This document shows positions 1 through 64,000 of a stretch of DNA of 64,000 nt, in pieces; positions within the stretch are counted from its first letter, which is position 1, and each line of letters starts with the position of its first letter. Where the stretch lies: NCBI GenBank assembly GCA_964373805.1, contig CAYJWF010000004.1:1891-65890 (forward strand). Direction: 5' to 3'. The notes beneath the pieces are model-generated. The model searched no databases. It saw nothing but the letters and a program-made list of their open reading frames with translations, and was not told the DNA's origin. The stretch comes from an uncultured Planctomycetia bacterium (lineage in GTDB: Bacteria > Omnitrophota > Gorgyraeia > 1-14-0-20-64-10). Position numbers and translations under genes: made by a program.

Positions 1-395
1 AGCTTGAGACACCCATGGGCCGCCTCTTCGGTCAAGCGATCGGCGTTGGCAACGATCCCTACCTTCCATCGACCGGTGTGCGGCGTCAACGCCATCCAAC
101 CGGCGAGGGCCCGAACCTGATCGATTCCGAGCTGACCGGTCTGGGACTCAGAAGTAACGACCATCACATCGGGGAAGATTCCCTTCTCAACCCTCTGACA
201 GGATTCGCACCGATCGCAGGCCTCGGCTCCCATCGACTCACATTCCACCGCCTTGGCCAACTCCAGGGCCAGACGCCGTTTGCCGATCCCTGGAGGACCC
301 ACGAAAAGGTAGGTATGGGCTAATCGATTTTTAAGGAGCTGCCCTCTGATGAGTCGGATCGCCGCTTCATGCCCGACGATATTAGTCCAAGACAC
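1..395 (-). CDS. holB: DNA polymerase III delta-prime subunit, N-terminal part (gene continues beyond window start)
   Basis: Reverse-strand translation gives ...NIVGHEAAIRLIRGQLLKNRLAHTYLFVGPPGIGKRRLALELAKAVECE..., the AAA+ Walker A of delta-prime. A GTG start near 395 overlaps the tmk stop, the usual tmk-holB arrangement. Confidence 0.75.
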   Translation of the reverse strand, partial: MSWTNIVGHEAAIRLIRGQLLKNRLAHTYLFVGPPGIGKRRLALELAKAVECESMGAEACDRCESCQRVEKGIFPDVMVVTSESQTGQLGIDQVRALAGWMALTPHTGRWKVGIVANADRLTEEAAHGCLK

Positions 396-999
396 TTTGG
401 ATCACCTTCCGGATCTTCTGCTGGACTTCTTCCATCGGCCGATCGGCCCGGATCACTCGGAATCGCCGAGGTTCCCGTCGAGCGAGAACCCGATACCCCT
501 GACGGACCTTCCGATGAAAGGAAATGGGCTTTCTCTCCATCCGGTTGGGACGCTGAACCCGACTCAAACCTTGGGCAGCCGGCAGATCCAATAGGATCGT
601 TAGCTGCGGCTTCAATCCACCCGTCGCTAGCCGGCCCATGGTTTCCACCAACCCGAGATCGACTTTCCCGGCGAAGCCTTGATAGACCCAGGTCGAATCC
701 TGGAATCGATCGACGATCACCACCTTCCCGGCCGCCAAGGCCGGATGGATCACTTGGGAAACCAAGACGGCCCGGCTCGCCTCGTATAGACAGAGCTCCA
801 CGATCGGCTCGATCGGCCCGGAACGACATTCCAAAAGGATTCGCCTCAATCTCACACCGAAAGCGGTCCCACCCGGTTCCCGGGTCAAAAGCACCCGAAA
901 ACCCCGCCGCTTAAGCCAGTCCGCGAGCCTCCGACTCTGGGTCGATTTCCCTGCCCCCTCTGGTCCCTCGAAGGTGATGAGGAACCCCCGTCTAAACAC
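382..999 (-). CDS. tmk: thymidylate kinase
   Basis: FEGPEGAGKSTQ P-loop, DRF/LID motifs; 205 aa; GTG start. Confidence 0.9.
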   Translation of the reverse strand: MFRRGFLITFEGPEGAGKSTQSRRLADWLKRRGFRVLLTREPGGTAFGVRLRRILLECRSGPIEPIVELCLYEASRAVLVSQVIHPALAAGKVVIVDRFQDSTWVYQGFAGKVDLGLVETMGRLATGGLKPQLTILLDLPAAQGLSRVQRPNRMERKPISFHRKVRQGYRVLARREPRRFRVIRADRPMEEVQQKIRKVIQSVLD

Positions 1000-2431
1000 G
1001 TTTGCGCACCACGGTTCCGCCGGCGGTATCTTCGAGGAGATAGCCGGACTCTTTCAATTGCATTCGAATTTGATCGGCCTTCTTAAAATCGCCGCGCCGA
1101 CGGGCCTCATCCCGTTCCCGGATGAGTTCTCGAATGGCAACAGGAACTTCCTGTCCGAAGGAAAGGCCCAATACACCGGCCAACTCCTGAAGAACCGTTC
1201 GGACGGCTCGGAGCTTTTTCATCGCCTGAGAACCCCGCTCCTCCAGCCAAGGAAGCGCCTGCGCCACCAAGCCGTACAGGGCCGACAACGCCTCAGGGGT
1301 GTTCAAATCGTCGTCCATCGCCTGAACGAATTTTTCCCGCGCCGCGCGAGCGGCGGGAGGTTCCTCCTCTTCCCCCGGCCCGATCCGCTGATCCACCTGC
1401 GTCAAAAATCCGAAGAGTCGTTCATAGGCGTGGGCCGTCTCTTTAAGTCGCTCCCAGGTAAAATCGATCGGGGATCGGTAGTGGGCGGTCAAGAAGAAGA
1501 GCCTTAACACCTCGGCCGGGTGCCGCTTCAAGGTTTCCTCTATCGTAACAATGTTCCCCACCGATTTCGACATCTTCTGACCGTTCACCGTGAGCAGGCC
1601 GTTGTGCAACCAGACCCTCGCAAACGGTTTGCCGGCGCCTTGCGCTTGGGCGATTTCGTTCTCGTGGTGGGGAAAGATAAGGTCCCCTCCTCCACCGTGG
1701 ATATCGAAGGAGTCCCCGAGAAGAGCGGTCGACATGGTGGAACACTCGATGTGCCAGCCGGGACGCCCCGGCCCCCAAGGACTCGCCCAACTGGGCTCCT
1801 CCGGCTTGGCCCTTTTCCAAAGGGCGAAATCGAGCAGATCTTTTTTCGCTTCCACCGCCTCACTCCGAGCTCCGGCCAACATCTGGTCGGGATTCTGATG
1901 GGACAACTTTCCATACGAAGGGAATTTTCGAACCGAAAAGTAAACGCCGTCGCTCCCCACGTACGCCATCCCTCGGCGAAGAAGCTCCTCCATGAAGGCA
2001 ATCATCTTCGGGAGGTACTCGGTCGCCTTCGGCTCGTGGGTGGGGGATAAAAGGCCCAAGCGAGAGAAGTCGGCCTGGAACCGCTCGGTGAAATGCTCCG
2101 CGACCAGTTGAACCTTCATTTTCAAATCTAAAGGGGTCAGACCCCTTTTGCCCACCTCTTGAAGCTCGCGCAGGTCAGGGGCCTGACCCCAGTGGCGGGC
2201 CCGATCGATGATCTTGTCGTCCAGATCGGTGATGTTGCGCGCGTAGGTGACCTGGTAGCCTTTGAAGATCAGGTACCGCAAAAGAACGTCAAAGACTACC
2301 GCTCCCCGCGCGTGGCCGATGTGGCAGTCATCGTAGACGGTGACCCCACAGACGTAGAGGGTCACTTGAGGTGGATGTAACGGGAGGAATTCCTCTTTGC
2401 GACCAGTCAGCGTATTCACGAGTCGCATCAT
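992..2431 (-). CDS. cysS: cysteinyl-tRNA synthetase
   Basis: HIGH and KMSKS motifs (CHIGHARG, KMSKSVGN); 479 aa. Confidence 0.95.
   Translation of the reverse strand: MMRLVNTLTGRKEEFLPLHPPQVTLYVCGVTVYDDCHIGHARGAVVFDVLLRYLIFKGYQVTYARNITDLDDKIIDRARHWGQAPDLRELQEVGKRGLTPLDLKMKVQLVAEHFTERFQADFSRLGLLSPTHEPKATEYLPKMIAFMEELLRRGMAYVGSDGVYFSVRKFPSYGKLSHQNPDQMLAGARSEAVEAKKDLLDFALWKRAKPEEPSWASPWGPGRPGWHIECSTMSTALLGDSFDIHGGGGDLIFPHHENEIAQAQGAGKPFARVWLHNGLLTVNGQKMSKSVGNIVTIEETLKRHPAEVLRLFFLTAHYRSPIDFTWERLKETAHAYERLFGFLTQVDQRIGPGEEEEPPAARAAREKFVQAMDDDLNTPEALSALYGLVAQALPWLEERGSQAMKKLRAVRTVLQELAGVLGLSFGQEVPVAIRELIRERDEARRRGDFKKADQIRMQLKESGYLLEDTAGGTVVRKRV
2130..2152. repeat. P1 palindrome GGGGTCAGACCCC (A/T-flanked) inside cysS
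   Basis: AAAGGGGTCAGACCCCTTTTGCC; in frame; encodes GKRGLTPL. Confidence 0.85.
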
Positions 2432-2461
2432 TTATAACCAACCGAACGGTTTTTGTTTCAT

Positions 2462-3157
2462 TCACTGTTTCTGGCGGTGCTCTTTGAGCTGCCCCTCGAT
2501 GGCGTCGATCTCGTGCTGGAGTTTCTCTAAGGCCTGGGCTAAGGGATCGGGGAGACTGGTGTGATCCAAGTTGATCCCTGGAAAACGCCGCCCCTCCTGT
2601 CGGACGATGCGGCCCGGGACCCCCACCACCACCGCGTTGGCCGGAACGTCCCGGATCACCACGGCGTTGGCCCCAATCTGGACATCATCAGAAATGGTGA
2701 TGTTGCCAAGCACCTTGGCCCCGGTTCCGATCACCACGTTGTTGCCGATGGTGGGGTGCCGCTTCCCCCGCTCTTTGCCGGTCCCACCGAGGGTTACCCC
2801 CTGGTAGATCGTGACGTTGTCCCTCAAGACCGCGGTCTCACCGACGACCACCCCCATGCCGTGGTCGATGAACAGGCCCTGGCCGATCTGGGCCCCCGGA
2901 TGAATCTCGATTCCGGTCAACCCGCGGCTGGTCTGGGAGATGAGCCGCGCCAAGAACTTTAAGCCCAACCGATGCAAGGCATGAGCGACCCGATGGGAAC
3001 CGATCGCCAACACACTGGGATAAAGGAAAAGGACCTCCCACTCCGATCGGGCCGCCGGGTCTCGCTCCAGGGCGGCTCGAATCTCCCTTTTTAACGAGAC
3101 TCGCATGAAAAGCAACCACCCGACCGCAAAAAATAAAATAACCGCTAGGATCGGCAT
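2462..3157 (-). CDS. cysE: serine O-acetyltransferase
   Basis: Left-handed beta-helix hexapeptide repeats, IHPGAQIG...; 231 aa. Confidence 0.85.
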   Translation of the reverse strand: MPILAVILFFAVGWLLFMRVSLKREIRAALERDPAARSEWEVLFLYPSVLAIGSHRVAHALHRLGLKFLARLISQTSRGLTGIEIHPGAQIGQGLFIDHGMGVVVGETAVLRDNVTIYQGVTLGGTGKERGKRHPTIGNNVVIGTGAKVLGNITISDDVQIGANAVVIRDVPANAVVVGVPGRIVRQEGRRFPGINLDHTSLPDPLAQALEKLQHEIDAIEGQLKEHRQKQ

Positions 3158-4329
3158 CCTTGAAGCAGGACGACCGCGTAGGCGGCCATCGCCTCTTTCG
3201 CACCAATGGGACCTAAACCTTCCATCGTCCGGACCTTCACGTTCACTTGGGATTCCTTAACCTTAAGAAGCCTCGCCACGGAGCTGCGAATCGCCTCTCG
3301 ATGGGGACCTAACCGTGGCTCCTCGGTGATGACCATGAGATCGGCGTTGGAAATTTCAAGTTTCCTGGCTCGAATCAGCCGAAGCGCCTTGGCGATGAAT
3401 CGCTGGCTCGGGGCCCCTTTCCATTTGGAATCGGTATCGGGAAAGTGGCTCCCTAAGTCCCCGGCCCCTGCCGCCCCCAGCATCGCGTCGCAGAGGGCGT
3501 GGAGGAGCACGTCCGCATCGGAGTGACCCAGGAGTCCCTTCTTCGCTGGAATCTTCCTTCCCCCTAAGACGAGCGGCCGGCCCGCGATCAACCGATGAAT
3601 ATCAAACCCAATGCCTACTCGCATATCAAAAGGGGTCTGACCCCTTTTGCCTTTCATCAAGGTTTCCGCCATCAAGAGATCATCCTGAGTGGTCACCTTC
3701 AAATTCCGGGGAGAACCTTCCACGATCCGTACCTTGACCCCCATCGCCTCCACCAAGGCTGCGTCATCCGTTGCGGTAACCCGCCTGATTCTTGCCCGAT
3801 GGTGAGCCGATTCCAACAGATCCCGACGAAACACTTGAGGGGTCTGGATCGCCCAGAGGTGGTTTCGATCCAAGGTTTTGGCCACCCATCCGGCCCTGAC
3901 CTGCTTGATCGTCGGAACCACTGGGATAGCCGCCACGGCCGCTTGCGTCCGTTGGGCGGTCCGGATCGTCTCCATAAGGAGCTCCGATGGGACGAGGGGA
4001 CGAGCCCCATCGTGAACCACCACCCACTCTGCCGATGGAGGAAGCGCCTGCAATCCTCGGAAGACTGAGGCGGTCCGAGAAGCGCCTCCCGGGATGATCT
4101 GAATCACCTTCCGATAGCGGTACTTCTGGACCATCCGTTGGACCGCCGCGACATCGTCCCGATGACTGACCACAACCATCCCATCGATCGGACGAGCCTG
4201 CTCCAAGGCGCTTAAGGTCCAAGACAGCATCGGCCGTCCAGCCAACCGGACGAACGGCTTTCGGACCTTCTTCTTAAAACGTCTGCCCTCTCCAGCAGCT
4301 GGGACAATAGCGACAACCCTAGGTGCCAG
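3145..4329 (-). CDS. ispDF: bifunctional 2-C-methyl-D-erythritol 4-phosphate cytidylyltransferase / 2-C-methyl-D-erythritol 2,4-cyclodiphosphate synthase (IspDF)
   Basis: Tracked ORF starts at a TTG (4245). The same frame upstream encodes the conserved IspD N-terminus VVAIVPAAGEGRRF, right up to an in-frame TAG at 4351-4353. The C-terminal half is IspF (GHSDADVLLHAL...). No ATG/GTG/TTG lies between the TAG and the motif; the start is placed at CTG 4327-4329 by inference. Confidence 0.8.
   Translation of the reverse strand: MAPRVVAIVPAAGEGRRFKKKVRKPFVRLAGRPMLSWTLSALEQARPIDGMVVVSHRDDVAAVQRMVQKYRYRKVIQIIPGGASRTASVFRGLQALPPSAEWVVVHDGARPLVPSELLMETIRTAQRTQAAVAAIPVVPTIKQVRAGWVAKTLDRNHLWAIQTPQVFRRDLLESAHHRARIRRVTATDDAALVEAMGVKVRIVEGSPRNLKVTTQDDLLMAETLMKGKRGQTPFDMRVGIGFDIHRLIAGRPLVLGGRKIPAKKGLLGHSDADVLLHALCDAMLGAAGAGDLGSHFPDTDSKWKGAPSQRFIAKALRLIRARKLEISNADLMVITEEPRLGPHREAIRSSVARLLKVKESQVNVKVRTMEGLGPIGAKEAMAAYAVVLLQGCRS
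3628..3650. repeat. P1 palindrome inside ispDF (IspD-IspF linker)
   Basis: AAAAGGGGTCTGACCCCTTTTGCC; encodes GKRGQTPF. Confidence 0.85.
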
Positions 4330-4350
4330 GTCGACTTTAGACCCCTTTTG

Positions 4351-5379
4351 CTATCTCGCCGCCTTCCAGGCCGCTCGAGAGTTCTCCACCTCCGGCTTGG
4401 CAAAGATCATCCGCCCCGCAGCGGTCTGAAGGACGCTCGTCACCAACACCCGAACCGTCTGCCCGATCAAGGAACGACCCTGTTCGACCACCACCATGGT
4501 CCCGTCATCGAGGTAGGCCACCCCCTGATTGTACTCCTTGCCCTCTTTGATCACCCGGGCCTCCAACAGCTCCCCGGGCAACACCACCGGCTTTAAGGCG
4601 TTGGACAACTCGTTGATGTTAAGCACCGGGACCCCTTGCAGCTCGGACACCTTGTTCAAATTAAAATCGTTGGTCAAGATCTTGGCCCCCATCAGCTTCG
4701 CCAATCGGACGAGCTTCGCGTCCACCTCTTTGGTGTCCGGGAATTCCTCCTCGTGGATCTTCACCTCCACGGAAGGAATCTTCTGCATCCGGGCCAAGAC
4801 GTCCAACCCCCGACGACCTCGGTTGCGCTTGATGGGGTCTTGGCTGTCGGCGATCTGCTGGAGCTCCTTCAAGACAAAACGGGGGATCACCAACCGGCCC
4901 TCGATGAACTGGGTATCACAGATGTCCGCGATCCGCCCATCGATGATGACGCTCGTGTCAAGGATGACGACCTCTTCCCGTTGATCCTGGCGGGTAAACT
5001 TCACATAGGGGATGATGACGTTGAACTCATCCCGACCCCGAACGGCGATGGCCATCCCAAAGTAACAGAAGATCACGACGATCGCCGCCCGAACGGGATT
5101 GCCCAACTCCGGCCCGGTGGGAACCATATCCAAGGTCGTGATGATGAGCCTCGCCATCAACAGCCCAAAGGCCAGCCCAAAGGCGGCGGCCGAGAGGCCG
5201 CGGCTCGAAACCTTCTTCAAGGCCAATTCCAAACCGATCAAGATCAAAGCCACACCGGCTCCCCCCAGGGCTCCGGTCAAGCCCGCCTCGGATCCCCCCA
5301 AGCCCATCAAGGGTCCGATCTGATAACCGACCATGGCCCCTAGGGCCACAAAGAAGAATCGAATGAACCACAGCGTCAT
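4351..5379 (-). CDS. PIN/TRAM domain membrane protein (YacL-like)
   Basis: N-terminal TM helices, PIN domain ([12 protein letters not shown]), C-terminal TRAM-like domain; yacL is the usual neighbour of ispDF. Confidence 0.75.
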
Positions 5380-5400
5380 GGAAAATTCCTCCTGATAACA

Positions 5401-6138
5401 CTATTTCTTCTTGCTCTCCTTGGGACGATAAAGAAGCTTCCAGGGATGGGCCTTGATGTCGGAAGCGATCCCTTTCAGATCCTCGTAGAGATCGTCCTGG
5501 GTCAACAACCGACCGATGGTCCCCTCCCCCTGTCGAACCTTCGCTAAAATGATGTTGCCCTGGTCGAGCATCTGGGACAGCTTCTCGGTAGCCTCCGCCG
5601 AATGGGCGATGGTGTTCTTCAAATCCTCCTGGGTCGCGGGATTGCCGACCACCGCGTGGATGGAGGCGATGGTCTGCTCCAACTGTTGAACCACCCGATA
5701 CCCGGCTTCGACGAGTTGTTCGCTCGGCACCGAATCCTTTCCCTGAAGGACCTCCCCCGAGGTGAGCACCCGGCTGCCCGGGGTTCCGGGGATCACCTCC
5801 AGGTATTTCTCTCCAATGAGTCCCAAGGTATTGATGTAGGCCACCGCATCCTCTTCCACGCGAGCCTGTTTTAAAACCTGTATCCCCAGCTCCGCCTGCA
5901 TCCGCTGCGTGGCCTCGTCTCGGAAGACCCGCACCGAACGGACCTCCCCGACGTTCACCCCGGCCAAACGGACCGGGGCCCCTGCTTCAACCCCGTTGGC
6001 AAAGTTGAACCGCACCCGCAAGGTGTACTGAGGCTTGGCCGTGTAAAAATCGCTGATCGAGAAGACTACGACGGAAAACAGGATGAAGGCAATGAACACA
6101 AACAACCCTATCTTGATCTCTCGGGTATTCCCAGCCAT
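5401..6138 (-). CDS. mlaD: MCE-family lipid transport substrate-binding protein MlaD
   Basis: N-terminal TM anchor plus MCE domain; sits next to the mlaF/mlaE homologs. Confidence 0.75.
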   Translation of the reverse strand: MAGNTREIKIGLFVFIAFILFSVVVFSISDFYTAKPQYTLRVRFNFANGVEAGAPVRLAGVNVGEVRSVRVFRDEATQRMQAELGIQVLKQARVEEDAVAYINTLGLIGEKYLEVIPGTPGSRVLTSGEVLQGKDSVPSEQLVEAGYRVVQQLEQTIASIHAVVGNPATQEDLKNTIAHSAEATEKLSQMLDQGNIILAKVRQGEGTIGRLLTQDDLYEDLKGIASDIKAHPWKLLYRPKESKKK

Positions 6139-6164
6139 GGGACTCCTCTCCTTAAAATACGGCT

Positions 6165-6905
6165 CTAAGCTCCATTCTCATCCCGTTTGCCTAGAATAAA
6201 TTGGCTCACTACAGGATTCGTGGTGGAACGAATCTCCGTTGGCGTTCCTACCTCGATGATTTTCCCATCGTGCAGCATCGCGATTCGATCGGCGATCTTG
6301 TAGGCCGAAACCATATCGTGGGTCACCGCCACGGCAGTCACCTTTAACCGATCGTGCAGTTCCCGAATCAAATCGTTGATGGCATCGGCCATGATGGGAT
6401 CGACGCCGGTGGTCGGTTCGTCGCAGAGGATCACCTTGGGACGAATCGCCAGGGCCCGGGCCAGCCCCACCCGCTTACGCATCCCGCCGGAAAGCTCGGC
6501 CGGCTTTCGATCCTCGATGCCTTGAAGGCCCACCAGCTTCAAACAATCCTTCACCCGATCCTGAATCTCTGGATCGCTCATTCGGGTATGCTCCTTTAAC
6601 GCGAAGGCCACATTTTCCCCGACGGTCAACGAATCGAACAAAGCCGCTCCCTGGAACAGCATCCCAAACTTAAGCCTTAAAGCGGCCAGCACCTCCCCGG
6701 CAACGTGAGCGATGTCTTGACCGTCCACCAGGACCTGGCCCTGATCCGGCTTCACCAAACCGATGATGTGCCGCAGCAAAACCGTTTTCCCCCCTCCCGA
6801 TCGGCCAATGATCACCATCGTCTCGCCGTCCCGTATGGTCAGGTTCACCCCCTTGAGCACCGGATGGCCGTTGAAGTTCTTGTACAGGTTGATGATCTCA
6901 ATCAC
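6165..6905 (-). CDS. mlaF: ABC transporter ATP-binding protein MlaF
   Basis: Walker A GRSGGGKT, signature LSGGMRKRVGLARA, Walker B ILCDEP. Confidence 0.85.
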   Translation of the reverse strand: MIEIINLYKNFNGHPVLKGVNLTIRDGETMVIIGRSGGGKTVLLRHIIGLVKPDQGQVLVDGQDIAHVAGEVLAALRLKFGMLFQGAALFDSLTVGENVAFALKEHTRMSDPEIQDRVKDCLKLVGLQGIEDRKPAELSGGMRKRVGLARALAIRPKVILCDEPTTGVDPIMADAINDLIRELHDRLKVTAVAVTHDMVSAYKIADRIAMLHDGKIIEVGTPTEIRSTTNPVVSQFILGKRDENGA

Positions 6906-6915
6906 CCCGCCACCC

Positions 6916-7812
6916 CTAAGGAAACACGAAGTAAAAGAACGCGGTGAAGAAACAGTCGGCGGCGATGATCAGGATAAAGGAAACCACCACCGAAAAGGTG
7001 GTCGAGCGGCCCACCCCCTCAGCGCCGCCCGACGTCTCGAAACCTTCGTAACAGGCAACCGTCGCGATGATCACGCCAAAGACGACCGCCTTGAGGAGCC
7101 CCGTGAACAGATCCTTAAACCTTAAGGCGTCCCACGTCATGTTCATGTAAAGGCTGGAACCAATCCCCAGCTTGTAGACCCCCACGACGTACCCCCCCAG
7201 GATCCCCACGAGGTCCGCGTAGAGCGTCAAGATCGGCAGCATCGTCACCAGGGCCAGAAGCCGTGGGACCGCCAGATACCGGACCGGATCGGTAGCCAAG
7301 GTTTGCAGAGCGTCGATCTGCTCGGTCACCCGCATGGTCCCTACCTCGGCCGAGATGGAGGCCCCCACCCGACCGGCGATGACGAGAGCCGTGAGCACCG
7401 GCCCTAACTCCCGCACCATGGAGAGGGCAACCAAGGCGCCGATGTACAGCTCCGCCGAGATCTTTTGGAGCTGATAAGCCGTCTGAAGGGCCAACACCAT
7501 CCCGGTAAAGAGGGAGGTGAGGAAAACCAGGGGGAAGCTGGCGACCCCGACCCGCTCCATCTGGAGGAGGATGAGTTCCCATGAACGATTCCGAGCCAAC
7601 CGCTTCCAACGCCACGGGAAGGGGAGATCGACGACCCAACTCCTCCAGGGCAGCGCCAGGATCCCTCCCACCGTCTGCCAGAGGAGGACCGCGGAGCCCC
7701 CCAGGTATTCGAAGAAGGCCAGCGACCCTTCCCCTAAGCCCCCCACCAAACGGCGGGTTACCGCTTCCGCGCCTTGGCCGCTAGAATTTCTTTCGATGTT
7801 CCACCCCGACAA
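6916..7812 (-). CDS. mlaE: ABC transporter permease MlaE
   Basis: MlaE/YrbE-type multi-TM permease pattern; position in the mla cluster. Confidence 0.75.
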   Translation of the reverse strand: MSGWNIERNSSGQGAEAVTRRLVGGLGEGSLAFFEYLGGSAVLLWQTVGGILALPWRSWVVDLPFPWRWKRLARNRSWELILLQMERVGVASFPLVFLTSLFTGMVLALQTAYQLQKISAELYIGALVALSMVRELGPVLTALVIAGRVGASISAEVGTMRVTEQIDALQTLATDPVRYLAVPRLLALVTMLPILTLYADLVGILGGYVVGVYKLGIGSSLYMNMTWDALRFKDLFTGLLKAVVFGVIIATVACYEGFETSGGAEGVGRSTTFSVVVSFILIIAADCFFTAFFYFVFP

Positions 7813-9295
7813 ACTCCTCGTCCCGATCCAACCGAACCTGGACCCTTTGCCCGGAAGAAGACAACGGATACGTCAGCTCCAGCTCCTCGCGCGTCACCGA
7901 TTCCGGTTGAACTTCACGATCCACCTCATAAGCGAGGCCCACCGCCATTCGGTCTTCCGCCGTGGAACGGCGCACGCTCAGGCCCGAAACCGAAGGTCTC
8001 TCGCCCGGCACCTCTACAGGCCGCGCGGGAGACTCCACCCCCAGGGGTCCCACGCGCCAGCCTCCCCCAACCCCTAAACTTCTTTCGGTCGAGGAAAGCC
8101 GCACGTTGGAAAGGAAGTCGCTGCGGCCCAACCGTCGAAGATCGACGGTCCCCTCGATGAGCAGCACGCCGCTTGGCTTGGTGATTTGAGAGTTCTGGAT
8201 CTTTAAGATCGGCCCTTCGCCTCTAAAACGCAGCGTCGCCAGGCGGAATCTCTCCCATCCCAAGGACCCTCCTTCGCTGGAAATCTGGCCTTGGCTTTCC
8301 AGTTGACTTAAGGGGCCGGTCAAGGTGACTCGACCATGAATCGGACCGGAAAGGGTCCATCGCTGAGGTCCAGCAAACCAACGGATCCATCTGTCTAAAT
8401 CGGCCCTTTTAAGCTCCAAGTTCAAGTCCACCGGATAGGGTGGCTTTAAACGAATCCGACCATTCAAAGAGGCCTCTTGCCCCAAAAGCTCCGCCTGCAG
8501 GTGAAGATCGGAACGCTCCACCACCCACCGGACCGTCAGCTGTTCAGGAATTTCTTCCTCCTGGCGCGCCCAGATGGTGATCCTTCCCCCGACCCCATGA
8601 GAAGAAACCTCTTTCTTAAGAACCCCTTCTACCCGCCAGGCTCCTTGGAGTTCGGCCTGTTTCAAGCGGATCGCCTCCCGCGAAAGGGACCATTGGCTGA
8701 CGAAATGACTCCTGGGAAAGTGAGCTCCTTCTTCTACGTTTCTGGCTGCGCCAGCGGCCAGTCTAGGAAAGTCCCGCGCCTCAGCGAGGGGCTCCATCCA
8801 TCCTAAAAGGATCGGCTCCTTAACCGTGCCGCTCAACTCCACCATTCCTTTAAAGAACGGATGCTCCAGGGTGAGCCAACCGTCCCACCCGAGCTGCGAT
8901 GAGTTTTCCTTGGCGTCCTGAGCGGTAAGATGCAAGCGGCCCTGCGCTTCAAGAGGGAGGCCGCCCACCGACAGGGATACCCGAGTCACCGTGATAGAGG
9001 TCACGATACCGTCGCGAAAGAACATCTGTGGATTCTCGAAAGCGCTTCGACTGAAGAGTCGCCAAAGCGATCCTTCCATCTGAAGACGTTCAATCGCCAA
9101 AAAGGAGGGTTTTACGGAAACTCCATAAAGGATCAGTTTCTTGGGAGAAAAGGCCAATCGCTGAATGGATACCGGCGCCTTGAAAAGTTGACTTAAACCT
9201 TGGCTCAACCGAACGCGCCCAACCTGAAGGGCCCAGAAGAATCCTCCAGCGCTCACAAGACTCACGCAGAGAAACGCCCCAAAAAACCGTCTCAA
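7781..9295 (-). CDS. membrane-anchored periplasmic protein, possibly AsmA-like; carries an in-frame repeat element
   Basis: N-terminal TM helix then a 480-aa soluble region; no firm family match; contains repeat R1 encoding [12 protein letters not shown]. Confidence 0.4.
   Translation of the reverse strand: MRRFFGAFLCVSLVSAGGFFWALQVGRVRLSQGLSQLFKAPVSIQRLAFSPKKLILYGVSVKPSFLAIERLQMEGSLWRLFSRSAFENPQMFFRDGIVTSITVTRVSLSVGGLPLEAQGRLHLTAQDAKENSSQLGWDGWLTLEHPFFKGMVELSGTVKEPILLGWMEPLAEARDFPRLAAGAARNVEEGAHFPRSHFVSQWSLSREAIRLKQAELQGAWRVEGVLKKEVSSHGVGGRITIWARQEEEIPEQLTVRWVVERSDLHLQAELLGQEASLNGRIRLKPPYPVDLNLELKRADLDRWIRWFAGPQRWTLSGPIHGRVTLTGPLSQLESQGQISSEGGSLGWERFRLATLRFRGEGPILKIQNSQITKPSGVLLIEGTVDLRRLGRSDFLSNVRLSSTERSLGVGGGWRVGPLGVESPARPVEVPGERPSVSGLSVRRSTAEDRMAVGLAYEVDREVQPESVTREELELTYPLSSSGQRVQVRLDRDEEFVGVEHRKKF
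8733..8800. repeat. R1 repeat element, copy in AsmA-like gene
   Basis: TCTACGTTTCTGGCTGCGCCAGCGGCCAGTCTAGGAAAGTCCCGCGCCTCAGCGAGGGG. Confidence 0.8.
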
Positions 9296-11769
9296 ATGTG
9301 ACGTTCCGCAGGAGTAGGCGCCGGATGGAAGACCAGTCGATCGTTCTCCACCTCGATCAAGAGCGCTGCCCCCTCCTTGTAGTGTCCCGCGATGATCTCT
9401 TGCGCTAGGGGATCCTCCAAGTGCCGGGCAATGGTCCGTTTCAAAGGTCGGGCCCCATAGATCGGATCAAATCCCTTATCGATCAAGAACTCTTTGGCCG
9501 CGGGCGACAACTCGATGGCGATGCCCTGTTCCCGAACCCGGGCCATGACCTCGGCCATCTCGATCTCTACAATCCGATGGAGATCCTGCCGGGTCAAGGA
9601 TCTAAAAACAATGGTCTCATCCACTCGGTTCAAGAACTCCGGCTTAAAGGTTTTCTTCATCTCCTCCAAGAGCTGACCCTTCATGTCTTGATACGTCACC
9701 TCCTCCTTGGGGGTCTTAAATCCCAAGGAGCCCTGCTTACGCAGCAGCTCCGCCCCCAGGTTGGAGGTCATGATCAAGACCGTGTTCTTGAAATCGACCT
9801 TCCGGCCAAAGCTGTCGGTGAGCCTGCCCTCCTCCAAGACCTGCAGGAGAAGATTGAAGACGTCCGGATGGGCCTTCTCCAATTCGTCCAGGAGGACCAC
9901 GGAGTAAGGGCGCCGACGGACCTTCTCGGTCAACTGCCCGCCCTCTTCGTATCCCACGTAGCCGGGTGGGGCTCCCACCAGTCTTGAGACGTTGAACTTC
10001 TCCATGTACTCCGACATGTCGACCTGGATCATCGCCTCCTCATTCCCAAAGAGAAACTCGGCCAGCGCCCGGGCCAACAAGGTTTTCCCCACGCCGGTGG
10101 GCCCTAAGAAGATGAAAGAGCCGATCGGCCGTCGAGGGTCTTTGAGGCCTGCGCGGGAACGGCGAATGGCGTTGGCGATCGCCTCGATCCCCTCCTGCTG
10201 GCCGACCACCCGCTTATGGATCTCCTCCTCCATCCGCAGGAGTTTCTGCGTTTCCTTCTCCTCCAAACGGGAGACGGGGATGCCGGTCCATTTGGAGACG
10301 ATCTGGGCGATGTCCTCCTCGGTGATCACCGGCTGCGCCTCGGCCTTGGAACGGGACCATTCCCGCTTCGCCCGCTCCATCTCGGCCCTGGCCTCCCGCT
10401 CCTGATCCCGCAGCGACGCCGCCTTCTCGAAGTCCTGTCCCTTGACCGATGCCTCCTTTTCCTTGCGCAAGGTTTCGATCCGTTCCTCAACCTCCTTCAA
10501 GTTGGGAGGGGCGGTCAACACCATCAGCCTCGCCCGGGATCCGGACTCGTCCATGAGATCAACCGCCTTATCGGGCAGGTACCGCCCCGAGATGTAGCGG
10601 TCGGACAGCTTGGCCGCCGCCTCGAGCGCGGCGTCCGAGTACTTCACCTTGTGGTGGGCCTCGTACTTGTCCCTTAACCCCTTCAAGATGGCGATCGTCT
10701 CCTCGACCGTTGGGGGATCCACCACGATCGTCTGGAATCTTCGTTCCAGGGCTGCGTCCTTCTCGATGTACTTGCGGTACTCATCCAACGTGGTCGCCCC
10801 GATGCATTGGATCTCCCCACGGGACAAGGCCGGCTTCAAGATGTTGGAGGCGTCGATCGCCCCTTCCGCCCCACCGGCCCCCACCAAGGTATGCAGCTCA
10901 TCGATGAAGATGATCACATTCTCCGAGCGCCGGATCTCATCCATCACCGCCTTGATCCGCTCCTCGAACTGCCCTCGGTACTTGGTACCGGCCACCATCA
11001 AGGCCAGGTCCAGGATGACCACCCTTTTATCCTTCAAGATCTCCGGAACATCGCTCCGAATGACCTTTTGGGCCAAGCCCTCCACAATGGCGGTCTTTCC
11101 CACGCCGGCCTCCCCCAACAGAACCGGGTTGTTCTTGGTTCGACGGGAGAGAATCTGGATCACCCGTTCGATCTCGTTCTTGCGGCCGATCACCGGATCC
11201 AGTTTGTTTTCTCGGGCCAACTGGGTAAGATCCCGGCCAAAGGCGTCCAGGGCTGGCGTCTTGGTCTTGGCCGGAGCCGGCCCCATCGCGCTGTAGCCGG
11301 GAGCGGTCGATCCCAACAGCTCCATGACCTCCTGCCGGACCTTCCCGAGATCGAGCCCTAAGTTCACCAATACCTGGGCGGCGATTCCCTCCCCTTCCCG
11401 GATGAGGCCCAAAAGGAGGTGTTCGGTTCCGATGTAGTTGTGCCCTAAGTTCCGGGCCTCGTCCATCGCCAGCTCAATCACCTTCTTCGCCTTCGGGGTG
11501 AAGGGAATGTCGCCGGAGACAATGGTGGAAGGCCCCAGCTGCACCAGCTTCTCCACCTCCAATCGGATCTGGTCGGAGCTTAACCCTAAATTTTGCAGGA
11601 CCGCAGCCGCGACCCCTTCCCCCTCTCGGATGAGGCCCAGCAGGATATGCTCCGTCCCAATGTAATCATGATTAAACCGTTTGGCCTCTTCCTTGGCCAA
11701 AAGGATCACCTTCCGCGCCCGCTCGGTAAACCGATTAAACATATTCATCCCGTTACACCTCCTTTCCAC
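9292..11769 (-). CDS. clpC: ATP-dependent Clp protease ATP-binding subunit ClpC
   Basis: Two N-terminal Clp repeats, two AAA+ modules ([16 protein letters not shown]), UVR-like linker; 825 aa. Confidence 0.9.
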
Positions 11770-11893
11770 CCATTTCTAAGAGCTCGATTCCTTCCTTAAT
11801 CGTCAGGACAGCAACCCCATTACTCCAACGTGTCATTCCACCTATAAGGATATCATACCAGAAAAATTGGTTTTAGGGATCGTGGGATGAGGC

Positions 11894-13057
11894 TTAGAGC
11901 GGCTTCGCCAAAGACTTCCAGCTCAGGACGCGGACGAACCCCCTTGTCTGCTCTTCATCTCCTGCGTGAATCAGGAAAGCCGATCTTGTTGTCCGTTTCG
12001 TGAGCCTCCCCCAATAGAAGAGATTCTTCAGAGAGTCAGGGGTGACGGTTTTCCCCGATTGGATCTCCACGGGGATCTCTCTGGATCCTTCTTGAAGGAT
12101 CAGGTCAACCTCATGGCCAGCCTTGTCTCTCCAGAAATACAGGTGAGGGGTTCGCCCTTGGTGCAGCCGGTGTTTGAGTATCTCGCAGACGACGAAGGTT
12201 TCAAAAAGGGCGCCGCGGAGCGGATGGCTTTTCAGGTGAGAAAGATTTTCAATGCCCAATAGGGAGCACGCCAGGCCGGTATCGGTCAGATACAGCTTTG
12301 GGCTCTTGACGATCTGCTTCTTGAAGTTTTGATGGAAGGGAGGAAGCAGGTAAGCCAGAAAGCTGGCCTCCAGGACGCCCAGCCACGCCCTGGCCGTGTT
12401 GTGCGTGATGCCACAGTCGTTGGCCAGATTGCTCAGGTTGAGGATACACCCCGTTCGGCCGGCGCAGAGCTGGAGGAACCGGTGAAAACTGGGGAGGTCG
12501 TGGACGTTCTTGATCTGCCGGACATCCCGCTCCAGATAGGTGCGGATGTAATCCGGGTACCAGTCGGCAGGCCGCAGCCGCTTGTCGTAGATTCTGGGAT
12601 ACAACCCCTGCAACAGGAGTTCTTCCGCAGAGGGCAGTCTCTTTAAAGTGGGAAGGAGCTCTGAGAGTGAGAATGGCATCAACGTCAGGATCCGCACGCG
12701 CCCGGCAAGGGTCTGAGACAGCTTCTCTAGAAGAAGGAAGTTTTGAGAGCCGGTCAGGATAAATAAGCCTTCCCCCTTATGCGTGTCCACGTGGGTCTGA
12801 AGATAAGAAAACAGCTCCGGGGCCCGCTGCGCCTCATCGAGGATGGCGCCTCCCCCGTATTCCTTGAGGAATCCGCGGGGATCCTGGGTAGCGTACGCCA
12901 ACGTATCCCGGTTTTCCAGAGAGACGTAGGCCTTTTGGGGGAACAGGTTTCGGGCCAGTGTGGTTTTCCCGGATTGCCTCGGTCCCAGGATGGCCACCAC
13001 CGGAAACTTTCTGGCCATCTCCACAATCTTCTTCTGCAAGGTCCTGACGACCATCAC
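11894..13057 (-). CDS. AAA+ ATPase of the COG1373/DUF4143 family
   Basis: Walker A GPRQSGKTTL, Walker B ILDEAQ, C-terminal DUF4143-like region. Confidence 0.7.
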   Translation of the reverse strand: MMVVRTLQKKIVEMARKFPVVAILGPRQSGKTTLARNLFPQKAYVSLENRDTLAYATQDPRGFLKEYGGGAILDEAQRAPELFSYLQTHVDTHKGEGLFILTGSQNFLLLEKLSQTLAGRVRILTLMPFSLSELLPTLKRLPSAEELLLQGLYPRIYDKRLRPADWYPDYIRTYLERDVRQIKNVHDLPSFHRFLQLCAGRTGCILNLSNLANDCGITHNTARAWLGVLEASFLAYLLPPFHQNFKKQIVKSPKLYLTDTGLACSLLGIENLSHLKSHPLRGALFETFVVCEILKHRLHQGRTPHLYFWRDKAGHEVDLILQEGSREIPVEIQSGKTVTPDSLKNLFYWGRLTKRTTRSAFLIHAGDEEQTRGFVRVLSWKSLAKPL

Positions 13058-13165
13058 AGGGCCAGGCTACCAGGATATGGATAAATTGTCAATACGATTT
13101 ACAATATATCCATTTTTGTCCGGCGCACCCGTCTCCAGACTTACGCCTGGGACCCTAGACCTTTG

Positions 13166-13216
13166 CGACCCCCCCCCTGATTCGTTTTGCTTCGCAAACC
13201 GAATCAAAACGGTGGG
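13166..13216. repeat. R2 hairpin repeat copy A (C-run / G-run clamped)
   Basis: CCCCCCCCCTGATTCGTTTTGCTTCGCAAACCGAATCAAAACGGTGGGGG; 41-nt core identical to copy B. Confidence 0.8.
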
Positions 13217-13271
13217 GGTGTGCCTTTTCGGGAAGGGTTACAGTCTTAAGTTTACCTGAGGGGCATGCGAG

Positions 13272-13320
13272 AAATGGCGAAAATCTTTTGGCTAACTGTT
13301 CATCACGCCCTAACCGAGGC
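13272..13320. repeat. direct repeat X1 (pairs with X2 at 13972-14020)
   Basis: AAAATCTTTTGGCTAACTGTTCATCACGCCCTAACCGAGG versus AAAATCCATGGCTAACTCTTCATTACGCCCTAACCGAAAAGG. Confidence 0.6.
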
Positions 13321-13384
13321 GGGGCGTTACCAGGGTTGGATAACTCCTGGAGTAGCCAGGAAGTTGGTTAGCCGGATAGTTTCG

Positions 13385-13621
13385 CTAGGCAAGAGCAACT
13401 TCGAGGGGTCTGCGCTTGAGGGCGCTGACCCGGAGGATGGAGAATCCGAGAATGTTGCCTTTCTTATCCACTTTCTCCATCACCTGGTCACTGGCTGTCT
13501 CTCGGAAGTACCCCTTTCGTCTTTCAAAGATGACTTCCAGGTAATCCCCCTCTGGATCGTACCAAAGCTTCACAATCTTGCGTGCCATATCACGGTCCCT
13601 CTTCGAACCTTGTCGGTCCAA
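13385..13621 (-). CDS. DUF2283-family small protein (putative antitoxin)
   Basis: KLWYDPEGDYLEVIF... pattern typical of DUF2283; pairs with the adjacent DUF4258-like gene; true start probably at the internal Met (~13588). Confidence 0.5.
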   Translation of the reverse strand: MDRQGSKRDRDMARKIVKLWYDPEGDYLEVIFERRKGYFRETASDQVMEKVDKKGNILGFSILRVSALKRRPLEVALA

Positions 13622-13884
13622 TAGGCGGTCAATACAAAGGCATCGTCACCTTGAACCTTGACCACCACGCACAGAAACTTGTCCCCTACTTGGGTCCCCA
13701 TGTAGAAACGGTGGTACAACCGCGCGCCGGGATCAGCCAAGGAACGGATGACAATCTGAGGAGCTGCCAATGTCTCGGCGATGGCATCTTCCATTCCCAC
13801 CATTTCTGGGTGTTCTCGTATATGTGCCCACCGTTCCTCCGTAAGACGGATGAGCCGGCCTTCAAAGTCACGCAGGCGCTTCAT
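13570..13884 (-). CDS. DUF4258-like protein (putative toxin of a DUF4258/DUF2283 pair)
   Basis: 104 aa; ...FLCVVVKVQGDDAFVLTAYWTDK... RelE-fold-like pattern; overlaps the partner gene. Confidence 0.45.
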   Translation of the reverse strand: MKRLRDFEGRLIRLTEERWAHIREHPEMVGMEDAIAETLAAPQIVIRSLADPGARLYHRFYMGTQVGDKFLCVVVKVQGDDAFVLTAYWTDKVRRGTVIWHARL

Positions 13885-13971
13885 TGCCTCGGGATGCCGA
13901 CGTTCGGTAAAAGAACCTCCAAGTCATCCATGGCCATGATACCTCTAAGTATAGCCGATGGACACCAGAGA

Positions 13972-14020
13972 GATGCCAAAAATCCATGGCTAACTCTTCA
14001 TTACGCCCTAACCGAAAAGG
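13972..14020. repeat. direct repeat X2
   Basis: See X1; the pair brackets the DUF2283/DUF4258 module just inside R2 copies A and B. Confidence 0.6.
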
Positions 14021-14137
14021 AGGGAATTCGAATCTGTTTAGCTCTTTGCGACAGCGACGAGCGCGCCCGACGGCAATCCATCCGTCATTTCGACGACCGG
14101 AGGGAGGAGAAATCCCGCTTTTGAGATTTCTCGTCGT

Positions 14138-14188
14138 CCCCACTGATTCGTTTTGCTTCGCAAACCGAATCAAAACGGTGGGGACTCC
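14138..14188. repeat. R2 hairpin repeat copy B (direct repeat of A)
   Basis: CCCCACTGATTCGTTTTGCTTCGCAAACCGAATCAAAACGGTGGGGAC. Confidence 0.8.
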
Positions 14189-14264
14189 TCGAAATGACAA
14201 TTTTCTCTCAAACCGCTAAACATCTATTCATCTATTTAGAGGGTATCCCCGGGCCCCTGCGGAC

Positions 14265-15257
14265 TTACGCCTGGGACCCTATGCCGAGGGACTGCTCCAA
14301 GCCTGCCGCAAGGATCGAGACCAAGTCCGGCGAAACTCCGAAACCCTTCAAGATCGCATCCATCGAGAACAGCTCCTGCGCGAAGTAAAGACGTAGAACA
14401 TCCGCCGCGACCCGAACCGGATAAACATGTTCCAGCGGACCCAAATAAGTAACTCGGGAAAGACCATGGATTTTCTGGAAGGCGGTTGTTACCGCATCCG
14501 GGGATCGCTCCGGAACGTAATGAATCCGCCGATTCTCACCGACAAGTCCTTCGGCCAACTCCGATTCCCCCAGCAGAACCAGCCGCCCGGCAAACCGATC
14601 CAGCCTCCGGAGAACCTGGACCAAATCAGCATCTAACGTAGCGGCATCCAGAACAACCGCCTGAATCCCCTCGACGCTTGCCTCCGCCATCGCAACCGCC
14701 ATCGCAATCCCCCGATCCCCTTCCTCTACGTTTCTGGCTGCGTTAGCGGCCAGTCCAGGAAAGTGCCGCGCATCAGCGCGGCCTTCCTCCAGCCCAGAGG
14801 GATTACTTTCTCCCGTGGTACCTGGTTTCGCCTCCCGCTCTGACCCTGAGAAATTTCTTAACAATCGAGGAAGGAATCCCATCACCTTACCAGGAATAGC
14901 CCCCTCCCCACCCCGCCAGCGGGAGATCGTCTCCCGACTCACCGGCTTCCCGCCGTTGTACCCTGCACCTGCCAGCGCCTGAGCCATCCCTTCCTGCGTC
15001 AACCCCAGCCAATCCATCACCTGGCCAAACTCTGTATCACCAGCGACTTCCGAATCCGCTGCATCCTCCTCCAGCCCGGCGAAGGCAGCGGAGGAGCCTC
15101 TGGACCCCCCTGGAAAAGCCGCCTCCAGCTCAGAGCTGGCGGCACTTTCCAGGCCAGCCTGGGCACGCAGCGCAAGGGCAACGGAAGGCCGAACAAGCGT
15201 TAGAGCCAAGAAAAGCCCCAACGAGCTTCGCCAACGGTCCATTCGTTCTCTTCTCAT
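14265..15257 (-). CDS. secreted hypothetical protein of the GLEE-motif family, with embedded repeat and an HTH-like segment
   Basis: Signal-peptide-like N-terminus; several (A/S)GLE(E/Q) motifs; C-terminal ...ILAAGLEQSLGIGSQA; segment GLTQEGMAQALAGAGYNGGKPVSRETISRW resembles an HTH; carries repeat R1. Confidence 0.45.
   Translation of the reverse strand: MRRERMDRWRSSLGLFLALTLVRPSVALALRAQAGLESAASSELEAAFPGGSRGSSAAFAGLEEDAADSEVAGDTEFGQVMDWLGLTQEGMAQALAGAGYNGGKPVSRETISRWRGGEGAIPGKVMGFLPRLLRNFSGSEREAKPGTTGESNPSGLEEGRADARHFPGLAANAARNVEEGDRGIAMAVAMAEASVEGIQAVVLDAATLDADLVQVLRRLDRFAGRLVLLGESELAEGLVGENRRIHYVPERSPDAVTTAFQKIHGLSRVTYLGPLEHVYPVRVAADVLRLYFAQELFSMDAILKGFGVSPDLVSILAAGLEQSLGIGSQA
14712..14800. 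repeat. R1 repeat element, longest copy, in GLEE-family gene
   Basis: CTCTACGTTTCTGGCTGCGTTAGCGGCCAGTCCAGGAAAGTGCCGCGCATCAGCGCGGCCTTCCTCCAG; includes hairpin CCGCGC-ATCA-GCGCGG. Confidence 0.8.
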
Positions 15258-15409
15258 AGGCAGACCATCGAATACGTTTGAGTTTACCTGAAGAATTGGG
15301 AAAGCGCAAGATTCCTGACTGTCTATCGTTACGACTTACTCCTGGTGGGCTTGGCGCTGCGAAAGCTGTTGACACCCATTTCGTCACTTAGGACAATAAA
15401 TGACGACAC

Positions 15410-16117
15410 ATGCCTTTCATCTTGTTGGTCATTTTTGGTCTGGCCGGTTGCGCCACAAAGGCTGGTCCAGCCCCCACTGCGGGATTCGTGGCGGCGGCTC
15501 GGCTTACCCAACCGACGGGCCTTCCCTTTCACAAGGCCTGGCAGAAACCGGAATTCGACTGGGGTCAGTACGGAACCATTTCGGTCAGCCCCGTCAACAT
15601 CGATTACCTTCCCCAGATGGACTGGTGGAAAAAGTTGGAACGGGGTCAAGGCTTTCAAGCCGATGCCAAGAAGCTGGCCGAATACACGCGTCAGACCTTT
15701 GAAGAGGCGTTCCGCGAAGATCCGAACCAACGCTTTCAGGTAGTCGATGCGCCTCAAACCGATACCCTGATTCTGGAGATCGCCCTGGTGGAGATCGTCC
15801 CCAGCAAGATCATGTTAAACACCTTAGGCTACGCCCCCTTTGTCGGCAGCGCCTTTAAGCTGATCCGAAACACCAAGTCCAAAAGCTCCGTGGCCTTCGA
15901 GGCCCGGTTCCGAGACGCCCAAACCGGCGAGGTCGTGGCCCAATTCGCCGACCGGGAGTTCGAGAAGATGTCGCCGGTGAATGTCAAGGATGTCACCTGG
16001 TACGGCCATGCCGAGAGCATCCTCTGCGAATGGGCCGACCAGTTCGTCCGGATGGTGAACCGAAAAGAAGGGGAACAGATCCCCGACTCCAAACCGTTCC
16101 ACCTGAAGCCCTGGTAA
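15410..16117 (+). CDS. lipoprotein, DUF3313-like
   Basis: Lipobox LAGCAT after a short signal peptide; 235 aa; one of very few plus-strand genes in the first 35 kb. Confidence 0.5.
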   Translation: MPFILLVIFGLAGCATKAGPAPTAGFVAAARLTQPTGLPFHKAWQKPEFDWGQYGTISVSPVNIDYLPQMDWWKKLERGQGFQADAKKLAEYTRQTFEEAFREDPNQRFQVVDAPQTDTLILEIALVEIVPSKIMLNTLGYAPFVGSAFKLIRNTKSKSSVAFEARFRDAQTGEVVAQFADREFEKMSPVNVKDVTWYGHAESILCEWADQFVRMVNRKEGEQIPDSKPFHLKPW

Positions 16118-16132
16118 GCAGGTTGTTTGCCC

Positions 16133-16185
16133 AGCCCCCCCCCCCCAAGCTTCGCTTTGCGAAGCAAAACGCGGGGGGCCAGCCG
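16133..16185. repeat. R2 hairpin repeat copy C, between convergent genes (possible bidirectional terminator)
   Basis: CCCCCCCCCCCCCAAGCTTCGCTTTGCGAAGCAAAACGCGGGGGG between the lipoprotein gene (+) and mcsB (-). Confidence 0.6.
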
Positions 16186-16186
16186 A

Positions 16187-17230
16187 TTAGAGGGTTTCTC
16201 GCAGGAGTTTGGCGCGGCGGGCGTCCCGTTCGGAAGGGTTTAAGCCGCGGCCCTCCAGCTTCTGAAGATGGGCCGGCTGGGTCTGGATGAAGAGGCGGTT
16301 CACCAGTCCCCGCTCGAGATTGTTCATTAAACCCAGATCGATACCGAGACGCACCAAAGACAAAAGCTCGACCGTCTCGTTGGAGGTGATAAGGTGGGCG
16401 GATTTCAGCGTCCCCAACGCCCGCCAGATCCGATCCTCGAGAGCCTGACGGCTTTGGGTCAGGAGCGCCCGACGGGCCGCCTCCTCCTGCTCGATCACCT
16501 GTTTGATCAACCTTCCCAAGTTGTCCAGGATCTCCTCCTCGGAGACGCCGAGGCTCACCTGGTTGGACAACTGGAAGAGGTTGCCGGAGGCCTCGGTCCC
16601 TTCCCCGTAAAGGCCGCGCGCCGTCAATCCCAATTTGGAAATCGCATGGAGAACCCGGTTGATCTGCTTGGTCATCACGAGACAGGGTATGTGCAGCATA
16701 CAGGAAGCTCGCATCCCGGTTCCTACGTTGGTGGGGCAGGCCGTCAGATACCCCCACTGGGGAGAAAAGGCGTAGGCGAGATGCCCCTCCAACTGGGCAT
16801 CGATCTGACTCAACACCACCCAGGCCTCGGGGAGATTGAACCCCGACTGCAACACTTGAAGCCGCAGGTGATCCTCTTCATTGATCATGAGGGCCAAGAT
16901 CTCCCGGTCGCTCACCACGACCGCCTTTTCTCCGGAGGGGGACGCATGCTCGGGACTGATCAGGTGCCGCTCCGTGAGGAAGAGACGGTCCAGCTCCGTC
17001 AGTTCCGATAGGGCCAAGAGGAGCGACCCTTTCAAGTAGGCGCAAGTTCCCACCGCCTCCTCGATCCGGGCCAAGATTTCGACCCGCCGTTTCTTGCCGG
17101 CCCAGTGAGGAAATGGGGTGTCGCTCAAATTCCTCGCCAGCCGGATCCGGGAGGACATCACGATCTCTCCCTTGGGGCCGGTTCCCCGGAGCCATTCCCC
17201 GGTTTGGTGGACCAGATCGTCAAGGGTCAT
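16187..17230 (-). CDS. mcsB: protein arginine kinase McsB
   Basis: ATP:guanido phosphotransferase catalytic-domain signature (CPTNVGTGMRAS), 347 aa. Confidence 0.85.
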   Translation of the reverse strand: MTLDDLVHQTGEWLRGTGPKGEIVMSSRIRLARNLSDTPFPHWAGKKRRVEILARIEEAVGTCAYLKGSLLLALSELTELDRLFLTERHLISPEHASPSGEKAVVVSDREILALMINEEDHLRLQVLQSGFNLPEAWVVLSQIDAQLEGHLAYAFSPQWGYLTACPTNVGTGMRASCMLHIPCLVMTKQINRVLHAISKLGLTARGLYGEGTEASGNLFQLSNQVSLGVSEEEILDNLGRLIKQVIEQEEAARRALLTQSRQALEDRIWRALGTLKSAHLITSNETVELLSLVRLGIDLGLMNNLERGLVNRLFIQTQPAHLQKLEGRGLNPSERDARRAKLLRETL

Positions 17231-17261
17231 GGAATTACTGCAAACGTATTTAATCGAGAGA

Positions 17262-17345
17262 CGTATCCGCTCGCCCTGAGCCTGTCGAAGGGCGAACCTG
17301 TCTTCGTGCTTCGACTCTGCTCAGCACGAACGGTTGTCACGGCGA
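17262..17345. repeat. R3 nested-hairpin repeat (conserved loop TGAGCCTGTCGAA / TTCGACWNNGCTCA), mcsA-mcsB intercistronic copy
   Basis: TCGCCC-TGAGCCTGTCGAA-GGGCGA followed by TTCGTGC-TTCGACTCTGCTCA-GCACGAA. Confidence 0.7.
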
Positions 17346-17359
17346 ATCTCCAAATCGCC

Positions 17360-17974
17360 TCATCTTTTAGGTCCCTTGCCTTTCACCCTAGATTCTTCAC
17401 CCTTCACTGCCTTTGCCTTTTCCTCCACGGCTCGAACCCGATCCCGAAGACGGGCCGCCTCCTCAAAGGCCTCCGCGGCGACCGCCTTCTTGAGGTTCTC
17501 CTTAAGCCGCGCCAGATCTGTCTCTTCCCCTATGCTTTTAGCGGCATCAGCAGCCCGTCCAGAAAAGTGCCGCGCATCAGCGCGGCCTTCACTTTTCTTG
17601 GCCGCCTTCGGCTGCGAAACGGAAGGACCCTTTCCCACATGTTGGGTGGAACCGTGGATCCGCTTTAACAGGGGAACCAGGTACGGCTCAAACGTCTCGT
17701 AACAGTTCCCGCAGCCAAGCCGACCAACCTTGCGAAACCCTTCGTAAGTCATTCCACACCTGGGGCAGGAAAGCTTGGTTCGCTCGGTCGACTCTCCTTT
17801 AAGCCCGAAGTCGGCGAGGCCGGCCAAAAGGCCTGCTAACCCGAACTCCTGCCCTGCCGCAGTTCCTTTCTCGTGCGCGCAGCTCTCGCAGAGATGGAGC
17901 TCGCGGGTCTGGTCGTCAATGATCTCGGTCAGATGAACCGTCGCCTCGTTTTGTCCACACAGGTCACAGGTCAC
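17360..17974 (-). CDS. mcsA: McsA, activator of protein arginine kinase (zinc-finger / UVR domain)
   Basis: CxxC pairs (CDLCG...CESC; CPRCG...CGNC) and a C-terminal UVR motif (AVAAEAFEEAARLRDRV); carries a partial R1 repeat. Confidence 0.75.
   Translation of the reverse strand: MTCDLCGQNEATVHLTEIIDDQTRELHLCESCAHEKGTAAGQEFGLAGLLAGLADFGLKGESTERTKLSCPRCGMTYEGFRKVGRLGCGNCYETFEPYLVPLLKRIHGSTQHVGKGPSVSQPKAAKKSEGRADARHFSGRAADAAKSIGEETDLARLKENLKKAVAAEAFEEAARLRDRVRAVEEKAKAVKGEESRVKGKGPKR
17533..17600. repeat. R1 repeat element, partial copy (3' half), in mcsA
   Basis: ...CCAGAAAAGTGCCGCGCATCAGCGCGGCCTTCAC; the 33-nt core is identical to the 14712 copy. Confidence 0.75.
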
Positions 17975-17984
17975 AAGCTTTCCT

Positions 17985-18012
17985 CAAAAAGGTACCAGGT
18001 ACCATTTTAAAA
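17985..18012 (-). terminator. putative rho-independent terminator of ilvE (GGTAC-CTG-GTACC hairpin plus U-run)
   Basis: Minus-strand RNA reads ...AAAAUGGUACCUGGUACCUUUUUGAG directly after the ilvE stop. Confidence 0.5.
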
Positions 18013-18017
18013 CCCCA

Positions 18018-18036
18018 ACGGGGTCAGACCCCATCA
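18018..18036. repeat. P1 palindrome, intergenic (ilvE-mcsA)
   Basis: CAACGGGGTCAGACCCCATC. Confidence 0.8.
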
Positions 18037-18906
18037 ATACCGCACCCCGGCGGTTCTGGTGAGCTTCCGGAAATCCCGCATGAACCTCAAGGTCAACCTC
18101 CCCGGCTTTCCGGTGCCAATCGAACGCCCATCGATCTTGACCACCGGGGCAATCTCCGCGGCGGTGCCGGTTAAAAAACATTCCTCGGCGTTGTACAGAT
18201 CGTGTCGGGTCAGCATCTCCTCGCGGACCTTCCGGCGAACCTCAGTTGCCAACCCGATGACGCAGTCGCGGGTGATCCCCCTTAAGATGCCGGCGTAGGC
18301 CGGGGGGGTCATCAGGATTCCCCGACGGACAATGAAGATATTCTCCCCTGTGCATTCCGAGACGTAGCCCTGGGCAGACAGCATCAGGGCCTCTTCGACC
18401 CCCGCGTTGATCGCCTCGATCTTAGCCAAGATGTTGTTCAGGTAGTTCAGCGACTTGATCTGGGGGTTCAGCGCCTCCGGCAGATTCCGGGGGGTGGGAA
18501 CTGTGACGATCTCCATTCCCTCCTGGTAGATCCGCTTCGGGTACAGCACGATTTTGTCCGCGATGATAAAGACCGTCGGCTTCTCGCACTTGCGCGGGTC
18601 CAATCCCAGGTCACCCACCCCGCGGGTGACGACCAGCCGAATGTAGGCGTTGGTCAACCGGTTGGCCCGCAGGGTCCCCACCACCGCCTGGATCATCTCC
18701 TCCTTGTTTAACGGGATCTTGAGCAGGATCGTGTGGGACGACTCGTAAAGGCGATCCACATGTTCCTTCAGTTTAAAGACGAGGCCATCGTAAGAACGGA
18801 TCCCCTCGAAGACCCCGTCGCCGTAGAGAAGGCCGTGATCGTAGAGGGAGATCTGTGCCTTAGAGGAATCCACCAGTTTCCCATTCAGATAGACCTTTAG
18901 TCCCAT
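18034..18906 (-). CDS. ilvE: branched-chain amino acid aminotransferase (class IV PLP enzyme)
   Basis: Fold-type IV aminotransferase motifs, 290 aa. Confidence 0.8.
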   Translation of the reverse strand: MGLKVYLNGKLVDSSKAQISLYDHGLLYGDGVFEGIRSYDGLVFKLKEHVDRLYESSHTILLKIPLNKEEMIQAVVGTLRANRLTNAYIRLVVTRGVGDLGLDPRKCEKPTVFIIADKIVLYPKRIYQEGMEIVTVPTPRNLPEALNPQIKSLNYLNNILAKIEAINAGVEEALMLSAQGYVSECTGENIFIVRRGILMTPPAYAGILRGITRDCVIGLATEVRRKVREEMLTRHDLYNAEECFLTGTAAEIAPVVKIDGRSIGTGKPGRLTLRFMRDFRKLTRTAGVRY

Positions 18907-19685
18907 AGTCGGCCATCCTTTAACGAAAGCACGCGCCCGGCCATTTGGGTGAGCTCCGGCTCGTGCGTCACCACCACCAACGTTGTTCCTCGCTCCCGAT
19001 GGAACTGCTTGAGGAGCTTTAAGATCATCCGGCCGGTCTCGGAATCCAGATTCCCGGTCGGTTCATCGCAGAAAACGATCTTGGGATCGTTCATCAAGGC
19101 CCGGGCCATGGCCACCCGTTGCTGCTCGCCACCCGAGAGTTCAGCCGATCGATGCGCCGCTCGGTTCTTGAGGCCGACCTGTTCGAGGAGCCCTTGGGCC
19201 TTCTTCCAGGCGTCCCCGGAGGCGGTCCCAGAGCCATTCCCCATCCATCCCGGAAGGGCCACATTCTCCAACGCCGTCAATTCCGACACCAAGTGATAAA
19301 ACTGAAAGACAAACCCAAAGGCCCGATTCCGAATCCGAGCCCGTTCCCAATCGGAAAGGCCGAACAGCGACTTGCCTTCAAACCGCACCTCGCCTTCCGT
19401 GGGCCGATCCAATCCACCCAAAAGATGGAGCAACGTCGACTTCCCTGCTCCCGATGGGCCCACGATGACCAGGAACTCCCCGGCCTGCACGGAAAGGTTT
19501 ACCCCTTTCAGGACCTCCAGTAGGCACCGACCCGTTGGATAGGTCTTCTCCAGTCCCACCGCCTCTAACAGCACCCCCATCCTCCCTTTCCTTCTATCCG
19601 CTATCCGCTGTTTTACTCGTACCGAATCGCCTCGGCCGGCTGTTTCCGGGCCGCTACCCATGCTGGATAAAGGCAGGAGGCCCAA
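18897..19685 (-). CDS. lolD: lipoprotein-releasing ABC transporter ATP-binding protein LolD
   Basis: Walker A GPSGAGKST, LSGGEQQRVAMARAL, Walker B; real start is probably the internal Met or GTG near 19580, just after a GGGAGG Shine-Dalgarno. Confidence 0.8.
   Translation of the reverse strand: MGLLPLSSMGSGPETAGRGDSVRVKQRIADRRKGRMGVLLEAVGLEKTYPTGRCLLEVLKGVNLSVQAGEFLVIVGPSGAGKSTLLHLLGGLDRPTEGEVRFEGKSLFGLSDWERARIRNRAFGFVFQFYHLVSELTALENVALPGWMGNGSGTASGDAWKKAQGLLEQVGLKNRAAHRSAELSGGEQQRVAMARALMNDPKIVFCDEPTGNLDSETGRMILKLLKQFHRERGTTLVVVTHEPELTQMAGRVLSLKDGRLWD
19596..19618. repeat. heptamer pair (AGCGGAT x2, mRNA sense) just upstream of the lolD Shine-Dalgarno and start
   Basis: Plus strand CTATCCGCTATCCGCTG. 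Confidence 0.55.
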
Positions 19686-20803
19686 CTAATCCCCATGGCC
19701 GCCAACCCTACGGCCAACGCGTCCCAAGGTTCCAACTTCACCGGCAGCCGATCGATGTAATAGATCTCCGGTGGCAGCTGAATGAACTGGTACTTCGCCA
19801 AGAGGGTGCACAAACCGAGCCCCAGCCCGCCCCCTAAGAAGGTGCCGAGACAACCAATGAGTAGACCGGCCCAGGTAAAGATCCGACGGATGGAGGCGTT
19901 GGTCGCTCCTAAGGCCTTCAAGATCCCAATCTCCTTCGTCTTCTGAACCACCACGATGAGAAGGGTCGCCACGATGTTAAAGCAGGCCACCAACACGATG
20001 AGGGCCAAGATGACGAACATGGTCACCTTCTCCAATTTGAGGGCCGCAAAGAGATTTCGGTTTAAGTCCATCCAGGTCACCACCCAGTACGGAAACCCAA
20101 GCTTCCGCCGAAGGAGATCCCGAACCGAAGGGGCCTCCAGCGCCGCTTTAAGCCGCACCCCAATTCCAGAGACCCGATCCGGAGTGCCGGCGACTCCCTT
20201 CACCGTCTCGATGGAGGCGAGGGCCAGATTGAGATCGTAGTCGTACATCCCGGTCGCAAACGTGCCCTTGACCTTCATGGGGAACTTGGTGGCCTTCTCT
20301 CCGCCGATCACCGTGATGGAATCCCCGGGTCGAACCCCCCAGCGCCGAGCCAGTTCCGACCCCAGGATTAACTCTCCCGATTGCGGCGGCCAGTACCCTT
20401 CTCTTCGAGAAAGGCGGCTCGCCAACTCCGTCACGGAAGGTTCCCTGGCTGGGTCGATCCCTCTGAGGATGACACCGGTCGCCTCCTTCCCCCGTTGAAG
20501 CAGCACTTGGATTTGGAGGAAAGGGGCCGCCGCCTCCACCTGAGGAATTTCGGTGAGCGTGTTTAAAATGGAATCGACCTCAACGACCCCTCCCTCGGCT
20601 TCAACGATGAGATGTGGATTCGCCCCGACGATCTTCGACTGCAAGTCGGCATCGAACCCGCTCATCACCCCTAACACCACGAGAAGCGCCGCCACCCCCA
20701 AGGCCACCCCCCCCACCGAGATCACCGCGATCACCGAGACAAACGGCTGCGATCGCTTCAACCCCTTCAAATACCTCATCGCCAAAAACAGTTCGTACCT
20801 CAT
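19613..20803 (-). CDS. lolC: lipoprotein-releasing system permease LolC/LolE (FtsX-like)
   Basis: MacB/FtsX-type 4-TM permease with a large periplasmic loop; 396 aa. Confidence 0.75.
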   Translation of the reverse strand: MRYELFLAMRYLKGLKRSQPFVSVIAVISVGGVALGVAALLVVLGVMSGFDADLQSKIVGANPHLIVEAEGGVVEVDSILNTLTEIPQVEAAAPFLQIQVLLQRGKEATGVILRGIDPAREPSVTELASRLSRREGYWPPQSGELILGSELARRWGVRPGDSITVIGGEKATKFPMKVKGTFATGMYDYDLNLALASIETVKGVAGTPDRVSGIGVRLKAALEAPSVRDLLRRKLGFPYWVVTWMDLNRNLFAALKLEKVTMFVILALIVLVACFNIVATLLIVVVQKTKEIGILKALGATNASIRRIFTWAGLLIGCLGTFLGGGLGLGLCTLLAKYQFIQLPPEIYYIDRLPVKLEPWDALAVGLAAMGISWASCLYPAWVAARKQPAEAIRYE

Positions 20804-21288
20804 CCGTGAATTTTACTCTCGATCCAATCCAAGGTATTCCGGAGAAGGGCCGCTACGTCTTCAGCATCTTGGCGAGTGGGTAACCCCTCCGGTCCAATCC
20901 CCGGCAACGCATCTGGATAGCGGGTAGGAATGTAATACTGATCAAGCTTCAGACAGGTCTCTTGAAGCTTTGAAAAGCTGGCATCGAGATCTTGACAAAT
21001 AGCCAATAGCTCACCCAGGGCATGCGATCGAGGAACGGATCGCTGGCGGCTCCGCAAGAAACCCTTTAATGCCTTCTCCACACCTTGTTGAGCATGGAAA
21101 CAAGTCTGATTGTAGATCCCTTTCTCTAGGGCTGCTTCCGCCAACACAAAATCCTCGCGTGCAAACTCCATCCACCTATGCGGCTCGGTCATAGAGGACC
21201 TTCCCTTTATGGGCGATCTCGTCCACCCAAAAGCAATGGTCACTTTTCTCCATCTGAGCCACCTCTTGGGGAGTATAGACGACCACAT
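20800..21288 (-). CDS. HEPN domain protein (toxin component of a HEPN/MNT pair)
   Basis: Rx4-6H-like region and YYIPTRYPD motif; start is probably the internal Met near 21192. Confidence 0.7.
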   Translation of the reverse strand: MWSSILPKRWLRWRKVTIAFGWTRSPIKGRSSMTEPHRWMEFAREDFVLAEAALEKGIYNQTCFHAQQGVEKALKGFLRSRQRSVPRSHALGELLAICQDLDASFSKLQETCLKLDQYYIPTRYPDALPGIGPEGLPTRQDAEDVAALLRNTLDWIESKIHG

Positions 21289-21559
21289 TCAAGCCCACTT
21301 TTGGGTGGGTTAGCTGGAGAATTTCACCGATACGATCGATGAAGCGGCGAGGGGTCTTCTTCACAACGGCCAGATCGATATCGCTCCACTCATGAACATT
21401 GCCTTGGGCCAGGGAGCCGAACAGGATCATGCGCTGCGGCCCGTATTCCCGAACAATGATTCCCATGATCCGCTTCAGTTCCTGCTCAAGCCGTGTTTTT
21501 CGATCCAGGCTCTCTTGATTCATTTTTGTCGGCCTCCGCTGCTCTCGCTTGCACCCCAT
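21176..21559 (-). CDS. nucleotidyltransferase (MNT) domain protein (antitoxin component)
   Basis: GS..G....SDIDL motif of the minimal nucleotidyltransferase fold. Confidence 0.75.
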   Translation of the reverse strand: MGCKREQRRPTKMNQESLDRKTRLEQELKRIMGIIVREYGPQRMILFGSLAQGNVHEWSDIDLAVVKKTPRRFIDRIGEILQLTHPKVGLNVVVYTPQEVAQMEKSDHCFWVDEIAHKGKVLYDRAA

Positions 21560-21823
21560 AGAGATGTCTCATGCTCCTTCGTATCCACGGCCGGGCCGCC
21601 TTCGCTCCGGCGATGCCGTCCGCGCATTATTCGCCGTGCCTTGCCCCTGCGCGGGGGATCGGAACGGGCCCCATCCCGTGTTGAGAAGCGGCCATCCTCC
21701 GCCTTCACCTTTACAACGCTTTGCCGAGTCAGTGTCGTATCCATGCCCGAAATTCCGGATGTTCCTCAACAAGCTTTTCAACCTCTGCGAGAGGAAGCTC
21801 AACGGCTTTCTTTGTGAAATCGG

Positions 21824-22225
21824 CTATAAGCTTGACCACGCCAGGGAGGTACGTGCTGTTGAGCTTTTCGGAAGTAATGGACACATTTCCTCGTCGAGCG
21901 GAGCGTCCATTCTTTCTGAAAACGTCAATAATAAAATAAAGTCATGGCTCCTGTTCTCGCGTGCCCGGTCTTGAATCGCTCTTTCTTCAATGTAGGTCCA
22001 ATCGGTCGTACCCCATTCCAAGTCGTGCAAGATAACAACAATTCTCGATTCTTCCCGAAATACCCAAGGGAGAAAAAGCTCCCCATCTGTACCGGCCATT
22101 TCCTGCCGGTGCTCTGTATAAATAAAAACCTTGCATTGATTCCTGATAGGGTCCGCGACTTGTTTCGCAAGAGGGAGCTGTTTCTTGCAGAACGAGATGG
22201 CCACATCATACGAGGGCACGTTCAT
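21824..22225 (-). CDS. hypothetical protein in a lower-GC islet, possibly TIR-like
   Basis: YDVAISF...KVFIY...ESRIVVILHD...W pattern loosely resembles TIR beta-alpha segments; local GC is clearly below the flanks. Confidence 0.3.
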   Translation of the reverse strand: MNVPSYDVAISFCKKQLPLAKQVADPIRNQCKVFIYTEHRQEMAGTDGELFLPWVFREESRIVVILHDLEWGTTDWTYIEERAIQDRARENRSHDFILLLTFSERMDAPLDEEMCPLLPKSSTARTSLAWSSL

Positions 22226-23679
22226 TACCGTTCTCCCTCCGGCTTAAGCGTTGGGAAGAGGATCACCTCCCGGATCGAATCTTGGGCCGTCAGCAGCATG
22301 GCGAGGCGGTCGATCCCGATCCCTAGGCCGCCGGCCGGCGGCATCCCGTACTCGAGCGCCTCGATGAAATCCTCATCGATCGATTGGGAATATTCCTTGG
22401 CCATCTCGGCGTACCCCTCGAAACGTTTGCGCTGCTCTACGGGATCGTTCAACTCCGTGTAGGCGTTGGCCACCTCAAGCCCCCCGATGAACAGCTCGAA
22501 CCGGTCCGCCAATTCCGGCTTCGCCGCCTGAGCCTTGGCTAAGGGAGAAAAAGCTAAGAAATAGTCCACCACAAAGGTCGGTCGGCCGCTGGATTCCGGC
22601 TCCACCAACTCCGACACGAAATTGAGCAGCCACGAACGGGAGGGTTTCTTCCCTGCCTGTCCAGTCGGCATCTCGAGCCGAACCCCGTGGCCCAAAAGTT
22701 TATCGACCCATTCCTCCACCGGGTCTCCGGGCCGAATCCGGAATTTCTTCTCCATATGCTCGGCGAAAGAGAACCGTTTCCAGGGAAGGGTAAGATCCAT
22801 CGTCTTACCGGCAAATTCCCATTTTAAGCTTCCCCGGAGCTCCTGGGCTGACGTGGTGATCAGCTCCTCGGTTAAGGTCATCATCGAGCGGCAATCCCCG
22901 TACGCCTCGTACACCTCGAGCATCGTGAACTCCGGGTTGTGACGGGTGGAGAGCCCTTCGTTCCGGAAATTACGGTTCAGTTCGTAGACCCGCTCGAACC
23001 CACCGACGAGCAGTTTTTTCAAATACAGCTCCGGGGCGATCCTCAAGTAAAGGTCCAGTCCCAACGCGTTGTGATGGGTCTTAAAGGGCTTGCCCGCCGC
23101 CCCACCGGGAATCGGCTGCATCATCGGCGTCTCCACTTCGAGGAATCCCTTCTCGTCCAAGAACCGCCGGATCCCACTCACCAGGCGGCTGCGCAACAAA
23201 AAGGTCTCACGGACCGCCGGATTGGCCATGAGATCCAGGTAACGCTTCCGATACCGAAGCTCGACGTTCTTCAAGCCATGCCATTTCTCCGGCGGGGGCC
23301 TCAAACCTTTGGCCAGAAGCCACCAATCCGAGACACGAACCGTCTTCTCCCCGGTTTTGGTGACAAAGGAGGTGCCGCTTGAAGCCAGGATGTCGCCCAA
23401 ATCCAACATCTGGACGTCCGCGTACCGTTCCTTTAAGTCGGCCTCGGAGAAACACAATTGGACCTTTCCGCTTTGGTCCCTTACATCGGCAAAGATGGTC
23501 TTCCCATGAACCCGAAAGCCGGTCAACCGCCCAGCCACCTTCACGGATCGGCCTTCTTCAAAGGCGCTCAGGATTTCCTGAAGCGACCCGTCCCGTTTAA
23601 AAACGGTTTGATAGGGGTCCGCGCCGGTGGAACGAACCGCCTTCAGTTTCGTAAGGCGTTGCTCAATCAGCTGATCCAT
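22225..23679 (-). CDS. lysS: lysyl-tRNA synthetase (class II)
   Basis: OB anticodon-binding N-domain, class II motifs 1-3 (FRNEG, GGLGIGIDRL); 484 aa. Confidence 0.95.
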   Translation of the reverse strand: MDQLIEQRLTKLKAVRSTGADPYQTVFKRDGSLQEILSAFEEGRSVKVAGRLTGFRVHGKTIFADVRDQSGKVQLCFSEADLKERYADVQMLDLGDILASSGTSFVTKTGEKTVRVSDWWLLAKGLRPPPEKWHGLKNVELRYRKRYLDLMANPAVRETFLLRSRLVSGIRRFLDEKGFLEVETPMMQPIPGGAAGKPFKTHHNALGLDLYLRIAPELYLKKLLVGGFERVYELNRNFRNEGLSTRHNPEFTMLEVYEAYGDCRSMMTLTEELITTSAQELRGSLKWEFAGKTMDLTLPWKRFSFAEHMEKKFRIRPGDPVEEWVDKLLGHGVRLEMPTGQAGKKPSRSWLLNFVSELVEPESSGRPTFVVDYFLAFSPLAKAQAAKPELADRFELFIGGLEVANAYTELNDPVEQRKRFEGYAEMAKEYSQSIDEDFIEALEYGMPPAGGLGIGIDRLAMLLTAQDSIREVILFPTLKPEGER

Positions 23680-23687
23680 ACCCTTTA

Positions 23688-23730
23688 GATGGTACCAGGT
23701 ACCTTTCTAAAATGGTACCTGATACCATTT
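23688..23730. repeat. P2 twin hairpins GGTACCAGGTACC + GGTACCTGATACC (lnt 3' end / lysS upstream)
   Basis: GATGGTACCAGGTACCTTTCTAAAATGGTACCTGATACCATTTTA. Confidence 0.8.
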
Positions 23731-23732
23731 TA
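23706..23732 (-). terminator. putative rho-independent terminator of lnt
   Basis: Minus-strand RNA ...AAAAUGGUAUCAGGUACCAUUUUAGAAAGG just after the lnt stop. Confidence 0.45.
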
Positions 23733-25178
23733 CGGCCTTCCTCGATGCAAAGATAGGGAATCCACCCCGGATTCAAAGCGAGGAACTGAGGAGATCCGCC
23801 GCCCGGCCGGATCGATGAAGCCGGACCACCCGGTGTTGGCGGCGCGAACCACCCAAACCCGGTTTTCAATCGCACGGAACACGCAGGCCTGCAGATGCTG
23901 AAGCGAGGCAGCCGACCGATGAAACCAGGCGTCGTTGGTGATGACCAGGAGCCACCGGGCCCCTTCCCGAACAAAACGTCGAGACAAATCTGGAAAGAGA
24001 TCCTCGAAGCAGATGAGCACACTGAAGGGAAGGACGTCGTGGGTCTTGAGTCTTGAGTCTTCAGTAAAAGGCTGCCGAAAAGTAGCCGGTTGGAAAACGG
24101 TGAATCGACTTCCGGGGGAGAAATTCCCCATTAAAACGAACCGGCGTAGCCATCCAAAAAAGAACTCGAGGGGGAGGTATTCCCCGAAAGGGACCAGATG
24201 AACCTTGTCGTAACGTTCCACGAGATTCCCTTGGGGGTTTAAAAGGCAAGCGCTGTTAAACATCCTTTCGGTACCTGATACCGTTTCAGTAACCGGTGCC
24301 CCCACCAGTAAAGGAGTGTCCGTGGCTTGCGCCAATTTCTGGAGCCGTTCGAAGATCTCGGGGTCCTCCAAGTATCCAGGTACCGCCGTCTCCGGCCAGA
24401 CGATGAGGTCCGGACGGGATTGAGCGGCTTGACCCGTTAACGTTTCGTAGCGATGCCAGATCTCCTCTTGGAAAACCTCATCCCACTTCTCGGTCTGCGG
24501 GATGTTGCCCTGCACCACCGCAACCCTGAAAGACAGTCGTGGGTCGTGGGTCGTGGGTCGCGAGTAAACCTCAAGCTGGTGAATGCGAAAGGAGCCGTAG
24601 GCCAGCGCAGCAAGCAAACAGGCGCCTGCCAACGCTATAGCGGATAGTCCTTTCCTATACGCTGTACGCTGGACGCTATACGCTAACCAAAGGGCCACGT
24701 TGACCAGAACCACGAGAAAAGAGACCCCGTAGACACCGGTCAAATCGGCGATCTGAATGACCGGAATCCAATTCCACTGGGTGTGAGCGATCAGGTTCCA
24801 TCCGAAGCCGGTCAACCAGGTGTTGCGAAGATACTCCAGAAGAACCCACGCCGCCGGCAAAGTGAGAAGGGGTGTACGGTGTACGGTGTGCGGCGTACGG
24901 CGAAGACCACTCACCATTCTCTGGGCGAGCCAGCCCCAGATCCCAAAATACAGAGCCAGGTATCCGATCAGTAAAACCGTCCCGGGAATCGTCACGTATC
25001 CCACCCACCAGATCGTCCCAGCAAAGAAGAGGATCCCGATAAGATAGCTTTGTAGGAAGGCCTTTCTTGGGGAACTTTTCTCCAGCGCAAGCAGCCAAGG
25101 CAGATAGGCCACCCACGCTAGCCACCCCAAATCAAAAGGCGGGAAACTTAAGACGAAAAGAAGGGCAGAGACAGCCAA
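23730..25178 (-). CDS. lnt: apolipoprotein N-acyltransferase
   Basis: N-terminal multi-TM region plus C-terminal CN-hydrolase domain (CFEDLFP); carries three in-frame heptamer tandem arrays and one GGTACCTGATACC palindrome. Confidence 0.85.
   Translation of the reverse strand: MAVSALLFVLSFPPFDLGWLAWVAYLPWLLALEKSSPRKAFLQSYLIGILFFAGTIWWVGYVTIPGTVLLIGYLALYFGIWGWLAQRMVSGLRRTPHTVHRTPLLTLPAAWVLLEYLRNTWLTGFGWNLIAHTQWNWIPVIQIADLTGVYGVSFLVVLVNVALWLAYSVQRTAYRKGLSAIALAGACLLAALAYGSFRIHQLEVYSRPTTHDPRLSFRVAVVQGNIPQTEKWDEVFQEEIWHRYETLTGQAAQSRPDLIVWPETAVPGYLEDPEIFERLQKLAQATDTPLLVGAPVTETVSGTERMFNSACLLNPQGNLVERYDKVHLVPFGEYLPLEFFFGWLRRFVLMGNFSPGSRFTVFQPATFRQPFTEDSRLKTHDVLPFSVLICFEDLFPDLSRRFVREGARWLLVITNDAWFHRSAASLQHLQACVFRAIENRVWVVRAANTGWSGFIDPAGRRISSVPRFESGVDSLSLHRGRP
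24036..24900. repeat. four separate heptamer tandem arrays inside lnt
   Basis: (GTCTTGA)x2.4 near 24044; (GTCGTGG)x3.4 near 24529; (AGCGTMY)x4 near 24640-24690; (GTGTACG)x4 near 24866. All are kept in frame (encode SRLKT, PTTHDPR, AYSVQRTAYRK, RTPHTVHRTP). Confidence 0.7.
24268..24284. repeat. P2 single hairpin GGTACCTGATACC inside lnt
   Basis: In frame; encodes ...ETVSGTER... Confidence 0.7.
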
Positions 25179-25180
25179 GC

Positions 25181-25603
25181 TTACTGCTGCATCCCTCCCA
25201 GAGAAGGCAGGCGGGTGGAGGTGACGATCCGCATCGCCTCCTCCTCGGTGAATCCCCGGTCGATCAAGGCAAGGTAATAGGTCCGCATGAAGGTGGCCAA
25301 GTTCTGCGCCGTTTCCGGCTCGGCCATCACCTTGGTCATCCCCCGGATCATCGACTCCATCATCTGACCCATCATCGGCCCCATGACCGCCTCGGTCATC
25401 TTGTTCATCTCCTCCATCGCCTTAGCCGTCTCTTCAGCCGTCATCCCACCCTTCGCCTTCTCGGCCGGGGCCGCCGACCTTCTCGATGGGGATGAAGCTG
25501 CCGTCGGATCTTCCAGGGTTTGCTCCTCAGCCTGCGATATCCCTGTAAAAGCGCCTAAGCCCACCACCAGAAAACCGATCACGACCTGTTTCCAGATCAC
25601 CAT
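25181..25603 (-). CDS. small secreted Met-rich hypothetical protein
   Basis: Signal peptide, then Met/Glu-rich sequence; no family recognised. Confidence 0.35.
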   Translation of the reverse strand: MVIWKQVVIGFLVVGLGAFTGISQAEEQTLEDPTAASSPSRRSAAPAEKAKGGMTAEETAKAMEEMNKMTEAVMGPMMGQMMESMIRGMTKVMAEPETAQNLATFMRTYYLALIDRGFTEEEAMRIVTSTRLPSLGGMQQ

Positions 25604-25618
25604 CCTCTCATCCCTCCT

Positions 25619-28606
25619 TCATGCACCATGACATCGTTTGTATTTCCTGCCACTGCCGCAGTAACAGGGATCGTTCCTTCCCACCTTGGGATGTTCCCGT
25701 CGAAATGGGTGGGAGCTCTCCCGCGCTTCGGCCATCGGACCGGCTCCCACTCCCGGAACAAACGGTTCGTCGGTCCCTTCACGAAACGATTCGGGGTTTA
25801 TCAACGAAGGCGTCGGAGTCGCCGCCTTCGGGGCTTCTGGATGAAGGAACTGTGTCGGCTCCAAAACCCGAGGCCTCGTCTCGGTCCGAACCGCTTGGAT
25901 CTTGAAGATAAGCTCCACGATCTCTTGTCGGACCGATTCCACCATCCGGGTGAACATCTGGTACGCCTCGTGCTGATACTCGACCAACGGATCCTGCTGG
26001 CCGTAGACCCGATAGCCGATCCCTTCCCGCAGGTGGTCCATGGCGTAGAGATGATCCTTCCACTTGGTGTCGATGACCTGAAGCATTACCCACTGCTCCA
26101 GCCGCCGCATCGACCCTTCCCCCAATACCGATTCTCGGGCCTCGTAGGCCTGATGGGCGGCGGTGAGGAGGCTCTGCGCCAGATCTTCTCTTCCTATACG
26201 TTTCTGGCTGCGCCAGCGGCCAGTCGAGGAAAGTCCCGCATCAGCGGGGCTCCCCAACTTCGCGAAGTCGGGGATCGCCACCGAAAACCGGCCTTGGATC
26301 GCCTCGGACAATCCGGAGAGATTCCACTCCTCCGGATCTTGATGAGACAGCGCATAAAGATCCAACAATCCCTGGATCGATTCCTCCACCATCTCGAGGA
26401 TCTTAGGCTTCAACTCTTTACCCTCCAAGACCGCCCGTCGCTCCCGGTAGATCACCTCCCGCTGGCGGTTCATCACGTTGTCGTACTCCAAGAGACGTTT
26501 CCGAATCTCGAAGTTGTGCGTCTCCACCCTCTTCTGGGCCGTCTCGATCGCCCTGGAGAGCCACGGGTGTTCGATCGCCTCCCCTTCGGGGATGGCCGCC
26601 TTGGTCCACTCGAGAAGTCGGTTCTCTCCGAAGATGCGGATCAAGTCGTCGTCCAGGGAAAGGTAGAATCGGCTAGAGCCAGGATCCCCTTGTCGGCCGG
26701 AGCGCCCGCGAAGCTGGTTATCGATCCGGCGGGACTCGTGCCGCTCGGTGCCGAGGACGTGCAGACCCTTCAAGCCTACCACCTGGGCATGTTCCGCCTC
26801 CACTTGGGTCTGCACCTTCGGTTCGATCTCCTTCAAAAGCTCGGCCTCGACTTCCTGTGAAAATTCAGGGACCATCTCCGCCGGAGGCGGGCCCTGCGCT
26901 TGCCCGCCCTCATTTTGGCGGGGGGACCCTCCCTGAGCGAGCTGGTCCTTTCGGCGTTTCAGCTCCGCGGCGATGAGGAATTGGGGATTCCCTCCCAAAA
27001 GGATATCGGTCCCCCGCCCCGCCATGTTGGTGGCGATGGTCACCGCCTTGAATCGCCCGGCCTGAGCGACGATCTGGGCCTCCTGCTCGTGGTATCGGGC
27101 GTTGAGGACGTGGTGCGGGATCTGGCGGCGTTTCAGAAGCTCGCTTAACCGTTCCGACTTCTCAATGGAAACGGTGCCCACCAGGACCGGCCGGCCTTCC
27201 CCGTGCAGCTGGGTGATCTCCTCTTCGATGGCTTGGAACTTTTCCCGTTCGGTCTTGTAGACCACATCCGCGTAGTTGGTTCGAATCAAAGTCCGGTTGG
27301 GGGGGACGGTGACCACCTCCAGACGATAGATCTGGTGGAACTCGGCCGCTTCGGTGGAGGCGGTGCCGGTCATCCCTGCCAGCTTATCGTACATGCGAAA
27401 GTAATTCTGGAAGGTGACCGTGGCCAAGGTCTGGTTTTCCCGTTCGATCCGAACCCCCTCCTTGGCCTCGATCGCCTGATGGAGCCCGTCCGACCAGCGA
27501 CGACCCGGCATGAGCCGGCCGGTAAATTCGTCGACGATCACCACCTGGCCGTCCTTGACCATGTAGTCGACGTCCCGCCGGTATAAGGTGTGGGCCCGGA
27601 GGGCCTGGTTGATGTGATGAACGAGGGTGATGTTGGTGTCCTCGTAGAGGTTGCCCACCTGGAGAAGCCCCTCGGCCTTCTTGACACCCTCCTCGGTTAA
27701 GATCGCCGAGTGGGCCTTCTCATCCACGGAGTAGTCCGCGCCCTTCGCCAGTTTCGGAACGATCCGATCGATCTTGAAATAAAGCTCGGTCGACTCCTCA
27801 GCCGGCCCGGAGATGATGAGGGGCGTTCTCGCCTCATCGATCAAGATCGAGTCGACCTCATCCACGATGGAATACGACAATCCCCTCTGGACGCATTCCT
27901 CCACGGAAACCACCATGTTGTCCCGAAGATAATCAAAGCCGAACTCGTTGTTCGTCCCGTAGGTGACGTCGCATGCGTAAGCGGCCTTACGATCCGAGGC
28001 ACCCATCTCGTGTTGAATCGCCCCGACGGTTAACCCTAAGCTTTCGTAGATCGGTCCCATCCAGTTCCGATCCCGTTTGGCGAGGTAGTCGTTCACCGTC
28101 ACCAGATGGACTCCGCGCCCCAAGAGGCCGTTTAAAAAGACGGCCAGGGTGGCCACCAGGGTCTTGCCCTCACCGGTAGCCATCTCGGCAATCTTTCCCT
28201 GATGGAGAACCATTCCTCCGATCAGCTGCACGTCGAAATGGCGCATGTTCACCGTCCGACGGGCCGCCTCGCGAACCAAGGCGAAGGCCTCTGGGAGAAT
28301 CTCCTCCATCGCCCGATTCTCGATCTTTAAGCGACGCTTCCGTTCCCCCTTCAGTGCGTCTTCGTCGTTGGGATCGATGGAATCGCCCAGTGGGACGGTG
28401 CCATCGGAATCGATTCCGCCTCCGAGTTGTGCGATCCGGGCCTTCAGACGTTGACGCAACGCCTCGGCCTTTTCCTTTAATTGGGAATCGCTTACATCCT
28501 TCACCGTCGGCTCCAGGGCGCTGATCCTTGCCACAACAGGCATCAGCCGCTTCAAGAACCGCTCGTTCTGCGAGCCGACCAGTTTATTGAGGAACCAGTT
28601 CAACAT
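25619..28606 (-). CDS. secA: preprotein translocase ATPase SecA
   Basis: DEAD-like motor motifs and C-terminal zinc-binding [14 protein letters not shown]; 995 aa; carries an in-frame R1 repeat in a variable C-terminal region. Confidence 0.95.
26196..26265. repeat. R1 repeat element (RPE-like), copy in secA
   Basis: CTATACGTTTCTGGCTGCGCCAGCGGCCAGTCGAGGAAAGTCCCGCATCAGCGGGG...; same element at 8733-8800, 14712-14800 and partially at 17533-17600. Confidence 0.8.
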
Positions 28607-28640
28607 GAGCGTATAGCGGATAGCGTAGAGCGTATAGGAT
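28607..28640. repeat. heptamer tandem array (CGCTATA-like x4) immediately upstream of the secA start codon
   Basis: Plus strand GCGTATAGCGGATAGCGTAGAGCGTATAGG; mRNA sense CCUAUA CGCUCUA CGCUAUC CGCUAUA CGCUC-AUG; no obvious Shine-Dalgarno. Confidence 0.7.
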
Positions 28641-28976
28641 GAAGCATTCGATACAGCATACCGCCAACCTCCCTCATCAAGTCTTCAATAAAAGTACTCT
28701 TCTGGCTAAAGCCTAAATCGGTTGACAGGAGATACTGGGTCTCTAACTCGCATAGGGAACTGTAAGCAATGGACAAAAACTGTTTGTACTCTTTATTGGA
28801 TTGCCGCCCGTACCCTCAGCGACATTCGATGGAATGGCTACCGCTGACCTTCTCATCTGTTGCAATAAACCGTATTTCTCATCTTGAGGAAAGCCGTTGG
28901 TCAACTTATACAGCTCGATCACCAACCGATAAGACTTCTGCCACACGATCAAGTCCTTAAAGCTTTTAGTCTTCAC
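28620..28976 (-). pseudogene. four-helix-bundle protein (TIGR02436-like), frameshifted
   Basis: ORF 28743..28976 encodes the N-terminal two helices (WQKSYRLVIELYKLTNGFPQDEKYGLLQQMRRSAVAIPSNVAEG) and stops early. The expected C-terminal half (LETQYLLSTDLGF...MLYRML) is readable immediately downstream in another frame. Confidence 0.5.
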
Positions 28977-28989
28977 TATACGCCATCCG

Positions 28990-30064
28990 CTATCTCTTCT
29001 GGGCTTTCCACCGAAGATACGCGTCTAAAAATAGGTCCAGCTCCTCGCCGGCTAAGACCCCTTGCGTCTTGCCGGTCTCCACTCCGGTCCGGTGGTCCTT
29101 GACCATCTGGTACGGATGAAGCACGTACGATCGGATCTGTGAGCCCCATTCGATCTTTTGCTTCTCGGCGTACTGCTTGGCCAGGGCCTCTTCCCGAATC
29201 TTTCGCTCCAGCTCGCACAGCCGAGCGCGAAGGACCTTCATCGCGAAGGCCTTGTTCTTGTGCTGGGACCGTTCGTTTTGGCACTGGACCACGATGCCGG
29301 TCGGCAGGTGGGTGATCCGCACGGCGGAATCGGTGGTGTTCACCCCCTGTCCGCCGGGTCCGCTGGCTCGGTAGACATCGATCCGAAGATCCTTCTCCGG
29401 CAGATCGATCGGAAGGTCGTCCGCCACCTCCGGGATCACATCCACCGCGGCGAAAGAGGTGTGCCGCCTCTTGTTGGCATCGAACGGCGAGATCCGAACC
29501 AGGCGATGGACCCCGTTTTCTCCTTGAAGAAGACCAAAGGCGTAATCTCCCCGGAGGAGGAGCGTCACCGATTTGATCCCCGCCTCTTCCCCCACCAGAT
29601 AATCCAGCACCTCGGTCTCGAACCCTTTGGTCTGGGCCCATCGGCTGTACATCCGAAACAGCATCGAGACCCAGTCGCACGACTCCGTTCCGCCCGCGCC
29701 GGCGGTAATGGAGAGGATCCCGTTGTTGGCGTCGGACTCTCCTCGGAACAGGGTGCGTCGCTCGAGAAGGGCAACCTCTTTTCCTAAACTTGTGAGGGAT
29801 CGCTTGAGATCGGCTTGTGCCGCGGTGTCGTGCTCATCGATGAGGGGGGCCAATTCCTGAAGGGTCTCGGCCTCCCCCCAAGCTCTTTTCCAGTGCTCGA
29901 GGATGCCTTTGAATTTTTTAAGTTCCTGGATGGTGACCCCGGCCTTGGTTTGGGTATCCCAAAATCCGGGAGTCGCGATGGCCTGTTCGAGAACCTTTAT
30001 CCTGGACTCAACCTGGTCCAGGTCAAAGATACCTCCGCAGGTTTTGCAGGGTCTCTCGAAGGGA
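28990..30064 (-). CDS. prfB: peptide chain release factor 2, with programmed +1 frameshift
   Basis: Short 0-frame [26 protein letters not shown] ends at CTT TGA C preceded by the SD-like GGAGG (minus-strand sense, near 29982-29988). The +1 frame continues [10 protein letters not shown]... into the tracked ORF, which has the GGQ motif (GPGGQGVN). Confidence 0.9.
29982..29988 (-). promoter_or_regulatory. prfB: prfB programmed +1 ribosomal frameshift site (CUU UGA C) with upstream SD-like GGAGG
   Basis: Minus-strand sense GCGGAGGUAUCUUUGACCUGG; classic autoregulatory RF2 frameshift. Confidence 0.85.
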
Positions 30065-30168
30065 GGTCAGTTGATTCGCTAAGGCGGTATCCATTACGAA
30101 CGATGGCGCTGCTGTTGGTGGCGGTACCAGTAGGTCCAGGCGACTCCACATAAACCGATCACCAAAAG
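30064..30168 (-). CDS. tiny single-TM membrane protein B1 (34 aa), translationally coupled to prfB
   Basis: ATG preceded by AAGGAG at -8; encodes MNSIVGMYVVLLVIGLCGVAWTYWYRHQQQRHRS; its TAA overlaps the prfB ATG (TAATG); a paralog (B2) lies at 32076-32195. Confidence 0.5.
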
Positions 30169-30199
30169 GACCACATACATTCCAACGATCGAATTCATC

Positions 30200-30391
30200 T
30201 TAAGTCTCCTTCACCCCATCCAAGGCGTAACCCCACCAGAGAAAAACGCCAGCCACTGATCCACCTGCCAACAAGCCTATCACATTGAACCGATCCCCAG
30301 CAAGCAGATTCCCAACGCCCGTCGTGGCGAACAGAATCTTCCTGGGGTCGTAAAGACATCGAGCCAAGCTCTCTCGTTGTCGTTTAATCAC
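30200..30391 (-). CDS. small two-TM membrane protein A1 (63 aa)
   Basis: ...KILFATTGVGNLLAG...GLLAGGSVAGVFLWWGYALDG; a paralog (A2) lies at 32200-32409 with the same architecture and a similar AT-rich upstream motif. Confidence 0.5.
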   Translation of the reverse strand: MIKRQRESLARCLYDPRKILFATTGVGNLLAGDRFNVIGLLAGGSVAGVFLWWGYALDGVKET

Positions 30392-30463
30392 AACCCCAAG
30401 TCTAGGGGACTATACCTAATTGTCAATAAATTTTATTTATATACAATAAGTCAGAAAAGGGGG
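30392..30463 (-). promoter_or_regulatory. AT-rich promoter-like island upstream of cassette A1-B1-prfB with ATTGACAA motif
   Basis: Minus-strand sense ...AAATTTATTGACAATTAGGTATAGTCCCCTAGACT...; a similar ATTGACAA -35-like box recurs upstream of A2 (32410-32460) and of the ATPase at 13058-13130. Confidence 0.4.
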
Positions 30464-31810
30464 CTACGGCGCGCCATCGAGAACCAGCCTATTCCTCTGA
30501 GCCTCCTCCAGCCCCGCCGCCAGATCCGGCCCCTCCAATCCGGCCCGATCCATAAGGGGCTGCCGTAAGCTCGACTTCCAGCCCTCCTCCAGCCCGGCGG
30601 TGGTGCGCCACTCTTCGATCAACGGTCGAAACAACTCGTAGGAGATCGTGGGGAGATACATGGTAAACGCTCCGAAGGCTAACCCTTCCAAAGGCTGCTC
30701 CTCCGGGTTTTTCCGCGGGGGCCCTGCCTGTCTCCTTGGAAGTTTTCCCCCAAGGCACTGTCCCAAAAAGTAGAGGGCCAAATCCTCTTGAGTCGGAATC
30801 TTCCCTGCCGGCAAAGAGGTCCGACACGACTCGGCCAAATCTCTTAGTTGGGACTCAAAATGTTCGACGTAGCATCGCACAGCCTTCACAAGGATGCTGT
30901 TTCTAGGCTTCCTACCGAGAGAATCGAGCGCACTGGCAACGTGCCCAATAATTCTACGCGGCGAGTCTGTCCTTGATGCGTAAGCCGGATACGCCACTGC
31001 TAGGAGCGGAACATAGTCTTGCCAGGACAAGCCAGCCGGTTTTCTTCGATCATTCAAGAGCGTCCGGAAGACACTCACCACGGTCAACCTTTCAGGCGCA
31101 GGAGGGACATACTTCTGAAGGACCTCTAAACTCACCGGTTCACCGCTCACTTTATAGAAACGGGTCAGGGCATTGGCGGCGTAGGAGAAAGGAAGCCATT
31201 CCCCAGAAGTCAAAGAAACTCCGTTCTCATCCACCAGACGGCCCGCGTCCCTTAACAATCTCATCCGGTACCCAAGGGAATAGGGGGTAGGATTGTTAAG
31301 GAAATAGCGCAGAGCCTCGTGCGGTGTCGCAAAGGTCAATCCCTGTCGTAGCTCCGGAAGGTCAGGAGGCATCCCCCTTCTCCAAAGAATGAAAATCTTC
31401 TTTCCAGGAGGGGTCATGGCCTGCCGACGGGCGTTTTCTTGGTCGACCAGCTCTGGGAGGCGGTGCTTCCAGAGGGTCTCTTGGCTTACGTTAATGGATC
31501 TAGCAAACTCCCTCCGTTTCAGTTGATCTCCTGGGTGCTTCTGAACTCCCTCGATGATCCGTTGATGGGTGCGCTGCCATCGGGGGCCATGGGGTTTTCC
31601 ATCCTCTGCATCCGAATCGGACCCCAGGGCCTCCTCGAGGCCGGCCAGGTCCGGCCGCTGGCGCAGGAAAAACAGGGACGGTTCTTCAAAACACCTTTTG
31701 GTATAGGCGGTTGGGCCGGCACCGCCCCCATGGCCACAGACAGCCTGCGAGCAGGTCAATAGGGTGAGCGTCAACGTCCAAATGAACCGGCGCATGGCGT
31801 GTGAGATCAA
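30464..31810 (-). CDS. secreted hypothetical protein of the GLEE-motif family
   Basis: Signal peptide; AGLEE motifs; C-terminal ...AGLEGPDLAAGLEEAQRNRLVLDGAP; internal HTH-like stretch REFARSINVSQETLWKH. Confidence 0.45.
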   Translation of the reverse strand: MISHAMRRFIWTLTLTLLTCSQAVCGHGGGAGPTAYTKRCFEEPSLFFLRQRPDLAGLEEALGSDSDAEDGKPHGPRWQRTHQRIIEGVQKHPGDQLKRREFARSINVSQETLWKHRLPELVDQENARRQAMTPPGKKIFILWRRGMPPDLPELRQGLTFATPHEALRYFLNNPTPYSLGYRMRLLRDAGRLVDENGVSLTSGEWLPFSYAANALTRFYKVSGEPVSLEVLQKYVPPAPERLTVVSVFRTLLNDRRKPAGLSWQDYVPLLAVAYPAYASRTDSPRRIIGHVASALDSLGRKPRNSILVKAVRCYVEHFESQLRDLAESCRTSLPAGKIPTQEDLALYFLGQCLGGKLPRRQAGPPRKNPEEQPLEGLAFGAFTMYLPTISYELFRPLIEEWRTTAGLEEGWKSSLRQPLMDRAGLEGPDLAAGLEEAQRNRLVLDGAP

Positions 31811-31909
31811 GTATAGCAGATGAGAGGCTAACGGGCTAGAAGAATACTTGGGCTTGCTTACGACTAACTTAAGCGGTAAAGAGGTAAGAGTTTAGCGTAG
31901 CGAGAGAAA

Positions 31910-32040
31910 TAAGAGCCCGTTCGCCCTGAGCTTGGTCGAAGGGTGAACGGGTGGCGTTCGTGGTTCGACAGGCCTGCCCTGAGCAGCAATCCCAAAGGGG
32001 TCGAAGGGCTCACCACGAACGGCCCTTCTCTCTGTCTCGG
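31910..32040. repeat. R3 nested-hairpin repeat, largest copy
   Basis: CCGTTCGCCC-TGAGCTTGGTCGAA-GGGTGAACGG, then TTCGTGG-...GCCCTGAGCAGC...GGGGTCGAAGGGC...-CCACGAA. Confidence 0.7.
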
Positions 32041-32075
32041 AGAGCTGAACTCTTACAAACAAAGGGCGGAAGGAC

Positions 32076-32195
32076 TTTATCCCTTCGGGGACTTCTGATG
32101 CTGATGTCGGTGGCGGTACTGAGACCAGTAGGTGCAGGCAATCCCTACCAAGGCTATGACCGAGAGGAACAGATAGGTGGCTATCGCTGAATTCA
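32076..32195 (-). CDS. tiny single-TM membrane protein B2 (39 aa), paralog of B1
   Basis: MNSAIATYLFLSVIALVGIACTYWSQYRHRHQHQKSPKG; ATG 3 nt after the A2 stop; His/Gln/Arg-rich C-terminus like B1. Confidence 0.45.
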
Positions 32196-32199
32196 TCCT

Positions 32200-32409
32200 T
32201 TAACTTTTCCTCCCATCCAAGACGTAACCCCACCAGAACAATAGCCAGGCGTTGCTTGCTCCAAAACACAACGTTACCATATCGAAGTTTTTCCAAGCAA
32301 TAAAATTTCCGATCACCGCTGTGGCAAAAACAATCTTGCTCAAATCGTAAAAATACTTGGCTACGTTTTCCTGCTGTCGCTGGGTCACTGAATATTCCTC
32401 CTTACCCAA
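32200..32409 (-). CDS. small two-TM membrane protein A2 (69 aa), paralog of A1
   Basis: ...KIVFATAVIGNFIAWKNFDMVTLCFGASNAWLLFWWGYVLDG. Confidence 0.5.
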   Translation of the reverse strand: MGKEEYSVTQRQQENVAKYFYDLSKIVFATAVIGNFIAWKNFDMVTLCFGASNAWLLFWWGYVLDGRKS

Positions 32410-32451
32410 CCCAGCGTATCCGGAATTTATTATTTTGTCAATATATCTTAT

Positions 32452-32955
32452 TTAAATAAAACCTTCTTCTTTGAGGAGGCGGCGCTTGGCGGCGAGGCCC
32501 CCTTTGGCGGAGTACCCCCCTAAGGTCCCATCACTGGCGATCCCGCTTCGCGGGATTCTCCTTAAACGGTGCACCTTTCGGTGCACGAAAAACTTAGAGG
32601 AAACGACCCGGTGGCAGGGGATCTGAGGCGCCCAGCGGTTTCGTTTCAAGGCCTGCCCCACCGCCCGAGCCGCTTTCGGCTGGCCGATCTGTCTGGCCAC
32701 CCAGGCATAAGTTCGCACCTGCCCCTTGGGAATCTTCAGGATCGCCTCGTATACCTTCCGTTGAAACGGGGTACACTTCTTCCACCACTCCTGCCGATCG
32801 ATCCCATCTCGAATGGGGTCGAAGGGTCGAATCACTACAAGGGGCAGATCCCCACGGGTGATCATCATCGGCTGCCTGTGTCTTGCCACTTCATCCATTA
32901 CCCTATCGAAGTTCCTCTCAGTGAACCTTTCTGATATCTTCTTCACTTTTATCAC
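32452..32955 (-). CDS. ogt: methylated-DNA-protein-cysteine methyltransferase (MGMT/Ogt-like), with a 23-aa insertion in the active-site loop
   Basis: Conserved MGMT C-domain (TPFQRKVYEAI...TYAWVA...PCHRVV ... DGTLGGY). PCHRVV and DGTLGGY are separated by 23 extra residues encoded by two GAA(A)-loop hairpins in the DNA. Confidence 0.7.
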   Translation of the reverse strand: MIKVKKISERFTERNFDRVMDEVARHRQPMMITRGDLPLVVIRPFDPIRDGIDRQEWWKKCTPFQRKVYEAILKIPKGQVRTYAWVARQIGQPKAARAVGQALKRNRWAPQIPCHRVVSSKFFVHRKVHRLRRIPRSGIASDGTLGGYSAKGGLAAKRRLLKEEGFI

Positions 32956-34417
32956 CTTCCTGTGTCTTGTCTGTCTTTAGATGAATCAGGATTCGCTGGG
33001 CGAGTACCGCAGAGATTCCTCGCACCTGGGTGAGATCCTCGGCAGTGGCCTTGCGGATCGCTTCCACCGAACCGAAGAGAACCAAGAGGTCCTGCCGCCG
33101 GCGGGGCCCCACCCCGGGAACATCATCGAGGGCTGAGCTCAGCGCGTGCTTGCCTCGGAGAAGCCGGTGATAGCCAATGGCGAACCGATGGGCCTCATCC
33201 CGGAGCCGTTGGATGAGCTGCAGCGCCTTCGACTGCGGCGGCAAAACGATCGGCTCCTCGTGGCCAGGCAGGAACAGCTGTTCGAACTCCTTGGCGATCC
33301 CCACAGCCGGCAGATCCAGTTTAAGCTCCCTGAACACCTCCAGGGCGGCGTTGAGATGCCCCTTGCTTCCGTCGATCACCACCAGGTCCGGCCTTTTTTC
33401 GGTACCAGGTACCTTTTTAAGAACGGTGCCTGGCACCGTGAGGGGTTCGTATCGCCGCCGGACGATCTCTTTCATCATGGCGTAATCGTCAATCCCGTGG
33501 ACGCCCCTGATTTTAAATCGACGGTACCCATCCTTGAAAGGGACTCCGTCGACAAAGGTCACCATCGACCCGACCGCCTGACGGCCGAAGAGGTTGGAGA
33601 CGTCAAACCCCTCGATGCGCTGGGGCAGCCGCGGCAACTTGAAGATCGATCGTAAGTCGTCCAAGGCCTCGGCCGGGATCAGCCGCCGGGGACGGACGGT
33701 CAGTTGAAGTAAGCCGGCCACCTGATCCCTGAACCTCGCCGCCTCCTCGTAGCGACGGGTCTGGGAGGCCTCGTTCATCTTCCCTTTAAGATCTTCGAGC
33801 ACCTCCTCCTTTTTGCCTTCCATCAATCGGAAAACCTGGGAGAGGTTTTCTCGATAAGCCGCTGGAGAGATCTTTCCTTCACAGGGCGCTGGGCAAAGCT
33901 TGAGATGATAATCGAGACAAGCCCGTTTCGGCAACGTCCGACAGGTTCTAAAAGGGATCACCCGTCGAATGGCGCCGACGGCTTGCCTGAGCAGTTTGGC
34001 GTTGGTGAAGGGGCCGATCGCCTTGATCCCAGACTCGTGGGTCCCCCGCCCAATGAAAAGCCGAGGAAACTCCTCCTCCACGGTGATCTTTAAGGAGGGA
34101 TACGACTTGTCGTCTCGAAAGGAAACGTTGTACTTAGGTTGATGCTCCTTGATGAGGCTCGCCTCGTAGAGAAGGGCCTCCGCCTCCGAGCCGGTCAAGA
34201 TCCACTCCAAATCGTTCGTCTGCTGAATCAGTCGGAGCAGCTTATCGGTGAGCGGCCGACTGGGTTGAAAGTAGCTTGAGACCCTCTTGCGCAGGGAAAC
34301 GGCCTTGCCAACGTACAGGATCTGGCCGTCAACGTCCTTGAAGAGATAGACCCCGGGGCGGTCGGGAAGCTCGCTTAACTTTTTCTGAAGCGCTGGGGGC
34401 ACCGCTCGGCCAGCCAT
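32918..34417 (-). CDS. uvrC: excinuclease ABC subunit C
   Basis: N-terminal GIY-YIG (GVYLFKD...YVGKA), UVR domain, RNase-H-like endonuclease domain and C-terminal HhH; carries a twin-hairpin insertion encoding TVPGTVLKKVPGTEKR. Confidence 0.85.
   Translation of the reverse strand: MAGRAVPPALQKKLSELPDRPGVYLFKDVDGQILYVGKAVSLRKRVSSYFQPSRPLTDKLLRLIQQTNDLEWILTGSEAEALLYEASLIKEHQPKYNVSFRDDKSYPSLKITVEEEFPRLFIGRGTHESGIKAIGPFTNAKLLRQAVGAIRRVIPFRTCRTLPKRACLDYHLKLCPAPCEGKISPAAYRENLSQVFRLMEGKKEEVLEDLKGKMNEASQTRRYEEAARFRDQVAGLLQLTVRPRRLIPAEALDDLRSIFKLPRLPQRIEGFDVSNLFGRQAVGSMVTFVDGVPFKDGYRRFKIRGVHGIDDYAMMKEIVRRRYEPLTVPGTVLKKVPGTEKRPDLVVIDGSKGHLNAALEVFRELKLDLPAVGIAKEFEQLFLPGHEEPIVLPPQSKALQLIQRLRDEAHRFAIGYHRLLRGKHALSSALDDVPGVGPRRRQDLLVLFGSVEAIRKATAEDLTQVRGISAVLAQRILIHLKTDKTQEGDKSEEDIRKVH
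33400..33442. repeat. P2 twin hairpins GGTACCAGGTACC + GGTGCCTGGCACC inside uvrC
   Basis: TTTTTTCGGTACCAGGTACCTTTTTAAGAACGGTGCCTGGCACCGTG; each hairpin reads VPGT in the uvrC frame (TVPGTVLKKVPGTEKR). Confidence 0.85.
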
Positions 34418-35991
34418 CCGACGACCTCACACGCTTCCTCTATCCTTACAAGAAGCCCAAGCCCCAAAAAGGTTCCCACCGCTGAGCCAATGGAAAGAAA
34501 CAGCCAACCCAGCCGCGCCCAATTCTCCAAAATGGGAACGCCGTAGATCCCTAAGGCCCAGCTTCCCCCAGCCACCGCCCCCATCCCTAAGGAGGCGAAG
34601 AAAACCTTGGACAACCAGCGGCCCAGTCCCTCTCCTAGAACGCCCACCTTCCGATGGACCGCTTGGGTGAGGTGAAGGCCGTTGATAAGAGAACTTATGG
34701 AGGTCGCTAACGCGAGGCCCGAAAGTCCCATGGGCCAGATCAGGATCCCATTCAACAGCACATTGAACACTAAAGCTACGCCTGCGGAGCGGACCGGCGT
34801 CCAGGTGTCGTGCAGGGCATACAGGGTATTGGCCAGCACCTTACCGGCGCAAAGCGAGGCCAATCCCAACGCGTAGTAACGGAGCGCCGAAACGGTCATG
34901 GCGCTCGCCTCCGAGAAGAAGGCCCCCCGTTCCAGCAAGGTGGTGATGATCGGACGCCCCAAAACGACGAGCCCCACACTGGAAGGAACGGCCACGAACA
35001 GACTCCATCGCAAGGCCAGAAGACAGGTGTGACGAATCGCCTTGAGATCCTGCGCCGCGGCCTGGGTGGAAAGGGTGGGCAACGCCGCCTGGGCCATGGA
35101 GATTCCAAACAGGGCGAGCGGCAGATGGAGAAAGCGATGGGCAAAGTAGAGGCTCGCCACTCCACCGGTCCCCACCAACCGAGGGAACGAAGCGAAGATC
35201 GTATCGACCAGTACCCCCATCTGATAGACGCCGCTGCCTACCATTCGGGGCACAAGCAGCCGACCGATCTGAAGAACGCCGGGATGCCGCTGCCACTTGA
35301 AATTCAAACGGATCCCCATCCGGCGAAGCGAGGGGTATTGGATCGCCAGTTGCAGCAGCCCTCCGGCGATCACGCCCCACGCTAACCCCAAGGCATCCTT
35401 TCTATAGGTAAGGATCCCGATGATCATACCGAGGTTCAGCAGAGCCGGTCCTAAGCTGGGCAACGCGAATCGTCCGGCGGAATTGAGCAGCCCCATGAAG
35501 AAGGCCGCCATCCCCACCAACCCCACGAAGGGAAACAGGATCCGGGTCAGCCGAACCGTGTGGTCAAACAGAACTGTATCCTGCCGGAAACCAGGGGCCA
35601 CCCCCTTCACGATCCACGGAGCGGCCACTAGGCCGACCACCAACAACGCGATGAAGGCCACCCCCTGTCGGACCCAGATCGCCTGAGCCAATCGGCCCCA
35701 AGAACTTTTCCCCTCCAGGGCGCGGGTTCGGCTGAAGACCGGGACCAAGGCGCTGTTGGCCGCCCCCTCGCCGGCTAAGTCCCGAAGGAGGTTTGGAATC
35801 CGGAAGGCTACCACGAAGGCCTGAGCGGTGGCTGAAGTCCCATAGGCGGCTGCCATCAGCAGGTCCCGTCCGAACCCTAAAATACGGCTTAACGCCGTGG
35901 CGATTCCCATCGCCCCAGCGGCCTTCAGCAGAGGGGGATAGGTTGACAGCAGGGGCTGCTTTGTGCTACGTTCGAGCGCCATGCCGAACAT
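34375..35991 (-). CDS. murJ: lipid II flippase MurJ
   Basis: LLKAAGAMGIATALSRILGFGRDLLMAAAYG...IPNLLRDLAGEGA signature. The 5' 55 codons of the tracked ORF are the reverse complement of rpsT and are excluded. Confidence 0.8.
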   Translation of the reverse strand: MFGMALERSTKQPLLSTYPPLLKAAGAMGIATALSRILGFGRDLLMAAAYGTSATAQAFVVAFRIPNLLRDLAGEGAANSALVPVFSRTRALEGKSSWGRLAQAIWVRQGVAFIALLVVGLVAAPWIVKGVAPGFRQDTVLFDHTVRLTRILFPFVGLVGMAAFFMGLLNSAGRFALPSLGPALLNLGMIIGILTYRKDALGLAWGVIAGGLLQLAIQYPSLRRMGIRLNFKWQRHPGVLQIGRLLVPRMVGSGVYQMGVLVDTIFASFPRLVGTGGVASLYFAHRFLHLPLALFGISMAQAALPTLSTQAAAQDLKAIRHTCLLALRWSLFVAVPSSVGLVVLGRPIITTLLERGAFFSEASAMTVSALRYYALGLASLCAGKVLANTLYALHDTWTPVRSAGVALVFNVLLNGILIWPMGLSGLALATSISSLINGLHLTQAVHRKVGVLGEGLGRWLSKVFFASLGMGAVAGGSWALGIYGVPILENWARLGWLFLSIGSAVGTFLGLGLLVRIEEACEVVGWLAERCPQRFRKS

Positions 35992-36256
35992 GCGTTCCGC
36001 CCTAAAACGGATGCGGGCCGACCAGAAACGTCGGGAGCGAAATTTGGACTTCGCCTCGGAGCTGAAGACGCTGACCAAAAAGTTTCGTGAGCATGTGAAA
36101 AGCGGCGGGGGCCCCCAAACGCAGGAGTTGTTTCGAACGCTGGTCAAACGCCTGGATCAGGCCGCCAGCAAGAAGATCATCCACCGCAACACCGCCTCTC
36201 GGAAACAGGGACGGCTGGCCCGCTCCCTACGGTCCGTTTCAACTTCCAAGACGTAG
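35981..36256 (+). CDS. rpsT: 30S ribosomal protein S20
   Basis: MPNMRSALKRMRADQKRRERN...IIHRNTASRKQGRLAR matches the S20 family. Confidence 0.8.
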   Translation: MPNMRSALKRMRADQKRRERNLDFASELKTLTKKFREHVKSGGGPQTQELFRTLVKRLDQAASKKIIHRNTASRKQGRLARSLRSVSTSKT

Positions 36257-37201
36257 AAGCTCTCGATCCGCTAACCACTCTGGAGCCGGGTGTCCTAACT
36301 TCAAATCGGCGTCGGCCTTCAACAGATCCTCTAAGGCTTGTTGGAGACGGGCCAAAGGCCACTCTTTAAGACGGCCCATCGCCGCCTGCCGGGAAACCGA
36401 GGTCCAGGATCCCATCGAGAAACCGGTTCGGGAGCGCCACACCATTCGGTAGTACCACCCTAAGGCTCCCATCATCTGTTCCACCGCCAGCCGTCCCTGC
36501 CCCAAGGCCTGCCGCAACAACGCCACGGCCAGCCCTGGCCGGCCAGCCGCCGCCTGATCGAGAATGTCAAAGGCGGTCTCTCGAACCGATGGCGCCATCA
36601 AGGCCTCCACCTCGGCCGCGGTGATCCGCGGGAACTGAGCGGCCAAGAGGCTTAAGGACTCCAGGGCATTGGCCAACAACACGAGCTCGTTTCCCAAACG
36701 GGTGATCAGGAGATCGACGGCCTCTGGATCGATCGATTTCCCTAAACGGGACGCCTGCTCCTTGACCCACCCTTTGAGCTCCGGTCCTTTAAGCGCTCGA
36801 CACAAGACGATCTGAAGCGAACCGTCTCGTCGATGTTCCGGAAATAAAAGATTCCAATCCTGTTCCCATCGCTTAAGACAGAGGGCGAGGCAACTCTTGG
36901 GATTCGGCCGTTTAAGATACTGAGCCAACCTCGCCTGGAGCTCAGGGGAAAGAAGGTCCAAGCCCTCGACCACCACCAGACGGCGCGCCGATCCTAGAGG
37001 ATAGATGGAAGCCGCTTCAAAGAGCTCCGCGAGCTCAGCCGGCGGTTCGGGGAAACGGACCCAGTCGACCTCTTCAAACCCTCGAGCGACGTTCTCCTCT
37101 TTAAGCCGACGGATCGCCTGGTCCTTGAGCCACGCCTCCGGACCCATCAGGAGAACTACGGCGGGCGCTTGCACGAGGGGCTCAACATTACCAGTCTTCA
37201 A
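36239..37201 (-). CDS. holA: DNA polymerase III delta subunit
   Basis: Delta-subunit length and helical clamp-loader pattern; conserved lptE-holA adjacency. Confidence 0.7.
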   Translation of the reverse strand: MKTGNVEPLVQAPAVVLLMGPEAWLKDQAIRRLKEENVARGFEEVDWVRFPEPPAELAELFEAASIYPLGSARRLVVVEGLDLLSPELQARLAQYLKRPNPKSCLALCLKRWEQDWNLLFPEHRRDGSLQIVLCRALKGPELKGWVKEQASRLGKSIDPEAVDLLITRLGNELVLLANALESLSLLAAQFPRITAAEVEALMAPSVRETAFDILDQAAAGRPGLAVALLRQALGQGRLAVEQMMGALGWYYRMVWRSRTGFSMGSWTSVSRQAAMGRLKEWPLARLQQALEDLLKADADLKLGHPAPEWLADRELLRLGS

Positions 37202-37736
37202 TGACTCGTTCCACGACCCGGCGGGAAAAGTCGGTGATCAGATCGTCCACCGCCGCCGTCTCACTCTTGGTCAAACTCCCGGAGAGAAAGTAGGTGGTAT
37301 CCCCGATGAAACTCGGCTCCTCCCACACCAAAGCCCCCTTCTTATCCCGAAGGGTGAGCGAAGCCACGAGGTTCAATCGATACTCCTCCACCGTGTTGTC
37401 GTCCGTCCGCCGGACCGGCTGCCGGGAGAAATCGATCAGCGCCCCCTCCAGGATCAGGTCCGCCTCCTCCCGTTTCGTGGTGACTCGAAGGTTCCCATCG
37501 AACAGGAATCGATCGATCAGGCCTCGCGTGGCCCGCTCTTCCAACCGGGGGAGGTTGGCCTGGTAGCTGTATCGTTCGGAGACCTCTTCGGTAAAGGGGA
37601 TCCGGTTCTCCAACGGCTCGATGTAGATTTGCCGGTAGCTGGCCGGAAGCAGCCGGGTCGTGGAGTAGCCGCACCCTGTTAAAAACAGAGGACAGAGGAC
37701 ACAGAACAGAAGACACAGAACAGCGAGGCGTCTCAT
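37188..37736 (-). CDS. lptE: LPS-assembly lipoprotein LptE
   Basis: Lipobox LTGCG, ~180 aa; position immediately upstream of holA as in proteobacteria. Confidence 0.6.
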   Translation of the reverse strand: MRRLAVLCLLFCVLCPLFLTGCGYSTTRLLPASYRQIYIEPLENRIPFTEEVSERYSYQANLPRLEERATRGLIDRFLFDGNLRVTTKREEADLILEGALIDFSRQPVRRTDDNTVEEYRLNLVASLTLRDKKGALVWEEPSFIGDTTYFLSGSLTKSETAAVDDLITDFSRRVVERVIEDW

Positions 37737-38698
37737 GGCTCGAGGGCGCCGGACTGCTCGAGCTCGGTCAGCTTAGCGAGCGCCTGTGGGGCTAAGGAGG
37801 AATCGGGATACCGCTCGACAATCTGTCGATAATAGACCGCGGCGCTGGCCCCCTTCCCCGATCTCTCGTAGAAATGGGCGACTTCCACTAACCCTTCCGC
37901 CTTAAACTCTCGAAGTTTCTTCAAGCTCTCCTTCGCCTCGGGGACCAGCTCGCTCTCGGGGTGACTTTTGATAAAGGTTTCAAACCAGTCGATCGCCTCA
38001 TCGGTGGCCGATTGATCGTAGCTGGGTTTCAAGGAAAGCTGGTAGGCGCAGAAGGCCACGTTGAACTTGGCCTCCTCACCCCAAGGGGAGCTGGGGTATT
38101 CGTCCACCACCTTCTGGAAGGCTCGGCTGGCTTCTTCGTAACGCTTCTGCCTTCGGTAACACTCCCCAAGGCGCAGCTGCGCCTTGGCTCCGTACTCTCC
38201 GTACGGGGCGTTTTTCACCACGTGGCTGTAGATCTCGATCGCCTTATCCAGCGCTGGGAAGGCGACCGGCACCGGATCGATCCACCTCAGGCGTTTCCCG
38301 GAGGCCAGCGTCTCCGCGATCAAGAACTCCCGCTCGATGGCCTCCTTGAATCGGGCCGAGAAGGGGTAGATCTCCACCAGTTTCTTGTAGGCGGCGTACG
38401 CCTCCGCCGTTTTATCGAGAAGCTCGTAGGAGACCCCGGCCAGGTATTGGGCCTCCGGCGCCACTTCCGACCGCGGGAAGGCGCGCACCAACCGCAAGAA
38501 CTCCTTGACGGCCCGGGCGTAGTTGCCCGACTCGAAGAAACCGATCGCCCAATCCATCTGCGCCCGAGGGGTGTCCTTGGCCGCGTACTTCGGGTTCACC
38601 CAGCGTTTGGTCTGCGGAGTCCAAATCCAGACGGCTTGCGCCTCCGAAACCCAGATTCCCATCCAAAGGATCGCGACCATTCCTACGGCTCTTTTCAT
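37733..38698 (-). CDS. bamD: outer membrane protein assembly factor BamD (TPR lipoprotein)
   Basis: Signal peptide plus TPR repeats (YLAGVSYELL..., LRLGECYRRQKRYEEA...) typical of BamD/YfiO. Confidence 0.7.
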   Translation of the reverse strand: MKRAVGMVAILWMGIWVSEAQAVWIWTPQTKRWVNPKYAAKDTPRAQMDWAIGFFESGNYARAVKEFLRLVRAFPRSEVAPEAQYLAGVSYELLDKTAEAYAAYKKLVEIYPFSARFKEAIEREFLIAETLASGKRLRWIDPVPVAFPALDKAIEIYSHVVKNAPYGEYGAKAQLRLGECYRRQKRYEEASRAFQKVVDEYPSSPWGEEAKFNVAFCAYQLSLKPSYDQSATDEAIDWFETFIKSHPESELVPEAKESLKKLREFKAEGLVEVAHFYERSGKGASAAVYYRQIVERYPDSSLAPQALAKLTELEQSGALEP

Positions 38699-38706
38699 CG
38701 GAAATT

Positions 38707-39084
38707 TTACGATACCACAGTTCCCCGTTCAACGAACTCGGCGATGGCACCCCGATCCTCCGGGTCTATCTCCAGGAACTGAATCCCGCACTCGTAAGCC
38801 TCGTTAAAAGGTTTCCGCCGCATCCAGACCACCCGCGCGATAATCCTAAGCGGTTTTAAATCCCTCGGCATGAAGAGGAGCAGCACCAGACGCGCCTCCT
38901 TCGGCAGAAAGTGCGGGGTGATCAAACGGACCCCCGAGGCGCTCAAGTCCTTGGAAAGGGACCCGGAGTACGACTCCTGGGGCTTCAAAACGTTTCGGAA
39001 TTGGACGGCGATCGAGGTCCTCAGGCGTGGAAGGCGACGCCGTTCCGCAAGAGGTTCAGACGTTTCGGAGATAGGTTCCACCAT
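38707..39084 (-). CDS. PilZ domain protein (c-di-GMP binding)
   Basis: RRxxxR (ERRRLPR) and D/NxSxxG (KDLSASGVRL) motifs. Confidence 0.65.
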   Translation of the reverse strand: MVEPISETSEPLAERRRLPRLRTSIAVQFRNVLKPQESYSGSLSKDLSASGVRLITPHFLPKEARLVLLLFMPRDLKPLRIIARVVWMRRKPFNEAYECGIQFLEIDPEDRGAIAEFVERGTVVS

Positions 39085-39097
39085 GCCGAGGACTATT

Positions 39098-40693
39098 TTA
39101 CCACTGAGAACTAGCGAAAGGCCACTGGGCCATCCAGAGAACGAGCTGAGTCAACCCATGCGCCAGCCCCGTAAAGCTGGCGACAAAAGGGGCGGCCAAC
39201 CCTGGATGGATCGCCCCTGCTCCTAACAACCCGATTCCGGTGGCCACCAAAAGCGAGGTCCACGGAACGATGAGGAGATTGGCCAACGGGGCAATGGAGG
39301 TCACCAGATGGAAGTGCCAAGCCACCCAAGGCACCACGGCGACCCAGGCCGCCACGGAAGTGGCCACGGCCTGGGCGATCCACCGCCAGAATCGCCCTTC
39401 GGTGTCCCGTTCGGTGTCAGACACCGAAGCAACTTTTATAAAGATGGTGCAGTGTCTGACACCGTCGGTCAGCAACCTCGCCAACCACGGCGCCAAAACG
39501 AGCAGACCCAGAACCGCCGAAAAGGAAAGCTGAAACCCTGGATCGGCCAACGCTCGAGGACCGACCGAGAGGATCCCCAGCGCCGCCAACCCCAGAAAGT
39601 TGATCTGCGGGTGTTCCCTTCCCCGCCACAAACTTAAGGAAAGCCCGATCCCGGTGATCGTAGCGCGAAGGATGGGGGGATCCGCTCCGGTGAGTAGGCC
39701 GTAGACGGCCAGGATCCCGATCACCATCCCAAAGCGGACAGCGCGCGGGATCCGCAGAATCGTCAATCCTATTCCGGCGATGAATCCGATGAGGCCCACC
39801 TGAAAGCCGCTCACCACCAACACGTGAATCGTCCCGGTCCGGCGAAAGGCTTCCCGCAACGAAGAAGGAATCTCTCCGGGGGTCCCTAGAAGAAGTTCTT
39901 CCAGGTAAGCGGCCTCGAGGGGACCCAGCAGGGAACGGCCAAGCTGTTGAAGCTGCCGCCGAAAGGCCGCCACCCATCGTCGATAACGCACCCAGGGTCC
40001 CCCCATCTGCCCAAGAGACGTCATGGAACTCGGATCCGATACCGTGAGAATTCCACACGCCTCGTTCAGCCAAAGCCAGCGGCGCTCATCCCCCCTCACC
40101 CTTTTCCCTCTCCCCTCAGAGGAGAGGGTGGGGGTAAGGGGCCCACGGATCTCTCCGTGGAGGCGCACCCGGTCCCCGTAAGCCAGCGCGACTCCATACG
40201 TTGGGAGCCGAACCAACACCTTGCCGGAGGCCGGAATCCAGCCGTCCCGCTGCCAAACCTCGGTCAAACGGAGCCACCCTTGCCGACGCGCCGGTCCGGA
40301 GGGAGGTTTGGTCCACTCCACATCGCTGGCCATCACTCCTTTGCAAGTAATGGGCCGCGGTGGCTCTGCTAGGTGACGGGCAATGGAATCGGTCGGCATT
40401 TGGGCATCCACGAAGGCCCGGAAAAATCCGAGGGCTCCGATGAGGAACAAGAGAGCCCCGTTCGCCATCACCGATCGATGCCGAATCCAGTAGTAAATTC
40501 CGGCAACAATTCCGACCCCACCCCCAATCGCCCAGACCGGCGGCTGGATCCACCAGGCCAACCCGATCCCACAGGAAAAAGCTGCGGCCACCGCCGCCAG
40601 GGGCGCCCGATGGGTCGGCTGGCCCCCCGCGTTTTGTTTCGTTGGCGAAGCAAAACGAAACTTGGGGGGCTGGGCAACTGGGGATGGATTCAT
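39098..40693 (-). CDS. comEC: competence protein ComEC/Rec2 (DUF4131 plus competence domain, no beta-lactamase domain)
   Basis: Multi-TM ComEC core; the tracked N-terminus is read through repeat R2 copy D, so the true start is probably further in. Confidence 0.7.
   Translation of the reverse strand: MNPSPVAQPPKFRFASPTKQNAGGQPTHRAPLAAVAAAFSCGIGLAWWIQPPVWAIGGGVGIVAGIYYWIRHRSVMANGALLFLIGALGFFRAFVDAQMPTDSIARHLAEPPRPITCKGVMASDVEWTKPPSGPARRQGWLRLTEVWQRDGWIPASGKVLVRLPTYGVALAYGDRVRLHGEIRGPLTPTLSSEGRGKRVRGDERRWLWLNEACGILTVSDPSSMTSLGQMGGPWVRYRRWVAAFRRQLQQLGRSLLGPLEAAYLEELLLGTPGEIPSSLREAFRRTGTIHVLVVSGFQVGLIGFIAGIGLTILRIPRAVRFGMVIGILAVYGLLTGADPPILRATITGIGLSLSLWRGREHPQINFLGLAALGILSVGPRALADPGFQLSFSAVLGLLVLAPWLARLLTDGVRHCTIFIKVASVSDTERDTEGRFWRWIAQAVATSVAAWVAVVPWVAWHFHLVTSIAPLANLLIVPWTSLLVATGIGLLGAGAIHPGLAAPFVASFTGLAHGLTQLVLWMAQWPFASSQW
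40612..40665. repeat. R2 hairpin repeat copy D at the comEC 5' end
   Basis: CCCCCCGCGTTTTGTTTCGTTGGCGAAGCAAAACGAAACTTGGGGGG. Confidence 0.7.
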
Positions 40694-40984
40694 CGGCTAT
40701 CTTGTGCCTCTCGGCTTTGGTGGAGTGGCCAACGACATAAGTTGCCCAGCCTCTCGGAGGGGGAAACCACTGCCTGGTTCCCGGCCGCCTCACCGTCTCG
40801 GCGGCGTCGCCAAGCGTGGGCTCGTTCTTCCTCGCCCGGCGACCCCCCTCCGGGCTCCCCTATCCGGCAAAGGCTATCGGTTTCATGGGGGAGAGTTTCC
40901 CACTCGGGGGGAAGTCCGTTTCCTTCCGCACGCCCATAGACCCCCTCTCTCCAGAGGAATCGACTGACCCCATTTGTCTTTGCC

Positions 40985-41374
40985 TCAATCAAAGCGGACC
41001 AGCCCCTTGAGCCTCGACAGCATCTTGGAGGTGATCCCTTTGACTCGCTTCAAATCGACCAAGGTCAGATACCGGCCGTGGCGCTTCCGATCCTCCACCA
41101 TCCGCCTCGCCAACACCGGACCGATTCCCGGTAAACCAACCAATTCGGCGGCGGTGGCGGAATTGACCCGAACCTGCAGCTGAACAAAGGGCCTCTGGGG
41201 GGCCGTCGGCAGCCCCAAACCCAGCAGGGCGAGACCGACAAGGCTCGCCCCACCGATAAACCCCAGGGCCATCCTCTCCTGCCGGGTGAAGATTCCCTCC
41301 AAGAATCGCCTCATATGGGATATTGGCAACATATCAAAAAATATTATAATAATGAAATATGGAACAATCAACAA
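40985..41374 (-). CDS. comEA: competence protein ComEA (helix-hairpin-helix DNA-binding)
   Basis: C-terminal HhH pair (AAELVGLPGIGPVLARRMV...GITSKMLSRL); real start probably the Met near 41314. Confidence 0.7.
   Translation of the reverse strand: MLIVPYFIIIIFFDMLPISHMRRFLEGIFTRQERMALGFIGGASLVGLALLGLGLPTAPQRPFVQLQVRVNSATAAELVGLPGIGPVLARRMVEDRKRHGRYLTLVDLKRVKGITSKMLSRLKGLVRFD
41323..41350 (+). promoter_or_regulatory. sigma70-like promoter (TTGGCA-N16-TATAAT) in the AT-rich comEA / phd-relE divergent region
   Basis: TTGGCAACATATCAAAAAATATTATAAT; ~100 nt upstream of the phd start. Confidence 0.45.
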
Positions 41375-41457
41375 AAACGTTCCTTGAAAAGCGGCCCAAA
41401 ACCTGCTAAGCTTATTTATGGCTATGAAAATAGCGCTGTTATAGGGAGGGTCTTGCT

Positions 41458-41727
41458 ATGAAGATGATCAACACGGTGGAACTTAAAAATCACACCAACG
41501 AGGTTCTTCGTCAGGTCCATCGGGGGCACCCCATCGCTGTCACCCGGCACGGGAAACCGTATGCGGCGGTTATCCCTTTAACGGAGGAAAGCCTTGAGGA
41601 TTTGATGTTTGAATACAGTCCCCGTCTACGCCATCTCATTGCGGAGGCGGAAGCAGATGTGAGAGCTGGACGACTCGTCCCATGGGAGAGTTTCCTCAAC
41701 CATGAGCGAAGGCGCAAGACCTCTTGA
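41458..41727 (+). CDS. Phd/YefM-family antitoxin
   Basis: 89 aa; HGKPYAAVIPLTEESLEDL Phd pattern; overlaps the downstream toxin gene. Confidence 0.75.
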   Translation: MKMINTVELKNHTNEVLRQVHRGHPIAVTRHGKPYAAVIPLTEESLEDLMFEYSPRLRHLIAEAEADVRAGRLVPWESFLNHERRRKTS

Positions 41728-41992
41728 GCTTCTTCTGACCCCCCACGCAGAGGCGGATCTCCTTCGCCTATCCACCGACCTGCGGCAAAGGTTAAAGGAA
41801 GACGTCCTGCGCCTCACTCAGGCCCCAATCCCATTTCGACAACTGAAGAAGCTCCGAAGCTTCAACCCTCCCATTTGGCAACTCACCTCAGGCCGTTTCC
41901 GGATTCTCTATCGTCGAGAAGAAGGGAGGCTGCTGATTCTCCGAGTGGTCGCTAAGCCGGACCAAAAAGATCTCTTCCGCTCTCTGCGCTAA
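41702..41992 (+). CDS. RelE/ParE-family toxin
   Basis: 96 aa; ...RFRILYRREEGRLLILRVVAKPDQKD... typical RelE/ParE C-terminus. Confidence 0.75.
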   Translation: MSEGARPLELLLTPHAEADLLRLSTDLRQRLKEDVLRLTQAPIPFRQLKKLRSFNPPIWQLTSGRFRILYRREEGRLLILRVVAKPDQKDLFRSLR

Positions 41993-44900
41993 GCGGACCG
42001 ATCGGGTAGGGTCACCTGCTCCAGGCCGGTCGCCGTGTAGTGGCCCACGTCCACAAGGAAAGTCTGCTCTCCAGAGAAGAGGGCGTTGATCACCACCTCT
42101 TCCAGCCTCTCCCAGGGTAACCGAAGGGATTCCTTCTGGCCACCTTCAGATTCAGGCCGCCGGAGGATTTGGATGATGCGGTAGCCTTCCTTCTCGAGAA
42201 GGCTCTTTTCCGAGAGAAGGCCCAGTTGAAAGCTGCGGCCCTCTTCTTCCGGATACCGATATCTCTTCAGGAGCCTCTTCGTCAAGCCGAGCAACCGAAT
42301 CAAAATCCCCTCCTGCCGAGGTTCCGAGAATCCCACCGGAATCGCTGGGTCCTCGAGCAGTTCCGGATCAAACAGGACCGCCAGCATAGGCGACCCCCTC
42401 ATCGCTTGCAGAACGAGATGGTCCCGTTCCGACCATTCCTGCCCAGGACGCGGCAGTATCAACTCGAGGAGTTGCGCCATATCCGAATGAACCGGCGCCG
42501 AAGAAGCTGTGCCGAGTCCCATCGAAAGGGTATCGTAGGGACCGATCCCCCTGCGAACCTGCACGGTGAGGAGATCAGGCCATAAGGAGGCTCCTCCATA
42601 TGACCGCGACGGGACATGAATGACTGAGGGGTCGTCGGTAAAACGACCTTGCGTGCCTGGATCCAAGATAGCCTCAGGGTGAAGGACGAGCGAAAGGGTA
42701 CGCTCCGCCTGATTGTAGGAGAGATCTTGGAGGATAAATCCATCCTGAGTATCCATAGTCCAGTCCCATCTCCGGACAGCTTCATCTGAGACGAGGCTTC
42801 CCCATAGGATGGTGAACTGACGCGTTGGGGTGTAATAAGGCACGGGTTCTTCTTTAATCTTCAGGCCGTCCACACCGCCTTTGCCGAGGATGCGAAGATC
42901 AGGCCCAGAGGTGGCGGTCTCTATGCGAAGAAGATCGTCCTCCGTACAGAAGATGTACGTTGGCAACTTCCGCTCGGTTCCTGTAAGCAAATTGGGACGA
43001 CCGGCATACCGAATCCCATTCCCCGGCCTTTGCAACAGATCCCGATAATACGTCGACCCCTCCTCCAGGCCGGTGCTAGGTGATGGTGAAGAATCCTCCC
43101 CCAACGGAGCCGCGGAACCGATATCGGGGCGAAAGCCAAGGTCTCGAAAGAGACGTTCGTACTGGTTCACCACAAACCGGTACGATATCCAATTTGGCAC
43201 AGCGAGATTGGGATCGGTTCCTGAAGCCCGGAGGGCGTGCCCGATCTGTCCGCAGAGGTCCCTGATCCTTCTGGCCAGAGCGGCTGTCTGCCTTGCAGTG
43301 GGCTTATAACGGGTCCTGTTCAAGCCTCGGTAAACTGCCTCGTCCGCTGCAAGGGCCGCCAACGAATCCAACAGCCTCGTAAGTCCTTCCTGTAAGAGAA
43401 CCTGGAGTTGAGCTCGCTGCTGCCTGTCGGTGGAGGCATTCAGATCCTTGATGAGCCTCCTGAACGTGGGAATCCCGTCAAGCCTAAACCCTGCCTCTGT
43501 CTCTCTTCGCCTCTTTTGAAGAAAACTGAGAAAGGAAAGCCGCATCTTCGACGCATCCTTCGAACCTTGAGCTAAGCGAAAGGCAACTCCATTGATCGCC
43601 ACTTCGCTGATCATGGCCGCTGCGGGAATTCCCGCTCCCTGGACCAATCTCTTCACGGAGCGACTGGGATTAAGAAGCGCCATGGAAAGACGAGGCCCCT
43701 CAAGAAACGGATGGCCCGGAAATCCTTCAACGATCGCAGCGAGTTGCTTTTCCTTGGATGGGAACCGGCCCTCCAAACCAAAAACGATCAACCCTCCAAG
43801 CGCACGGAGGATCATGGGAGCAGCTTCACGGAGAAACCGTCTGGCCTCTCCAGGCGCACCGGCTAAACCAATGACCAAGATCCTTCGATCCCTTTCCAAC
43901 TCAACCCGAAATCGGTCCCGTTGCCCAAGCTCAGCATCCAGGCGCACCTCGTCAAATCGAATCGGCTGGCCCAGGCGCGAGGTAGCCCGCTCCTCCCATT
44001 TCTCCAGCTCCCCCATCAATCGGACCAAATCCTTGGGTCTCCATTCCTGCGCACGCCAACCGTTCAACACCTCCAAGCCCTTGACCCGCTTCAACCGTTC
44101 CTCCAGGCCGGCCCCTTCGATTCGCCCTTCGGGCTCCCTCAGGCTAAGCCTGAGCGATTCTGCCGAAGGGCCGGTGGATGGTGCCGTGGAATCCTGGTAT
44201 ACTAGAGGTAGATAAAAATCTCCAACGGACAACGAGGGACGTTGGTGCGCTTCTTGACCAACGCGGGTACCATCATCTTGGGAGGGCTGATTGTTGGGCC
44301 TTTCTTTGGACAACAACCATTCCGACCTCACATGTGCGTGATCGGTTGGTTTCTGTACGGCACCGTATTTAGCCTGGCCCTTTGGCTCAGTCCAACTGGA
44401 AAGGAGGAGCCGTGATGGAAGGGATTTGGTTTGGTTACCTGGCGGTTGGAACGTTGATCGTGGTAGCCCTGGTACTTGGTTGCTTGGATCGGAAATCTCG
44501 CCGGCACGAGAAACAGACCCATTAATCCATCCCCTGCCTTCCTCTAAACCTGCCCTCAACGAATCCGCAGGACGACCGGTAGCCGGATCGAGCGCACGAT
44601 CCATCCGCTGATAGGCAATATCGTTCGACCCTATGCGGCCAATATCTGCATTCCAAAACTCCCACCATTTCGGGTCCACCATGGCCCACAGGCCTTCTGC
44701 ACCCGGGGTAACCGCACGGCCCAGCACATAAGTCATCTCTTGAGTCTGCATCGCTTGGCCCAGCCCTTTTGCTTTCTTGGCCACGGCTCCTCTTGCCTTC
44801 GCCATAATCTTTCGAGATAACCCCTCATCCACCAATCCCCCTAGTGGGACAAAGGCCGAGGTTCCAAGAGGTTCTATCAAGGAGTCCGACAAGGCCATTC

Positions 44901-45396
44901 TCTTTAAGTTACGATCTAGGTGGACAATCCGAAACAGTAAACCGTTTCCCGCGTAGTCTGTTGGGAGCCGGAAGAAGGGAAATTCTTTAAAGTAGAGGTG
45001 TAAGTGAATCCACCAGTCGCCTCCTGCTCCTTTGACCAAATGGTCTTGAAGAGGCGCGTCCTCGAAACCAATGTATAAACTGGATCCACCGTGTTCCTTT
45101 ATCTGGCTCTTTAGGTGCTCCCGAACCAAACGCCTTACCCGGTCGACGTGTCGCTCCTCCAGGCCAACGGCCGAAGCAGAAGAGGAACCCAGCAGGGCGG
45201 CGGTGAGCTCCTGCTCCTCTAGGCCGGAGTCCTTGGTTTGGATCTTGCGAAGCCCCAAGGCTGGACTAGGCAGGGCGAGGTTCATGGATAGAAAAAGGGC
45301 CGCCACTCGGGGGAACAAATAAGCTCGTCTCATCGGGTTTGCCTGTTTCGGTTCAAGTATACCCAACGAGGTCCGGTAAGTCAATAGTATAGTCAA
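41989..45396 (-). CDS. large secreted hypothetical protein (about 1115 aa) of the GLEE-motif family
   Basis: Likely start MRRAYLF... near 45334, after a TTGACT-N17-TATACT promoter; signal peptide; many (S/A/T/V)GLEE motifs; C-terminal domain ...EQTFLVDVGHYTATGLEQVTLPDRSA shared with ORF 46863..47141; no known catalytic domains recognised. Confidence 0.6.
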   Translation of the reverse strand: MTILLTYRTSLGILEPKQANPMRRAYLFPRVAALFLSMNLALPSPALGLRKIQTKDSGLEEQELTAALLGSSSASAVGLEERHVDRVRRLVREHLKSQIKEHGGSSLYIGFEDAPLQDHLVKGAGGDWWIHLHLYFKEFPFFRLPTDYAGNGLLFRIVHLDRNLKRMALSDSLIEPLGTSAFVPLGGLVDEGLSRKIMAKARGAVAKKAKGLGQAMQTQEMTYVLGRAVTPGAEGLWAMVDPKWWEFWNADIGRIGSNDIAYQRMDRALDPATGRPADSLRAGLEEGRGWINGSVSRAGEISDPSNQVPGLPRSTFQPPGNQTKSLPSRLLLSSWTEPKGQAKYGAVQKPTDHAHVRSEWLLSKERPNNQPSQDDGTRVGQEAHQRPSLSVGDFYLPLVYQDSTAPSTGPSAESLRLSLREPEGRIEGAGLEERLKRVKGLEVLNGWRAQEWRPKDLVRLMGELEKWEERATSRLGQPIRFDEVRLDAELGQRDRFRVELERDRRILVIGLAGAPGEARRFLREAAPMILRALGGLIVFGLEGRFPSKEKQLAAIVEGFPGHPFLEGPRLSMALLNPSRSVKRLVQGAGIPAAAMISEVAINGVAFRLAQGSKDASKMRLSFLSFLQKRRRETEAGFRLDGIPTFRRLIKDLNASTDRQQRAQLQVLLQEGLTRLLDSLAALAADEAVYRGLNRTRYKPTARQTAALARRIRDLCGQIGHALRASGTDPNLAVPNWISYRFVVNQYERLFRDLGFRPDIGSAAPLGEDSSPSPSTGLEEGSTYYRDLLQRPGNGIRYAGRPNLLTGTERKLPTYIFCTEDDLLRIETATSGPDLRILGKGGVDGLKIKEEPVPYYTPTRQFTILWGSLVSDEAVRRWDWTMDTQDGFILQDLSYNQAERTLSLVLHPEAILDPGTQGRFTDDPSVIHVPSRSYGGASLWPDLLTVQVRRGIGPYDTLSMGLGTASSAPVHSDMAQLLELILPRPGQEWSERDHLVLQAMRGSPMLAVLFDPELLEDPAIPVGFSEPRQEGILIRLLGLTKRLLKRYRYPEEEGRSFQLGLLSEKSLLEKEGYRIIQILRRPESEGGQKESLRLPWERLEEVVINALFSGEQTFLVDVGHYTATGLEQVTLPDRSA
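45366..45394 (-). promoter_or_regulatory. sigma70-like promoter (TTGACT-N17-TATACT) for the 1135-aa GLEE-family gene
   Basis: Minus-strand sense TTGACTTACCGGACCTCGTTGGGTATACT, ~25 nt upstream of the ATG near 45334, inside an AT-rich island. Confidence 0.5.
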
Positions 45397-45521
45397 CTTT
45401 AATTACCACTAAAAGTCGGGAGCCGGCTGCTCCCACCCCCAGCGTCCCCTTTAAGAAACCATTGACAGGGTTACAATAATAGTTATACTATAATTGCATA
45501 GGATGCATAGGAGGTGAGGCT

Positions 45522-46826
45522 GTGCCTATTCGCAGAGACCTGCTGGATCGGATCGGTCCCTTCCTTAAACGGAAGGAGTTTTTGGCGATCGTGGGCCCCC
45601 GGCAGGCGGGGAAGACGATCTTTCTGGAGCTGTTGGGAGCGTATCTGAACGAAAATTTACACGTCCCAAAGGAGCGAATCCAGAACATCACGTTTGAGGA
45701 CCGCCGGCTGCTGGCCGAATTTGAGCGGGACCCTGTTCCCTTCATCCAATCGTATCTGCCGACTAAGGTTCCCCCATCCTTCACCTTGATGATCGATGAG
45801 TTTCAATACGCCCGGGAAGGCGGACAGAAGTTGAAGCTGATCTACGATACGGTTCCCGGGATCAAGGTGATCGTAACCGGGTCCTCCTCCTTGGAGCTCA
45901 AGGCTCAAGTCGGAAGGTATATGGTCGGAAGGATCTTGAACTTCAACCTCTGGCCTTTTCATTTCGGCGAGATTTTAAGAGCCCGTTCTCCCCGGTTGGA
46001 GAGGGTTTACGACCAACGGAATGAATCCCTTCTGCGATGGCTTAAAGAGGGAAAGCCGGTCCCCATGACGCCTGGTCCGGATGGATTCCGTGAGGAGATG
46101 AGGCCCCTCTTTGAAGAGTACTGCATCTGGGGCGGCTATCCGGCGGTGGTCTTGAGCGAAGGACAGGAGGAACGAAAGAAGGTCCTGGCGGAGATTTACA
46201 ACAACTACATTCTCAAGGACATCAAGACCCTGTTGGAATTGGCCACGGAAGAGAAGCTGTACCGGCTGGCTCAAGTATTGGCTACCCAGATCGGGGATCT
46301 CGTGGTTTACCAACATCTCAGTCAGGCATCCGACCTGGATTACCGGAATTTAAAGAAGCATCTGACCATCCTCACGCAGACCTTTATCACCCAGCAGCTC
46401 CGTCCCTTCTTTAAGAACCGACAGAAGGAGCTGGTCAAAAATCCAAAGATCTTTTTCCTGGACCTGGGATTTCGCAATACCTTGACGGAGAACATGAACC
46501 GGTTGACGACGCGGCCAGATGCCGGGGCGATGGTAGAGAACGCGGTGTGGATCCGGCTTCATGGGCTGTTTGAGGGAACGGAGAAGATCAATTTCTGGAG
46601 AACCAAGGCCGGTGCGGAGGTCGATTTCGTTCTTCATCTTGCCGACCGCCTCCTCCCCATGGAAGTAAAATACAGCCCCTCGGCTGGGGAAAAACTCCCC
46701 AGGGGCTTGGCCAGTTTTATCGAACAGTTTCATCCCCCCGCCGCCTTGGTCCTGACGAAAGATTCCTGGGGCCGGATGAAACGGGGCAAGACCTCCATCC
46801 TGTTCGCCCCGGTCTACTATCTTTAG
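45522..46826 (+). CDS. AAA+ ATPase of the COG1373/DUF4143 family (second copy)
   Basis: Walker A GPRQAGKT, DEFQ Walker B, C-terminal DUF4143-like region; preceded by TTGACA...TATAAT-like promoter and a GGAGGTGA Shine-Dalgarno. Confidence 0.7.
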   Translation: MPIRRDLLDRIGPFLKRKEFLAIVGPRQAGKTIFLELLGAYLNENLHVPKERIQNITFEDRRLLAEFERDPVPFIQSYLPTKVPPSFTLMIDEFQYAREGGQKLKLIYDTVPGIKVIVTGSSSLELKAQVGRYMVGRILNFNLWPFHFGEILRARSPRLERVYDQRNESLLRWLKEGKPVPMTPGPDGFREEMRPLFEEYCIWGGYPAVVLSEGQEERKKVLAEIYNNYILKDIKTLLELATEEKLYRLAQVLATQIGDLVVYQHLSQASDLDYRNLKKHLTILTQTFITQQLRPFFKNRQKELVKNPKIFFLDLGFRNTLTENMNRLTTRPDAGAMVENAVWIRLHGLFEGTEKINFWRTKAGAEVDFVLHLADRLLPMEVKYSPSAGEKLPRGLASFIEQFHPPAALVLTKDSWGRMKRGKTSILFAPVYYL

Positions 46827-46862
46827 AGAATCCACCCGTTCTCTCCAGGGGTTAACTCTGCT

Positions 46863-47141
46863 TTACGCGAACCAATCGGTGAGGAGCTTCAGGGTCTCGG
46901 GCAGGGTCATTTCTTCCAACCCGGCCCGATACGCAGCAACGTCCACCAGGAAGGTATCCTGTCGGTGAGCCAAGGCCTCGGCCACCACCCACGGCACCGC
47001 CGACTCCGGAAGGGGCCCAGCTTTAGTCCCTGGTGTTCGTCGTACCTCGATCACCCGAAAGCCAGTCTCCTCAAGCCCTGCCCTCTCATGAAGCAGACCC
47101 AGTTGAAGCTCACCCTCAGGCCATGAGAAAACGGCCTGCAC
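46863..47141 (-). CDS. stand-alone copy or fragment of the GLEE-family C-terminal domain (92 aa)
   Basis: LQLGLLHERAGLEETGFRVIEV...VPWVVAEALAHRQDTFLVDVAAYRAGLEEMTLPE aligns with the last ~85 aa of the 1135-aa protein; GTG start with a weak RBS; may be a gene remnant. Confidence 0.35.
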   Translation of the reverse strand: MQAVFSWPEGELQLGLLHERAGLEETGFRVIEVRRTPGTKAGPLPESAVPWVVAEALAHRQDTFLVDVAAYRAGLEEMTLPETLKLLTDWFA

Positions 47142-47303
47142 GTTCCCCGTTAAACCGATCAGGTGGATCTGCTTCTCCTCTAAACCACCTCCAGTAACAC
47201 ATCTTACTGAAGGGACCCCCGTGGAGAGAAAACCTGTTCACTTCCTCACCCACGGGATGTCTAAAAAGTGTCGTAGCTTATTCAGTACCTCGGAGAACCT
47301 CTT

Positions 47304-49868
47304 TTAAACGACGAGGCTGATGAGGCGGTTGGGGACGACAATCACCTTCTTCGGCGGCTTGCCATCCAACCAGCGTTGAACGTTGGGATCCTGAAGAACC
47401 TTGGCCTTCAGCTCCTCCTCTTGAGAGCCAACCGGGACCGTCAGATGGGAGCGGACCTTGCCGTTGACCTGCACGACCAGGGTCACCTGCGACTCCTGGA
47501 GGAGGGCAGGATCGTAGGTTGGCCAAGGAGCCTTGGCCAACATCTCCTGGTGGCCCAGCCGTTCCCACAGCTCCTCGGCCAGGTGAGGGGCAAGGGGGTT
47601 TAAAAGCCGGGCCAGCGTCTCGATGGCTTCCTTTCTCTGCCCATCGGAAAGCTGAGGAAAAATCCTCTCCAGGGAGTTCCGATACTCCATCAGGGCGCTG
47701 ATCGCCGTGTTGAACTTGAAGCTCTCCAGATCCTCGGTGACCCGCTTGATCGTCGCGTGGGTGAGGCGCTTAAGCTCACCATCCGATGGAAAACCTGATG
47801 GGGTCAGACCCCTTGGGGTCTGACCCCTTTGACCCTCCACCAAGTTCCAGACCCGATTCATGAACCGCCAGATGCCGTCGATGGCGCTGTCGTTCCATTC
47901 CAGTTGATCCTCCGGGGGAGCGGCGAAAAGGATGAAGAGTCTTAAGGCATCGGCCCCGTACTTGGCGATCACTCCCTCCGGATCGACCACGTTCCCCTTG
48001 GATTTGGACATGACCTCGCCATCCTTCAAAACCATTCCCTGAGTCAAGAGGCGAGAAAACGGCTCTGAGATTGTAAGGAGCCCTAGATCCCGCAGGAACT
48101 TGGTGAAGAAACGGGAATACAGGAGATGCAGGATGGCGTGCTCGATCCCACCGATGTACTGGTCCACCGGCATCCAGAAGGCGGCCTCTTGGGAATCAAA
48201 CGCAGTGGCGGCCGCTTTCGGGGCCGCGTGCGGCTTCGGGGAACAGAACCGCAGGAAGTACCACGAGGAGTCGAAGAAGGTGGCTATGGTGTCGGTCTCT
48301 CGACGGGCCGGTTGCCGACATTTGGGACAGGGCGTCTCCACAAAGGCCTTGACCTTGGCCAACGGTGAGCCCCCGGCTCCTGTGATTGAAACCTTGGGCG
48401 GCAAGGTGACCGGCAACTGGTTCTCAGGAACCGGCACGGTCCCGCAACGGGAGCAGTAAACGATCGGGATGGGAGTCCCCCAGTACCGCTGTCGAGAGAT
48501 GAGCCAATCCCGAAGCCGCCAATGGGTCGTCCGCTGGCCAAATCCATTCTCCTCCATCCAGGCGGCGATCTTTCCCTTACCCTCTTGACTAGACAGACCA
48601 TTAAACTGGGCGGAGTTGACCTGGATCCCTTCCCCTTCGAAGGCCTCTTTCCATCGGCTGGGATCAGGGACAGTCCCCGAAGCTTGCCCTGAGCTTGTCG
48701 AAGTGGGAGACGGTCCCTGAGGAGGCTGGATCACGACTCGGATCGGAAGTCGATGTTCCTTGGCGAACAGAAAATCCCGCTGATCGTGCGCCGGGACCGC
48801 CATGATCGCCCCGGTGCCGTACTCCATGAGGACATAATCGGCCACCCAGATCGGGATTGCCTCTGCGTTCACCGGGTTGATGGCCATCCGCCCGGTGAAA
48901 ATCCCCTCCTTCTTTCTATCGGCGGCGGTCCGGACCTCTCTGGGCTGGCGCTTCACCCGATCGATGAAGGCCCGAACCTGGGGCCCTTTAGGGTTACCTT
49001 GAAGAAGCTCCTCGACGACCGGATGTTCTGGCGCCAAAACGACGTAGGTGGCGCCAAAGATCGTGTCCGGCCGGGTGGTAAAGACCGGAAGTTTTGTCGA
49101 GCTGTTCTGAATGGAAAATTGGATCCGAACCCCTTGGCTCTTCCCGATCCAGTTCCGTTGCATGGTTAAGACACGCTCCGGCCAGCGGCCCAAGGTATCC
49201 AGGTCCTGCAGGAGTTCCTCCGCATACGCGGTGATTTTCAAGAACCACTGCTCCAACTCCTTCGGCTCCACGGCGGTTCCACAGCGCCAGCAGCCGTCTT
49301 GGACCACCTCCTCGTTGGCCAGGGTCGTCTGACAACTGGGACACCAGTTGACCGTGGCTCCGGCCCGATAGGCGAGGCCCTTCTCGAACATCTTGAGGAA
49401 GATCCACTGGTTCCATCGGTAATAGTCCGGCTGGCAGGTCACCACCTCTCGATTCCAGTCGTAGGAGAATCCCAAACGTTTCAAGCCGGTTCGCACCTCT
49501 CCGATGCACCGGAAGGTCCACTCGGCCGGATCCACCTTCTGTTTGATCGCCGCGTTCTCCGCCGGCTGGCCAAAGGCATCGAATCCCGTGGGATGAAGGA
49601 CCCGGTACCCCTGGGCCATCCGAAACCGGGCCAGGACGTCGCCGATCGTGTAGTTCCGGACATGCCCCATGTGGAGGCGCCCCGAGGGATAGGGGAACAT
49701 TTCCAGGAGGTAATATTTTCCTCTTCCGGTGTCTGGCACCGACCCGACCTTTGGCTCCTTCGGGGTGCCTGACACCGGTGTGGCCTGGAAGATCTTCGCC
49801 TCTTCCCACCGCCGCTGCCACTTTTCTTCGATTTCTTGAAATGGGTAAGCCATCGTCGGAAAAGCCAT
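47304..49868 (-). CDS. leuS: leucyl-tRNA synthetase
   Basis: HIGH (HMGHVRN) and KMSKS motifs; 854 aa; carries two in-frame repeat insertions. Confidence 0.95.
47798..47830. repeat. two tandem P1 palindromes inside leuS
   Basis: GATGGGGTCAGACCCCTTGGGGTCTGACCCCTTT; encodes [12 protein letters not shown]. Confidence 0.85.
48655..48700. repeat. R3-related segment inside leuS coding sequence
   Basis: ...GCTTGCCCTGAGCTTGTCGAAGTGGGAG...; in frame; encodes part of the [14 protein letters not shown] linker in LeuS. Confidence 0.5.
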
Positions 49869-49937
49869 TCTAGCACGGGGTTTGAAAGGTTGACAACGTA
49901 AGGGTGCCCCAAGTAGACTTAGACCGAATGAGACTTA

Positions 49938-50008
49938 TGGGGCTGTAGCGTAAAGGGAGCGCATCTCCATGGCATGGAGGAGGTGAGGGTTCGATTCCCT
50001 CCAGCTCC
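49938..50008 (+). tRNA. tRNA-Ala (anticodon GGC)
   Basis: Cloverleaf folded by hand: acceptor GGGGCTG/CAGCTCC with G3:U70, anticodon loop ATGGCAT, T-arm GAGGG-TTCGATT-CCCTC; coordinates +/-1. Confidence 0.7.
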
Positions 50009-50029
50009 AACAATTTCCATTCAAATACT

Positions 50030-50113
50030 TGGGGATGTGCTGGAATTGGCAGACAGGGGAGTCTCAAAAACTCCTGGGCGCAAGCCCGTGGGGGTTCAAG
50101 TCCCTCCATCCCC
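50030..50113 (+). tRNA. tRNA-Leu (anticodon CAA), type II with long variable arm
   Basis: Acceptor GGGGATG/CATCCCC, D-arm CTG-GAATTGGCAGA-CAG, anticodon stem GGAGT/ACTCC with loop CTCAAAA, variable arm TGGGCGCAAGCCCGT, T-loop TTCAAGT; coordinates +/-1. Confidence 0.7.
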
Positions 50114-50151
50114 ACTCAAATTTCTCCATCCCTCATTTGGGAGGGCTCTTG

Positions 50152-50895
50152 GTGCCTAAGCCACGGCTTCCTGACAAAGACTTTCCTTGGACACCTGAAC
50201 TGGCTTACGCGATTGGTCTTCTTACGACAGATGGCAATCTATCAAAGGATGGACGACACATCACCCTAAGATCGTCCGATCTACAACTTTTGGAGACATT
50301 CAGACGTTGCCTTAATCTGACGCGAAGCGGCCCGATCGTCCTGACAAAACGGACGGGGTGGGCTAAGAAGCCAAGCTTTAGGGTTCAATTCAGCAACGTT
50401 CAGTTCTATCGATGGCTCACGAAAATCGGTTTGCATCCTGCGAAAACGTATACCTTGGGTGAGCTGCGTGTTCCCGACGCGTATTTTCCAAACTTTCTGA
50501 GAGGCCACCTGGATGGGGATGGTTCCATTACAGTATCCAGGGACACCTATAACACTTTTAAACATCCCAAATATGTGTACACAAGACTCTACGTGAGCTT
50601 TCTATCGGCAAGTAGACAACACGTGGATTGGATTCAATCGAAGATCTCCGTATTGCTCGGCATTCAGGGTCATAGAAGCCACTACTCTCGAAAAGGCAAC
50701 GGTCGCCACGCTACCATGTGGAAGCTCCGATGTGCTAAGAAAGACTCTTTGAAGCTGCTGGCACGGTTATACCATCGGCAGGACATCCCCTGCTTGGAAC
50801 GCAAAAGAGAGATCGCGAAACAACGGCTTATCCCTTCCTGGGAGGAAGGAGACACAGACAGCGAGAGTTCTCAAAAAGTGCTAGGCCTGCCTTGA
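50152..50895 (+). CDS. LAGLIDADG homing endonuclease (double-motif), free-standing
   Basis: Two LAGLIDADG motifs (LAYAIGLLTTDGNL and LRGHLDGDGSITVS); likely GTG start after a GGGAGGG Shine-Dalgarno, ~40 nt after tRNA-Leu; the tracked ORF extends upstream over the tRNA and that part is rejected. Confidence 0.7.
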   Translation: MPKPRLPDKDFPWTPELAYAIGLLTTDGNLSKDGRHITLRSSDLQLLETFRRCLNLTRSGPIVLTKRTGWAKKPSFRVQFSNVQFYRWLTKIGLHPAKTYTLGELRVPDAYFPNFLRGHLDGDGSITVSRDTYNTFKHPKYVYTRLYVSFLSASRQHVDWIQSKISVLLGIQGHRSHYSRKGNGRHATMWKLRCAKKDSLKLLARLYHRQDIPCLERKREIAKQRLIPSWEEGDTDSESSQKVLGLP

Positions 50896-50960
50896 GCGGT
50901 GACCCCACGGGGCTCGAAGGGTCGACCCGACCCTTTTTGTGGTAAAGTAGCGTTGAAGAG

Positions 50961-51362
50961 ATGCCAAAATCCTCGGGCATTAAGATCTTGCTGGTGGATG
51001 ACAATCGGGACGCCCGATTCGTGGTGGGCCGGGTCTTGCGCTCCAAGGGGTACGAGGTGCTGGAGGCGACCACCGGCAAGGAGGTCTTATCCCGAGCTCG
51101 GGAGGAGTGGCCTACCTTAATCATACTGGACGTGATGCTCCCCGACCTGTCGGGGACCGAGGTCTTCCAAACCCTGCGCAACGACCCCATCACCAAGTCG
51201 ATTCCGGTCCTTCTCGTCACGGCCCGCCCCGACATCGTTTCCAAGCTCCCGACCTTTGAACAGAGTCGGGACCGCTACCTGGAAAAGACCGGCCATCTCG
51301 ATGACCTGGTCCGAACGGTCCACGAGATGGTCGTGGGATCCGAGCACAAGCCGCATGCCTGA
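50961..51362 (+). CDS. single-domain response regulator (CheY-like receiver)
   Basis: LLVDD...D(phospho-acceptor)...ILDVMLPD...VLLVTA receiver motifs; no output domain. Confidence 0.8.
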   Translation: MPKSSGIKILLVDDNRDARFVVGRVLRSKGYEVLEATTGKEVLSRAREEWPTLIILDVMLPDLSGTEVFQTLRNDPITKSIPVLLVTARPDIVSKLPTFEQSRDRYLEKTGHLDDLVRTVHEMVVGSEHKPHA

Positions 51363-51738
51363 TTATCGGCTCAAGATCTTCCTCGTAGACGACGAAGCGG
51401 AATCCCGAGGGGCCCTGGCGCGAGCGCTTCTGGCCAAGGGATACGAGGTGGCCGAGGCGGCCTCGGGTCTGGAGGCCGTGGCCCGGGCCAAAGAGGAATG
51501 GCCGGCCCTCATCATCCTCGACATCGTCCTGCCGGACATCCCGGGCACCGAGGTGCTGGAACGGCTTCGGGCCGACCCGCTCACCAAGGCGATCCCGGTC
51601 CTTTTGGTCACGGCCAAACCGGAGATCGTCCGAAAGCAGATGCCTCAATTCACCTTGACGTCGGACCGCTACGTGGAGAAGCCGGGTCGGATCGATGAGC
51701 TTCTGAAGACCGTTCAGGAGATGTTGGGCGGCCGTTAA
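51355..51738 (+). CDS. single-domain response regulator (CheY-like receiver), tandem paralog
   Basis: MPDYRLKIFLVDDE... receiver domain; start overlaps the upstream stop (ATGCCTGA). Confidence 0.8.
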   Translation: MPDYRLKIFLVDDEAESRGALARALLAKGYEVAEAASGLEAVARAKEEWPALIILDIVLPDIPGTEVLERLRADPLTKAIPVLLVTAKPEIVRKQMPQFTLTSDRYVEKPGRIDELLKTVQEMLGGR

Positions 51739-52286
51739 TAGTCGATTCCGAGCTGGGCGGGGATTCCTCGCTTCATGGGATGCTTGATCTCGTGCATCTC
51801 GGTCACCAAATCGGCCAGATCCACCACCTTGGGATGGGCGTTGCGGCCGGTTAGGATGAGGTGCAATTCTGGCGGCTTGGTTTTCAAAAGCTCCAGAACG
51901 TCCTCCAACTCGATCAGCTTAAAGTCGAGATACCCCAACGCGTAGTTGATCTCATCTAAGATGACCACATCGTATTGACCGGAAAAGACCCGCTCCCTGG
52001 TCAGTTGAAACGCCGCCTGGGCGGCCTGGAGGTGCTCCTCAAACGGTTTCTTATCCCCCATGATCTTGACAAAGCCACGGCCCAGTTGGAGAACCTCGAA
52101 TTGGGGATGGAGCCGCTTGGCCATCTCCAACTCTCCGTAAACGACCGGCCAGTCCCCCTTGAAGAATTGGATCATCAACACCCGCAACCCGTGCCCCAAG
52201 GCCCGCAAGGCCGCCCCTAAGGCGGCCGAGGTTTTCCCCTTGGCATCCCCGGTGTAAACGATGATGAGGCCCTTACGCTTCGGCAT
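51735..52286 (-). CDS. cobO: cob(I)yrinic acid a,c-diamide adenosyltransferase (CobO/BtuR-type ATP:corrinoid adenosyltransferase)
   Basis: IIVYTGDAKGKTSAALGAALRALGHGLRVLMIQFFKG P-loop region typical of CobA/CobO; 183 aa. Confidence 0.8.
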   Translation of the reverse strand: MPKRKGLIIVYTGDAKGKTSAALGAALRALGHGLRVLMIQFFKGDWPVVYGELEMAKRLHPQFEVLQLGRGFVKIMGDKKPFEEHLQAAQAAFQLTRERVFSGQYDVVILDEINYALGYLDFKLIELEDVLELLKTKPPELHLILTGRNAHPKVVDLADLVTEMHEIKHPMKRGIPAQLGIDY

Positions 52287-53235
52287 ACAGCCCCAACTTT
52301 CGGAATTTCGCGTAGCGGGCTTCCAACAGCTCCTGGGCAGAGCTTTCTTTTAACTCTTCAAGATGCCTCTTCACCACCGCCTTGAGATTCGCCGCCGCGC
52401 CATCGAGATCCCAATGGGCGCCCCCCAACGGCTCGGGGATGATTTCGTCGATCAGCCCCATCTCCAGAAGATCCTTGGCCGTCAACTTCAAGGAGGCCGC
52501 CGCCTCAGGCGCCTTGGCCCGGTCCTTCCAAAGGATCGCGGCACACCCTTCCGGAGAGATCACCGAATAGTAGGCATTCTCCATAACCAGGATCCGATCC
52601 CCCACCCCGATCCCGAGCGCACCGCCGGATCCCCCTTCTCCGATCACCGTCACCACAATGGGAACTGAAAGCTTCGCCATCTGCCGAAGGTTGTAGGCGA
52701 TCGCCTGGGCCTGGCCACGTTCCTCGGCCCCAATCCCGGGATAGGCCCCGGGGGTATCGACCAGGCTCACAATCGGCCGATGAAACTTGGCCGCGAGCGT
52801 CATGAGCCGAATCGCCTTGCGATATCCCTCCGGATGGGCGGAACCGAAGTTCCGGTAGAGGTTCTCCTTGGTATCCCTTCCCTTCTGATGCCCCACGATG
52901 AGGAGTTTAATCCCATCGAGTTGGGCAAATCCTCCGATCAGGGCCTTATCATCGGAGAAGGCGCGATCCCCGTGGAGCTCAACGAAATCGGTCATCAGTT
53001 TCGCCACGTAGTCCAGCGTGTAGGGACGCTTGGGGTGACGGGCGAGCTGCACCCGCTGCCACGGGGTCAAGTGCTCGTACACCTGTTTCTTGGCCTGAAC
53101 CAGCTTCTCCTCTAATCGCTTGATCTCGCTGTCTAAGTTAATCGATCCAGAAGCCGGCAGGCTCTTTAATTCCTGGACCTTCCCTTCCAGCTCGAGGATG
53201 GGTCGCTCAAAATCGAGGGTAAAGCCGTTGGCCAT
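52273..53235 (-). CDS. accA: acetyl-CoA carboxylase carboxyltransferase alpha subunit
   Basis: Conserved AccA core (RPIVSLVDTPGAYPGIGAEERGQ); 320 aa. Confidence 0.9.
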   Translation of the reverse strand: MANGFTLDFERPILELEGKVQELKSLPASGSINLDSEIKRLEEKLVQAKKQVYEHLTPWQRVQLARHPKRPYTLDYVAKLMTDFVELHGDRAFSDDKALIGGFAQLDGIKLLIVGHQKGRDTKENLYRNFGSAHPEGYRKAIRLMTLAAKFHRPIVSLVDTPGAYPGIGAEERGQAQAIAYNLRQMAKLSVPIVVTVIGEGGSGGALGIGVGDRILVMENAYYSVISPEGCAAILWKDRAKAPEAAASLKLTAKDLLEMGLIDEIIPEPLGGAHWDLDGAAANLKAVVKRHLEELKESSAQELLEARYAKFRKLGLYAEA

Positions 53236-53246
53236 GGGGATGCCGA

Positions 53247-54137
53247 TTACTCGACGATGGTAACCGGGGTCCCTTCCGGTAGAAGGATGAACAGCTCCTC
53301 GACCTCGGCGTTATTCAATCGAACGCACCCTTGGGTGACCTGCCTTCCGATCGAGGCCGGATCGGTGGTCCCGTGGATGCCATAGCTGGCGAGATCGAAC
53401 CCCAGCCAGCGGCTGCCTAAGATGTTTCGAGGATCTCCGGGAGGAATCACCCCGTCGGGGGTAAACCAGGGAGGGTCGACGATCCGATTGACGATTTTAA
53501 AGGATCCACTGGGGGTCATTCCTCCTTGCCCCGTGGAGCATCGGTATACCTTGACCACCTCTTCGCCCTGCTTTAAAGTCAAGGTGTTCTGCGATTTGTC
53601 CACGATTACGCTAAAGTCGGCTTTCATCGCCTTCAAGCGTTGCCCCACCCGGATCCGATCGCTTTTCAAGCCGTTGGCGGCTTTCAATAACTCGACGGTC
53701 GTGCGGTGCTGCTTCGCGATCTTGGAAAGGGTATCCCCCGGTTCCACAACGTGGGTCACGGCCTCCGGCGTCAAGATGGGGGAGAGAATCAGTTCAACGC
53801 TCACCTGGCCGAGACGCTGCCCAACGGTGTTGGCCATAGCCGTTGGGGGAGCCTGCTGGAGAATTTCTTGGTAGAGGCGCTTGGCCTCTAGGAGGGAACC
53901 TTGGACCCGAGCATTCTCCGCTTTCGCGAGAAGGGCCTTAACGTGGGCGAGGTCCGGCGGCCCCTCGCTGGAAACCTCTGCCTTCGGCGGCGTGACGTAG
54001 ACCTCCGGCCTAGGCACGCCGTTGGGGGAACGTTTGAGGACCATCCCCACGATTCCCACGAGAAGGATCCCGATCCCCACCGCTAAGAACCCCCAACGTT
54101 TCCTCAATGCCGATAGATCCCCAGAGCCACCAAACAT
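53247..54137 (-). CDS. L,D-transpeptidase with LysM domain
   Basis: LysM (VEPGDTLSKIAKQHRTTVELLKAANGL) plus YkuD catalytic domain (...HGTTDPASIGRQVTQGCVRL). Confidence 0.75.
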   Translation of the reverse strand: MFGGSGDLSALRKRWGFLAVGIGILLVGIVGMVLKRSPNGVPRPEVYVTPPKAEVSSEGPPDLAHVKALLAKAENARVQGSLLEAKRLYQEILQQAPPTAMANTVGQRLGQVSVELILSPILTPEAVTHVVEPGDTLSKIAKQHRTTVELLKAANGLKSDRIRVGQRLKAMKADFSVIVDKSQNTLTLKQGEEVVKVYRCSTGQGGMTPSGSFKIVNRIVDPPWFTPDGVIPPGDPRNILGSRWLGFDLASYGIHGTTDPASIGRQVTQGCVRLNNAEVEELFILLPEGTPVTIVE

Positions 54138-54634
54138 CCGACCGCCGCCCCCACGAAAACCTCGAAGGGGGTGTGTCCTATCAGTTCCTTCAGCCGCTCT
54201 TCGCTCACCTGGCCGCTTAAGTAAACCTCATCGATCATCTTGTTTAACACGACCGCCTGCCGTCCGGCTGCCCGGCGAACCCCTTGGGCATCGAACATCG
54301 TCACCAAGGCGAACATCGCCGCCACCGCGAAGCCGGCCGCCTGAAAGCCGTTTTCCAACCCGACTCCCGTGGCGAGAGCGGCCACTCCCGCCGAGTGGGC
54401 GGAGGGCATCCCGCCGGTTCCTAAAAACCAGCGGACATCGAACCGCCGTTGCTGACGCACTAAAAGGAAAACCTTCAAGGTCTGCGCGATGACCCACGCC
54501 ACCAACGTACAGAGGAGAACCTGGTTCTGGAACAACTGCCCCAGACGGGTCACGGTTCGACTCCCTCCGATCGCTCGCCATGATCCTGAGCGAGTGAAAC
54601 GAGTCGAAGGATCATGCCGACTATTGTACCTCAA
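54104..54634 (-). CDS. divergent PAP2-family membrane protein (DUF212/YuiD-like)
   Basis: Multi-TM protein with FQNQVLLCTLVAWVIAQTLKV... and GGMPSAHSA motif; the real start is probably a non-ATG codon near 54550. Confidence 0.55.
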   Translation of the reverse strand: MRYNSRHDPSTRFTRSGSWRAIGGSRTVTRLGQLFQNQVLLCTLVAWVIAQTLKVFLLVRQQRRFDVRWFLGTGGMPSAHSAGVAALATGVGLENGFQAAGFAVAAMFALVTMFDAQGVRRAAGRQAVVLNKMIDEVYLSGQVSEERLKELIGHTPFEVFVGAAVGCLVALGIYRH

Positions 54635-54646
54635 CCGAGGGTGGGG

Positions 54647-55207
54647 TCAAAATCGGGCGGTGATCTCTTCTAGGGATTGTCGGAAGCGGCGGTTATCGAC
54701 CACCGGCTCGGCCCCTTCCACGGGAATCGCTTCGGTGAGGGGAACCCACGATTTGCAGCCGGCGTATTCCGGTTTCGCAGGATGCCGAATCGGCTTCGGC
54801 AATCGGTACGCCCTGAGCACCGCCACCCAGGTGGGAGCTTGCGGTCGGTACTGCATCCTTTCCTTAAAGAACTCCGGGGTCCAGATGTGGTACCTCTCCA
54901 ACCCGCCGAGCTGCTCCGGATCCCGGATCTGGCCGCAAAAGGCTATTCCCCCATAGACCTTAAAATCGATGCCGGCCGGATCACTCGTCAAAGGGCTCCC
55001 TTGGCAGAAATGCTGGCGAAACTCGGGACGTACCTGAGACTCCTTCTGGTGCTCTTGCGTGGGGTACAGGAGAAACTCCCGATGCTGCAGGGAAAAGGCC
55101 CCTTTCGGATCCCGAATCCCCCCTTTTCGGACCAGGATCAGCTGTTGGCCAGTACCCAAGGCCTCCACCACCACGGCCCATTCTTTGAGAGCAACGGATG
55201 AGGTCAC
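54647..55207 (-). CDS. DUF1802-family protein
   Basis: N-terminal ALKEWAVVVEALGTGQQLILVRKGG signature of DUF1802. Confidence 0.5.
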   Translation of the reverse strand: MTSSVALKEWAVVVEALGTGQQLILVRKGGIRDPKGAFSLQHREFLLYPTQEHQKESQVRPEFRQHFCQGSPLTSDPAGIDFKVYGGIAFCGQIRDPEQLGGLERYHIWTPEFFKERMQYRPQAPTWVAVLRAYRLPKPIRHPAKPEYAGCKSWVPLTEAIPVEGAEPVVDNRRFRQSLEEITARF

Positions 55208-55811
55208 CCCGCCCCTCCAGATCTACGACCCCACACCCAGGTAACTGGGTGTGGGGTCACTGTGCCGAGCAGTAGCTCGGCACAGGCGCCGTCTGGGCTC
55301 ACCTTCTTCTGCGCCGTCTGACGGCGCAAGAACTGGAGGGGCGGGGTCATCACGTAAAATTTATTATATCACAGCCTACAATTTTCCTTGACAAGCTACA
55401 GCCGGTTGCGGTAGAAGGACAGGTGCCCTCAAGATCTTGTGGGTCGCCGTGCGACGAAGAAGGGTCGCTGTCCGACGAATAAGGAGGACACGGTGAGCGA
55501 CGCCGCCGAGATGTGAGGCGGCCGGACGCAGACGTATGGCGACGCCGGCCTAGAAGGTGAGCCGGCTGGGGGGAGAGGGTTTTAAGCCGAGAGGCCCTCA
55601 TCCGTCTGCTGTAGCAGGCCGAAGAGGTCCCCACGGGCTTTGAAACAAATGGACTCATTCCTCTTGCTCCCCTGAGGAAGACCTTCCTCCCTAAAACACA
55701 AGATCCTGCAAAGGGCATTTCGAGGAAAACCTAAGACGGCGATCACAGGCGTGGGGTGAAGGGGTTTCTTTCCCTTGGGTCCCACGCCTCCCAAGAAGAG
55801 GAGTCTCATCG

Positions 55812-58646
55812 ATGATGAAGGAATCCCAGCCGGTTGCCGTAATCCCTGGTTCTGCCGTAGAGAAAACACCCTTTGCCCCTTCCTCGGCCCCCTCCACGGC
55901 AGGGTTAAAGATCTCCCGTTACTTCACCGCGCCGGGATCGGATCCGTTTCGGGAGGTGACCTGGGAGTTCCGGACCGCCTCTATCGCCAACGAAAACGGA
56001 GAGTCGGTCTTTGAGCAATCTCAGGTGGAGGTTCCCAACTTCTGGTCGCAGACCGCCACCAACGTCGTCGCTTCCAAATATTTTCGCGGGGCCTTGCGCA
56101 CCCCTCAACGAGAGACCTCCGTCAAGCAGTTGATCGGCCGCGTGGTCGACACGATCACGAGCTGGGGAATCCAGGACGGTTACTTCGCGGGATCCGAAGA
56201 GGCTCAAAATTTCCACGCGGAGCTGACCCACCTTCTCCTCATGCAGAAGGCCTCCTTTAATTCCCCGGTCTGGTTCAATGTCGGAATTGAGCCTCATCCT
56301 CAGTCCTCGGCTTGCTTCATCCTATCCGTAGAGGACACGATGGAGTCGATCCTCGACTGGTACAAGGTCGAGGGGATGATCTTCAAATACGGTTCCGGCT
56401 CGGGGGTGAACCTATCTCCGATCCGCTCCTCCTCTGAGTCGCTGGCCGGCGGTGGGACCGCCTCCGGACCGGTTTCCTTCATGCGGGCCGCCGATGCCTC
56501 GGCCGGGGTGATCAAGTCCGGCGGAAAAACTCGCAGGGCCGCAAAAATGATCGTCTTGAACGCCGACCATCCCGACATCGAAAAGTTCATCGCCTGCAAG
56601 TGGCAGGAGGAGAAGAAGGCCCGGACTTTGGTGGACGCCGGCTTCGACGCCTCCCTCGATGGAGAGGCCTACTCGAGCGTTTTCTTCCAGAACGCCAACA
56701 ACTCGGTCCGGGCGACCGATGAATTCATGCGGGCTGCCCTCGAGGATAAGCCGTGGGATTTAAAGGGGGTGACCACGGGCAAGGTGATGAAGACGGTGAA
56801 GGCCCGAGAGCTTCTGCGCATGATCGCGGAGGCCACCTGGCACTGCGGCGATCCGGGCATGCAGTTCGATACCACGTTCAACAAATGGCACACCTGCCCT
56901 AACTCCGGACGGATCAATGCAACAAACCCCTGTTCAGAATACGCCCATTTGGACAACAGCGCCTGCAATCTGGCCAGTCTTAACCTTATGAAGTTTGTCG
57001 ATGACGAGGGCCGATTTCGAATCGCCGATTTCCGCAACGCGGTCCGGACCATGACCATCGCCATGGACATCCTCGTGGACAACTCCTCGTATCCGACCCC
57101 GAAGATTACCGAGAATGCGAAAAATTTCCGAGAACTGGGGTTAGGGTATGCCAACCTCGGGGCGCTCCTCATGTCGCTGGGCCTGCCGTACGATTCCGAT
57201 GGAGGCCGAGCCTATGCGGCCACGGTGACCGCGCTCATGTGTGGGGAGGCGTATCGAACCTCCGCCGAGATCGCCGGAGCGAAAGGCCCTTACGGGGGGT
57301 TTACCAAGAATCGGGAGCCGCAGCTGAACGTGATCCGGATGCATCGGGACGCCTTGATCCACGTGGACGACCGTCTCGTTCCGAAGGAGTTGTTCGCCGC
57401 GGCCGCCCACGCCTGGGAGGAGGCCCTCCGATTGGGAACGGCCAACGGGGTACGTAACTCCCAGATGAGTGTGGTCGCCCCGACGGGGACTATAGGATTC
57501 ATGATGGATTGCGACACGACCGGGGTGGAGCCGGATATCGCGCTGATCAAGTACAAGAAGTTGGTGGGAGGGGGATTGATCAAGATCGTCAACCAGACGG
57601 TTCCCCACGCCTTGAAACGGTTGGGGTACTCCGAGGCAGACGCCCGGGTGATCCTGGAGTATCTGGATCGGCAGGAGACGATCGAAGGAACCCCCGCTCT
57701 AAATCCAAAAGATCTGCCGGTTTTTGACTGCGCCTTCAAACCGGCCAAGGGAACCCGCTCGATCCATTACCTGGGGCATGTCCGGATGATGGGGGTGGTG
57801 CAGCCTTTCATCAGCGGGGCCATCTCGAAGACCGTGAATGTTCCGGCGGAGGCGACCACCGAGGATATCCTGGAAACCTATCTCGAGGCCTGGAAGGCCG
57901 GGGTCAAGGCGATTGCCATCTACCGGGACGGTTCCAAGCGGGTTCAGCCTCTCTCGACAGGAAAATTCGGTGAAGGCAAGCAAGGGGCCGCCGTCCATTC
58001 CACGAAGAATGGAGAGCCTCTCACAGAAATTCCTTCCGCCGATGGCGCCAAGCACCGCCCCCAGCGGCGCTACCTACCCGACGAACGGCACGCGATCACC
58101 CACAAGTTTTCCATCGCCGGCCACGATGGGTACGTCACCGTCGGGCTCTACGAGGACGGAAAACCGGGGGAGATTTTCATCGTCATGTCCAAGGAGGGGA
58201 CCGTGATCTCCGGTTTGCTGGATGCCTTCGCCACCGCCATCTCCCTGGCCCTTCAATACGGCGTGCCGCTGGAGGCATTGGTCAAGAAGTTCAGCCACAT
58301 GCGGTTTGAGCCGGCAGGGGTCACCTCGAATCCGCAGATTCGGTTCGCCCAATCGATCCTCGATTACGTCTTCCGCTGGATGGCGCTCAAGTTCCTGCCA
58401 GCGGATAAGCAGCCGACTCCACCCGCCACCGTGACCGACCTGGCCGCTAAGCAGGCCGACATCACTCTGCCTTCTTCCACCGTAGGGACCACCTCGAGCC
58501 TCGAGCCGGTTCGACAAACGGAGGTCACCCAACTCTTTCAAGGCCAGGTGGATGCCCCACCCTGCCCGGACTGCGGGGCGATGATGATCCGCTCCGGCAA
58601 CTGCTACAAGTGCTTTAACTGCGGCGCCACCTCTGGCTGCTCTTAA
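55812..58646 (+). CDS. nrdJ: adenosylcobalamin-dependent ribonucleoside-diphosphate reductase (class II, NrdJ)
   Basis: Class II RNR catalytic core (...NPCSEYAHLDNSACNLASLNL..., SVVAPTGTIGF) and a C-terminal Cys-rich zinc ribbon; AGAGGAG Shine-Dalgarno; 944 aa. Confidence 0.9.
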   Translation: MMKESQPVAVIPGSAVEKTPFAPSSAPSTAGLKISRYFTAPGSDPFREVTWEFRTASIANENGESVFEQSQVEVPNFWSQTATNVVASKYFRGALRTPQRETSVKQLIGRVVDTITSWGIQDGYFAGSEEAQNFHAELTHLLLMQKASFNSPVWFNVGIEPHPQSSACFILSVEDTMESILDWYKVEGMIFKYGSGSGVNLSPIRSSSESLAGGGTASGPVSFMRAADASAGVIKSGGKTRRAAKMIVLNADHPDIEKFIACKWQEEKKARTLVDAGFDASLDGEAYSSVFFQNANNSVRATDEFMRAALEDKPWDLKGVTTGKVMKTVKARELLRMIAEATWHCGDPGMQFDTTFNKWHTCPNSGRINATNPCSEYAHLDNSACNLASLNLMKFVDDEGRFRIADFRNAVRTMTIAMDILVDNSSYPTPKITENAKNFRELGLGYANLGALLMSLGLPYDSDGGRAYAATVTALMCGEAYRTSAEIAGAKGPYGGFTKNREPQLNVIRMHRDALIHVDDRLVPKELFAAAAHAWEEALRLGTANGVRNSQMSVVAPTGTIGFMMDCDTTGVEPDIALIKYKKLVGGGLIKIVNQTVPHALKRLGYSEADARVILEYLDRQETIEGTPALNPKDLPVFDCAFKPAKGTRSIHYLGHVRMMGVVQPFISGAISKTVNVPAEATTEDILETYLEAWKAGVKAIAIYRDGSKRVQPLSTGKFGEGKQGAAVHSTKNGEPLTEIPSADGAKHRPQRRYLPDERHAITHKFSIAGHDGYVTVGLYEDGKPGEIFIVMSKEGTVISGLLDAFATAISLALQYGVPLEALVKKFSHMRFEPAGVTSNPQIRFAQSILDYVFRWMALKFLPADKQPTPPATVTDLAAKQADITLPSSTVGTTSSLEPVRQTEVTQLFQGQVDAPPCPDCGAMMIRSGNCYKCFNCGATSGCS

Positions 58647-58674
58647 GGGGTGAGATTCCTCGAGGTCATTCCTC

Positions 58675-58692
58675 GGGGTCTGACCCCATCAG
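58675..58692. repeat. P1 palindrome, intergenic (after nrdJ)
   Basis: CTCGGGGTCTGACCCCATCAG. Confidence 0.8.
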
Positions 58693-59276
58693 AATTTTTC
58701 GCACCGTTTTAAGATCGCCCGAAAGTTCCTCTTCAAGCTCGAGCGCTCCAGTTCTTGGAAAACCCACTCGGGAATCCAGAAGTTCGGTTCGACGGTCGTT
58801 TCGTACGTGATTCGGGTTTCCCCTTCGACCGATTCCAAATACCAGTAGCCCTGATTCCATACAAAATCCCCCTCGACCGCCTTAAAGAGAAGCTGGGTGT
58901 TGGAAATTTCTTGAACCTGGAAAACCGTTCGGATCACTCTTCGATAAAACGGCAAGCGGACTCTTGCCTCCTGATAGAGCACTAAGCGATCCCCTTTTCG
59001 CTCAAGGACTTTGGAGATCTTAAGATCCGGGATAAATTCGGCTAGGTGGTCGTAATCGGTCAAAACAGCCCAAACCTTTTCCTTTGGGACAGCAACGACC
59101 ACCCGGGCTAAGACGTAGGTTCGACGGGGGGCTAGACGCTCTACGGTAACGGTAAGGGAATAGGGCCCTATTTCGGTAACGCGGGTTTCCTCGGCAAGAA
59201 GGAAAGAGGCGCTCCCCACGAGAGAGCTTAACGCCAGCAGTAAGGTTACACCACCCATGCAAGTTGACCCGTTCAC
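58689..59276 (-). CDS. secreted SRPBCC (START/Bet v1-like) family protein
   Basis: Signal peptide then polyketide-cyclase/dehydrase-like fold pattern (~150 aa). Confidence 0.45.
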   Translation of the reverse strand: MNGSTCMGGVTLLLALSSLVGSASFLLAEETRVTEIGPYSLTVTVERLAPRRTYVLARVVVAVPKEKVWAVLTDYDHLAEFIPDLKISKVLERKGDRLVLYQEARVRLPFYRRVIRTVFQVQEISNTQLLFKAVEGDFVWNQGYWYLESVEGETRITYETTVEPNFWIPEWVFQELERSSLKRNFRAILKRCEKF

Positions 59277-59345
59277 CCTTCGACAGGCTCAGGGTGAACG
59301 GCAATGTTCGTGCTTCGACAAGCTCAGCACGAACGGTTTTGCACG
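59269..59345. repeat. R3 nested-hairpin repeat, two tandem units
   Basis: CCGTTCACCC-TTCGACAGGCTCAG-GGTGAACGG then GTTCGTGC-TTCGACAAGCTCA-GCACGAAC. Confidence 0.7.
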
Positions 59346-59360
59346 ACTCGTGAGGTTATT

Positions 59361-59528
59361 TTAAAGTGACTGCTGAAGGAATGTATTCGTTCGAGAGATC
59401 TCTTCAAGCCGCTCGCTGATCGAGATCTCCTCTATCGGAGTCCCTTGAAGCGGCGCAAGACCGCTCTCCACGACGAAGCCACTGAGAAGCCCCATCCCCA
59501 TCCAGATCACAGCCCAAACAGAAGCCAT
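59361..59528 (-). CDS. small membrane protein (55 aa), not in ORF track
   Basis: ATG preceded by AAGGAGG at -7; encodes MASVWAVIWMGMGLLSGFVVESGLAPLQG...; coordinates +/-2. Confidence 0.3.
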   Translation of the reverse strand: MASVWAVIWMGMGLLSGFVVESGLAPLQGTPIEEISISERLEEISRTNTFLQQSL

Positions 59529-59664
59529 CTCGATCCCTCCTTCAAGTTTAGGAGGAGACGCTTAAGTCCGCCACAAGAGGTGGCGGACCATTTGCCTTGA
59601 AAGCGGCCCGGGAAGCCCCGTCGGTTCCCCTACGATAAAGGAAACTTTAAAAAAAAGCAACTCC

Positions 59665-60027
59665 TTATTCTTCTGGGCCGAATAAGGGAGATCGCTCCGT
59701 AGAGACCTCGACGAAACGATTGGGAAGATCCTGGTCGTTGTACCGATGAAGCTCGCGGCGAAGCCCTTCCAAAGAAACTTCCTCGGATCCTTCCAAAGTG
59801 GTGAGTTCACTTTCCGGTGGATTCTCCCCCGCAGGGACGATGGCCCTGAAGGGGGCTGACACTCCCTCTAGGACAAACCCCAAGAAAGGAACCGCTAGCC
59901 CTCTCGCAGGAACTTCCATGGGAGGCGCCGCCGTTGGAGTTTCTGCCCATCCGAAAGAAACCAGCCCCGGTAAGCTCAGCACGCTTACCAAGATACTTAA
60001 AACAGCTAAGACCCTCGGCCTTATCAT
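59665..60027 (-). CDS. small secreted hypothetical protein (about 120 aa)
   Basis: Internal Met MIRPRVLAVLSILVSVLSLPGLVSFGWA (signal peptide) preceded by GGGGAGG; the longer tracked ORF reads through repeat R2 copy E and is rejected. Confidence 0.35.
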   Translation of the reverse strand: MIRPRVLAVLSILVSVLSLPGLVSFGWAETPTAAPPMEVPARGLAVPFLGFVLEGVSAPFRAIVPAGENPPESELTTLEGSEEVSLEGLRRELHRYNDQDLPNRFVEVSTERSPLFGPEE

Positions 60028-60104
60028 GTGTTCTTCCTCCCCATGTTTTAGGCGCGAGGGCCTTGGATCTTTCTTGCTACGTCGACTACCGACCTGGCAA
60101 CTGG

Positions 60105-60160
60105 CTATCCCCCACGTTTTGTTTCGCTTCGCGAACCAAAACGAAACTTGGGGGACCCTT
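60105..60160. repeat. R2 hairpin repeat copy E
   Basis: CCCCCACGTTTTGTTTCGCTTCGCGAACCAAAACGAAACTTGGGGGACCC. Confidence 0.7.
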
Positions 60161-60407
60161 TTAGCTTTGCCCCCCCATGCTTTCTTCGAAAGCAGGACTG
60201 GGGGGCCCCGCCATTGCGGGGGACCCCGGATTACTCCGGCCACCACTGGTACGTCGGTGGCCGTTCGCCGAATCTTTCGTGGCGAACGGGTGTGCCTTGA
60301 GACAGGTCCTCGCAACCTTTCCAGTTCACCCTCACCATCAAGTATGGCAGGTCCCGGGACAAAAAGGTAGAGCAAGTCTCAAATGGTCAAAAGGGGAAAG
60401 GTGAAAA

Positions 60408-63400
60408 TTAACTGGTGAGTGCTTGGGTACGCCGTTGGCTTTCCGGAACGAAGAAGCTGGAACTCAGCTGATTGAAGAACTCCTTTAAGACAGACGCCAC
60501 TGGGGTTGCCGTTGAGGCGATCGTCGTGGCAGGAGCCGGGCCGACAGGGGAAGGAGAAGGAGCCGGGGCGGGAGCTGCCGCCAAGGGAAAGATCACCTGG
60601 CCATTGAAGATCACCTGACCCGGGGGGCTGCTTAACAGGTTTAACGTGTTGCTGGGGCTGACCGTCCCGGAGAGATCCGCCGAGACGCCGCTTACCTCGG
60701 AACTGGCCGAAACGCCCAGGGAGGCTCCGGTAACGGAGACCTCGATCGGATCGCTTAAAGTTCCAATCACCCCCACGGCCAGAAGGGAGGAGTCTCCATT
60801 CGCTGTGAGATTGACATTGGAACCGTTGCCATCGAAGAGGGAGCCGCCGGAGGTCAGGGTCACGGCCCCATCGATGTTCAACGAACCCAGCGTCATGTCC
60901 CCCGTGGAAGTGACGGTGGCTGAGCCGTTGGTCGTGGTGAGGCTCGCCAACGTCAGCGCCTGGTCGTTGGCCAGGAAGATGGAACCGTTGCTCGCGGTCG
61001 CCGTCAAGGTGTTGACGGAACAGTCGACCTGGTTACTGCCGGTGTTTCCGATCCGCCCGCCGGCGGTTAAGGTGAGGGCGTTGGCGGCGATCTTGGTCGT
61101 GTCGTCGCCGTCATCGTTGATGTGGCTTCCGCTCGTCGCCGTGATGCTGAGGTTGCCGATTCCAGCGCTTATGGTTCTCACCGTCAGGTTATCGGCCCCC
61201 TGGATGGTGATGTTGCCTCCACCGGTGGAGACGGTGGAGCCGCTATCCTGGATGTAGGTGCCGGAGCCGTTGCCCTCACTGTCTGCGGTGAGACTCACGG
61301 TGCCGCTTCCACCGGTGGACAGACTCTGTCGGATCCGCACATCGTCCCTCGCCAAGGCGGTGATGTTTCCACTGGTGGAGCTGACGGTTCTCAAGTCCAC
61401 ATTCTCGCCACTGGTCAGGGTGATGCCTCCAGTGGCCGTGGAAAGGGAGGAGCCGCTGTTCATGGTGAGTTTGCCGTTGCCATTGGAATCGCTATCAGCG
61501 ATTAAGGTGAGCGTCCCAGAACCGGCAACCACCACGGCGGAAGAGGAGGCCACGGTCAGATTGTTGTCCGCTCGAAGATCCAGAGATCCGCCTGAGGCAA
61601 CGGTCGGCCCGTTCAAGGTAAAGGAACCGATGTCCCGAACCGCAGCGCCCCCGCTTCCCACGTTGAGATTCAAGGTGTCGACATCCGTATTCAAGGCACC
61701 GCTTACGCCTACCCCTTTCCCTGAAGCGTTGGCGGTTAAGGTGAGCGTCTGGGTGGCAATCGCGGTCGCGCTGCTGCCGTCGTCCAGTATGTTTCCAAAT
61801 AACGATTGGATGGAGACACTCCCGGATCCGCCTCCCGTGATCGCGCGAACGGTGAAGTCTCCTCCGGTCTGGAGGGTCACCCCGCCGTTACCGGACAGGA
61901 TCGAGCTGCCCACCGCTTGGGTTATCGTTCCCACCCCATCGGAGGCGGCTCCTCCTCTGGAAGAAAAGTCGTTATCGGCGATCAAGACCATATCGCCGTT
62001 GGAGCCTCTTACCTCCACGTTGGCGTTTAAGTTAATGTGCCGGCCGGCCAAGAAAACCAGATCGTTGTTGTTGCCCATCCTCAAGGTGTTGTTCACCGTG
62101 ATGTCTTGGGTCGCTTCGAACCGGGCCTCGGAAAAACCGGTGATGTCCGAGATCTGAATGGTGGTGGTGCCGCTCGACGGTGCCGCGTCAAAGGCGATGT
62201 CCGGCGTTGGGGAGGTGTTGTTGGTGGGAGAAGATTGCGAAGAGGTATCGAAGATCAGGTTCAGCGGATCGACGAGAAGCCGCCCGCCGAGGAAGCCTTC
62301 CTGCGCTTGGCCCACGATCTGGCCACCCCACTGAACGGTTTGGCCGCTGAGCTCCACAAAACCGGCGTCTCCCCCCATCGGACCAGCGCTGACATCCAAC
62401 ACCGCTGTCGGCCGGAAGCTTGTATGCCCCTCGGTGGTGTTGATCCAGATCGATCCTCCCTGGGCTCTTGGGGCCCCTCCCCGGACCCGTAGGAGAGAGC
62501 CCGTATCCAGAACCGTCTCCTTCACGGCGATCACCTGGATGTCACCTCCCCGACCGGCCTGTTCAGTATCGGCCGTCACCGTTCCCCGCTGAACGATCCG
62601 GGTCCCTTTCAAGAAGATTTGGCCTCCATCGGGAGCTGGAACGGTGCCATCGGCCCGCAAGGTTCCGGTCTGCGCAACGGTTCCCCCCTCACCGACCAAC
62701 TCAATCCGACCGCCTCGATCCACCACCCGGTTCGCCTCGATCAGGCCGGATTGATTGACCACCTGATCGAAGAGCCGCTCCACCGCCTTAGCGGTCACCA
62801 GGACCTGCCCACTGGGAGCCGAGATTTCTCCCTGCTGTTGAATCGCGGCCGAAACCGGTTTCCCATCGAAGCCGGTTGCCACTTCCGACAACGGCTCCTC
62901 CACCGCCACGGCCAGTTGACCCTCCGGATCGAAAGAAAGGGTGATCTTCTCACCGGCGGCCAGGGCCACGGTCCCCAACTCGGCCACCAAACTTCCCTGG
63001 TTGACCACCGCCCCCCCTAAGAGGGAGATGAATCCTCCCGGGTCGGTGAGGATCCGCCCCTCATTTACAACCGCCTTGGGAGATTGACCGGCCATCCGTT
63101 CGAAACGGAGCTTGCCGCTCAAGAAATCGAGGGGACGCAACTCTAAGGTGGAGGCCACAAATCCCTTGGCAACGTCGATGACGGCGGTGGCGGCGGTGTG
63201 GATCCCGGCCGGGTTGACCAGGAAAAGCTGCCCATTGGAGAGGAGCCTCCCCCCAATCTCAGAAGGCTGCCCTCCGGTCACCCTCGCCAGAACACCGGAG
63301 GTGGGGGTGACCTCGTGATGGTGAAATTCCACCCTCTCCGGTTGGGCGATGTCAAAATGGGGGTACTGGAGGACGGCCTGATCCGACTCAATGTGGAGGT

Positions 63401-63587
63401 GAAGGGTCTGGGGATCCGTTTGCTCTGCGGAAACATTCCCATGCTCCACCCCGTAGTCGGTGGGAAGGGCATAAGACAACCCTTGGGGAAGTCCCAGCGA
63501 AATCCCTAGGAAGTAACCCAGCACCGTCGCGCTTGACCTATGACGATGCAGCGCGCTGAAAGCCCCCCGGCTCACGCGCACGTCCAC
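60408..63587 (-). CDS. filamentous-hemagglutinin-family exoprotein (TpsA) with N-terminal TPS secretion domain
   Basis: TPS-domain motif ...LFLVNPAGIH...; long beta-helical Gly/Thr/Ser/Asn-rich repeats (GSGTLTLIADSDSNGNG..., TGGGNITIQGADNLTV...); 1059 aa; no TpsB partner inside the window. Confidence 0.7.
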   Translation of the reverse strand: MDVRVSRGAFSALHRHRSSATVLGYFLGISLGLPQGLSYALPTDYGVEHGNVSAEQTDPQTLHLHIESDQAVLQYPHFDIAQPERVEFHHHEVTPTSGVLARVTGGQPSEIGGRLLSNGQLFLVNPAGIHTAATAVIDVAKGFVASTLELRPLDFLSGKLRFERMAGQSPKAVVNEGRILTDPGGFISLLGGAVVNQGSLVAELGTVALAAGEKITLSFDPEGQLAVAVEEPLSEVATGFDGKPVSAAIQQQGEISAPSGQVLVTAKAVERLFDQVVNQSGLIEANRVVDRGGRIELVGEGGTVAQTGTLRADGTVPAPDGGQIFLKGTRIVQRGTVTADTEQAGRGGDIQVIAVKETVLDTGSLLRVRGGAPRAQGGSIWINTTEGHTSFRPTAVLDVSAGPMGGDAGFVELSGQTVQWGGQIVGQAQEGFLGGRLLVDPLNLIFDTSSQSSPTNNTSPTPDIAFDAAPSSGTTTIQISDITGFSEARFEATQDITVNNTLRMGNNNDLVFLAGRHINLNANVEVRGSNGDMVLIADNDFSSRGGAASDGVGTITQAVGSSILSGNGGVTLQTGGDFTVRAITGGGSGSVSIQSLFGNILDDGSSATAIATQTLTLTANASGKGVGVSGALNTDVDTLNLNVGSGGAAVRDIGSFTLNGPTVASGGSLDLRADNNLTVASSSAVVVAGSGTLTLIADSDSNGNGKLTMNSGSSLSTATGGITLTSGENVDLRTVSSTSGNITALARDDVRIRQSLSTGGSGTVSLTADSEGNGSGTYIQDSGSTVSTGGGNITIQGADNLTVRTISAGIGNLSITATSGSHINDDGDDTTKIAANALTLTAGGRIGNTGSNQVDCSVNTLTATASNGSIFLANDQALTLASLTTTNGSATVTSTGDMTLGSLNIDGAVTLTSGGSLFDGNGSNVNLTANGDSSLLAVGVIGTLSDPIEVSVTGASLGVSASSEVSGVSADLSGTVSPSNTLNLLSSPPGQVIFNGQVIFPLAAAPAPAPSPSPVGPAPATTIASTATPVASVLKEFFNQLSSSFFVPESQRRTQALTS

Positions 63588-63799
63588 TTTTTCGGTGATG
63601 ACCGGGGCTAGCTGTCTGGATTGTTCATTTCGCCATAGAAATGTCCTGTTAGTAACAGGTTACCTGCTCCCGCAGGAAAATTCAAGGCCCCACAAGCCGC
63701 AAGGAAATTTTCCTCACTTTTACCTCCCCATAGGCCATACTTGATGTGAAGACCTCGAAAAAGGCACGGCCACATTCAAGGCCACGCAAAGCCACGGAT

Positions 63800-63845
63800 C
63801 TTTTGGTGCCAGGCACCTTTTAAAGATGGGTGCCTGGCACCAAAA
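63800..63845. repeat. P2 twin hairpins GGTGCCAGGCACC + GGTGCCTGGCACC upstream of tpsA
   Basis: TTTTGGTGCCAGGCACCTTTTAAAGATGGGTGCCTGGCACCAAAAAAG. Confidence 0.8.
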
Positions 63846-64000
63846 AAGAGAGCCGGGCTGCCGAGGTGCAGAAGATTTTGCGTCACGGCAACCCGGCGTT
63901 TTTATTTTCCTGGTTTCCTTCGGCCTTTCGTAAAAGGTGAGAACGGATTAGGATGGAAGGGATAACCTTAAGATGACGATGCAGCGAGTTAATCCTTTGC

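Follow-up and report, generated by a model that had tools for sequence, protein, structure and literature searches.

The whole stretch of DNA analysed here (the window) is 64,000 nt (64 kb) long and carries uvrC on its minus strand (32918–34417). This ORF encodes 499 aa with GIY-YIG, UVR, RNase H-like endonuclease and (HhH)2 domains. Our search returned 7993 UvrC homologues, those bearing names being UvrC of Candidatus Omnitrophota, and PDB matches to 3C65, 2NRT and 1YD6. Within the gene, the plus strand at 33394–33440 reads TTTTTTC GGTACCAGGTACC TTTTTAAGAAC GGTGCCTGGCACC GTG. An earlier note on this DNA had described twin hairpins lying in frame in uvrC, and they are indeed present, as GGTACCAGGTACC at 33401–33413 and GGTGCCTGGCACC at 33425–33437; on the minus strand the pair is read in the uvrC frame and encodes ...RRRYEPLTVPGTVLKKVPGTEKRPDLVVIDG. 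The first unit has a central A and encodes V-P-G-T (UvrC residues 336–339). It is followed by an A/T-rich spacer of 11 nt, TTTTTAAGAAC (33414–33424), which in the mRNA is GUUCUUAAAAA and encodes V-L-K-K. The second unit has a central T and had been taken for a 13-bp hairpin, but it lies inside a 17-nt palindrome with 8-nt arms, ACGGTGCCTGGCACCGT (33423–33439), encoding T-V-P-G-T-V. Moreover, a single long hairpin of two inverted units, with the spacer as its loop, describes the pair better than two independent 5-bp hairpins do. The doublet folds with −24.6 kcal/mol on the sense strand, more stably than shuffled sequences (z −2.7), and with −33.2 kcal/mol on the antisense strand.

The two units differ at three positions, all of them third codon positions, and the wobble positions are complementary within both units. 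That the variants both read VPGT is correct but uninformative, because GTN and ACN, like CCN and GGN, are codon families that are reverse complements of each other; a palindrome G-GTN-CCW-GGN'-ACC in the uvrC frame necessarily encodes Val-Pro-Gly-Thr. Identical uvrC DNA was assembled independently from two further sequencing runs (L001 and L002), and thus the hairpins are not an assembly artefact.

We then compared the segment with other UvrC proteins. It is flanked by the ...MMKEIVRRRY helix and the PDLVVIDG strand, the latter with the catalytic Asp of the RNase H-like domain that makes the 5' incision, and at this point the protein has 9 and 14 residues more than 3C65 and 2NRT, respectively. 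In an AlphaFold2 model (mean pLDDT 90.8), residues 328–344 form a coil and the pLDDT is 65 over residues 331–340; the insert is thus predicted to be a low-confidence coil between this helix and the catalytic-Asp strand. Many orthologues have only 6–9 residues between RRY and PDL and lack the segment (for example, RRRYDKAEPLPDLV in L006/P0012), which supports the proposal of an in-frame insertion. No orthologue was found that has the same segment without hairpin DNA, and no close orthologue has a clean empty site, the nearest relative being 76% identical.

In other orthologues this loop is occupied by another palindrome family, either GGGGTCWGACCCC or GGGACWGTCCC. The insert is GGTACCTGGTACC-GAA-GGTACCTGGTACC in L003, a GGGAC hairpin with a 14-bp stem in L004 and three GGGTCWGACCC units in L005, and L006 has no insert. 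In each genome the uvrC insert is of the palindrome type that is enriched in the local DNA of that genome. The uvrC genes of L130 and L131 share 91.9% DNA identity, yet they have different palindrome families at the loop. The insert types are patchy on the UvrC tree, and the palindromes are also read in other frames (RYLVP, GTWY). Among 120 UvrC homologues, the REP-type peptides are confined to residues 322–340. This concentration of all UvrC insertions in one loop could reflect selection for structure there rather than passive tolerance.

As the earlier note had noticed, hairpins of the uvrC family are also present outside genes, and the related hairpins that it listed are found at 17991, 23691/23714, 24270 and 63805/63829. 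With at most one mismatch, GGTRCCWGGYACC has 11 matches in the window against 0.12 expected, and none of 100 shuffles reached 11. A match at 10977 was rejected as a false positive arising from a chance likeness to the conserved Clp motif AGTKYRG. Among the 33 perfect odd palindromes of at least 13 nt in the window, 14 belong to these families. The unit is a perfect palindrome with a 13-nt core (about 21 nt with its flanks, which extend the palindrome to 17–23 nt) and occurs about once per 4–5 kb. The roughly 13 sites comprise 7–8 in ORFs, one in a riboswitch and four in intergenic regions, and are thus not predominantly extragenic. The window copies read GGTACC.., GGTGCC.. or GGGGTC.., and no GTAG or CGTC head is visible in them.

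Twins of the uvrC type are found at two other sites in the window, both non-coding. In all three doublets, a centre-A unit is followed by a centre-T unit, the unit starts are 23–24 nt apart, the spacer is T/A-rich, and the whole folds into one long hairpin (z from −2.7 to −8). None of the three has flanking direct repeats, such as the target-site duplication of a MITE. One doublet, GGTACCAGGTACC-N10-GGTACCTGATACC (23691–23726; spacer TTTCTAAAAT at 23704–23713), lies between the lnt stop and the aspS start and folds with −28.1 kcal/mol (z −5.4); the orthologous lnt–aspS spacer of L004 is 25 nt long and lacks the element. The other, GGTGCCAGGCACC-N11-GGTGCCTGGCACC (63805–63841; spacer TTTTAAAGATG at 63818–63828), had been placed upstream of tpsA. 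In fact, it is on the other strand, within a c-di-GMP-I riboswitch (63753–63866, plus strand; Rfam RF01051, 36.6 bits, gathering score 35), whose second hairpin holds it in its terminal loop. The RF01051 alignment places a 38-nt insert in this loop, and the doublet folds with −46.6 kcal/mol (z −8).

Three further copies are intergenic. A single unit with A-run and T-run flanks (17991–18003) lies just downstream of ilvE and is terminator-like on the minus strand; a unit of a second family, GGGGTCAGACCCC (18020–18032), directly follows the ilvE stop codon; and GGGGTCTGACCCC (58675–58687) separates the convergent genes for ribonucleotide reductase and ORF 58689–59276. The family had been said to serve as a terminator, but what we find is a resemblance. 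A terminator consensus scan flagged 17991 on the correct strand (minus, after ilvE). It flagged the uvrC copy on the antisense strand only, where the hairpin is followed by UUUUU; the sense strand has no U-tract after the second hairpin. Terminator-like sites in the region are barely enriched (31 against 21 ± 4). Because this enrichment is unconvincing, we do not claim a terminator function; such a role is plausible for some intergenic copies, and any terminator or RNA role of the elements is presumptive.

Further units are found in coding regions of the window, namely in leuS (three sites), cysS, ispDF, comEC and possibly lnt, in addition to uvrC. In leuS, two degenerate units, GGTGTCTGGCACC ... 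GGTGCCTGACACC (49728–49776), encode a 17-residue stretch of the N-terminal region just before KYY..MFPYPSG; an in-frame doublet, GGGGTCAGACCCC-TT-GGGGTCTGACCCC (47800–47827), encodes 10 residues; and a unit of a third family, GGGACAGTCCC (48667–48677), encodes GTVP. The leuS orthologue of L005 has a doublet at the same site as 47800–47827 and three GGGTCWGACCC units in the loop matching the 48667 site, so that these LeuRS loops are occupied in both genomes. In ispDF, CAAAAGGGGTCTGACCCCTTTTG, with 11-nt arms (3627–3649), lies in frame exactly at the IspD/IspF domain junction (KRGQTPF). In cysS, AAAGGGGTCAGACCCCTTT and a degenerate partner, GGGGCCTGACCCC, are in frame at 2130–2189. The in-frame comEC copy (39410–39428; SVSDT) is TTCGGTGTCAGACACCGAA, with the compensated variant GGTGTCWGACACC, and at this site L045, a related genome, carries the GGTACC twin in full. 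The hairpin reported inside lnt does exist, as a degenerate single unit, GGTACCTGATACC (24270–24282; T-V-S-G-T), but it is ambiguous: it cannot be called an insertion because the protein is only two residues longer than the L004 orthologue. In genomes other than this one, intragenic doublets were counted only with Pfam domains on both sides. Many 'long ORFs' running across doublets in high-GC Actinomycetota loci were rejected as probably spurious stop-free frames. In related MAGs, the Pfam domain alignments of ComEC, MurB and RsmD span in-frame doublets, and the inter-domain linker of CobQ holds another.

What the earlier note had missed is the identity of the element, which we recognise as a REP/REPIN element of a RAYT-associated family. 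A scan of a genome collection for the doublet found more than 119 loci against about 0.1 expected, the identical 13-mer being present in many unrelated phyla; a scan of viral contigs gave no match. Some of the genome-collection matches were set aside as something else, namely tandem arrays of a heptamer, (GGTACCT)n. Clustering of the ORFs neighbouring the hairpins yielded one recurrent family, which matches Pfam Y1_Tnp (PF01797). Its best NCBIfam match is the REP-associated tyrosine transposase (NF047646), with one member above the curated cut-off, and its sole PDB match is E. coli TnpA-REP (4ER8). The hairpins adjoin this transposase gene in 10 gene copies at nine loci (L012, L020, L028, L030, L034, L044 with two copies, L053, L073 and L104), and in six of these (L020, L030, L034, L044, L053 and L104) they lie on both sides of it. 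The L028 MAG has GGTACCAGGTACC-N11-GGTGCCTGGCACC, the exact uvrC architecture. Metabacillus arenae has two diverged RAYT genes, each adjoining a different variant. The GGGGTCWGACCCC (GGGGTC) family also flanks RAYT-like genes (L146 and L223). A protein search with the L028 RAYT gave only 13 matches. Two of them, P0129 and P0130, come from AT-rich genomes and lack GGTRCC hairpins; they have diversity-generating retroelement cassettes as neighbours and are uninformative about this lineage.

We consider it probable that the uvrC twin is a REPIN-like element of the RAYT-mobilised type, inserted in frame in a tolerant protein loop. The comparisons above establish that it belongs to the repeat family, that it is an insertion relative to orthologues and lies in a loop, that RAYT genes accompany the family in other genomes and that palindrome families turn over at the site. 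The element would consist of two inverted 13-nt REP palindromes (GGTACCAGGTACC and a GGTGCC variant), with starts 24 nt apart, that pair with each other to give a single long stem-loop. Such repeats flank the genes of RAYTs, which are Y1/HUH enzymes with single-stranded hairpin DNA as substrate and presumably mobilise them. Since tblastn found no RAYT gene in the window or in loci L001–L006, we infer RAYT-mediated mobilisation in this organism from the other genomes. A copy of about 36–39 nt would have entered the loop between the helix and the strand, and would have survived because its length kept the reading frame, because these GG..CC palindromes are free of stop codons in every one of the six frames, and because Gly/Pro/Thr/Val-rich peptides are tolerated by a surface loop. 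The insert is presumably near-neutral for UvrC. The same process would also have acted on other housekeeping genes of this Omnitrophota lineage (leuS, cysS, ispDF and comEC here; murB, rsmD and cobQ in relatives), and the riboswitch loop would likewise have received an element. Once occupied, the uvrC loop would act as a landing pad on which REP families replace each other among close relatives.

Alternatively, the doublet might be a selected regulatory structure, recruited from the repeat family and kept in uvrC as useful, such as an mRNA pause site, an RNase site, an attenuator between the nuclease halves or a terminator of antisense transcription. This would account for the recurrent occupation of the loop in so many lineages, with all REP-type inserts among the 120 homologues in one linker and the site still occupied through family turnover, and it fits the stability of the sense fold over shuffles and the U-tract of the antisense strand. 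However, many orthologues of the same clade have no insert, and sequence, length, unit number and reading frame vary freely among lineages. The same elements also sit in loops of unrelated proteins and of a riboswitch, and the sense strand offers no U-tract after the second hairpin. We therefore regard this explanation as unlikely.

Considerably less likely still is that the repeats are DNA-uptake-type signals or binding sites of a host protein, spread by biased uptake and recombination and not by transposition. Like the Neisseria DUS, they would then form inverted pairs in terminators and at permissive sites of genome-maintenance genes, with lineage-specific 'dialects'. A DNA uptake sequence is a non-palindromic 9–12-mer that a competence receptor recognises, present at about one per kb. 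Lineages do differ in their palindrome, the coding copy matches the local 'dialect', inverted pairs occur at gene 3' ends, and comEA and comEC lie nearby in relatives. On the other hand, RAYT genes are physically associated with the repeats, which lie on both sides of them; the unit is itself palindromic, unlike DUS or USS; the 13-mer is identical across many unrelated phyla; and the entire doublet is copied, spacer included. An event at the protein level, that is, tandem duplication of a VPGT linker or convergence on a Pro/Gly-rich linker with the palindromes as a by-product, has a very slim chance of being correct. VPGT necessarily yields near-palindromic DNA, and the linker is hypervariable in length. 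However, the same 13-mers, spacing and spacer type are found in non-coding DNA, and the wobble complementarity in both units and the enrichment of 11 matches over 0.12 also speak against it; the intergenic copies and the frame-shifted copies of orthologues effectively refute this explanation. A chance match or an assembly artefact, for which only the small size of each hairpin would speak, is refuted by the shuffle statistics and by identical DNA in three independent assemblies and can be given practically no weight.

Returning to the RAYT-mobilised REPIN, a wider proposal can be made tentatively, although we rather doubt it: GGTACCWGGTACC/GGTGCCWGGCACC and GGGGTCWGACCCC might represent a third, untagged REP superfamily with cognate RAYTs across many phyla. 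It would be actively transposing into coding and structured-RNA loops of Omnitrophota, with the UvrC RRY–PDL linker among its preferred landing pads and families exchanged within less than 10% genome divergence. If true, this would amount to REPIN turnover inside genes, targeted to particular sites and possibly with a modulating effect on nucleotide-excision repair. By definition and in models, REPs and REPINs are passengers of extragenic DNA, whereas about half of the copies here lie inside essential genes of a compact Omnitrophota genome. Recolonisation of the same loops by different families shows in a natural way which loops of UvrC, LeuRS, ComEC, MurB and other proteins tolerate insertions. 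Lineage-specific indels in the housekeeping proteins of uncultured bacteria can thus be mobile DNA, which affects alignments, phylogenies and gene calling. The 92%-identical uvrC pair with different families suggests that the process is recent enough to be captured in population data. The identity of the 13-mer beside RAYTs across phyla offers a simple substrate for tests of RAYT specificity, with Metabacillus arenae as a cultivable host.

Among known systems, the closest are the REP/REPIN–RAYT systems, reportedly described by Nunvar in 2010, by Bertels and Rainey in 2011 and by Ton-Hoang in 2012. Common to both are short GC-rich palindromes, dispersed here over 64 kb, that are often found at gene 3' ends and commonly form inverted doublets with one long hairpin; a Y1/HUH transposase gene with the repeats on both sides of it is, for the present family, known from other genomes. 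The present repeats differ in that their core is a perfect palindrome of 13 nt instead of the classical 20–40 bp, that they have neither the GTAG nor the CGTC tag by which the two described superfamilies are marked, that the same 13-mer lies beside RAYTs in many phyla, and that about half of the window copies are intragenic, contrary to the 'extragenic' definition. Ogata and colleagues are said to have described the Rickettsia palindromic elements (RPE) in 2000. RPE-1 is about 100–150 bp long and confined to Rickettsia, and is not known to have a transposase. Like the repeats described here, RPEs are palindromic and inserted in frame in housekeeping proteins where the structure permits it, whereas our modules are 13 nt long and RAYT-linked. 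Both PMC3733652 and PMC10969869 cite the RPE work. Bidirectional intrinsic terminators and Neisseria DUS pairs share the arrangement of A-run, GC hairpin and T-run at gene 3' ends (seen in the 17991 and 3627-type units) and one repeated sequence common to many such sites. The stems here, however, are 5–6 bp unless the A/T flanks or a partner unit pair, and the repeats are associated with a transposase rather than with competence.

Intragenic REPs themselves are known from Opitutus terrae, Thauera, Rickettsia conorii and others (Di Nocera et al. 2013, BMC Genomics 14:522, PMC3733652). There, single or dimeric REPs wholly within ORFs add about 20–30 residues; the hosts include excinuclease (Uvr), RecBCD and PolA genes and tRNA synthetases, and the authors suggest that flexible linkers tolerate the insertions. 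The uvrC doublet is therefore an instance of a known phenomenon. The main text of that study mentions 'UvrABCD' but never 'UvrC' as a word. Its REPs carry a GTAG or CGTC tag and belong to other phyla, and it gives no account of one orthologous loop recolonised by different families or of insertion into a riboswitch loop. What is new here is the repeat family in an Omnitrophota bacterium, with a notable turnover at the same site.

We found the twin hairpins in frame within a uvrC ORF (32918-34417, minus strand, 499 aa), in agreement with the earlier note. The ORF has 7993 homologues, of which the named ones are 'excinuclease ABC subunit UvrC' of Candidatus Omnitrophota. The plus strand reads TTTTTTC-GGTACCAGGTACC-TTTTTAAGAAC-GGTGCCTGGCACC-GTG at 33394-33440, and the minus-strand translation at the hairpins is ...RRRYEPLTVPGTVLKKVPGTEKRPDLVVIDG. 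The identical uvrC DNA, hairpins included, was obtained in independent assemblies of two other runs. The two units (33401-33413 with a central A and 33425-33437 with a central T) differ at three positions, each of which is a wobble position. Both units encode VPGT, as the first reading had it, but this is uninformative: the codon sets GTN and ACN, like CCN and GGN, are reverse complements of each other, and any G-GTN-CCW-GGN'-ACC must therefore give Val-Pro-Gly-Thr in that frame.

The segment is probably a REPIN-like element, that is, an inverted doublet of short palindromic repeats (REPs), of a family associated with RAYTs (REP-associated tyrosine transposases), which was inserted into uvrC and is tolerated there. 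The interval from RRY to PDLxxIDG is 19 residues in the window UvrC versus 6-9 residues in many orthologues (for example, the homologues P0009 and P0012). Orthologues having the same segment without hairpin DNA, which the first reading had named as a refutation, were not observed. Among loci from other genomes, the uvrC of L006 has no insert, while L003 has GGTACCTGGTACC-GAA-GGTACCTGGTACC and then a decayed GGGTCTGACCT, L004 a perfect 14-bp-stem hairpin built from GGGACWGTCCC units, and L005 three GGGTCWGACCC units. The palindrome type in each genome's uvrC insert is the type enriched elsewhere in its own locus; no palindrome enrichment was found in the locus of the insert-free L006. In L003, a fresh twin of the GGTACC type next to a decayed GGGTC unit shows family succession. 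The L130 and L131 genes, 91.9% identical over the whole uvrC, have a GGGGTC doublet in one and a GGGAC doublet in the other, and show a family swap at 92% identity. Insert types are distributed patchily over a neighbour-joining UvrC tree, with sister sequences unlike each other. REP-type tetrapeptides in 120 UvrC homologues are confined to query residues 322-340, apart from the conserved CQAP motif and a few distant singletons. Such a single hot spot could be expected of a regulatory hairpin under selection in uvrC; this is an unlikely explanation, however, given that orthologues without the insert exist and that sequence, frame and copy number vary freely.

Across 185,579 species genomes, the doublet query GGTACCWGGTACC-N2-12-GGTRCCWGRYACC found at least 119 loci, versus an estimated chance expectation of about 0.1. 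Sources among the matches listed include Thermoleophilia/Gaiellaceae, Acidimicrobiales, Gemmatimonadaceae, Bacillaceae, Clostridia, Acidobacteriota, Verrucomicrobiota, Omnitrophota, one Patescibacteria MAG and MAGs labelled 'Planctomycetia'. When ORFs lying no more than 1.5 kb from the hairpins were clustered, one family, matching Pfam Y1_Tnp, recurred right beside the hairpins among the matches listed. Among NCBIfam models it matches NF047646 ('REP-associated tyrosine transposase') best, with one member above the curated cut-off and IS200 far lower, and in the PDB it matches E. coli TnpA-REP (4ER8) alone. Among the same matches, hairpins adjoin at least 10 RAYT gene copies and lie on both sides of at least six, the classical REP-RAYT layout, seen here in other genomes. 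One locus (L028) has GGTACCAGGTACC-N11-GGTGCCTGGCACC, the same architecture as uvrC. Metabacillus arenae possesses two diverged RAYTs: the GGTGCC variant flanks one of them on both sides, and the GGTACC variant adjoins the other. Among the matches listed in a metagenome scan for GGGGTCWGACCCC doublets were two RAYT-like genes with that family on both sides. No RAYT was found within the 64-kb window; we infer that a RAYT moves the repeats in this genome. An uptake signal or protein-binding site would agree with the lineage 'dialects' of the repeats, yet neither the RAYT flanking nor the palindromic unit fits, making this very improbable. Duplication at the protein level is effectively excluded, and so, even more firmly, is chance or artefact.

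Other arrangements were seen around these genes and repeats. Distant Y1_Tnp genes in L126-L129 (GCA_040961635.1, GCA_030153545.1 and others) are immediately upstream of diversity-generating-retroelement-like cassettes (an FGE-sulfatase-domain target, bAvd and a reverse transcriptase); L126 has a GTAG-headed palindrome at 189-217, about 5.8 kb away from the Y1_Tnp gene. Tandem heptamers, (GGTACCT)n or (GGTACCA)n, are found in L037, L071, L073, L076, L078, L080, L082 and L116, with Gemmatimonadaceae, Acidobacteriota, Cellulomonas and Planctomycetota as hosts, and the L073 array abuts a RAYT-like gene. In Thermoleophilia (L021, L022, L024, L032, L038-L040, L065, L087, L092, L095 and others), the GGTACC doublet lies at the centre of a longer, conserved and asymmetric element (about 80 nt, ..GGTTCGAAGGATC[doublet]TGACTTGCGAAGCT..) that is present in both orientations.

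In the 64-kb window, GGTRCCWGGYACC at up to one mismatch has 11 matches versus 0.12 expected, a number reached by none of 100 shuffles. One of these 11, at 10977-10989 (GGTACTTGGTACC), was rejected as a false positive of the motif search, being the conserved Clp ATPase motif A-G-T-K-Y-R-G on the minus strand. Besides this first family, the window contains a second, GGGGTCWGACCCC, with six perfect copies, a third, GGGACWGTCCC, and GGTGTCWGACACC, which is a compensated form of the first; these families account for 14 of the 33 perfect odd palindromes of at least 13 nt. A common doublet design (centre-A unit, T/A-rich spacer of 10-11 nt, centre-T unit, starts 23-24 nt apart) is found between lnt and aspS (23691/23714), in uvrC (33401/33425) and in a predicted c-di-GMP-I riboswitch (63805/63829). 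All three fold as a single long hairpin in which one unit pairs with the other, rather than as two small ones: -28.1 kcal/mol (z -5.4) for lnt-aspS, -46.6 kcal/mol (z -8) for 63790-63860, and -24.6 kcal/mol (z -2.7) sense or -33.2 kcal/mol (z -4.2) antisense for uvrC, whose unlike arms (GGTACC vs GGTGCC) cost one mismatch and one G-U pair.

Intergenic units exist after ilvE (17991 and 18020) and between convergent genes (58675). Coding copies, all in frame, are found in leuS (49728-49776, 48667 and 47800-47827), cysS (2130-2189), ispDF (3627-3649, exactly at the IspD/IspF junction) and comEC (39410-39428), and possibly in lnt (24270, only two residues longer than an orthologue). Counting intergenic, coding and RNA sites, about half are thus intragenic. 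The window comEC (39380-39442, minus strand) has TTCGGTGTCAGACACCGAA (SVSDT...GRFWR) where the locus L045 (4715-4752) has a full GGTACC doublet, SVPGTKQAIGTWYR; the window unit seems to be an older copy, either partly decayed or a variant. A 15-residue LeuRS peptide (48640-48720, minus strand) resembles GLSPRSTGSGQAPGTVPG of the P0049 UvrC linker, a likeness that suggests a longer element with about 24 nt (..TCGACAAGCTCAGGGCAAGCTTCG..) between two GGGAC units. Directly upstream of the start of leuS are two tRNA genes (49939-50114, plus strand), on the strand opposite to it. The translation of an unannotated ORF (31892-32296, minus strand) contains GEPFD...AQGRPVEPRT...STKLRANG, which we take to resemble translated GC-rich repeats common in environmental MAGs, possibly another repeat family.

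The twin at 63805, described earlier as upstream of tpsA, is functionally not so placed. It sits in a plus-strand c-di-GMP-I riboswitch (63753-63866; Rfam RF01051 at 36.6 bits, the gathering score being 35), and the Rfam alignment puts the 38-nt doublet within the terminal loop of the second riboswitch hairpin. The same strand continues with a terminator-like GCCGGG...CCCGGC-UUUUUAUUUU and then an ATG at about 63974; the riboswitch therefore serves a plus-strand gene running off the window, not tpsA. On the proposed terminator role, a terminator consensus scan flagged 17991 on the correct strand, but the uvrC copy on the antisense strand only, and terminator-like sites are hardly enriched overall (31 vs 21). 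Intergenic copies may terminate transcription.

In related MAGs, in-frame GGTACC doublets fall within the Pfam-aligned domains of ComEC (two sites), MurB (several) and RsmD, and one lies in the linker between the two CobQ domains; further copies are in an LplA-like protein, and there is one example in a Thermoleophilia ABC ATPase. The same two loops of LeuRS have inserts in the window and in L005, unlike in type or orientation. The L003 UvrC is 71% identical to the window UvrC, with the same surrounding gene order; L045 shares synteny with the window, their DNA being 66-73% identical. Both MAGs, ERP125453 co-assemblies linked to the window by these data, are recorded as 'uncultured Planctomycetia', an observation that also takes in the loci L009, L054, L102, L120 and others. 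The closest named UvrC relatives of the two MAGs are Omnitrophota, and the label of the L003 and L045 MAGs is probably coarse or wrong.

Compared with solved C-terminal halves, the window UvrC has 9 (3C65) or 14 (2NRT) extra residues exactly at the insert. In the AlphaFold2 model (mean pLDDT 90.8), a coil spanning 328-344 separates a helix (311-327) from a strand (345-349); residues 331-340 (pLDDT 65) form one of the two lowest internal blocks. The strand LVVIDG presumably contains the Asp reported by Karakas et al. 2007 to be catalytic in the RNase H-like domain of UvrC from T. maritima. The insert is presumably near-neutral for UvrC. Its tolerance is probably explained by the surface-loop position, the preserved reading frame, and palindromes that are stop-free in every frame and yield Gly/Pro/Thr/Val-rich peptides. 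Occupied loops would then act as landing pads, with one REP family succeeding another.

REPs wholly inside ORFs were reported by Di Nocera et al. 2013 (PMC3733652), most commonly in Opitutus terrae and R. conorii, with many in excinuclease ABC, UvrD, RecBCD, PolA and tRNA synthetase genes; the authors propose that such insertions are tolerated in flexible linkers. Intragenic REPs are therefore a known phenomenon. Compared with those REPs, what is new here is the family, a 13-nt perfect palindrome without a GTAG/CGTC tag that is common to several phyla, and the phylum, Omnitrophota. The intragenic share is also very high, and one orthologous loop has been repeatedly colonised by different families, with a further copy in a riboswitch loop.

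Follow-up and report, generated by a model that had tools for sequence, protein, structure and literature searches.

What joins several bacterial proteins whose domains are unrelated and in which only a five-residue motif recurs? The question is raised by a 64,000-nucleotide stretch of DNA (the window) from a high-GC member of Omnitrophota, where three signal-peptide proteins rich in GLE[EQ] motifs were originally suggested to form an uncharacterised secreted or surface family. They are indeed modular and apparently exported, and the motif is non-random; common descent does not hold. These proteins are not one homologous family, having in common a leader and the five-residue motif, with unrelated modules in between. 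The window encodes three members of this class and one gene relic.

Genes of the class in the window

The predicted open reading frames (ORFs) are all present, and the likely starts of two move to internal ATGs. The largest is open from TTG 45396 (1135 aa), and its likely start is ATG 45333 (MRRAYLF), which is also used in a public gene call (P0001). The third protein likely begins at ATG 31795 (MRRFIW). In the big protein the parts follow in the order leader, domain A, module B, module C, two unassigned regions and C1.

41989..45333, minus strand: large GLEE-class gene, 1114 aa from ATG 45333
45151..45333, minus strand: leader, aa 22-82 (basic n-region, hydrophobic core, LPSPALGLR, SGLEE, VGLEE; alignment A1)
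45214..45225, minus strand: GLEE motif 1, aa 58-61, within the leader
45154..45165, minus strand: GLEE motif 2, aa 78-81, junction of leader and domain A
44587..45150, minus strand: domain A, aa 83-270, WWIHLHL / NGLLFR signature
44539..44550, minus strand: GLEE motif 3, aa 283-286, junction of domain A and module B
44098..44550, minus strand: module B, aa 283-433, Q/P/S-rich, GLEE at both ends
44098..44109, minus strand: GLEE motif 4, aa 430-433, junction of modules B and C
43552..44052, minus strand: module C, aa 449-615, matching P0008 aa 410-578
43060..43071, minus strand: GLEE motif 5, aa 776-779, 3' of a P/S-rich linker
42016..42027, minus strand: GLEQ motif 6, aa 1124-1127, 8 residues before the C-terminal Ala
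41992..42459, minus strand: C1 domain, aa 980-1135 (alignment A2)
41458..41992, plus strand: Phd/YefM-ParE toxin-antitoxin pair, an insertion that separates the big gene from comEA
14265..15257, minus strand: second GLEE-class protein, 330 aa, typical leader, C-terminal Ala; motifs at 15144-15155 (GLES), 15066-15077, 14784-14795 and 14292-14303
30464..31810, minus strand: third GLEE-class protein, 448 aa, atypical leader; motifs at 31631-31642, 30584-30595 and 30503-30514, GLEG at 30530-30541
46863..47237, minus strand: 5'-truncated C1 copy, 124-codon open frame; GLEE motifs at 47175-47186, 47067-47078 and 46911-46922
45522..46826, plus strand: AAA_14 + DUF4143 (COG1373) ATPase (Pfam; PADLOC PDC-S01, E=7e-79)
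11894..13057, minus strand: AAA_14 + DUF4143 ATPase (Pfam; PDC-S01, E=1e-104)

An exhaustive phmmer search finds 33 other proteins that match differing segments of the big protein, nearly all with the same leader and 2-7 motifs, many of them fragments from short contigs. The class is modular and lineage-restricted: about 30 metagenomic relatives follow the same grammar, apparently all from high-GC Omnitrophota. Its marks are the leader, [AST]G[LMAI]E[EQ] between unrelated modules, and a C-terminal Ala 2-15 residues after the last motif. Domain A, with 16 copies across 13 related proteins, is predicted to have an alpha+beta fold (AF2 model; pLDDT 84.8, pTM 0.83), for which the PDB gave no significant match. 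The cargo of the relatives includes Fic, PALP + Rpe, TrmB-like methyltransferase, TPR and HhH domains; PLP enzymes and methyltransferases are unusual cargo for exported proteins. The HTH-like stretches ascribed to two members find no support in Pfam, NCBIfam or PDB sequences.

Leader and probable export

The leader of the class is a Sec-like signal peptide ending in PxPAxALR, followed by one or two [AS]GLEE. As predicted, the N-termini resemble signal peptides: the n-region is basic and the hydrophobic core spans 12 residues (mean Kyte-Doolittle 1.8-2.1), consistent with Sec signal peptides, and the proteins are presumably exported. In alignment A1 (24 proteins) nearly every member has the motif within about 10-35 residues of the point where the signal peptide is predicted to end. 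A leader HMM run against 15,150 six-frame ORFs of 92 loci matches GLEE-class ORFs only, including 14265..15257 (E=7e-13), and misses the 30464 protein. The leader of that protein is atypical; the PxPAxALR...GLEE pair is retained there though detached from the hydrophobic core. BamD, LptE and DUF3313, which are likewise exported proteins encoded in the window, do not have the class leader. Leader-bearing proteins end in Ala in 16 cases out of 24, other proteins of the window in 3 out of 57; these counts are not phylogenetically independent.

Distribution of the motif

The predicted richness in GLE[EQ] is amply confirmed: four ORFs (2,005 aa in total) hold 14 copies where 0.14 are expected from composition, an excess of about 100-fold, and no copy occurs in the remaining ~17,987 aa of probable window proteins. 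In related loci the motif is likewise restricted to leader-bearing ORFs. The predicted placement near the C-terminus (within ~15 residues) also proves right, the distance being 8-15 residues in all four ORFs. The logo of 122 instances reads P(-3) A(-2) A/S/T(-1) G L E E with a linker-like upstream flank and shows no conservation of the residues downstream; among relatives A, M, I or V may replace L. No description of this motif was found in the literature.

The motif stands at module junctions. Borders drawn independently by homology (phmmer query ranges 84-244, 273-437 and 449-615) coincide with motif positions, the homologues of module B in P0004, P0005 and P0009 (two copies) also have GLEE-type motifs at both borders, and the motif forms the beginning of 11 of 16 domain A copies. 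AF2 models place it in a low-confidence coil directly before the first helix of domain A, which begins 2 residues past motif 2, and in the disordered tail of C1. Domain junctions are not always marked, as at the Rpe/PALP junction of P0019, and some motifs lie inside folded modules, for example ERGGLEERGYR in C1 and RRAGLEERLIVLP in a different C-terminal domain, at positions where homologues carry other residues. A cut there would destroy the domain, and thus not all motifs can be cleavage sites. In the C1 alignment GGLEERGYR stands opposite AFEGEGYR, and AGLEEVTLP opposite LNLKGITLP; that the homologues have unrelated residues at these positions indicates that the motif has been gained repeatedly rather than inherited. 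A 2662-aa relative from a low-GC genome uses another punctuation motif, R[AS]ELR (E[LI]R occurs 15 times against 1.6 expected and is confined to that ORF), which is the behaviour expected of a lineage-specific recognition pair.

The C1 domain and its truncated copy

C1 is predicted to have an alpha/beta fold (AF2 model; pLDDT 79, pTM 0.73, tail disordered) with no fold match in the PDB, and only 9 matches were found among 5.8 billion proteins. The copy in the big protein lacks the canonical final helix ...PEILxxLTDLFA. The similarity noted between the C-terminus of the big protein and a 92-aa ORF is genuine (aa 1046-1132, 43% identity, BLASTP E=3e-16). The weaker one to 14265..15257 is not recovered: profile-profile comparison gives a probability of 0.2% (0.1% for 30464..31810), BLASTP gives leader similarity only, and the C-terminal domain of that protein differs from C1. 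Within the window C1 is therefore confined by profile-profile comparison to the big protein and the 92-aa ORF (2 of 4 GLEE ORFs), and the supposed domain common to the family would instead be one optional C-terminal alpha/beta module.

The predicted stand-alone fragment exists as the frame 46863..47237, of which the 92 aa begin at its sole start codon, GTG 47141; the part upstream, to 47237, contains a third GLEE and more C1 homology without a start codon. The N-terminal 'VAVLFDPEL' portion of C1 is missing from this frame, which ends in the canonical C1 tail ...TLPETLKLLTDWFA. It is 44% identical to the C1 of the syntenic relative L088, against 33% for the C1 of the big protein. Most likely, then, the 92-aa ORF is a relic that has lost its 5' part, presumably what is left of the 3' end of a second gene with C1.

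L088 has neither the Phd/YefM-ParE pair nor, at the corresponding position, the 30464 gene. The big-gene position is occupied there by a 370-aa protein consisting of leader, two 30464-type modules, AAGLEE and C1, and the module at aa 76-141 of the 30464 protein has two copies in the L088:177-1289 GLEE protein (tblastn E=6e-11), an arrangement that speaks for module exchange.

Possible roles of the motif

The tag most likely directs processing or sorting. By a modest preference, we take the proteins to be a Sec-exported modular class whose motif is read by a dedicated extracytoplasmic factor, preferably an endoprotease, and whose modules are exchanged. The leader would comprise the basic n-region, hydrophobic core, PxPAxALR and one or two [AS]GLE[EQ] within ~10-35 residues, and would be followed by unrelated cargo modules joined by P/S/T/A-rich linkers ending in [AST]-G-[LMAI]-E-[EQ]. 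After Sec export the factor would read the motif, and we infer that it cuts at or beside it. A cut at A|GLEE would leave each fragment ending in Ala, as the natural C-terminus does, and cuts would strip a short propeptide off the leader and set free or activate the modules like those of a polyprotein. Over evolutionary time modules would pass from one paralogue to another and from one orthologous position to another. Neither in the window nor among conserved neighbours did a candidate protease or receptor turn up.

Roughly half as probable, and on balance unlikely, is that leader and motif are an uncleaved, multivalent sorting or targeting signal, which either docks to a surface receptor or outer-membrane translocator or delivers the protein into prey or host cells, like the signal-peptide-plus-RxLR-EER and PEXEL leaders of eukaryotic pathogen effectors. 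The distance of the motif from the signal peptide, the PxPAxALR...GLEE pair kept in the 30464 protein, the effector-like Fic domains and nucleic-acid-related modules of the cargo, and the predatory or host-dependent life proposed for Omnitrophota (10.1101/2023.11.21.568195) all suit such a signal; multiple copies would supply avidity, and motifs within folded domains would do no harm. It leaves unexplained, however, the position at linker ends, the small residue before Gly and the C-terminal Ala; no translocator or receptor was found, and the likeness to RxLR/PEXEL is an analogy only.

That the motif has no dedicated reader, being a lineage-specific linker-end or helix-cap habit spread by duplication and shuffling of a few ancestral junctions, is improbable. 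Frequent shuffling, the helix that follows the motif in the domain A model and the tolerated variants of L would fit, but the enrichment strictly limited to leader-bearing proteins, the repeated gain within C1 and the coupling to a special leader and C-terminal Ala would not.

A feature of the DNA, namely a recombination junction (the 92-aa ORF then being a silent cassette), an in-frame repeat, or an internal GGAGG that resembles a Shine-Dalgarno site and makes ribosomes pause or restart, is very improbable and largely refuted. GAGGAG does resemble a Shine-Dalgarno sequence, a gene caller began P0010 at an ATG directly 3' of GLEE-R in L088, the genome has in-frame repeat elements, one immediately 3' of a GLEE, and the relic is without a promoter-proximal start. 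Yet the Gly and Leu codons of the motif vary freely, Glu codon use is near the genome average, the DNA on either side shows no conservation, the logo has no enrichment of V, M or L directly 3' of the motif, and the repeat search gave no family containing the motif itself. Since the codons are variable and follow genome usage, selection acts at the peptide level; the motif is under selection as protein. Silent-cassette antigenic variation (Borrelia vls, Neisseria pilS) needs long, near-identical DNA tracts. The 92-aa ORF resembles such cassettes as a promoterless, 5'-truncated partial surface-protein gene near a full-length gene, but the two C1 copies of the window are 62% identical in DNA with a longest common word of 10 nt, and the cassette originally suggested is unlikely.

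Cooperation with the adjoining COG1373/DUF4143 ATPases is the least credible reading: two of the four GLEE ORFs do flank 45522..46826, which has the big gene on one side and the C1 relic on the other, but no such neighbour occurs in any of six related loci with leader/GLEE-class genes (L083-L088, C1 being present in five, syntenic L088 included), three of which have ORF6N and ComM downstream instead, and cytoplasmic ATPases sit poorly with export leaders. The predicted immediate adjacency stands for 45522..46826, not for 11894..13057, which lies 1.2 kb from 14265..15257 across a repeat-bounded block, and its conservation elsewhere is contradicted. As both ATPases match PDC-S01, a single-gene defence candidate in PADLOC, and the adjacency is absent from L083-L088, 45522..46826 is very probably not a functional partner. 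The ATPases and the ParE/Phd pair would be accessory or defence genes without relation to the class, sharing with it the variable gaps that separate housekeeping genes.

Comparison with known systems

In YSIRK and KxYKxGKxW signal peptides, LPXTG/sortase, PEP-CTERM/exosortase and the T9SS C-terminal domain, as is proposed for the GLEE class, a recognisable tag assigns an exported subset to a dedicated pathway whatever its cargo. NCBIfam and Pfam models of such specialised bacterial sorting signals do not match the GLEE proteins, whose C-terminal motif, unlike these signals, is followed by no membrane helix and basic tail, whose C1 is predicted to be alpha/beta rather than a beta-sandwich, and whose tag is repeated internally. 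In Porphyromonas the gingipains RgpA/Kgp are self-cleaving, at Arg or Lys, and rely on the T9SS C-terminal domain. Like the GLEE proteins as proposed here, they are exported precursors whose several modules are split at defined short sites, whereas the GLEE proteins have no protease module.

In exported proteins of Plasmodium a dedicated protease cleaves the PEXEL motif (RxLxE/Q/D). The RxLR-(d)EER motif of oomycete effectors is cleaved in this way too (PMC11754927). In both, as in GLEE proteins, a short conserved motif common to many otherwise unrelated, modular, fast-evolving proteins lies no more than a few tens of residues behind a signal peptide. These motifs are eukaryotic, differ from GLEE in sequence and occur in the leader only, whereas GLEE is also found at internal junctions and near the C-terminus, and its cleavage and host delivery are only proposals.

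Giant Omnitrophota surface proteins of >30,000 aa combine numerous transmembrane segments with C39/S8 peptidase domains (West-Roberts et al. 2023 preprint, 10.1101/2023.11.21.568195); cleavage of large proteins of this phylum has been proposed, with no known cleavage points (10.1101/2023.11.21.568195). They are, like the GLEE class, large, modular, exported, mostly unannotated and suspected of being cleaved; the GLEE-class proteins differ in their size (300-2,000 aa), in lacking a peptidase domain and in their explicit repeated motif. GLEE is a previously undescribed tag, carried by apparently exported, mix-and-match proteins of the little-known Omnitrophota.

Motif and leader

In the GLEE-class proteins of an Omnitrophota sub-lineage, a special leader, [AST]G[LMAI]E[EQ] motifs and a C-terminal Ala make up an undescribed leader-plus-punctuation grammar. 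All the ORFs named in the original prediction are present in the window sequence, including the following four:

14265..15257, GLEE protein
30464..31810, GLEE protein
41989..45396, GLEE protein of 1135 aa (the big protein)
46863..47141, ORF of 92 aa

A six-frame scan of the window found 18 GLE[EQ] tetrapeptides, 14 of which lie within these four ORFs. Their 2,005 aa would be predicted from composition to hold 0.14, and no motif occurs in the remaining ~17,987 aa of the non-overlapping probable window genes that served as the comparison set for motif density. The motif is a peptide-level feature, about 100-fold enriched and strictly coupled to a distinctive leader. Each of the four ORFs has a motif 8-15 residues before its C-terminal end, and the residue preceding the motif Gly is A, S, T or V. 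Codons differ among instances (GGC, GGG or GGT for Gly; CTG, CTA, CTT, TTA or TTG for Leu; GAG or GAA for Glu), their choice matches the codon usage of the genome, and the flanking DNA is dissimilar from one instance to another, which argues for selection on the peptide rather than on the DNA. A recombination junction, a Shine-Dalgarno-like restart and a repeat element were rejected in view of codon variation, flank divergence and residue statistics. The logo of 122 instances reads P at -3, A at -2 and A (61%), S or T at -1, followed by GLEE, with an upstream flank in which P, S, T and A are frequent, and a downstream side without conservation. Proteins of relatives contain 2-7 copies each, in which L is sometimes replaced by A, M, I or V.

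In an alignment of 24 leaders, a basic stretch precedes a hydrophobic core, a conserved PxPAxALR and, 3-12 residues on, [SA]GLE[EQ]; a second [AV]GLEE usually appears 10-25 residues past the first. The n-regions contain 2-5 K/R, and the 12-residue cores, with a mean Kyte-Doolittle value of 1.8-2.1, are followed by PALG/LR or VALA/LR. Sec-type signal peptides are defined by a basic n-region, 10-15 residues of hydrophobic core and small residues at positions -3 and -1 of a cleavage site, and the GLEE-class leaders would be consistent with putative export via Sec. A dedicated extracytoplasmic factor would presumably read the motif. Among 15,150 six-frame ORFs from 92 loci, the leader HMM matched GLEE-class proteins only, one of them a second such protein of a related locus (L086) with the motifs AGIEE and AGMEE. 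The leader was not seen on other exported proteins of the window. C-terminal Ala (as AA, FA, LA, SA or QA) is found in 16 of the 24 leader-bearing proteins versus 3 of 57 other window proteins, counts that are phylogenetically non-independent, though most of the C-terminal domains involved show no relation to each other.

Distribution among relatives

The window is ordinary chromosome, encoding CysRS, ClpC, McsAB, LysRS, SecA, prfB, UvrC, HolA, LptE, BamD, ComEC/ComEA, LeuRS and two tRNAs. Its LeuRS most closely matches those of Omnitrophota MAGs (57-61% identity), and one leader-bearing relative is labelled Candidatus Omnitrophica at NCBI. GLEE-rich ORFs were not found near LeuRS in 80 genomes, about 15 of them Omnitrophota, so that the class is confined to a sub-lineage. 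Loci with the GLEE motif proper all have 58-66% G+C.

A word-indexed search with the big protein returned its own record alone (P0001, starting MRRAYLF), and exhaustive phmmer found 33 further proteins, each matching a different segment. The leader profile gave only 4 weak matches in a word-indexed search of 5.8 billion sequences, a database size at which 60 profile residues carry little power. The four ORFs have no match in Pfam, NCBIfam, PADLOC, PHROGs or PDB sequences. A phage or mobile-element origin is not supported: they have no PHROG match, C1, the C-terminal domain of the big protein, has no relative in a scan of viral contigs (IMG/VR), and the GLEE genes of the window sit among housekeeping genes.

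A 12-kb JGI contig (L088) is syntenic with window 25619-45396, matching ComEA, ComEC, PilZ, BamD, LptE, HolA, MurJ, UvrC, MGMT, PrfB and SecA at 49-81% identity. At the position of the big gene it has a 370-aa ORF (L088:177-1289) composed of a leader, PTGLEE, a duplicated module, AAGLEE and C1; both module copies have a homologue in the 30464 protein at aa 76-141 (tblastn, E=6e-11). The contig has neither the ParE/Phd pair nor the COG1373 gene, nor does it have the 30464 gene, which in the window lies between MGMT and prfB. Comparison of the two loci indicates that leader and C1 were retained at this position while the middle modules were swapped, and that GLEE genes are gained and lost between conserved housekeeping genes.

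A large protein of a 43% G+C genome (P0025, 2662 aa; L090:7583-15571, also L091) shares domain A of the big protein and is punctuated by R[AS]ELR, not AGLEE, with 15 copies of E[LI]R versus 1.6 expected. None was seen in the genes next to that of P0025, and R[AS]ELR was not found in the Omnitrophota LeuRS loci.

Motifs at module junctions

The motif marks linker ends and module starts, and modules are exchanged among GLEE-class proteins. Motifs of the big protein occur at aa 58, 78, 283, 430, 776 and 1124, and four of the six coincide with ends of homology segments set independently by phmmer matches: the leader (aa 22-90), domain A (84-244), module B (273-437), module C (449-615) and C1 (980-1132). 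Module B has a motif on either side in the big protein and likewise in three relatives (P0004, P0005 and P0009), and a motif opens 11 of 16 copies of domain A. In the AlphaFold model of domain A (pLDDT 84.8, pTM 0.83), GLEE lies in coil two residues ahead of the first helix. Cargo in relatives includes Fic (P0016, P0018), PALP plus ribulose-phosphate epimerase (P0019), a TrmB-like methyltransferase (P0032), TPR (P0020) and HhH (P0011). Some junctions have no motif, such as that between Rpe and PALP of P0019, and some motifs are within folded modules where homologues have unrelated residues. The latter argue for repeated motif gain, and against cleavage at every copy.

Module B (window 44098-44550) is Q/P/S/H-rich and apparently disordered, yet shows 35-40% identity with P0004, P0005 and P0009 (two copies); its homologues are always flanked by two GLEE motifs.

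The C-terminal domain and its partial copy

The three full-length window proteins had been proposed to form one family, with a C-terminal domain shared by the big protein, the 92-aa ORF and, more weakly, the 14265 protein. By BLASTP, similarity among them is limited to leader and motif: the big protein and the 14265 protein align in the N-terminal leader alone (E=3e-4), and the 30464 protein has no BLASTP similarity to either. Membership of the C1 profile extends to the big protein and the 92-aa ORF only. The last ~90 residues of the big protein do match the 92-aa ORF (43% identity, E=3e-16), as originally noted, and the weaker resemblance reported for the end of the 14265 protein found no support in profile-profile comparison with the C1 alignment (hhalign probability 0.2%; 0.1% for the 30464 protein). 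A second C-terminal domain type is clearly common to P0020 and P0029 (E=4e-22), and a relation of the 14265 protein to it is at most suggested (E=0.03 to P0032). HTH-like (XRE-like) stretches in the 14265 and 30464 proteins have no Pfam or NCBIfam match at E<=0.1 and no PDB sequence match; the resemblance appears to be an impression by eye.

C1 comprises about 150 residues, starts just past an AGLEE and normally ends ...AGLEE-x-TLPEILxxLTDLFA. It is rare, with nine matches in a profile search of 5.8 billion proteins and four loci in one metagenome scan. Its AlphaFold model (pLDDT 79, pTM 0.73) is alpha/beta with a disordered GLEQ tail, and the predicted fold has no significant PDB match. Apparent stand-alone C1 proteins in metagenomes call for caution: at least P0010 was called from an internal Met of the 370-aa leader-bearing ORF, and such records are therefore not taken as evidence for free C1 genes.

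A fragmentary C-domain copy does exist in the window. In the 92-aa ORF the first third of C1 is missing; the frame of the ORF is open for 32 codons further upstream, which align to C1 and contain a third GLEE, without an ATG, GTG or TTG before 47141, and the LeuRS gene ends just 67 bp further upstream. The simplest reading is a 3' remnant of a second C1-bearing gene. The 92-aa ORF keeps the canonical C1 tail, which the big protein has lost, and is 44% identical to C1 of L088, versus 33% for the big protein. Its suggested use as a silent cassette is unlikely, as over 256 aligned nt the DNA of the two C1 copies is only 62% identical and has no common word longer than 10 nt. Silent-cassette gene conversion systems differ in having high DNA identity between cassette and expression locus.

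Neighbouring genes

Two of the GLEE genes had been described as lying next to the COG1373 ATPase genes (11894..13057 and 45522..46826), both AAA_14 + DUF4143 in Pfam, and this adjacency had been offered as recurrent. It did not recur: none of six related loci with GLEE-class genes (L083-L088) has an AAA_14/DUF4143 neighbour, the syntenic L088 included. Both ATPases match the PADLOC model PDC-S01 (E=1e-104 and 7e-79, respectively), of which we take the "S" to denote a single-gene defence candidate, and on this basis an ATPase needing a partner gene is not supported. The adjacency is best explained by shared use of the variable gaps between housekeeping genes, which hold defence candidates and toxin-antitoxin pairs as well as GLEE genes. 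The original observation is largely real and its interpretation right in part: uncharacterised, apparently exported, modular proteins and a fragmentary C-domain stand; the single family, the C-domain in three proteins and the COG1373 linkage do not.

In L085, L086 and L087, an ORF6N protein gene and a comM (Mg-chelatase-like) gene are downstream of C1-bearing GLEE genes (L085:576-2478, L086:9572-11623, L087:339-965; also L082:5220-7956). This shared neighbourhood is probably orthologous synteny. A Peptidase_M48 gene lies divergently upstream in L086, the sole protease seen adjoining a GLEE gene. In the window, a Phd/YefM-ParE pair (41458-41992, +) and the big GLEE gene, which are on opposite strands, overlap by 4 nt at the stop codon of the latter.

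A ~1.1-kb block (13133-14281) between the COG1373 gene 11894-13057 and the GLEE gene 14265-15257 is bounded by repeats:

13133-13157 and 14257-14281, 25-nt repeat
13172-13217 and 14138-14183, 46-nt hairpin repeat, 98% identical

It also has an internal 29-nt repeat and a 104-aa ORF (13570-13884) whose match to a PBECR2-like nuclease is faint. Possibly the block is a small unit that is mobile or was duplicated.

Repeats and other features

A 68-nt repeat with copies 69-87% identical is found inside four ORFs:

8722-8789, in an unannotated 504-aa protein
14714-14781, in the 14265 GLEE protein, directly past SGLEE
17518-17585, in a McsA-like protein
26184-26251, in SecA

It is translated as about GRADARHFPGLAANAARNVEEGD in three ORFs and in another frame in SecA, and resembles the in-frame insertions known as Rickettsia palindromic elements. 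Two short palindromes are also repeated:

2123-2152, 3622-3651 and 47790-47834, palindrome GGGGTCAGACCCC
33392-33437, 24266-24306, 17982-18012, 23682-23735 and 63801-63841, palindrome GGTACCAGGTACC

These palindromic repeats are intergenic and also in frame within CysRS, the 3145-4245 gene, LeuRS, UvrC and Lnt. The UvrC copy falls where the protein is 6 residues longer than in the syntenic relative, and the LeuRS copy sits in a variable loop.

At the window end, a c-di-GMP-I riboswitch (63753-63865, +; 36.6 bits, just over the gathering score) adjoins, on the opposite strand, a gene for a 1059-aa TPS-domain (two-partner secretion) exoprotein (60408-63587, -). The gene regulated by the riboswitch probably lies past the window end. 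prfB has the canonical RF2 +1 frameshift site CTTTGAC at 30022-30028 (-), and the gene therefore spans ~30100 to 28990, beyond the listed 287-aa ORF.

Possible roles of the motif

We tentatively favour endoproteolytic maturation, as something possible rather than probable: an endoprotease would cut at the motif to mature GLEE-class proteins. Cleavage is suggested by the position of the motif at linker ends, by the small residue ahead of Gly and by the C-terminal Ala, as at the native end, that a cut at A|GLEE would leave on every product; the use of R[AS]ELR in the distant 43% G+C relative would fit a co-evolving protease-substrate pair. The main rival, rather doubtful in our judgement, is a multivalent signal for sorting or host targeting that stays uncleaved, which fits both the motifs inside folded domains and the effector-like cargo. 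Unlikely, in our estimate, is a full punctuated export code, in which the leader and AGLEE cleavage marks are served by a dedicated protease, other lineages have R[AS]ELR in place of AGLEE, and products are possibly delivered to prey or host cells. High-GC Omnitrophota would then export a large, fast-shuffling modular repertoire including Fic and nucleic-acid-directed modules, and the protease would split precursors into separate effectors or surface modules.

As in RxLR/PEXEL effector leaders, the motif stands at a short set distance past the predicted signal peptide (3-12 residues after ALR in 24 leaders). Effectors of that class are also cut at the motif and delivered to another cell, and GLEE-class proteins may be as well. 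Sortase, exosortase and rhombosortase signals consist of a motif, a hydrophobic helix and a basic tail, whereas in GLEE proteins the last GLE[EQ] has only 2-15 residues behind it, most of them polar, which end in Ala, and there is no NCBIfam match. The T9SS C-terminal domain is a beta-sandwich of ~80-100 aa with an HMM, in contrast to C1, whose model is alpha/beta and which has no Pfam or NCBIfam match. No relevant description of the GLEE motif, the leader or Omnitrophota sorting signals was found in the literature. For giant Omnitrophota proteins, cleavage has been proposed and the cleavage points stated as not known (10.1101/2023.11.21.568195).

A leader HMM, AGLEE and C-terminal Ala together could pick the exported or effector repertoire from any metagenome. 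The grammar could also divide GLEE-class proteins into modules for structure prediction, give testable sites of cleavage or sorting, of which none is known from the literature, and point to a protease or receptor that phylogenetic profiling could find. Were the motif a mere linker habit, the family and COG1373 claims would still be corrected. Omnitrophota are widespread, uncultivated and probably predatory or host-dependent, and there is almost no annotation for their large surface proteins. The punctuated-code reading, if true, would be the bacterial equivalent of RxLR/PEXEL leaders coupled to polyprotein processing, and would provide the first predicted cleavage points for the large proteins of Omnitrophota.

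Follow-up and report, generated by a model that had tools for sequence, protein, structure and literature searches.

A 13-nt palindrome that occurs twice in the leuS gene of an uncultured Omnitrophota bacterium is probably an intragenic REP-type element in dimeric, REPIN-like hairpin form, presumably spread by a REP-associated tyrosine transposase (RAYT) and tolerated in a surface loop of the enzyme. In the 64-kb stretch of DNA analysed here (the window), in related loci and in metagenome contigs we observe a dispersed family with an inverted-dimer layout, length differences of the insertion type, sharing of the same loops by different families, and open reading frames only; on two metagenome contigs the doublet physically adjoins RAYT-like genes. 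The leuS element is a new example of intragenic REP dimers and not a new phenomenon, because such dimers, tagged with GTAG or CGTC and found in tRNA synthetase and uvr genes among others, were published in 2013 (Di Nocera, De Gregorio & Rocco, 2013; PMC3733652).

The leuS doublet and its fold

The host gene lies at 47304–49868 on the minus strand, where the ORF listing of the window gives an 854-aa frame. Its product matches LeuRS of T. thermophilus (1H3N) with an E value of 1.1e-268 and is 72–75% identical to the LeuS proteins of its closest Omnitrophota relatives. The initial annotation had reported a 13-nt palindrome present twice in this gene with both copies in frame, and both units are there: unit 1 (GGGGTCAGACCCC, A-centred on the + strand) at 47800–47812, and unit 2 (GGGGTCTGACCCC, T-centred) at 47815–47827, an inverted copy that follows 15 nt after unit 1 across a TT spacer. 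Read on the minus strand, they encode in frame residues 681–690 of LeuS. The 34-nt string quoted for the pair is present as well and begins at 47797 instead of 47798, a trivial difference of one base. The repeat unit is the 13-nt palindrome GGGGTC-W-GACCCC, doublets are built of the unit family GGGGTCWGACCCC, and the period of the leuS doublet is 15 nt, not 13. An extended arm or tail at 47790–47799 (AAAACCTGAT on the + strand, ATCAGGTTTT on the coding strand) encodes SGF, and the element-encoded part of LeuS loop C as a whole covers 47787–47828 on the minus strand (codons 681–694).

Units 1 and 2 fold together as a 12-bp hairpin, with energies of −28.1 kcal/mol (z −4.15) in the mRNA sense and −26.5 kcal/mol (z −4.48) on the other strand. 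Reading the leuS copy as an intrinsic terminator was not supported: the terminator scan did not call the hairpin, and a UUUU begins 7 nt past the stem, with no T-run directly after it. The covariance models of Rfam 15 returned generic hairpin matches alone, far under their gathering scores.

Unit 1 is identical at 13/13 positions in leuS loop C of three related genomes (L081, L082 and L205), and unit 2 is 85–100% identical among the four genomes including the window, against an identity of just 57–74% at flanking synonymous third positions in the same four genes. Such conservation, together with the very high stability of the hairpin, would fit a selected cis-element in leuS, acting for example in mRNA stability, ribosome pausing, antisense termination or as a site for a dimeric protein, rather than a tolerated hairpin. 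REPs have been proposed as RNA elements (PMC3733652), and many intergenic copies in other taxa carry A-run/T-run flanks resembling those of bidirectional terminators (a T-run is found in L105, L126, L143 and L194). We nevertheless consider a selected role unlikely. When LeuS orthologues were aligned, the segment proved not to be generally conserved, as the initial annotation had held: it is absent in 32 of 35 close relatives and in 80 of 80 more distant ones, and many of the orthologues without the doublet hold unrelated palindrome families in loop C. The leuS copy also lacks the immediate T-run of a terminator and any Rfam match, and homogenisation against other copies, or recent re-insertion, would give equal conservation.

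Palindrome families in the loops of LeuS

Loop C is hypervariable, with 49–79 residues between conserved anchors in the orthologues compared. In the AlphaFold2 model, residues 683–693 are a coil of pLDDT below 50 that lies between helices 660–682 and 696–711; so modelled, the site would be a coil joining two helices of the LeuS anticodon-binding domain.

The doublet is not the only repeat in the gene. An R3-related segment had also been noted in leuS, and we find it as an exact 17-mer, CTTCGACARGCTCAGGG, at 48687–48703. It sits in the loop B insert (48665–48719, minus strand, about +14 aa), where inverted arms CAGGGACCGTCTCCC and GGGGACTGTCCCTG of the GGGACWGTCCC family bracket the R3 17-mer CTTCGACAAGCTCAGGG. 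Further exact copies of this 17-mer occur at 17274 and 59278 and a 2-mismatch copy at 59313, making 4 matches in the window where 0.04 are expected. Loop B has 35 aa in most orthologues against 49 in the window LeuS, residues 386–398 have a pLDDT below 50, and loop B of L205 and L206 also bears GGGACWGTCCC units. A third repeat-derived segment, overlooked in the initial annotation, fills loop A (49728–49776, minus strand, about +14 aa) with two 13-nt arms, GGTGTCAGGCACC and GGTGCCAGACACC, mutually inverted except for the centre base and 23 nt apart. This insert is absent in L081, L082, L083, L204 and L205, where the loop has 21–23 aa compared with 37 in the window, and residues 32–50 again have a pLDDT below 50. 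The claim that leuS hosts two repeat families was right about the second family and too low in its count, since the gene has at least three palindrome families and arguably four. All three loops are hypervariable, of low model confidence, and filled by different palindrome families in different lineages of the orthologues.

Other copies within the window

With up to one mismatch allowed, the window has 7 sites of the 13-mer, which give 13 strand-hits; shuffled sequence gives an expectation of 0.32 strand-hits, and 0 of 100 shuffles reached 13. Six of the copies are exact and one is near, a density of about one per 10 kb; in this small sample, 5/7 are intragenic and 2/7 intergenic. Two copies lie in cysS (2133–2190, minus strand), GGGGCCTGACCCC at 2178–2190 and GGGGTCAGACCCC at 2133–2145, 32 nt apart. 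The segment encodes WGQAP...RGLTP, and between positions 84 and 109 CysS is longer than the solved CysRS 3TQO by about 22 residues. Another copy (3632–3644, minus strand) is contained in the 21-nt AAAAGGGGTCAGACCCCTTTT and forms the linker (KGKRGQTPF) of an IspDF ORF, in which Pfam places IspD at residues 2–198 and YgbB/IspF at residues 208–361. Both intergenic copies are within 2 nt of a stop codon: one, at 18020–18032, is 2 nt off the stop of an aminotransferase gene and beside a GGTACCAGGTACC palindrome at 17991, and the other, at 58675–58687, lies between convergent genes, 29 nt past a ribonucleotide reductase stop and 2 nt past the stop of the opposing gene. The competence genes comEA and comEC are also present in the window.

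UvrC of the window has about 9 extra residues relative to a solved homologue. In the window, the UvrC site RRRY..PDLVVIDG is occupied by a GGTGCC/GGTACC pair; L081 has three GGGGTC units there, and L206 about seven units of the GGGACWGTCCC type. Judged from these sequences, the different families at this UvrC site, and the two frames in which LeuS loop B holds the GGGGTC element in L081 and L083, would count as independent insertion events. The neighbour-joining tree of LeuS is star-like and without bootstrap support; doublet carriers are not monophyletic in it, and it is not decisive between single and repeated insertion. Neither a target-site duplication nor a clean empty site could be defined for the leuS element among the available relatives, because the nearest of them are about 75% identical and the loops are hypervariable.

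Spread in relatives and metagenome contigs

Copies were also found in three related Omnitrophota loci, with 4 sites in 22 kb of L081, and the 13-mer was not found in 616 kb of more distant leuS loci. Loop C of leuS has the 15-nt doublet in L081 and L082, and loop B has it in L083; in L081 it is also found in uvrC and in an intergenic region, and L205 has a pair at the loop C site with a spacer of 12 nt. The assembly GCA_016196375.1 likewise contains such doublets. Beyond these relatives, at least 120 metagenome contigs from three or more phyla contain the doublet, with an identical core in Omnitrophota, Actinomycetota-like and alphaproteobacteria-like contigs. The 120 contigs listed hold 128 doublets, 4 triplets and 2 quadruplets; 102 doublets among them are inverted and 22 direct, and 36 of the 120 carry additional copies, up to 15 units in the 8.9-kb L168. 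The case for over-representation of the doublet in metagenomes is a rough one: an order-of-magnitude calculation, in which the collection size is assumed, gives about 1 expected hit, and flanks are shared and some contigs have several copies. In the viral contigs scanned, the doublet had 0 matches, as did three composition-matched control doublets, which shows only that the doublet is not phage-borne.

The sequence following the hairpin is shared as well. After the doublet, a tail (A/T/C)TCAGGT is found in leuS of L081, L082 and L205 and in uvrC of L081, and the same tail flanks intergenic copies in L129, L137, L166, L170 and L190. The bases after the stem are CATC-AGG in the window, L081, L137, L166 and L170, CTTC in L082 and CACC in L205. 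CGTC follows the stem in only some copies, such as those of L129 and L118, and a terminal GTAG tetranucleotide follows it in none of the copies compared. We also considered whether doublets of 13-nt palindromes are a general class of many sequences, which would make the cross-phylum identity a coincidence, and rejected this, since neither 616 kb of unbiased loci nor 594 kb of doublet-bearing contigs has short-spacer doublets built from any other half-site.

Positional link to RAYT-like genes

On the metagenome contig L156, an ORF at 359–982 matches Pfam Y1_Tnp (E 8.7e-14) and scores 75 bits with NCBIfam NF047646, the REP-associated tyrosine transposase model, compared with 17 bits when scored with the IS200 model. 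This ORF is preceded, at a distance of 69 nt, by a 3-unit array, and its stop codon is overlapped by a doublet. L126 encodes a RAYT-like homologue, 39% identical to that of L156 and scoring 72 bits, whose gene ends in a doublet and whose 5′ side is off the contig; both scores are just under the curated NF047646 cutoff of 80 bits. In the Omnitrophota MAG L003, a RAYT-like gene beside leuS has its own inverted REP pairs on both sides. Two RAYT genes were found in 594 kb of doublet-bearing contigs and one in 616 kb of control loci. RAYTs are not numerically enriched on doublet-bearing contigs, and the link between the two is therefore one of position. The 64-kb window and 70 kb of close-relative loci contain no RAYT or other transposase, a point against this mechanism, and that a RAYT mobilises the copies in the window organism is inferred.

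These data suggest the following mechanism. Two inverted units 15 nt apart, with the short tail ATCAGGTTTT, would make up an element of about 30–40 nt that could fold to the 12-bp hairpin as single-stranded DNA or RNA. The hairpin would be recognised by a single-copy HUH tyrosine transposase, the RAYT, which would copy elements around the chromosome. Copies in genes would survive only where the frame is stop-free and where the extra residues, rich in Gly, Pro, Thr and Ser, fall in a dispensable surface loop; the leuS copy would be neutral for the LeuRS enzyme. Arrays could then lengthen or shorten by slippage without loss of frame, because the unit self-pairs in either orientation and the 15-nt period equals 5 codons.

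Several points run against the REP reading. The canonical GTAG tag is absent, and the tail starts with CATC, which is near but not equal to CGTC. An intragenic location for 5/7 of the window copies is atypical of "extragenic" palindromes, and lineage-specific REP families would not usually have an identical core in three phyla alongside RAYTs of just 39% identity. The REP reading accounts neither for this cross-phylum identity of the core nor for the nearly perfect conservation of the element at a single codon position of leuS in four genomes. In a bolder reading, a single REPIN lineage, very old or spreading horizontally, would have its core kept across at least three phyla (Omnitrophota, Actinomycetota-like and alphaproteobacteria-like) by diverged RAYTs. 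Its landing would not be random but repeatedly directed to, or re-copied into, fixed codon positions in essential genes, as in loop C of leuS (four genomes) and at one site of uvrC (three genomes), and the hairpin would have acquired a role there, for example in mRNA structure, translation pausing or antisense control. We give this scenario an outside chance; if true, the doublet would be a conserved intragenic mobile hairpin and not tolerated junk.

The elements could also be mobile and not driven by RAYTs, either as a minimal MITE with two 13-nt terminal inverted repeats served by another transposase, or as a DNA-uptake-type signal spread by recombination. The core starts like what we take to be the ends of the Tn3 family (GGGGTCTGAC), and pairs of 13-nt arms with variable spacers of 2–40 nt (in cysS, LeuS loop A, uvrC and at 4001/4041 of L081) resemble mini-elements bounded by inverted repeats. 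The presence of comEA and comEC would fit an uptake signal, and CGTC-type REPs have been reported without a dedicated transposase (PMC3733652). We find this quite unlikely, as no target-site duplications were seen, the elements (28–66 nt) are under known MITE sizes, and the sole transposase found adjoining copies is RAYT-like. Palindromy and the covariation of families (GGGGTC/GACCCC, GGTACC/GGTACC, GGTGCC/GGCACC) point to recognition of a structure and not of an oriented uptake signal.

Copy number and reading frames

The initial annotation described the leuS segment as a tandem duplication. As a local event this did not hold up: the units are inverted, A-centred and T-centred, and form one 12-bp hairpin, and the same doublet recurs at many other sites, which makes it the usual form of a dispersed element. 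Local duplication or replication slippage in leuS, making both copies in situ with no mobile element, is accordingly very unlikely. A 15-nt period is divisible by three, self-complementarity makes a unit liable to slip, and copy number at other sites does differ in 15-nt steps, from 2 to 4 or more units, with arrays of 3–4 or more in uvrC and loop B of L081 and in L115, L156 and L162. The differing centre bases are nonetheless expected of inverted and not of direct copies, an identical 13-mer is found at 5 other window sites and in many genomes, and the doublet with its ATCAGGT tail occurs at unrelated sites (uvrC of L081; intergenic in L129, L170 and L190). Slippage may tune copy number and cannot account for the origin.

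In frame 0, a T-centred unit reads TGA. The confirmed genes, which encode LeuS, CysS, IspDF, UvrC, SMC, a polyprenyl synthase and a beta-CASP RNase, use just the frames giving GSDP or GQTP/GLTP. The single frame-0 unit, in L205, is A-centred and hence stop-free. Reading frames without a stop codon are the only ones seen, in line with a frame filter on intragenic copies. In LeuS loop B the GGGGTC element is read in two different frames, in L081 and in L083. Selection for the peptide of residues 681–690 as a functional LeuRS loop, with the DNA palindrome incidental, is highly improbable: the peptide is common to the window, P0003 and P0009 at the same position, and partly to P0004, whereas other genes, and LeuS loop B of L081, read the same DNA as GSDP and it also occurs between genes, the loop, modelled as a low-confidence coil, is hypervariable, and the codons themselves, not just the residues, are conserved.

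Read as REP-type insertions, the repeats would account for the odd low-complexity Gly/Pro/Thr/Ser stretches in LeuS, CysS, UvrC and IspDF of Omnitrophota, which is of relevance for annotation, alignment trimming, phylogenomics and structure prediction in these uncultured bacteria, and would extend intragenic REP dimers to this phylum. Repeated colonisation of the same permissive loops by different families would show, as a natural map, where essential enzymes tolerate insertions. The identity of the core across phyla, with the positional link to RAYT-like genes, provides a testable handle on how RAYTs recognise hairpins.

Comparison with known systems

A literature search returned no relevant match for the repeat sequence or for Omnitrophota palindromic repeats, and our comparison is with the classes of element that the doublet resembles. 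MITEs have terminal inverted repeats, target-site duplications and lengths of about 50–500 bp; the doublet has 13-nt inverted arms and a length below this range. The uptake sequences of Neisseria and Haemophilus are over-represented oligomers that form terminator-like hairpins as inverted pairs and also occur in coding regions in tolerated frames. They are asymmetric 9–12-mers, present about once per kb and maintained by uptake bias, whereas the unit here is palindromic and occurs about once per 10 kb, several covarying palindrome families exist side by side, and on two contigs a transposase is adjacent.

The palindromic elements of Rickettsia sit in frame in a wide range of unrelated housekeeping genes, where the fold and function of the protein permit it (Ogata et al., 2000; reviewed in PMC10969869). 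The in-frame insertion in housekeeping genes is shared. RPE-1 elements are about 100–150 bp, encode a conserved peptide, are specific to Rickettsia and have no known transposase; our elements, at 28–66 nt, are 3–5 times shorter, lie in another phylum, have the same DNA read in two frames and show a positional link to RAYT-like genes.

The REPs of PMC3733652 are stem-loop repeats, mostly inverted dimers, dispersed and usually just downstream of ORFs. Some lie in frame inside genes, where they encode about 20–30 residues interpreted as lying in flexible loops; DNA-repair genes (uvrA, uvrB) are frequent hosts, and tRNA synthetase genes are among the hosts too. Opitutus terrae, which is a PVC bacterium, and Rickettsia conorii have the largest numbers of them (PMC3733652). 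The elements described here are likewise dispersed, inverted dimers, in frame in housekeeping genes, with intergenic copies near stops. They have the dispersed multi-copy palindrome and the mainly inverted dimers of a REP and lack its conserved GTAG/CGTC terminal tetranucleotide. They differ further in that the unit itself is a perfect 13-nt palindrome, the tail is near-CGTC (CATC), dimers are phased at 15 nt, 5/7 window copies are intragenic, and the core is found in Omnitrophota, Actinomycetota-like and alphaproteobacteria-like contigs; the GGGGTC family and the peptides GSDP, GQTP and GLTP are absent from the text and supplement of that paper.

In the REPIN–RAYT system, what replicates is a pair of inverted REPs that folds into a long hairpin, and the repeats flank the gene of a Y1/HUH transposase, the RAYT, which is present in single copy (Bertels & Rainey, 2011; PMC3116915). 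Classical REPINs are about 50–110 nt, essentially extragenic and lineage-specific, whereas the element here is about 28–40 nt, often intragenic and common to several phyla. A RAYT-like gene next to repeats is found for the GGGGTC doublet in L156, with arrays on both sides, and in L126, on the 3′ side, and L003 has the arrangement with a different REP.

A palindromic doublet in a variable loop of LeuS

The window organism is a member of the Omnitrophota, and its 854-residue ORF at 47304-49868 (minus strand) is LeuS beyond doubt (E = 1.1e-268 against LeuRS of Thermus thermophilus); the nearest LeuS sequences in a collection of 5.8 billion proteins are 72-75% identical. The initial annotation described two copies of a palindrome inside this gene, and both are there: unit 1, the A-centred GGGGTCAGACCCC, lies at 47800-47812 and is followed by TT and by unit 2, the T-centred GGGGTCTGACCCC, at 47815-47827, the segment encoding residues 681-690. 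The repeat within leuS is confirmed, and the reading of it is supported in part: a tandem duplication is not supported, since the units are mutually inverted and their ATCAGGT tail is common to unrelated sites. Such a shared tail means that copying includes more than the bare palindrome, which argues for templated spread over an origin in situ. The doublet folds into a hairpin with a perfect 12-bp stem and a loop of 4 nt (-28.1 kcal/mol, z = -4.15). With at most one mismatch allowed, the 13-mer occurs at seven sites in the window, giving 13 strand-hits vs. 0.32 expected from shuffles. The 'R3'-related segment also described in leuS was recovered as the 17-mer CTTCGACARGCTCAGGG at 48687-48703, with further copies at 17274, 59278 and, with two mismatches, 59313 (0.04 expected).

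Between the conserved motifs WRFxNRVW and FKFNTAI, LeuS is hypervariable, with 49-79 residues in 80 species representatives and 49-74 in 35 close relatives. Three loops (A, B and C, the doublet being in C) vary likewise, and different orthologues fill them with peptides recognisably derived from repeats: the GGGGTC palindrome studied here gives RGQTP/GLTP or GSDP, a GGTACC family VPGT/GTRY, a GGGAC family GTVP/GLSP and, in loop C of other orthologues, the longer 'R3' hairpin family EPVEGRT...LRxxQG. In an AlphaFold2 model of LeuS (mean pLDDT 78.8), the segments below 50 include 32-50, 386-398 and 683-693, which are the three loops; residues 683-693 form a coil between helices 660-682 and 696-711. 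An extra Ala/Pro-rich stretch of six residues at 546-556 (48201-48233), also modelled at low confidence, is present in none of the 35 close orthologues, and no repeat family was recognised there.

Read in frame 0, the T-centred unit contains a TGA stop, which leaves an inverted doublet only two open frames, encoding GSDP or GQTP/GLTP; confirmed genes show no others for it. The leuS locus L205 has the sole frame-0 unit, and that unit is A-centred. With a period of 15 nt, or five codons, arrays that change in size stay in frame.

Divergent genes for tRNA-Ala(GGC) and tRNA-Leu(CAA) lie upstream of leuS (49938-50115). The mechanically called start of an ORF with a LAGLIDADG_3 domain (50029-50895) falls within the tRNA-Leu gene, which means that the real start must lie farther downstream; it is unusual to find a homing-endonuclease-like gene beside tRNA genes. 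Directly downstream of leuS, a 1135-residue ORF (41989-45396, minus strand) has recurring GLEE motifs and no Pfam domain, and relatives carry unannotated ORFs in the same position (L204, 2916-8636, 1906 residues; L206, 6671-8359, 562 residues). One of the two AAA_14/DUF4143 ATPase genes in the window (11894-13057 and 45522-46826) adjoins leuS, as does such a gene in the relative L082 (2561-3700).

Recurrence at the same sites

Four genomes carry the element at one leuS position in loop C: the window (AAAGGGGTCAGACCCCAAGGGGTCTGACCCCATCAGGTTTTCC) and the loci L081 (..GGGGTCAGACCCCGGAGGGTCAGACCCCATCAGGT), L082 (..GGGGTCAGACCCCACAGGGTCTGACCCCTTCAGGT) and L205 (GGGGTCAGACCCC and GGGGTCTGACCCCACCAGGTTTTCC, separated by 12 nt). 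Unit 1 does not differ among the four, and unit 2 keeps 85-100% identity; the conserved codons on either side agree at only 57-74% of their synonymous third positions. The LeuS distance tree is star-like, its element carriers are not monophyletic, and the window's nearest neighbour (P0002, from L204) lacks the element. The loop C element may be one old insertion kept intact or may reflect repeated insertion at a single site; selection, homogenisation or re-insertion may each account for near-perfect conservation at this codon position.

Repeated independent insertion is directly shown at LeuS loop B and at a site in UvrC. In loop B, L083 has the same element in frame 2 (RGQTPEGQTP) and L081 has three units in frame 1 (GSDPRGSDPRGSDP). 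The UvrC site, RRRY-PDLVVIDG, holds a GGTGCC/GGTACC pair in the window (33401-33437, in a uvrC-like ORF at 32918-34417, minus strand), three GGGGTC units in L081 (21250-21300), again with the ATCAGGT tail, and about seven GGGACWGTCCC-type units, adding 47 residues, in L206 (16072-16210).

Other repeats in the window

In cysS (992-2431, minus strand), a copy at 2133 encodes RGLTP and a near copy at 2178 encodes WGQAP; these inverted 13-nt palindromes, 32 nt apart, edge an insert of about 22 residues (WGQAPDLRELQEVGKRGLTPLD, 2133-2190) that is missing from the solved CysRS 3TQO. The copy at 3632 (3622-3651), in an IspD/IspF ORF (3145-4245, minus strand), sits exactly at the domain junction: the 21-nt palindrome AAAAGGGGTCAGACCCCTTTT accounts for nearly the entire linker KGKRGQTPF between IspD (residues 2-198) and IspF (208-361), and the canonical IspF start MRVGIGFDIH follows directly. 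A once-intergenic repeat may have fused ispD and ispF, or the repeat may have inserted into a pre-existing linker. Intergenic copies at 18020 and 58675 each lie within 2 nt of a stop codon.

Further 13-nt palindromes of similar general shape recur, namely GGTACCWGGTACC, GGTGCCWGGCACC, GGGACWGTCCC and a type with GGTGTC/GACACC arms. One GGTACCWGGTACC/GGTGCCWGGCACC pair lies within uvrC and encodes TVPGT..KVPGT, and UvrC has about nine extra residues spanning the pair relative to a solved homologue. A hairpin family of about 46 nt (CCCCCC..GTTTTG..CGAAGCAAAAC..GGGGG) occurs at 13172-13217, 14138-14183, 16136-16186, 40623-40668 and 60109-60154; the one at 40623, between comEC and comEA, is in the syntenic position where L003, an Omnitrophota MAG, has a RAYT-like gene. 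Four copies of a 68-nt direct repeat, 69-100% identical and including the palindrome CTGGCGCAGCCAG, occur at 8722-8789, 14714-14781, 17518-17585 and 26184-26251, and intergenic 'R3' hairpins of the GTTCRCCCTGAGCCTGTCGAAGGGYGAAC type at 17267-17309, 59259-59301 and 59313-59329. A borderline c-di-GMP-I riboswitch match at 63753-63865 on the plus strand (36.6 bits, gathering score 35) overlaps two GGTGCCWGGCACC palindromes (63805 and 63829); the two hairpins may have produced a false match, or the riboswitch may be real and belong to a gene past the window end.

Distribution beyond the lineage

In 616 kb covering leuS loci from more distant bacteria there was no exact match to the 13-mer, and 2.9 million viral contigs had no copy of the doublet. 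A metagenome scan with the pattern GGGTCWGACCCYNNNGGGTCWGACCC returned at least 120 contigs, against an expectation on the order of one by a rough calculation with an assumed collection size. Those listed span GC contents of 0.36-0.75 and originate in soil, marine, freshwater and subsurface samples. Marker proteins of one GC-poor contig are 90% identical to marine alphaproteobacteria labelled Rickettsiales, and those of one GC-rich contig 85% identical to Gaiellaceae/Solirubrobacter. Among the matches listed, L129 alone is from a relative of the window organism, and its doublet is intergenic, upstream of leuS. Additional copies occur on 36 of the 120 contigs listed, and subfamilies have extended, lineage-specific flanks in common. 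The doublet is in frame in real genes of other organisms, including those for SMC, a beta-CASP ribonuclease (four doublets), a polyprenyl synthase and an HlyD-type adaptor. In the DNA compared, the GGGGTC palindrome is the only 13-nt palindrome that forms such doublets, so the recurrence is specific to its sequence. One 8.9-kb contig, L168, has 15 units (e.g., 170-245, 2892-3170, 4361-4430 and 5429-5600), mostly in apparently non-coding stretches and with degenerate variants GGGGTCGGACCCC and GGGGTCTGACGCC; it is possibly a hotspot or array region for the family.

Association with RAYT-like transposases

Screening ORFs near the repeats for an HUH motif and then against Pfam identified two Y1_Tnp proteins, on contigs L156 and L126. 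The L156 ORF (359-982, 208 residues) follows a three-unit array, which ends 69 nt before the ATG, and at its 3' end the stop codon overlaps a doublet. The L126 protein, 39% identical, terminates in a doublet, with a second 400 nt downstream. Their best profile is NCBIfam NF047646, the model for REP-associated tyrosine transposases (75 bits for L156 and 72 for L126; cutoff 80), the IS200 model giving 17 bits, and their best PDB match, a weak one, is E. coli TnpA-REP 4ER8. A third homologue, in L003, lies between comEA and comEC, adjoining leuS, with inverted REP pairs to either side, the canonical arrangement; these pairs differ in sequence from the GGGGTC doublet. The 1.35 Mb of DNA searched has no further homologue, and none of the three is in the window or the loci of close relatives; the association between doublet and RAYT (REP-associated tyrosine transposase) is therefore positional. 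It is consistent with about one RAYT per genome amid many repeat copies, and from these other contigs we infer RAYT-type mobilisation in the window organism.

Comparison with known palindromic elements

Repetitive palindromic elements (REPs) occur in more than 80 species of eight phyla, mostly as inverted dimers just downstream of ORFs (Di Nocera et al., 2013; PMC3733652). That study reported intragenic REPs in several species, including in uvrA, uvrB and tRNA synthetase genes, most numerous in Opitutus terrae (PVC superphylum) and Rickettsia conorii; dimers or groups make up more than half of the inserts and encode 20-30 residues, and the authors interpret the inserts as lying in flexible loops. 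Its supplement has dimers inside glycyl- and isoleucyl-tRNA synthetase genes, and GSDP, GQTP and GLTP peptides are not among its entries. In-frame insertion is classically exemplified by Rickettsia palindromic elements (PMC10969869). Given these precedents, the leuS element belongs to a known kind. The best explanation of the leuS segment is an intragenic REP dimer that a disordered loop of the protein tolerates. The element departs from the REPs of Di Nocera et al. in five respects: the unit is a 13-mer that is palindromic in itself; the GTAG tag is missing and the tail (CATC) only approaches CGTC; dimers have a 15-nt phase; most copies in the window are intragenic; and the core is identical across phyla.
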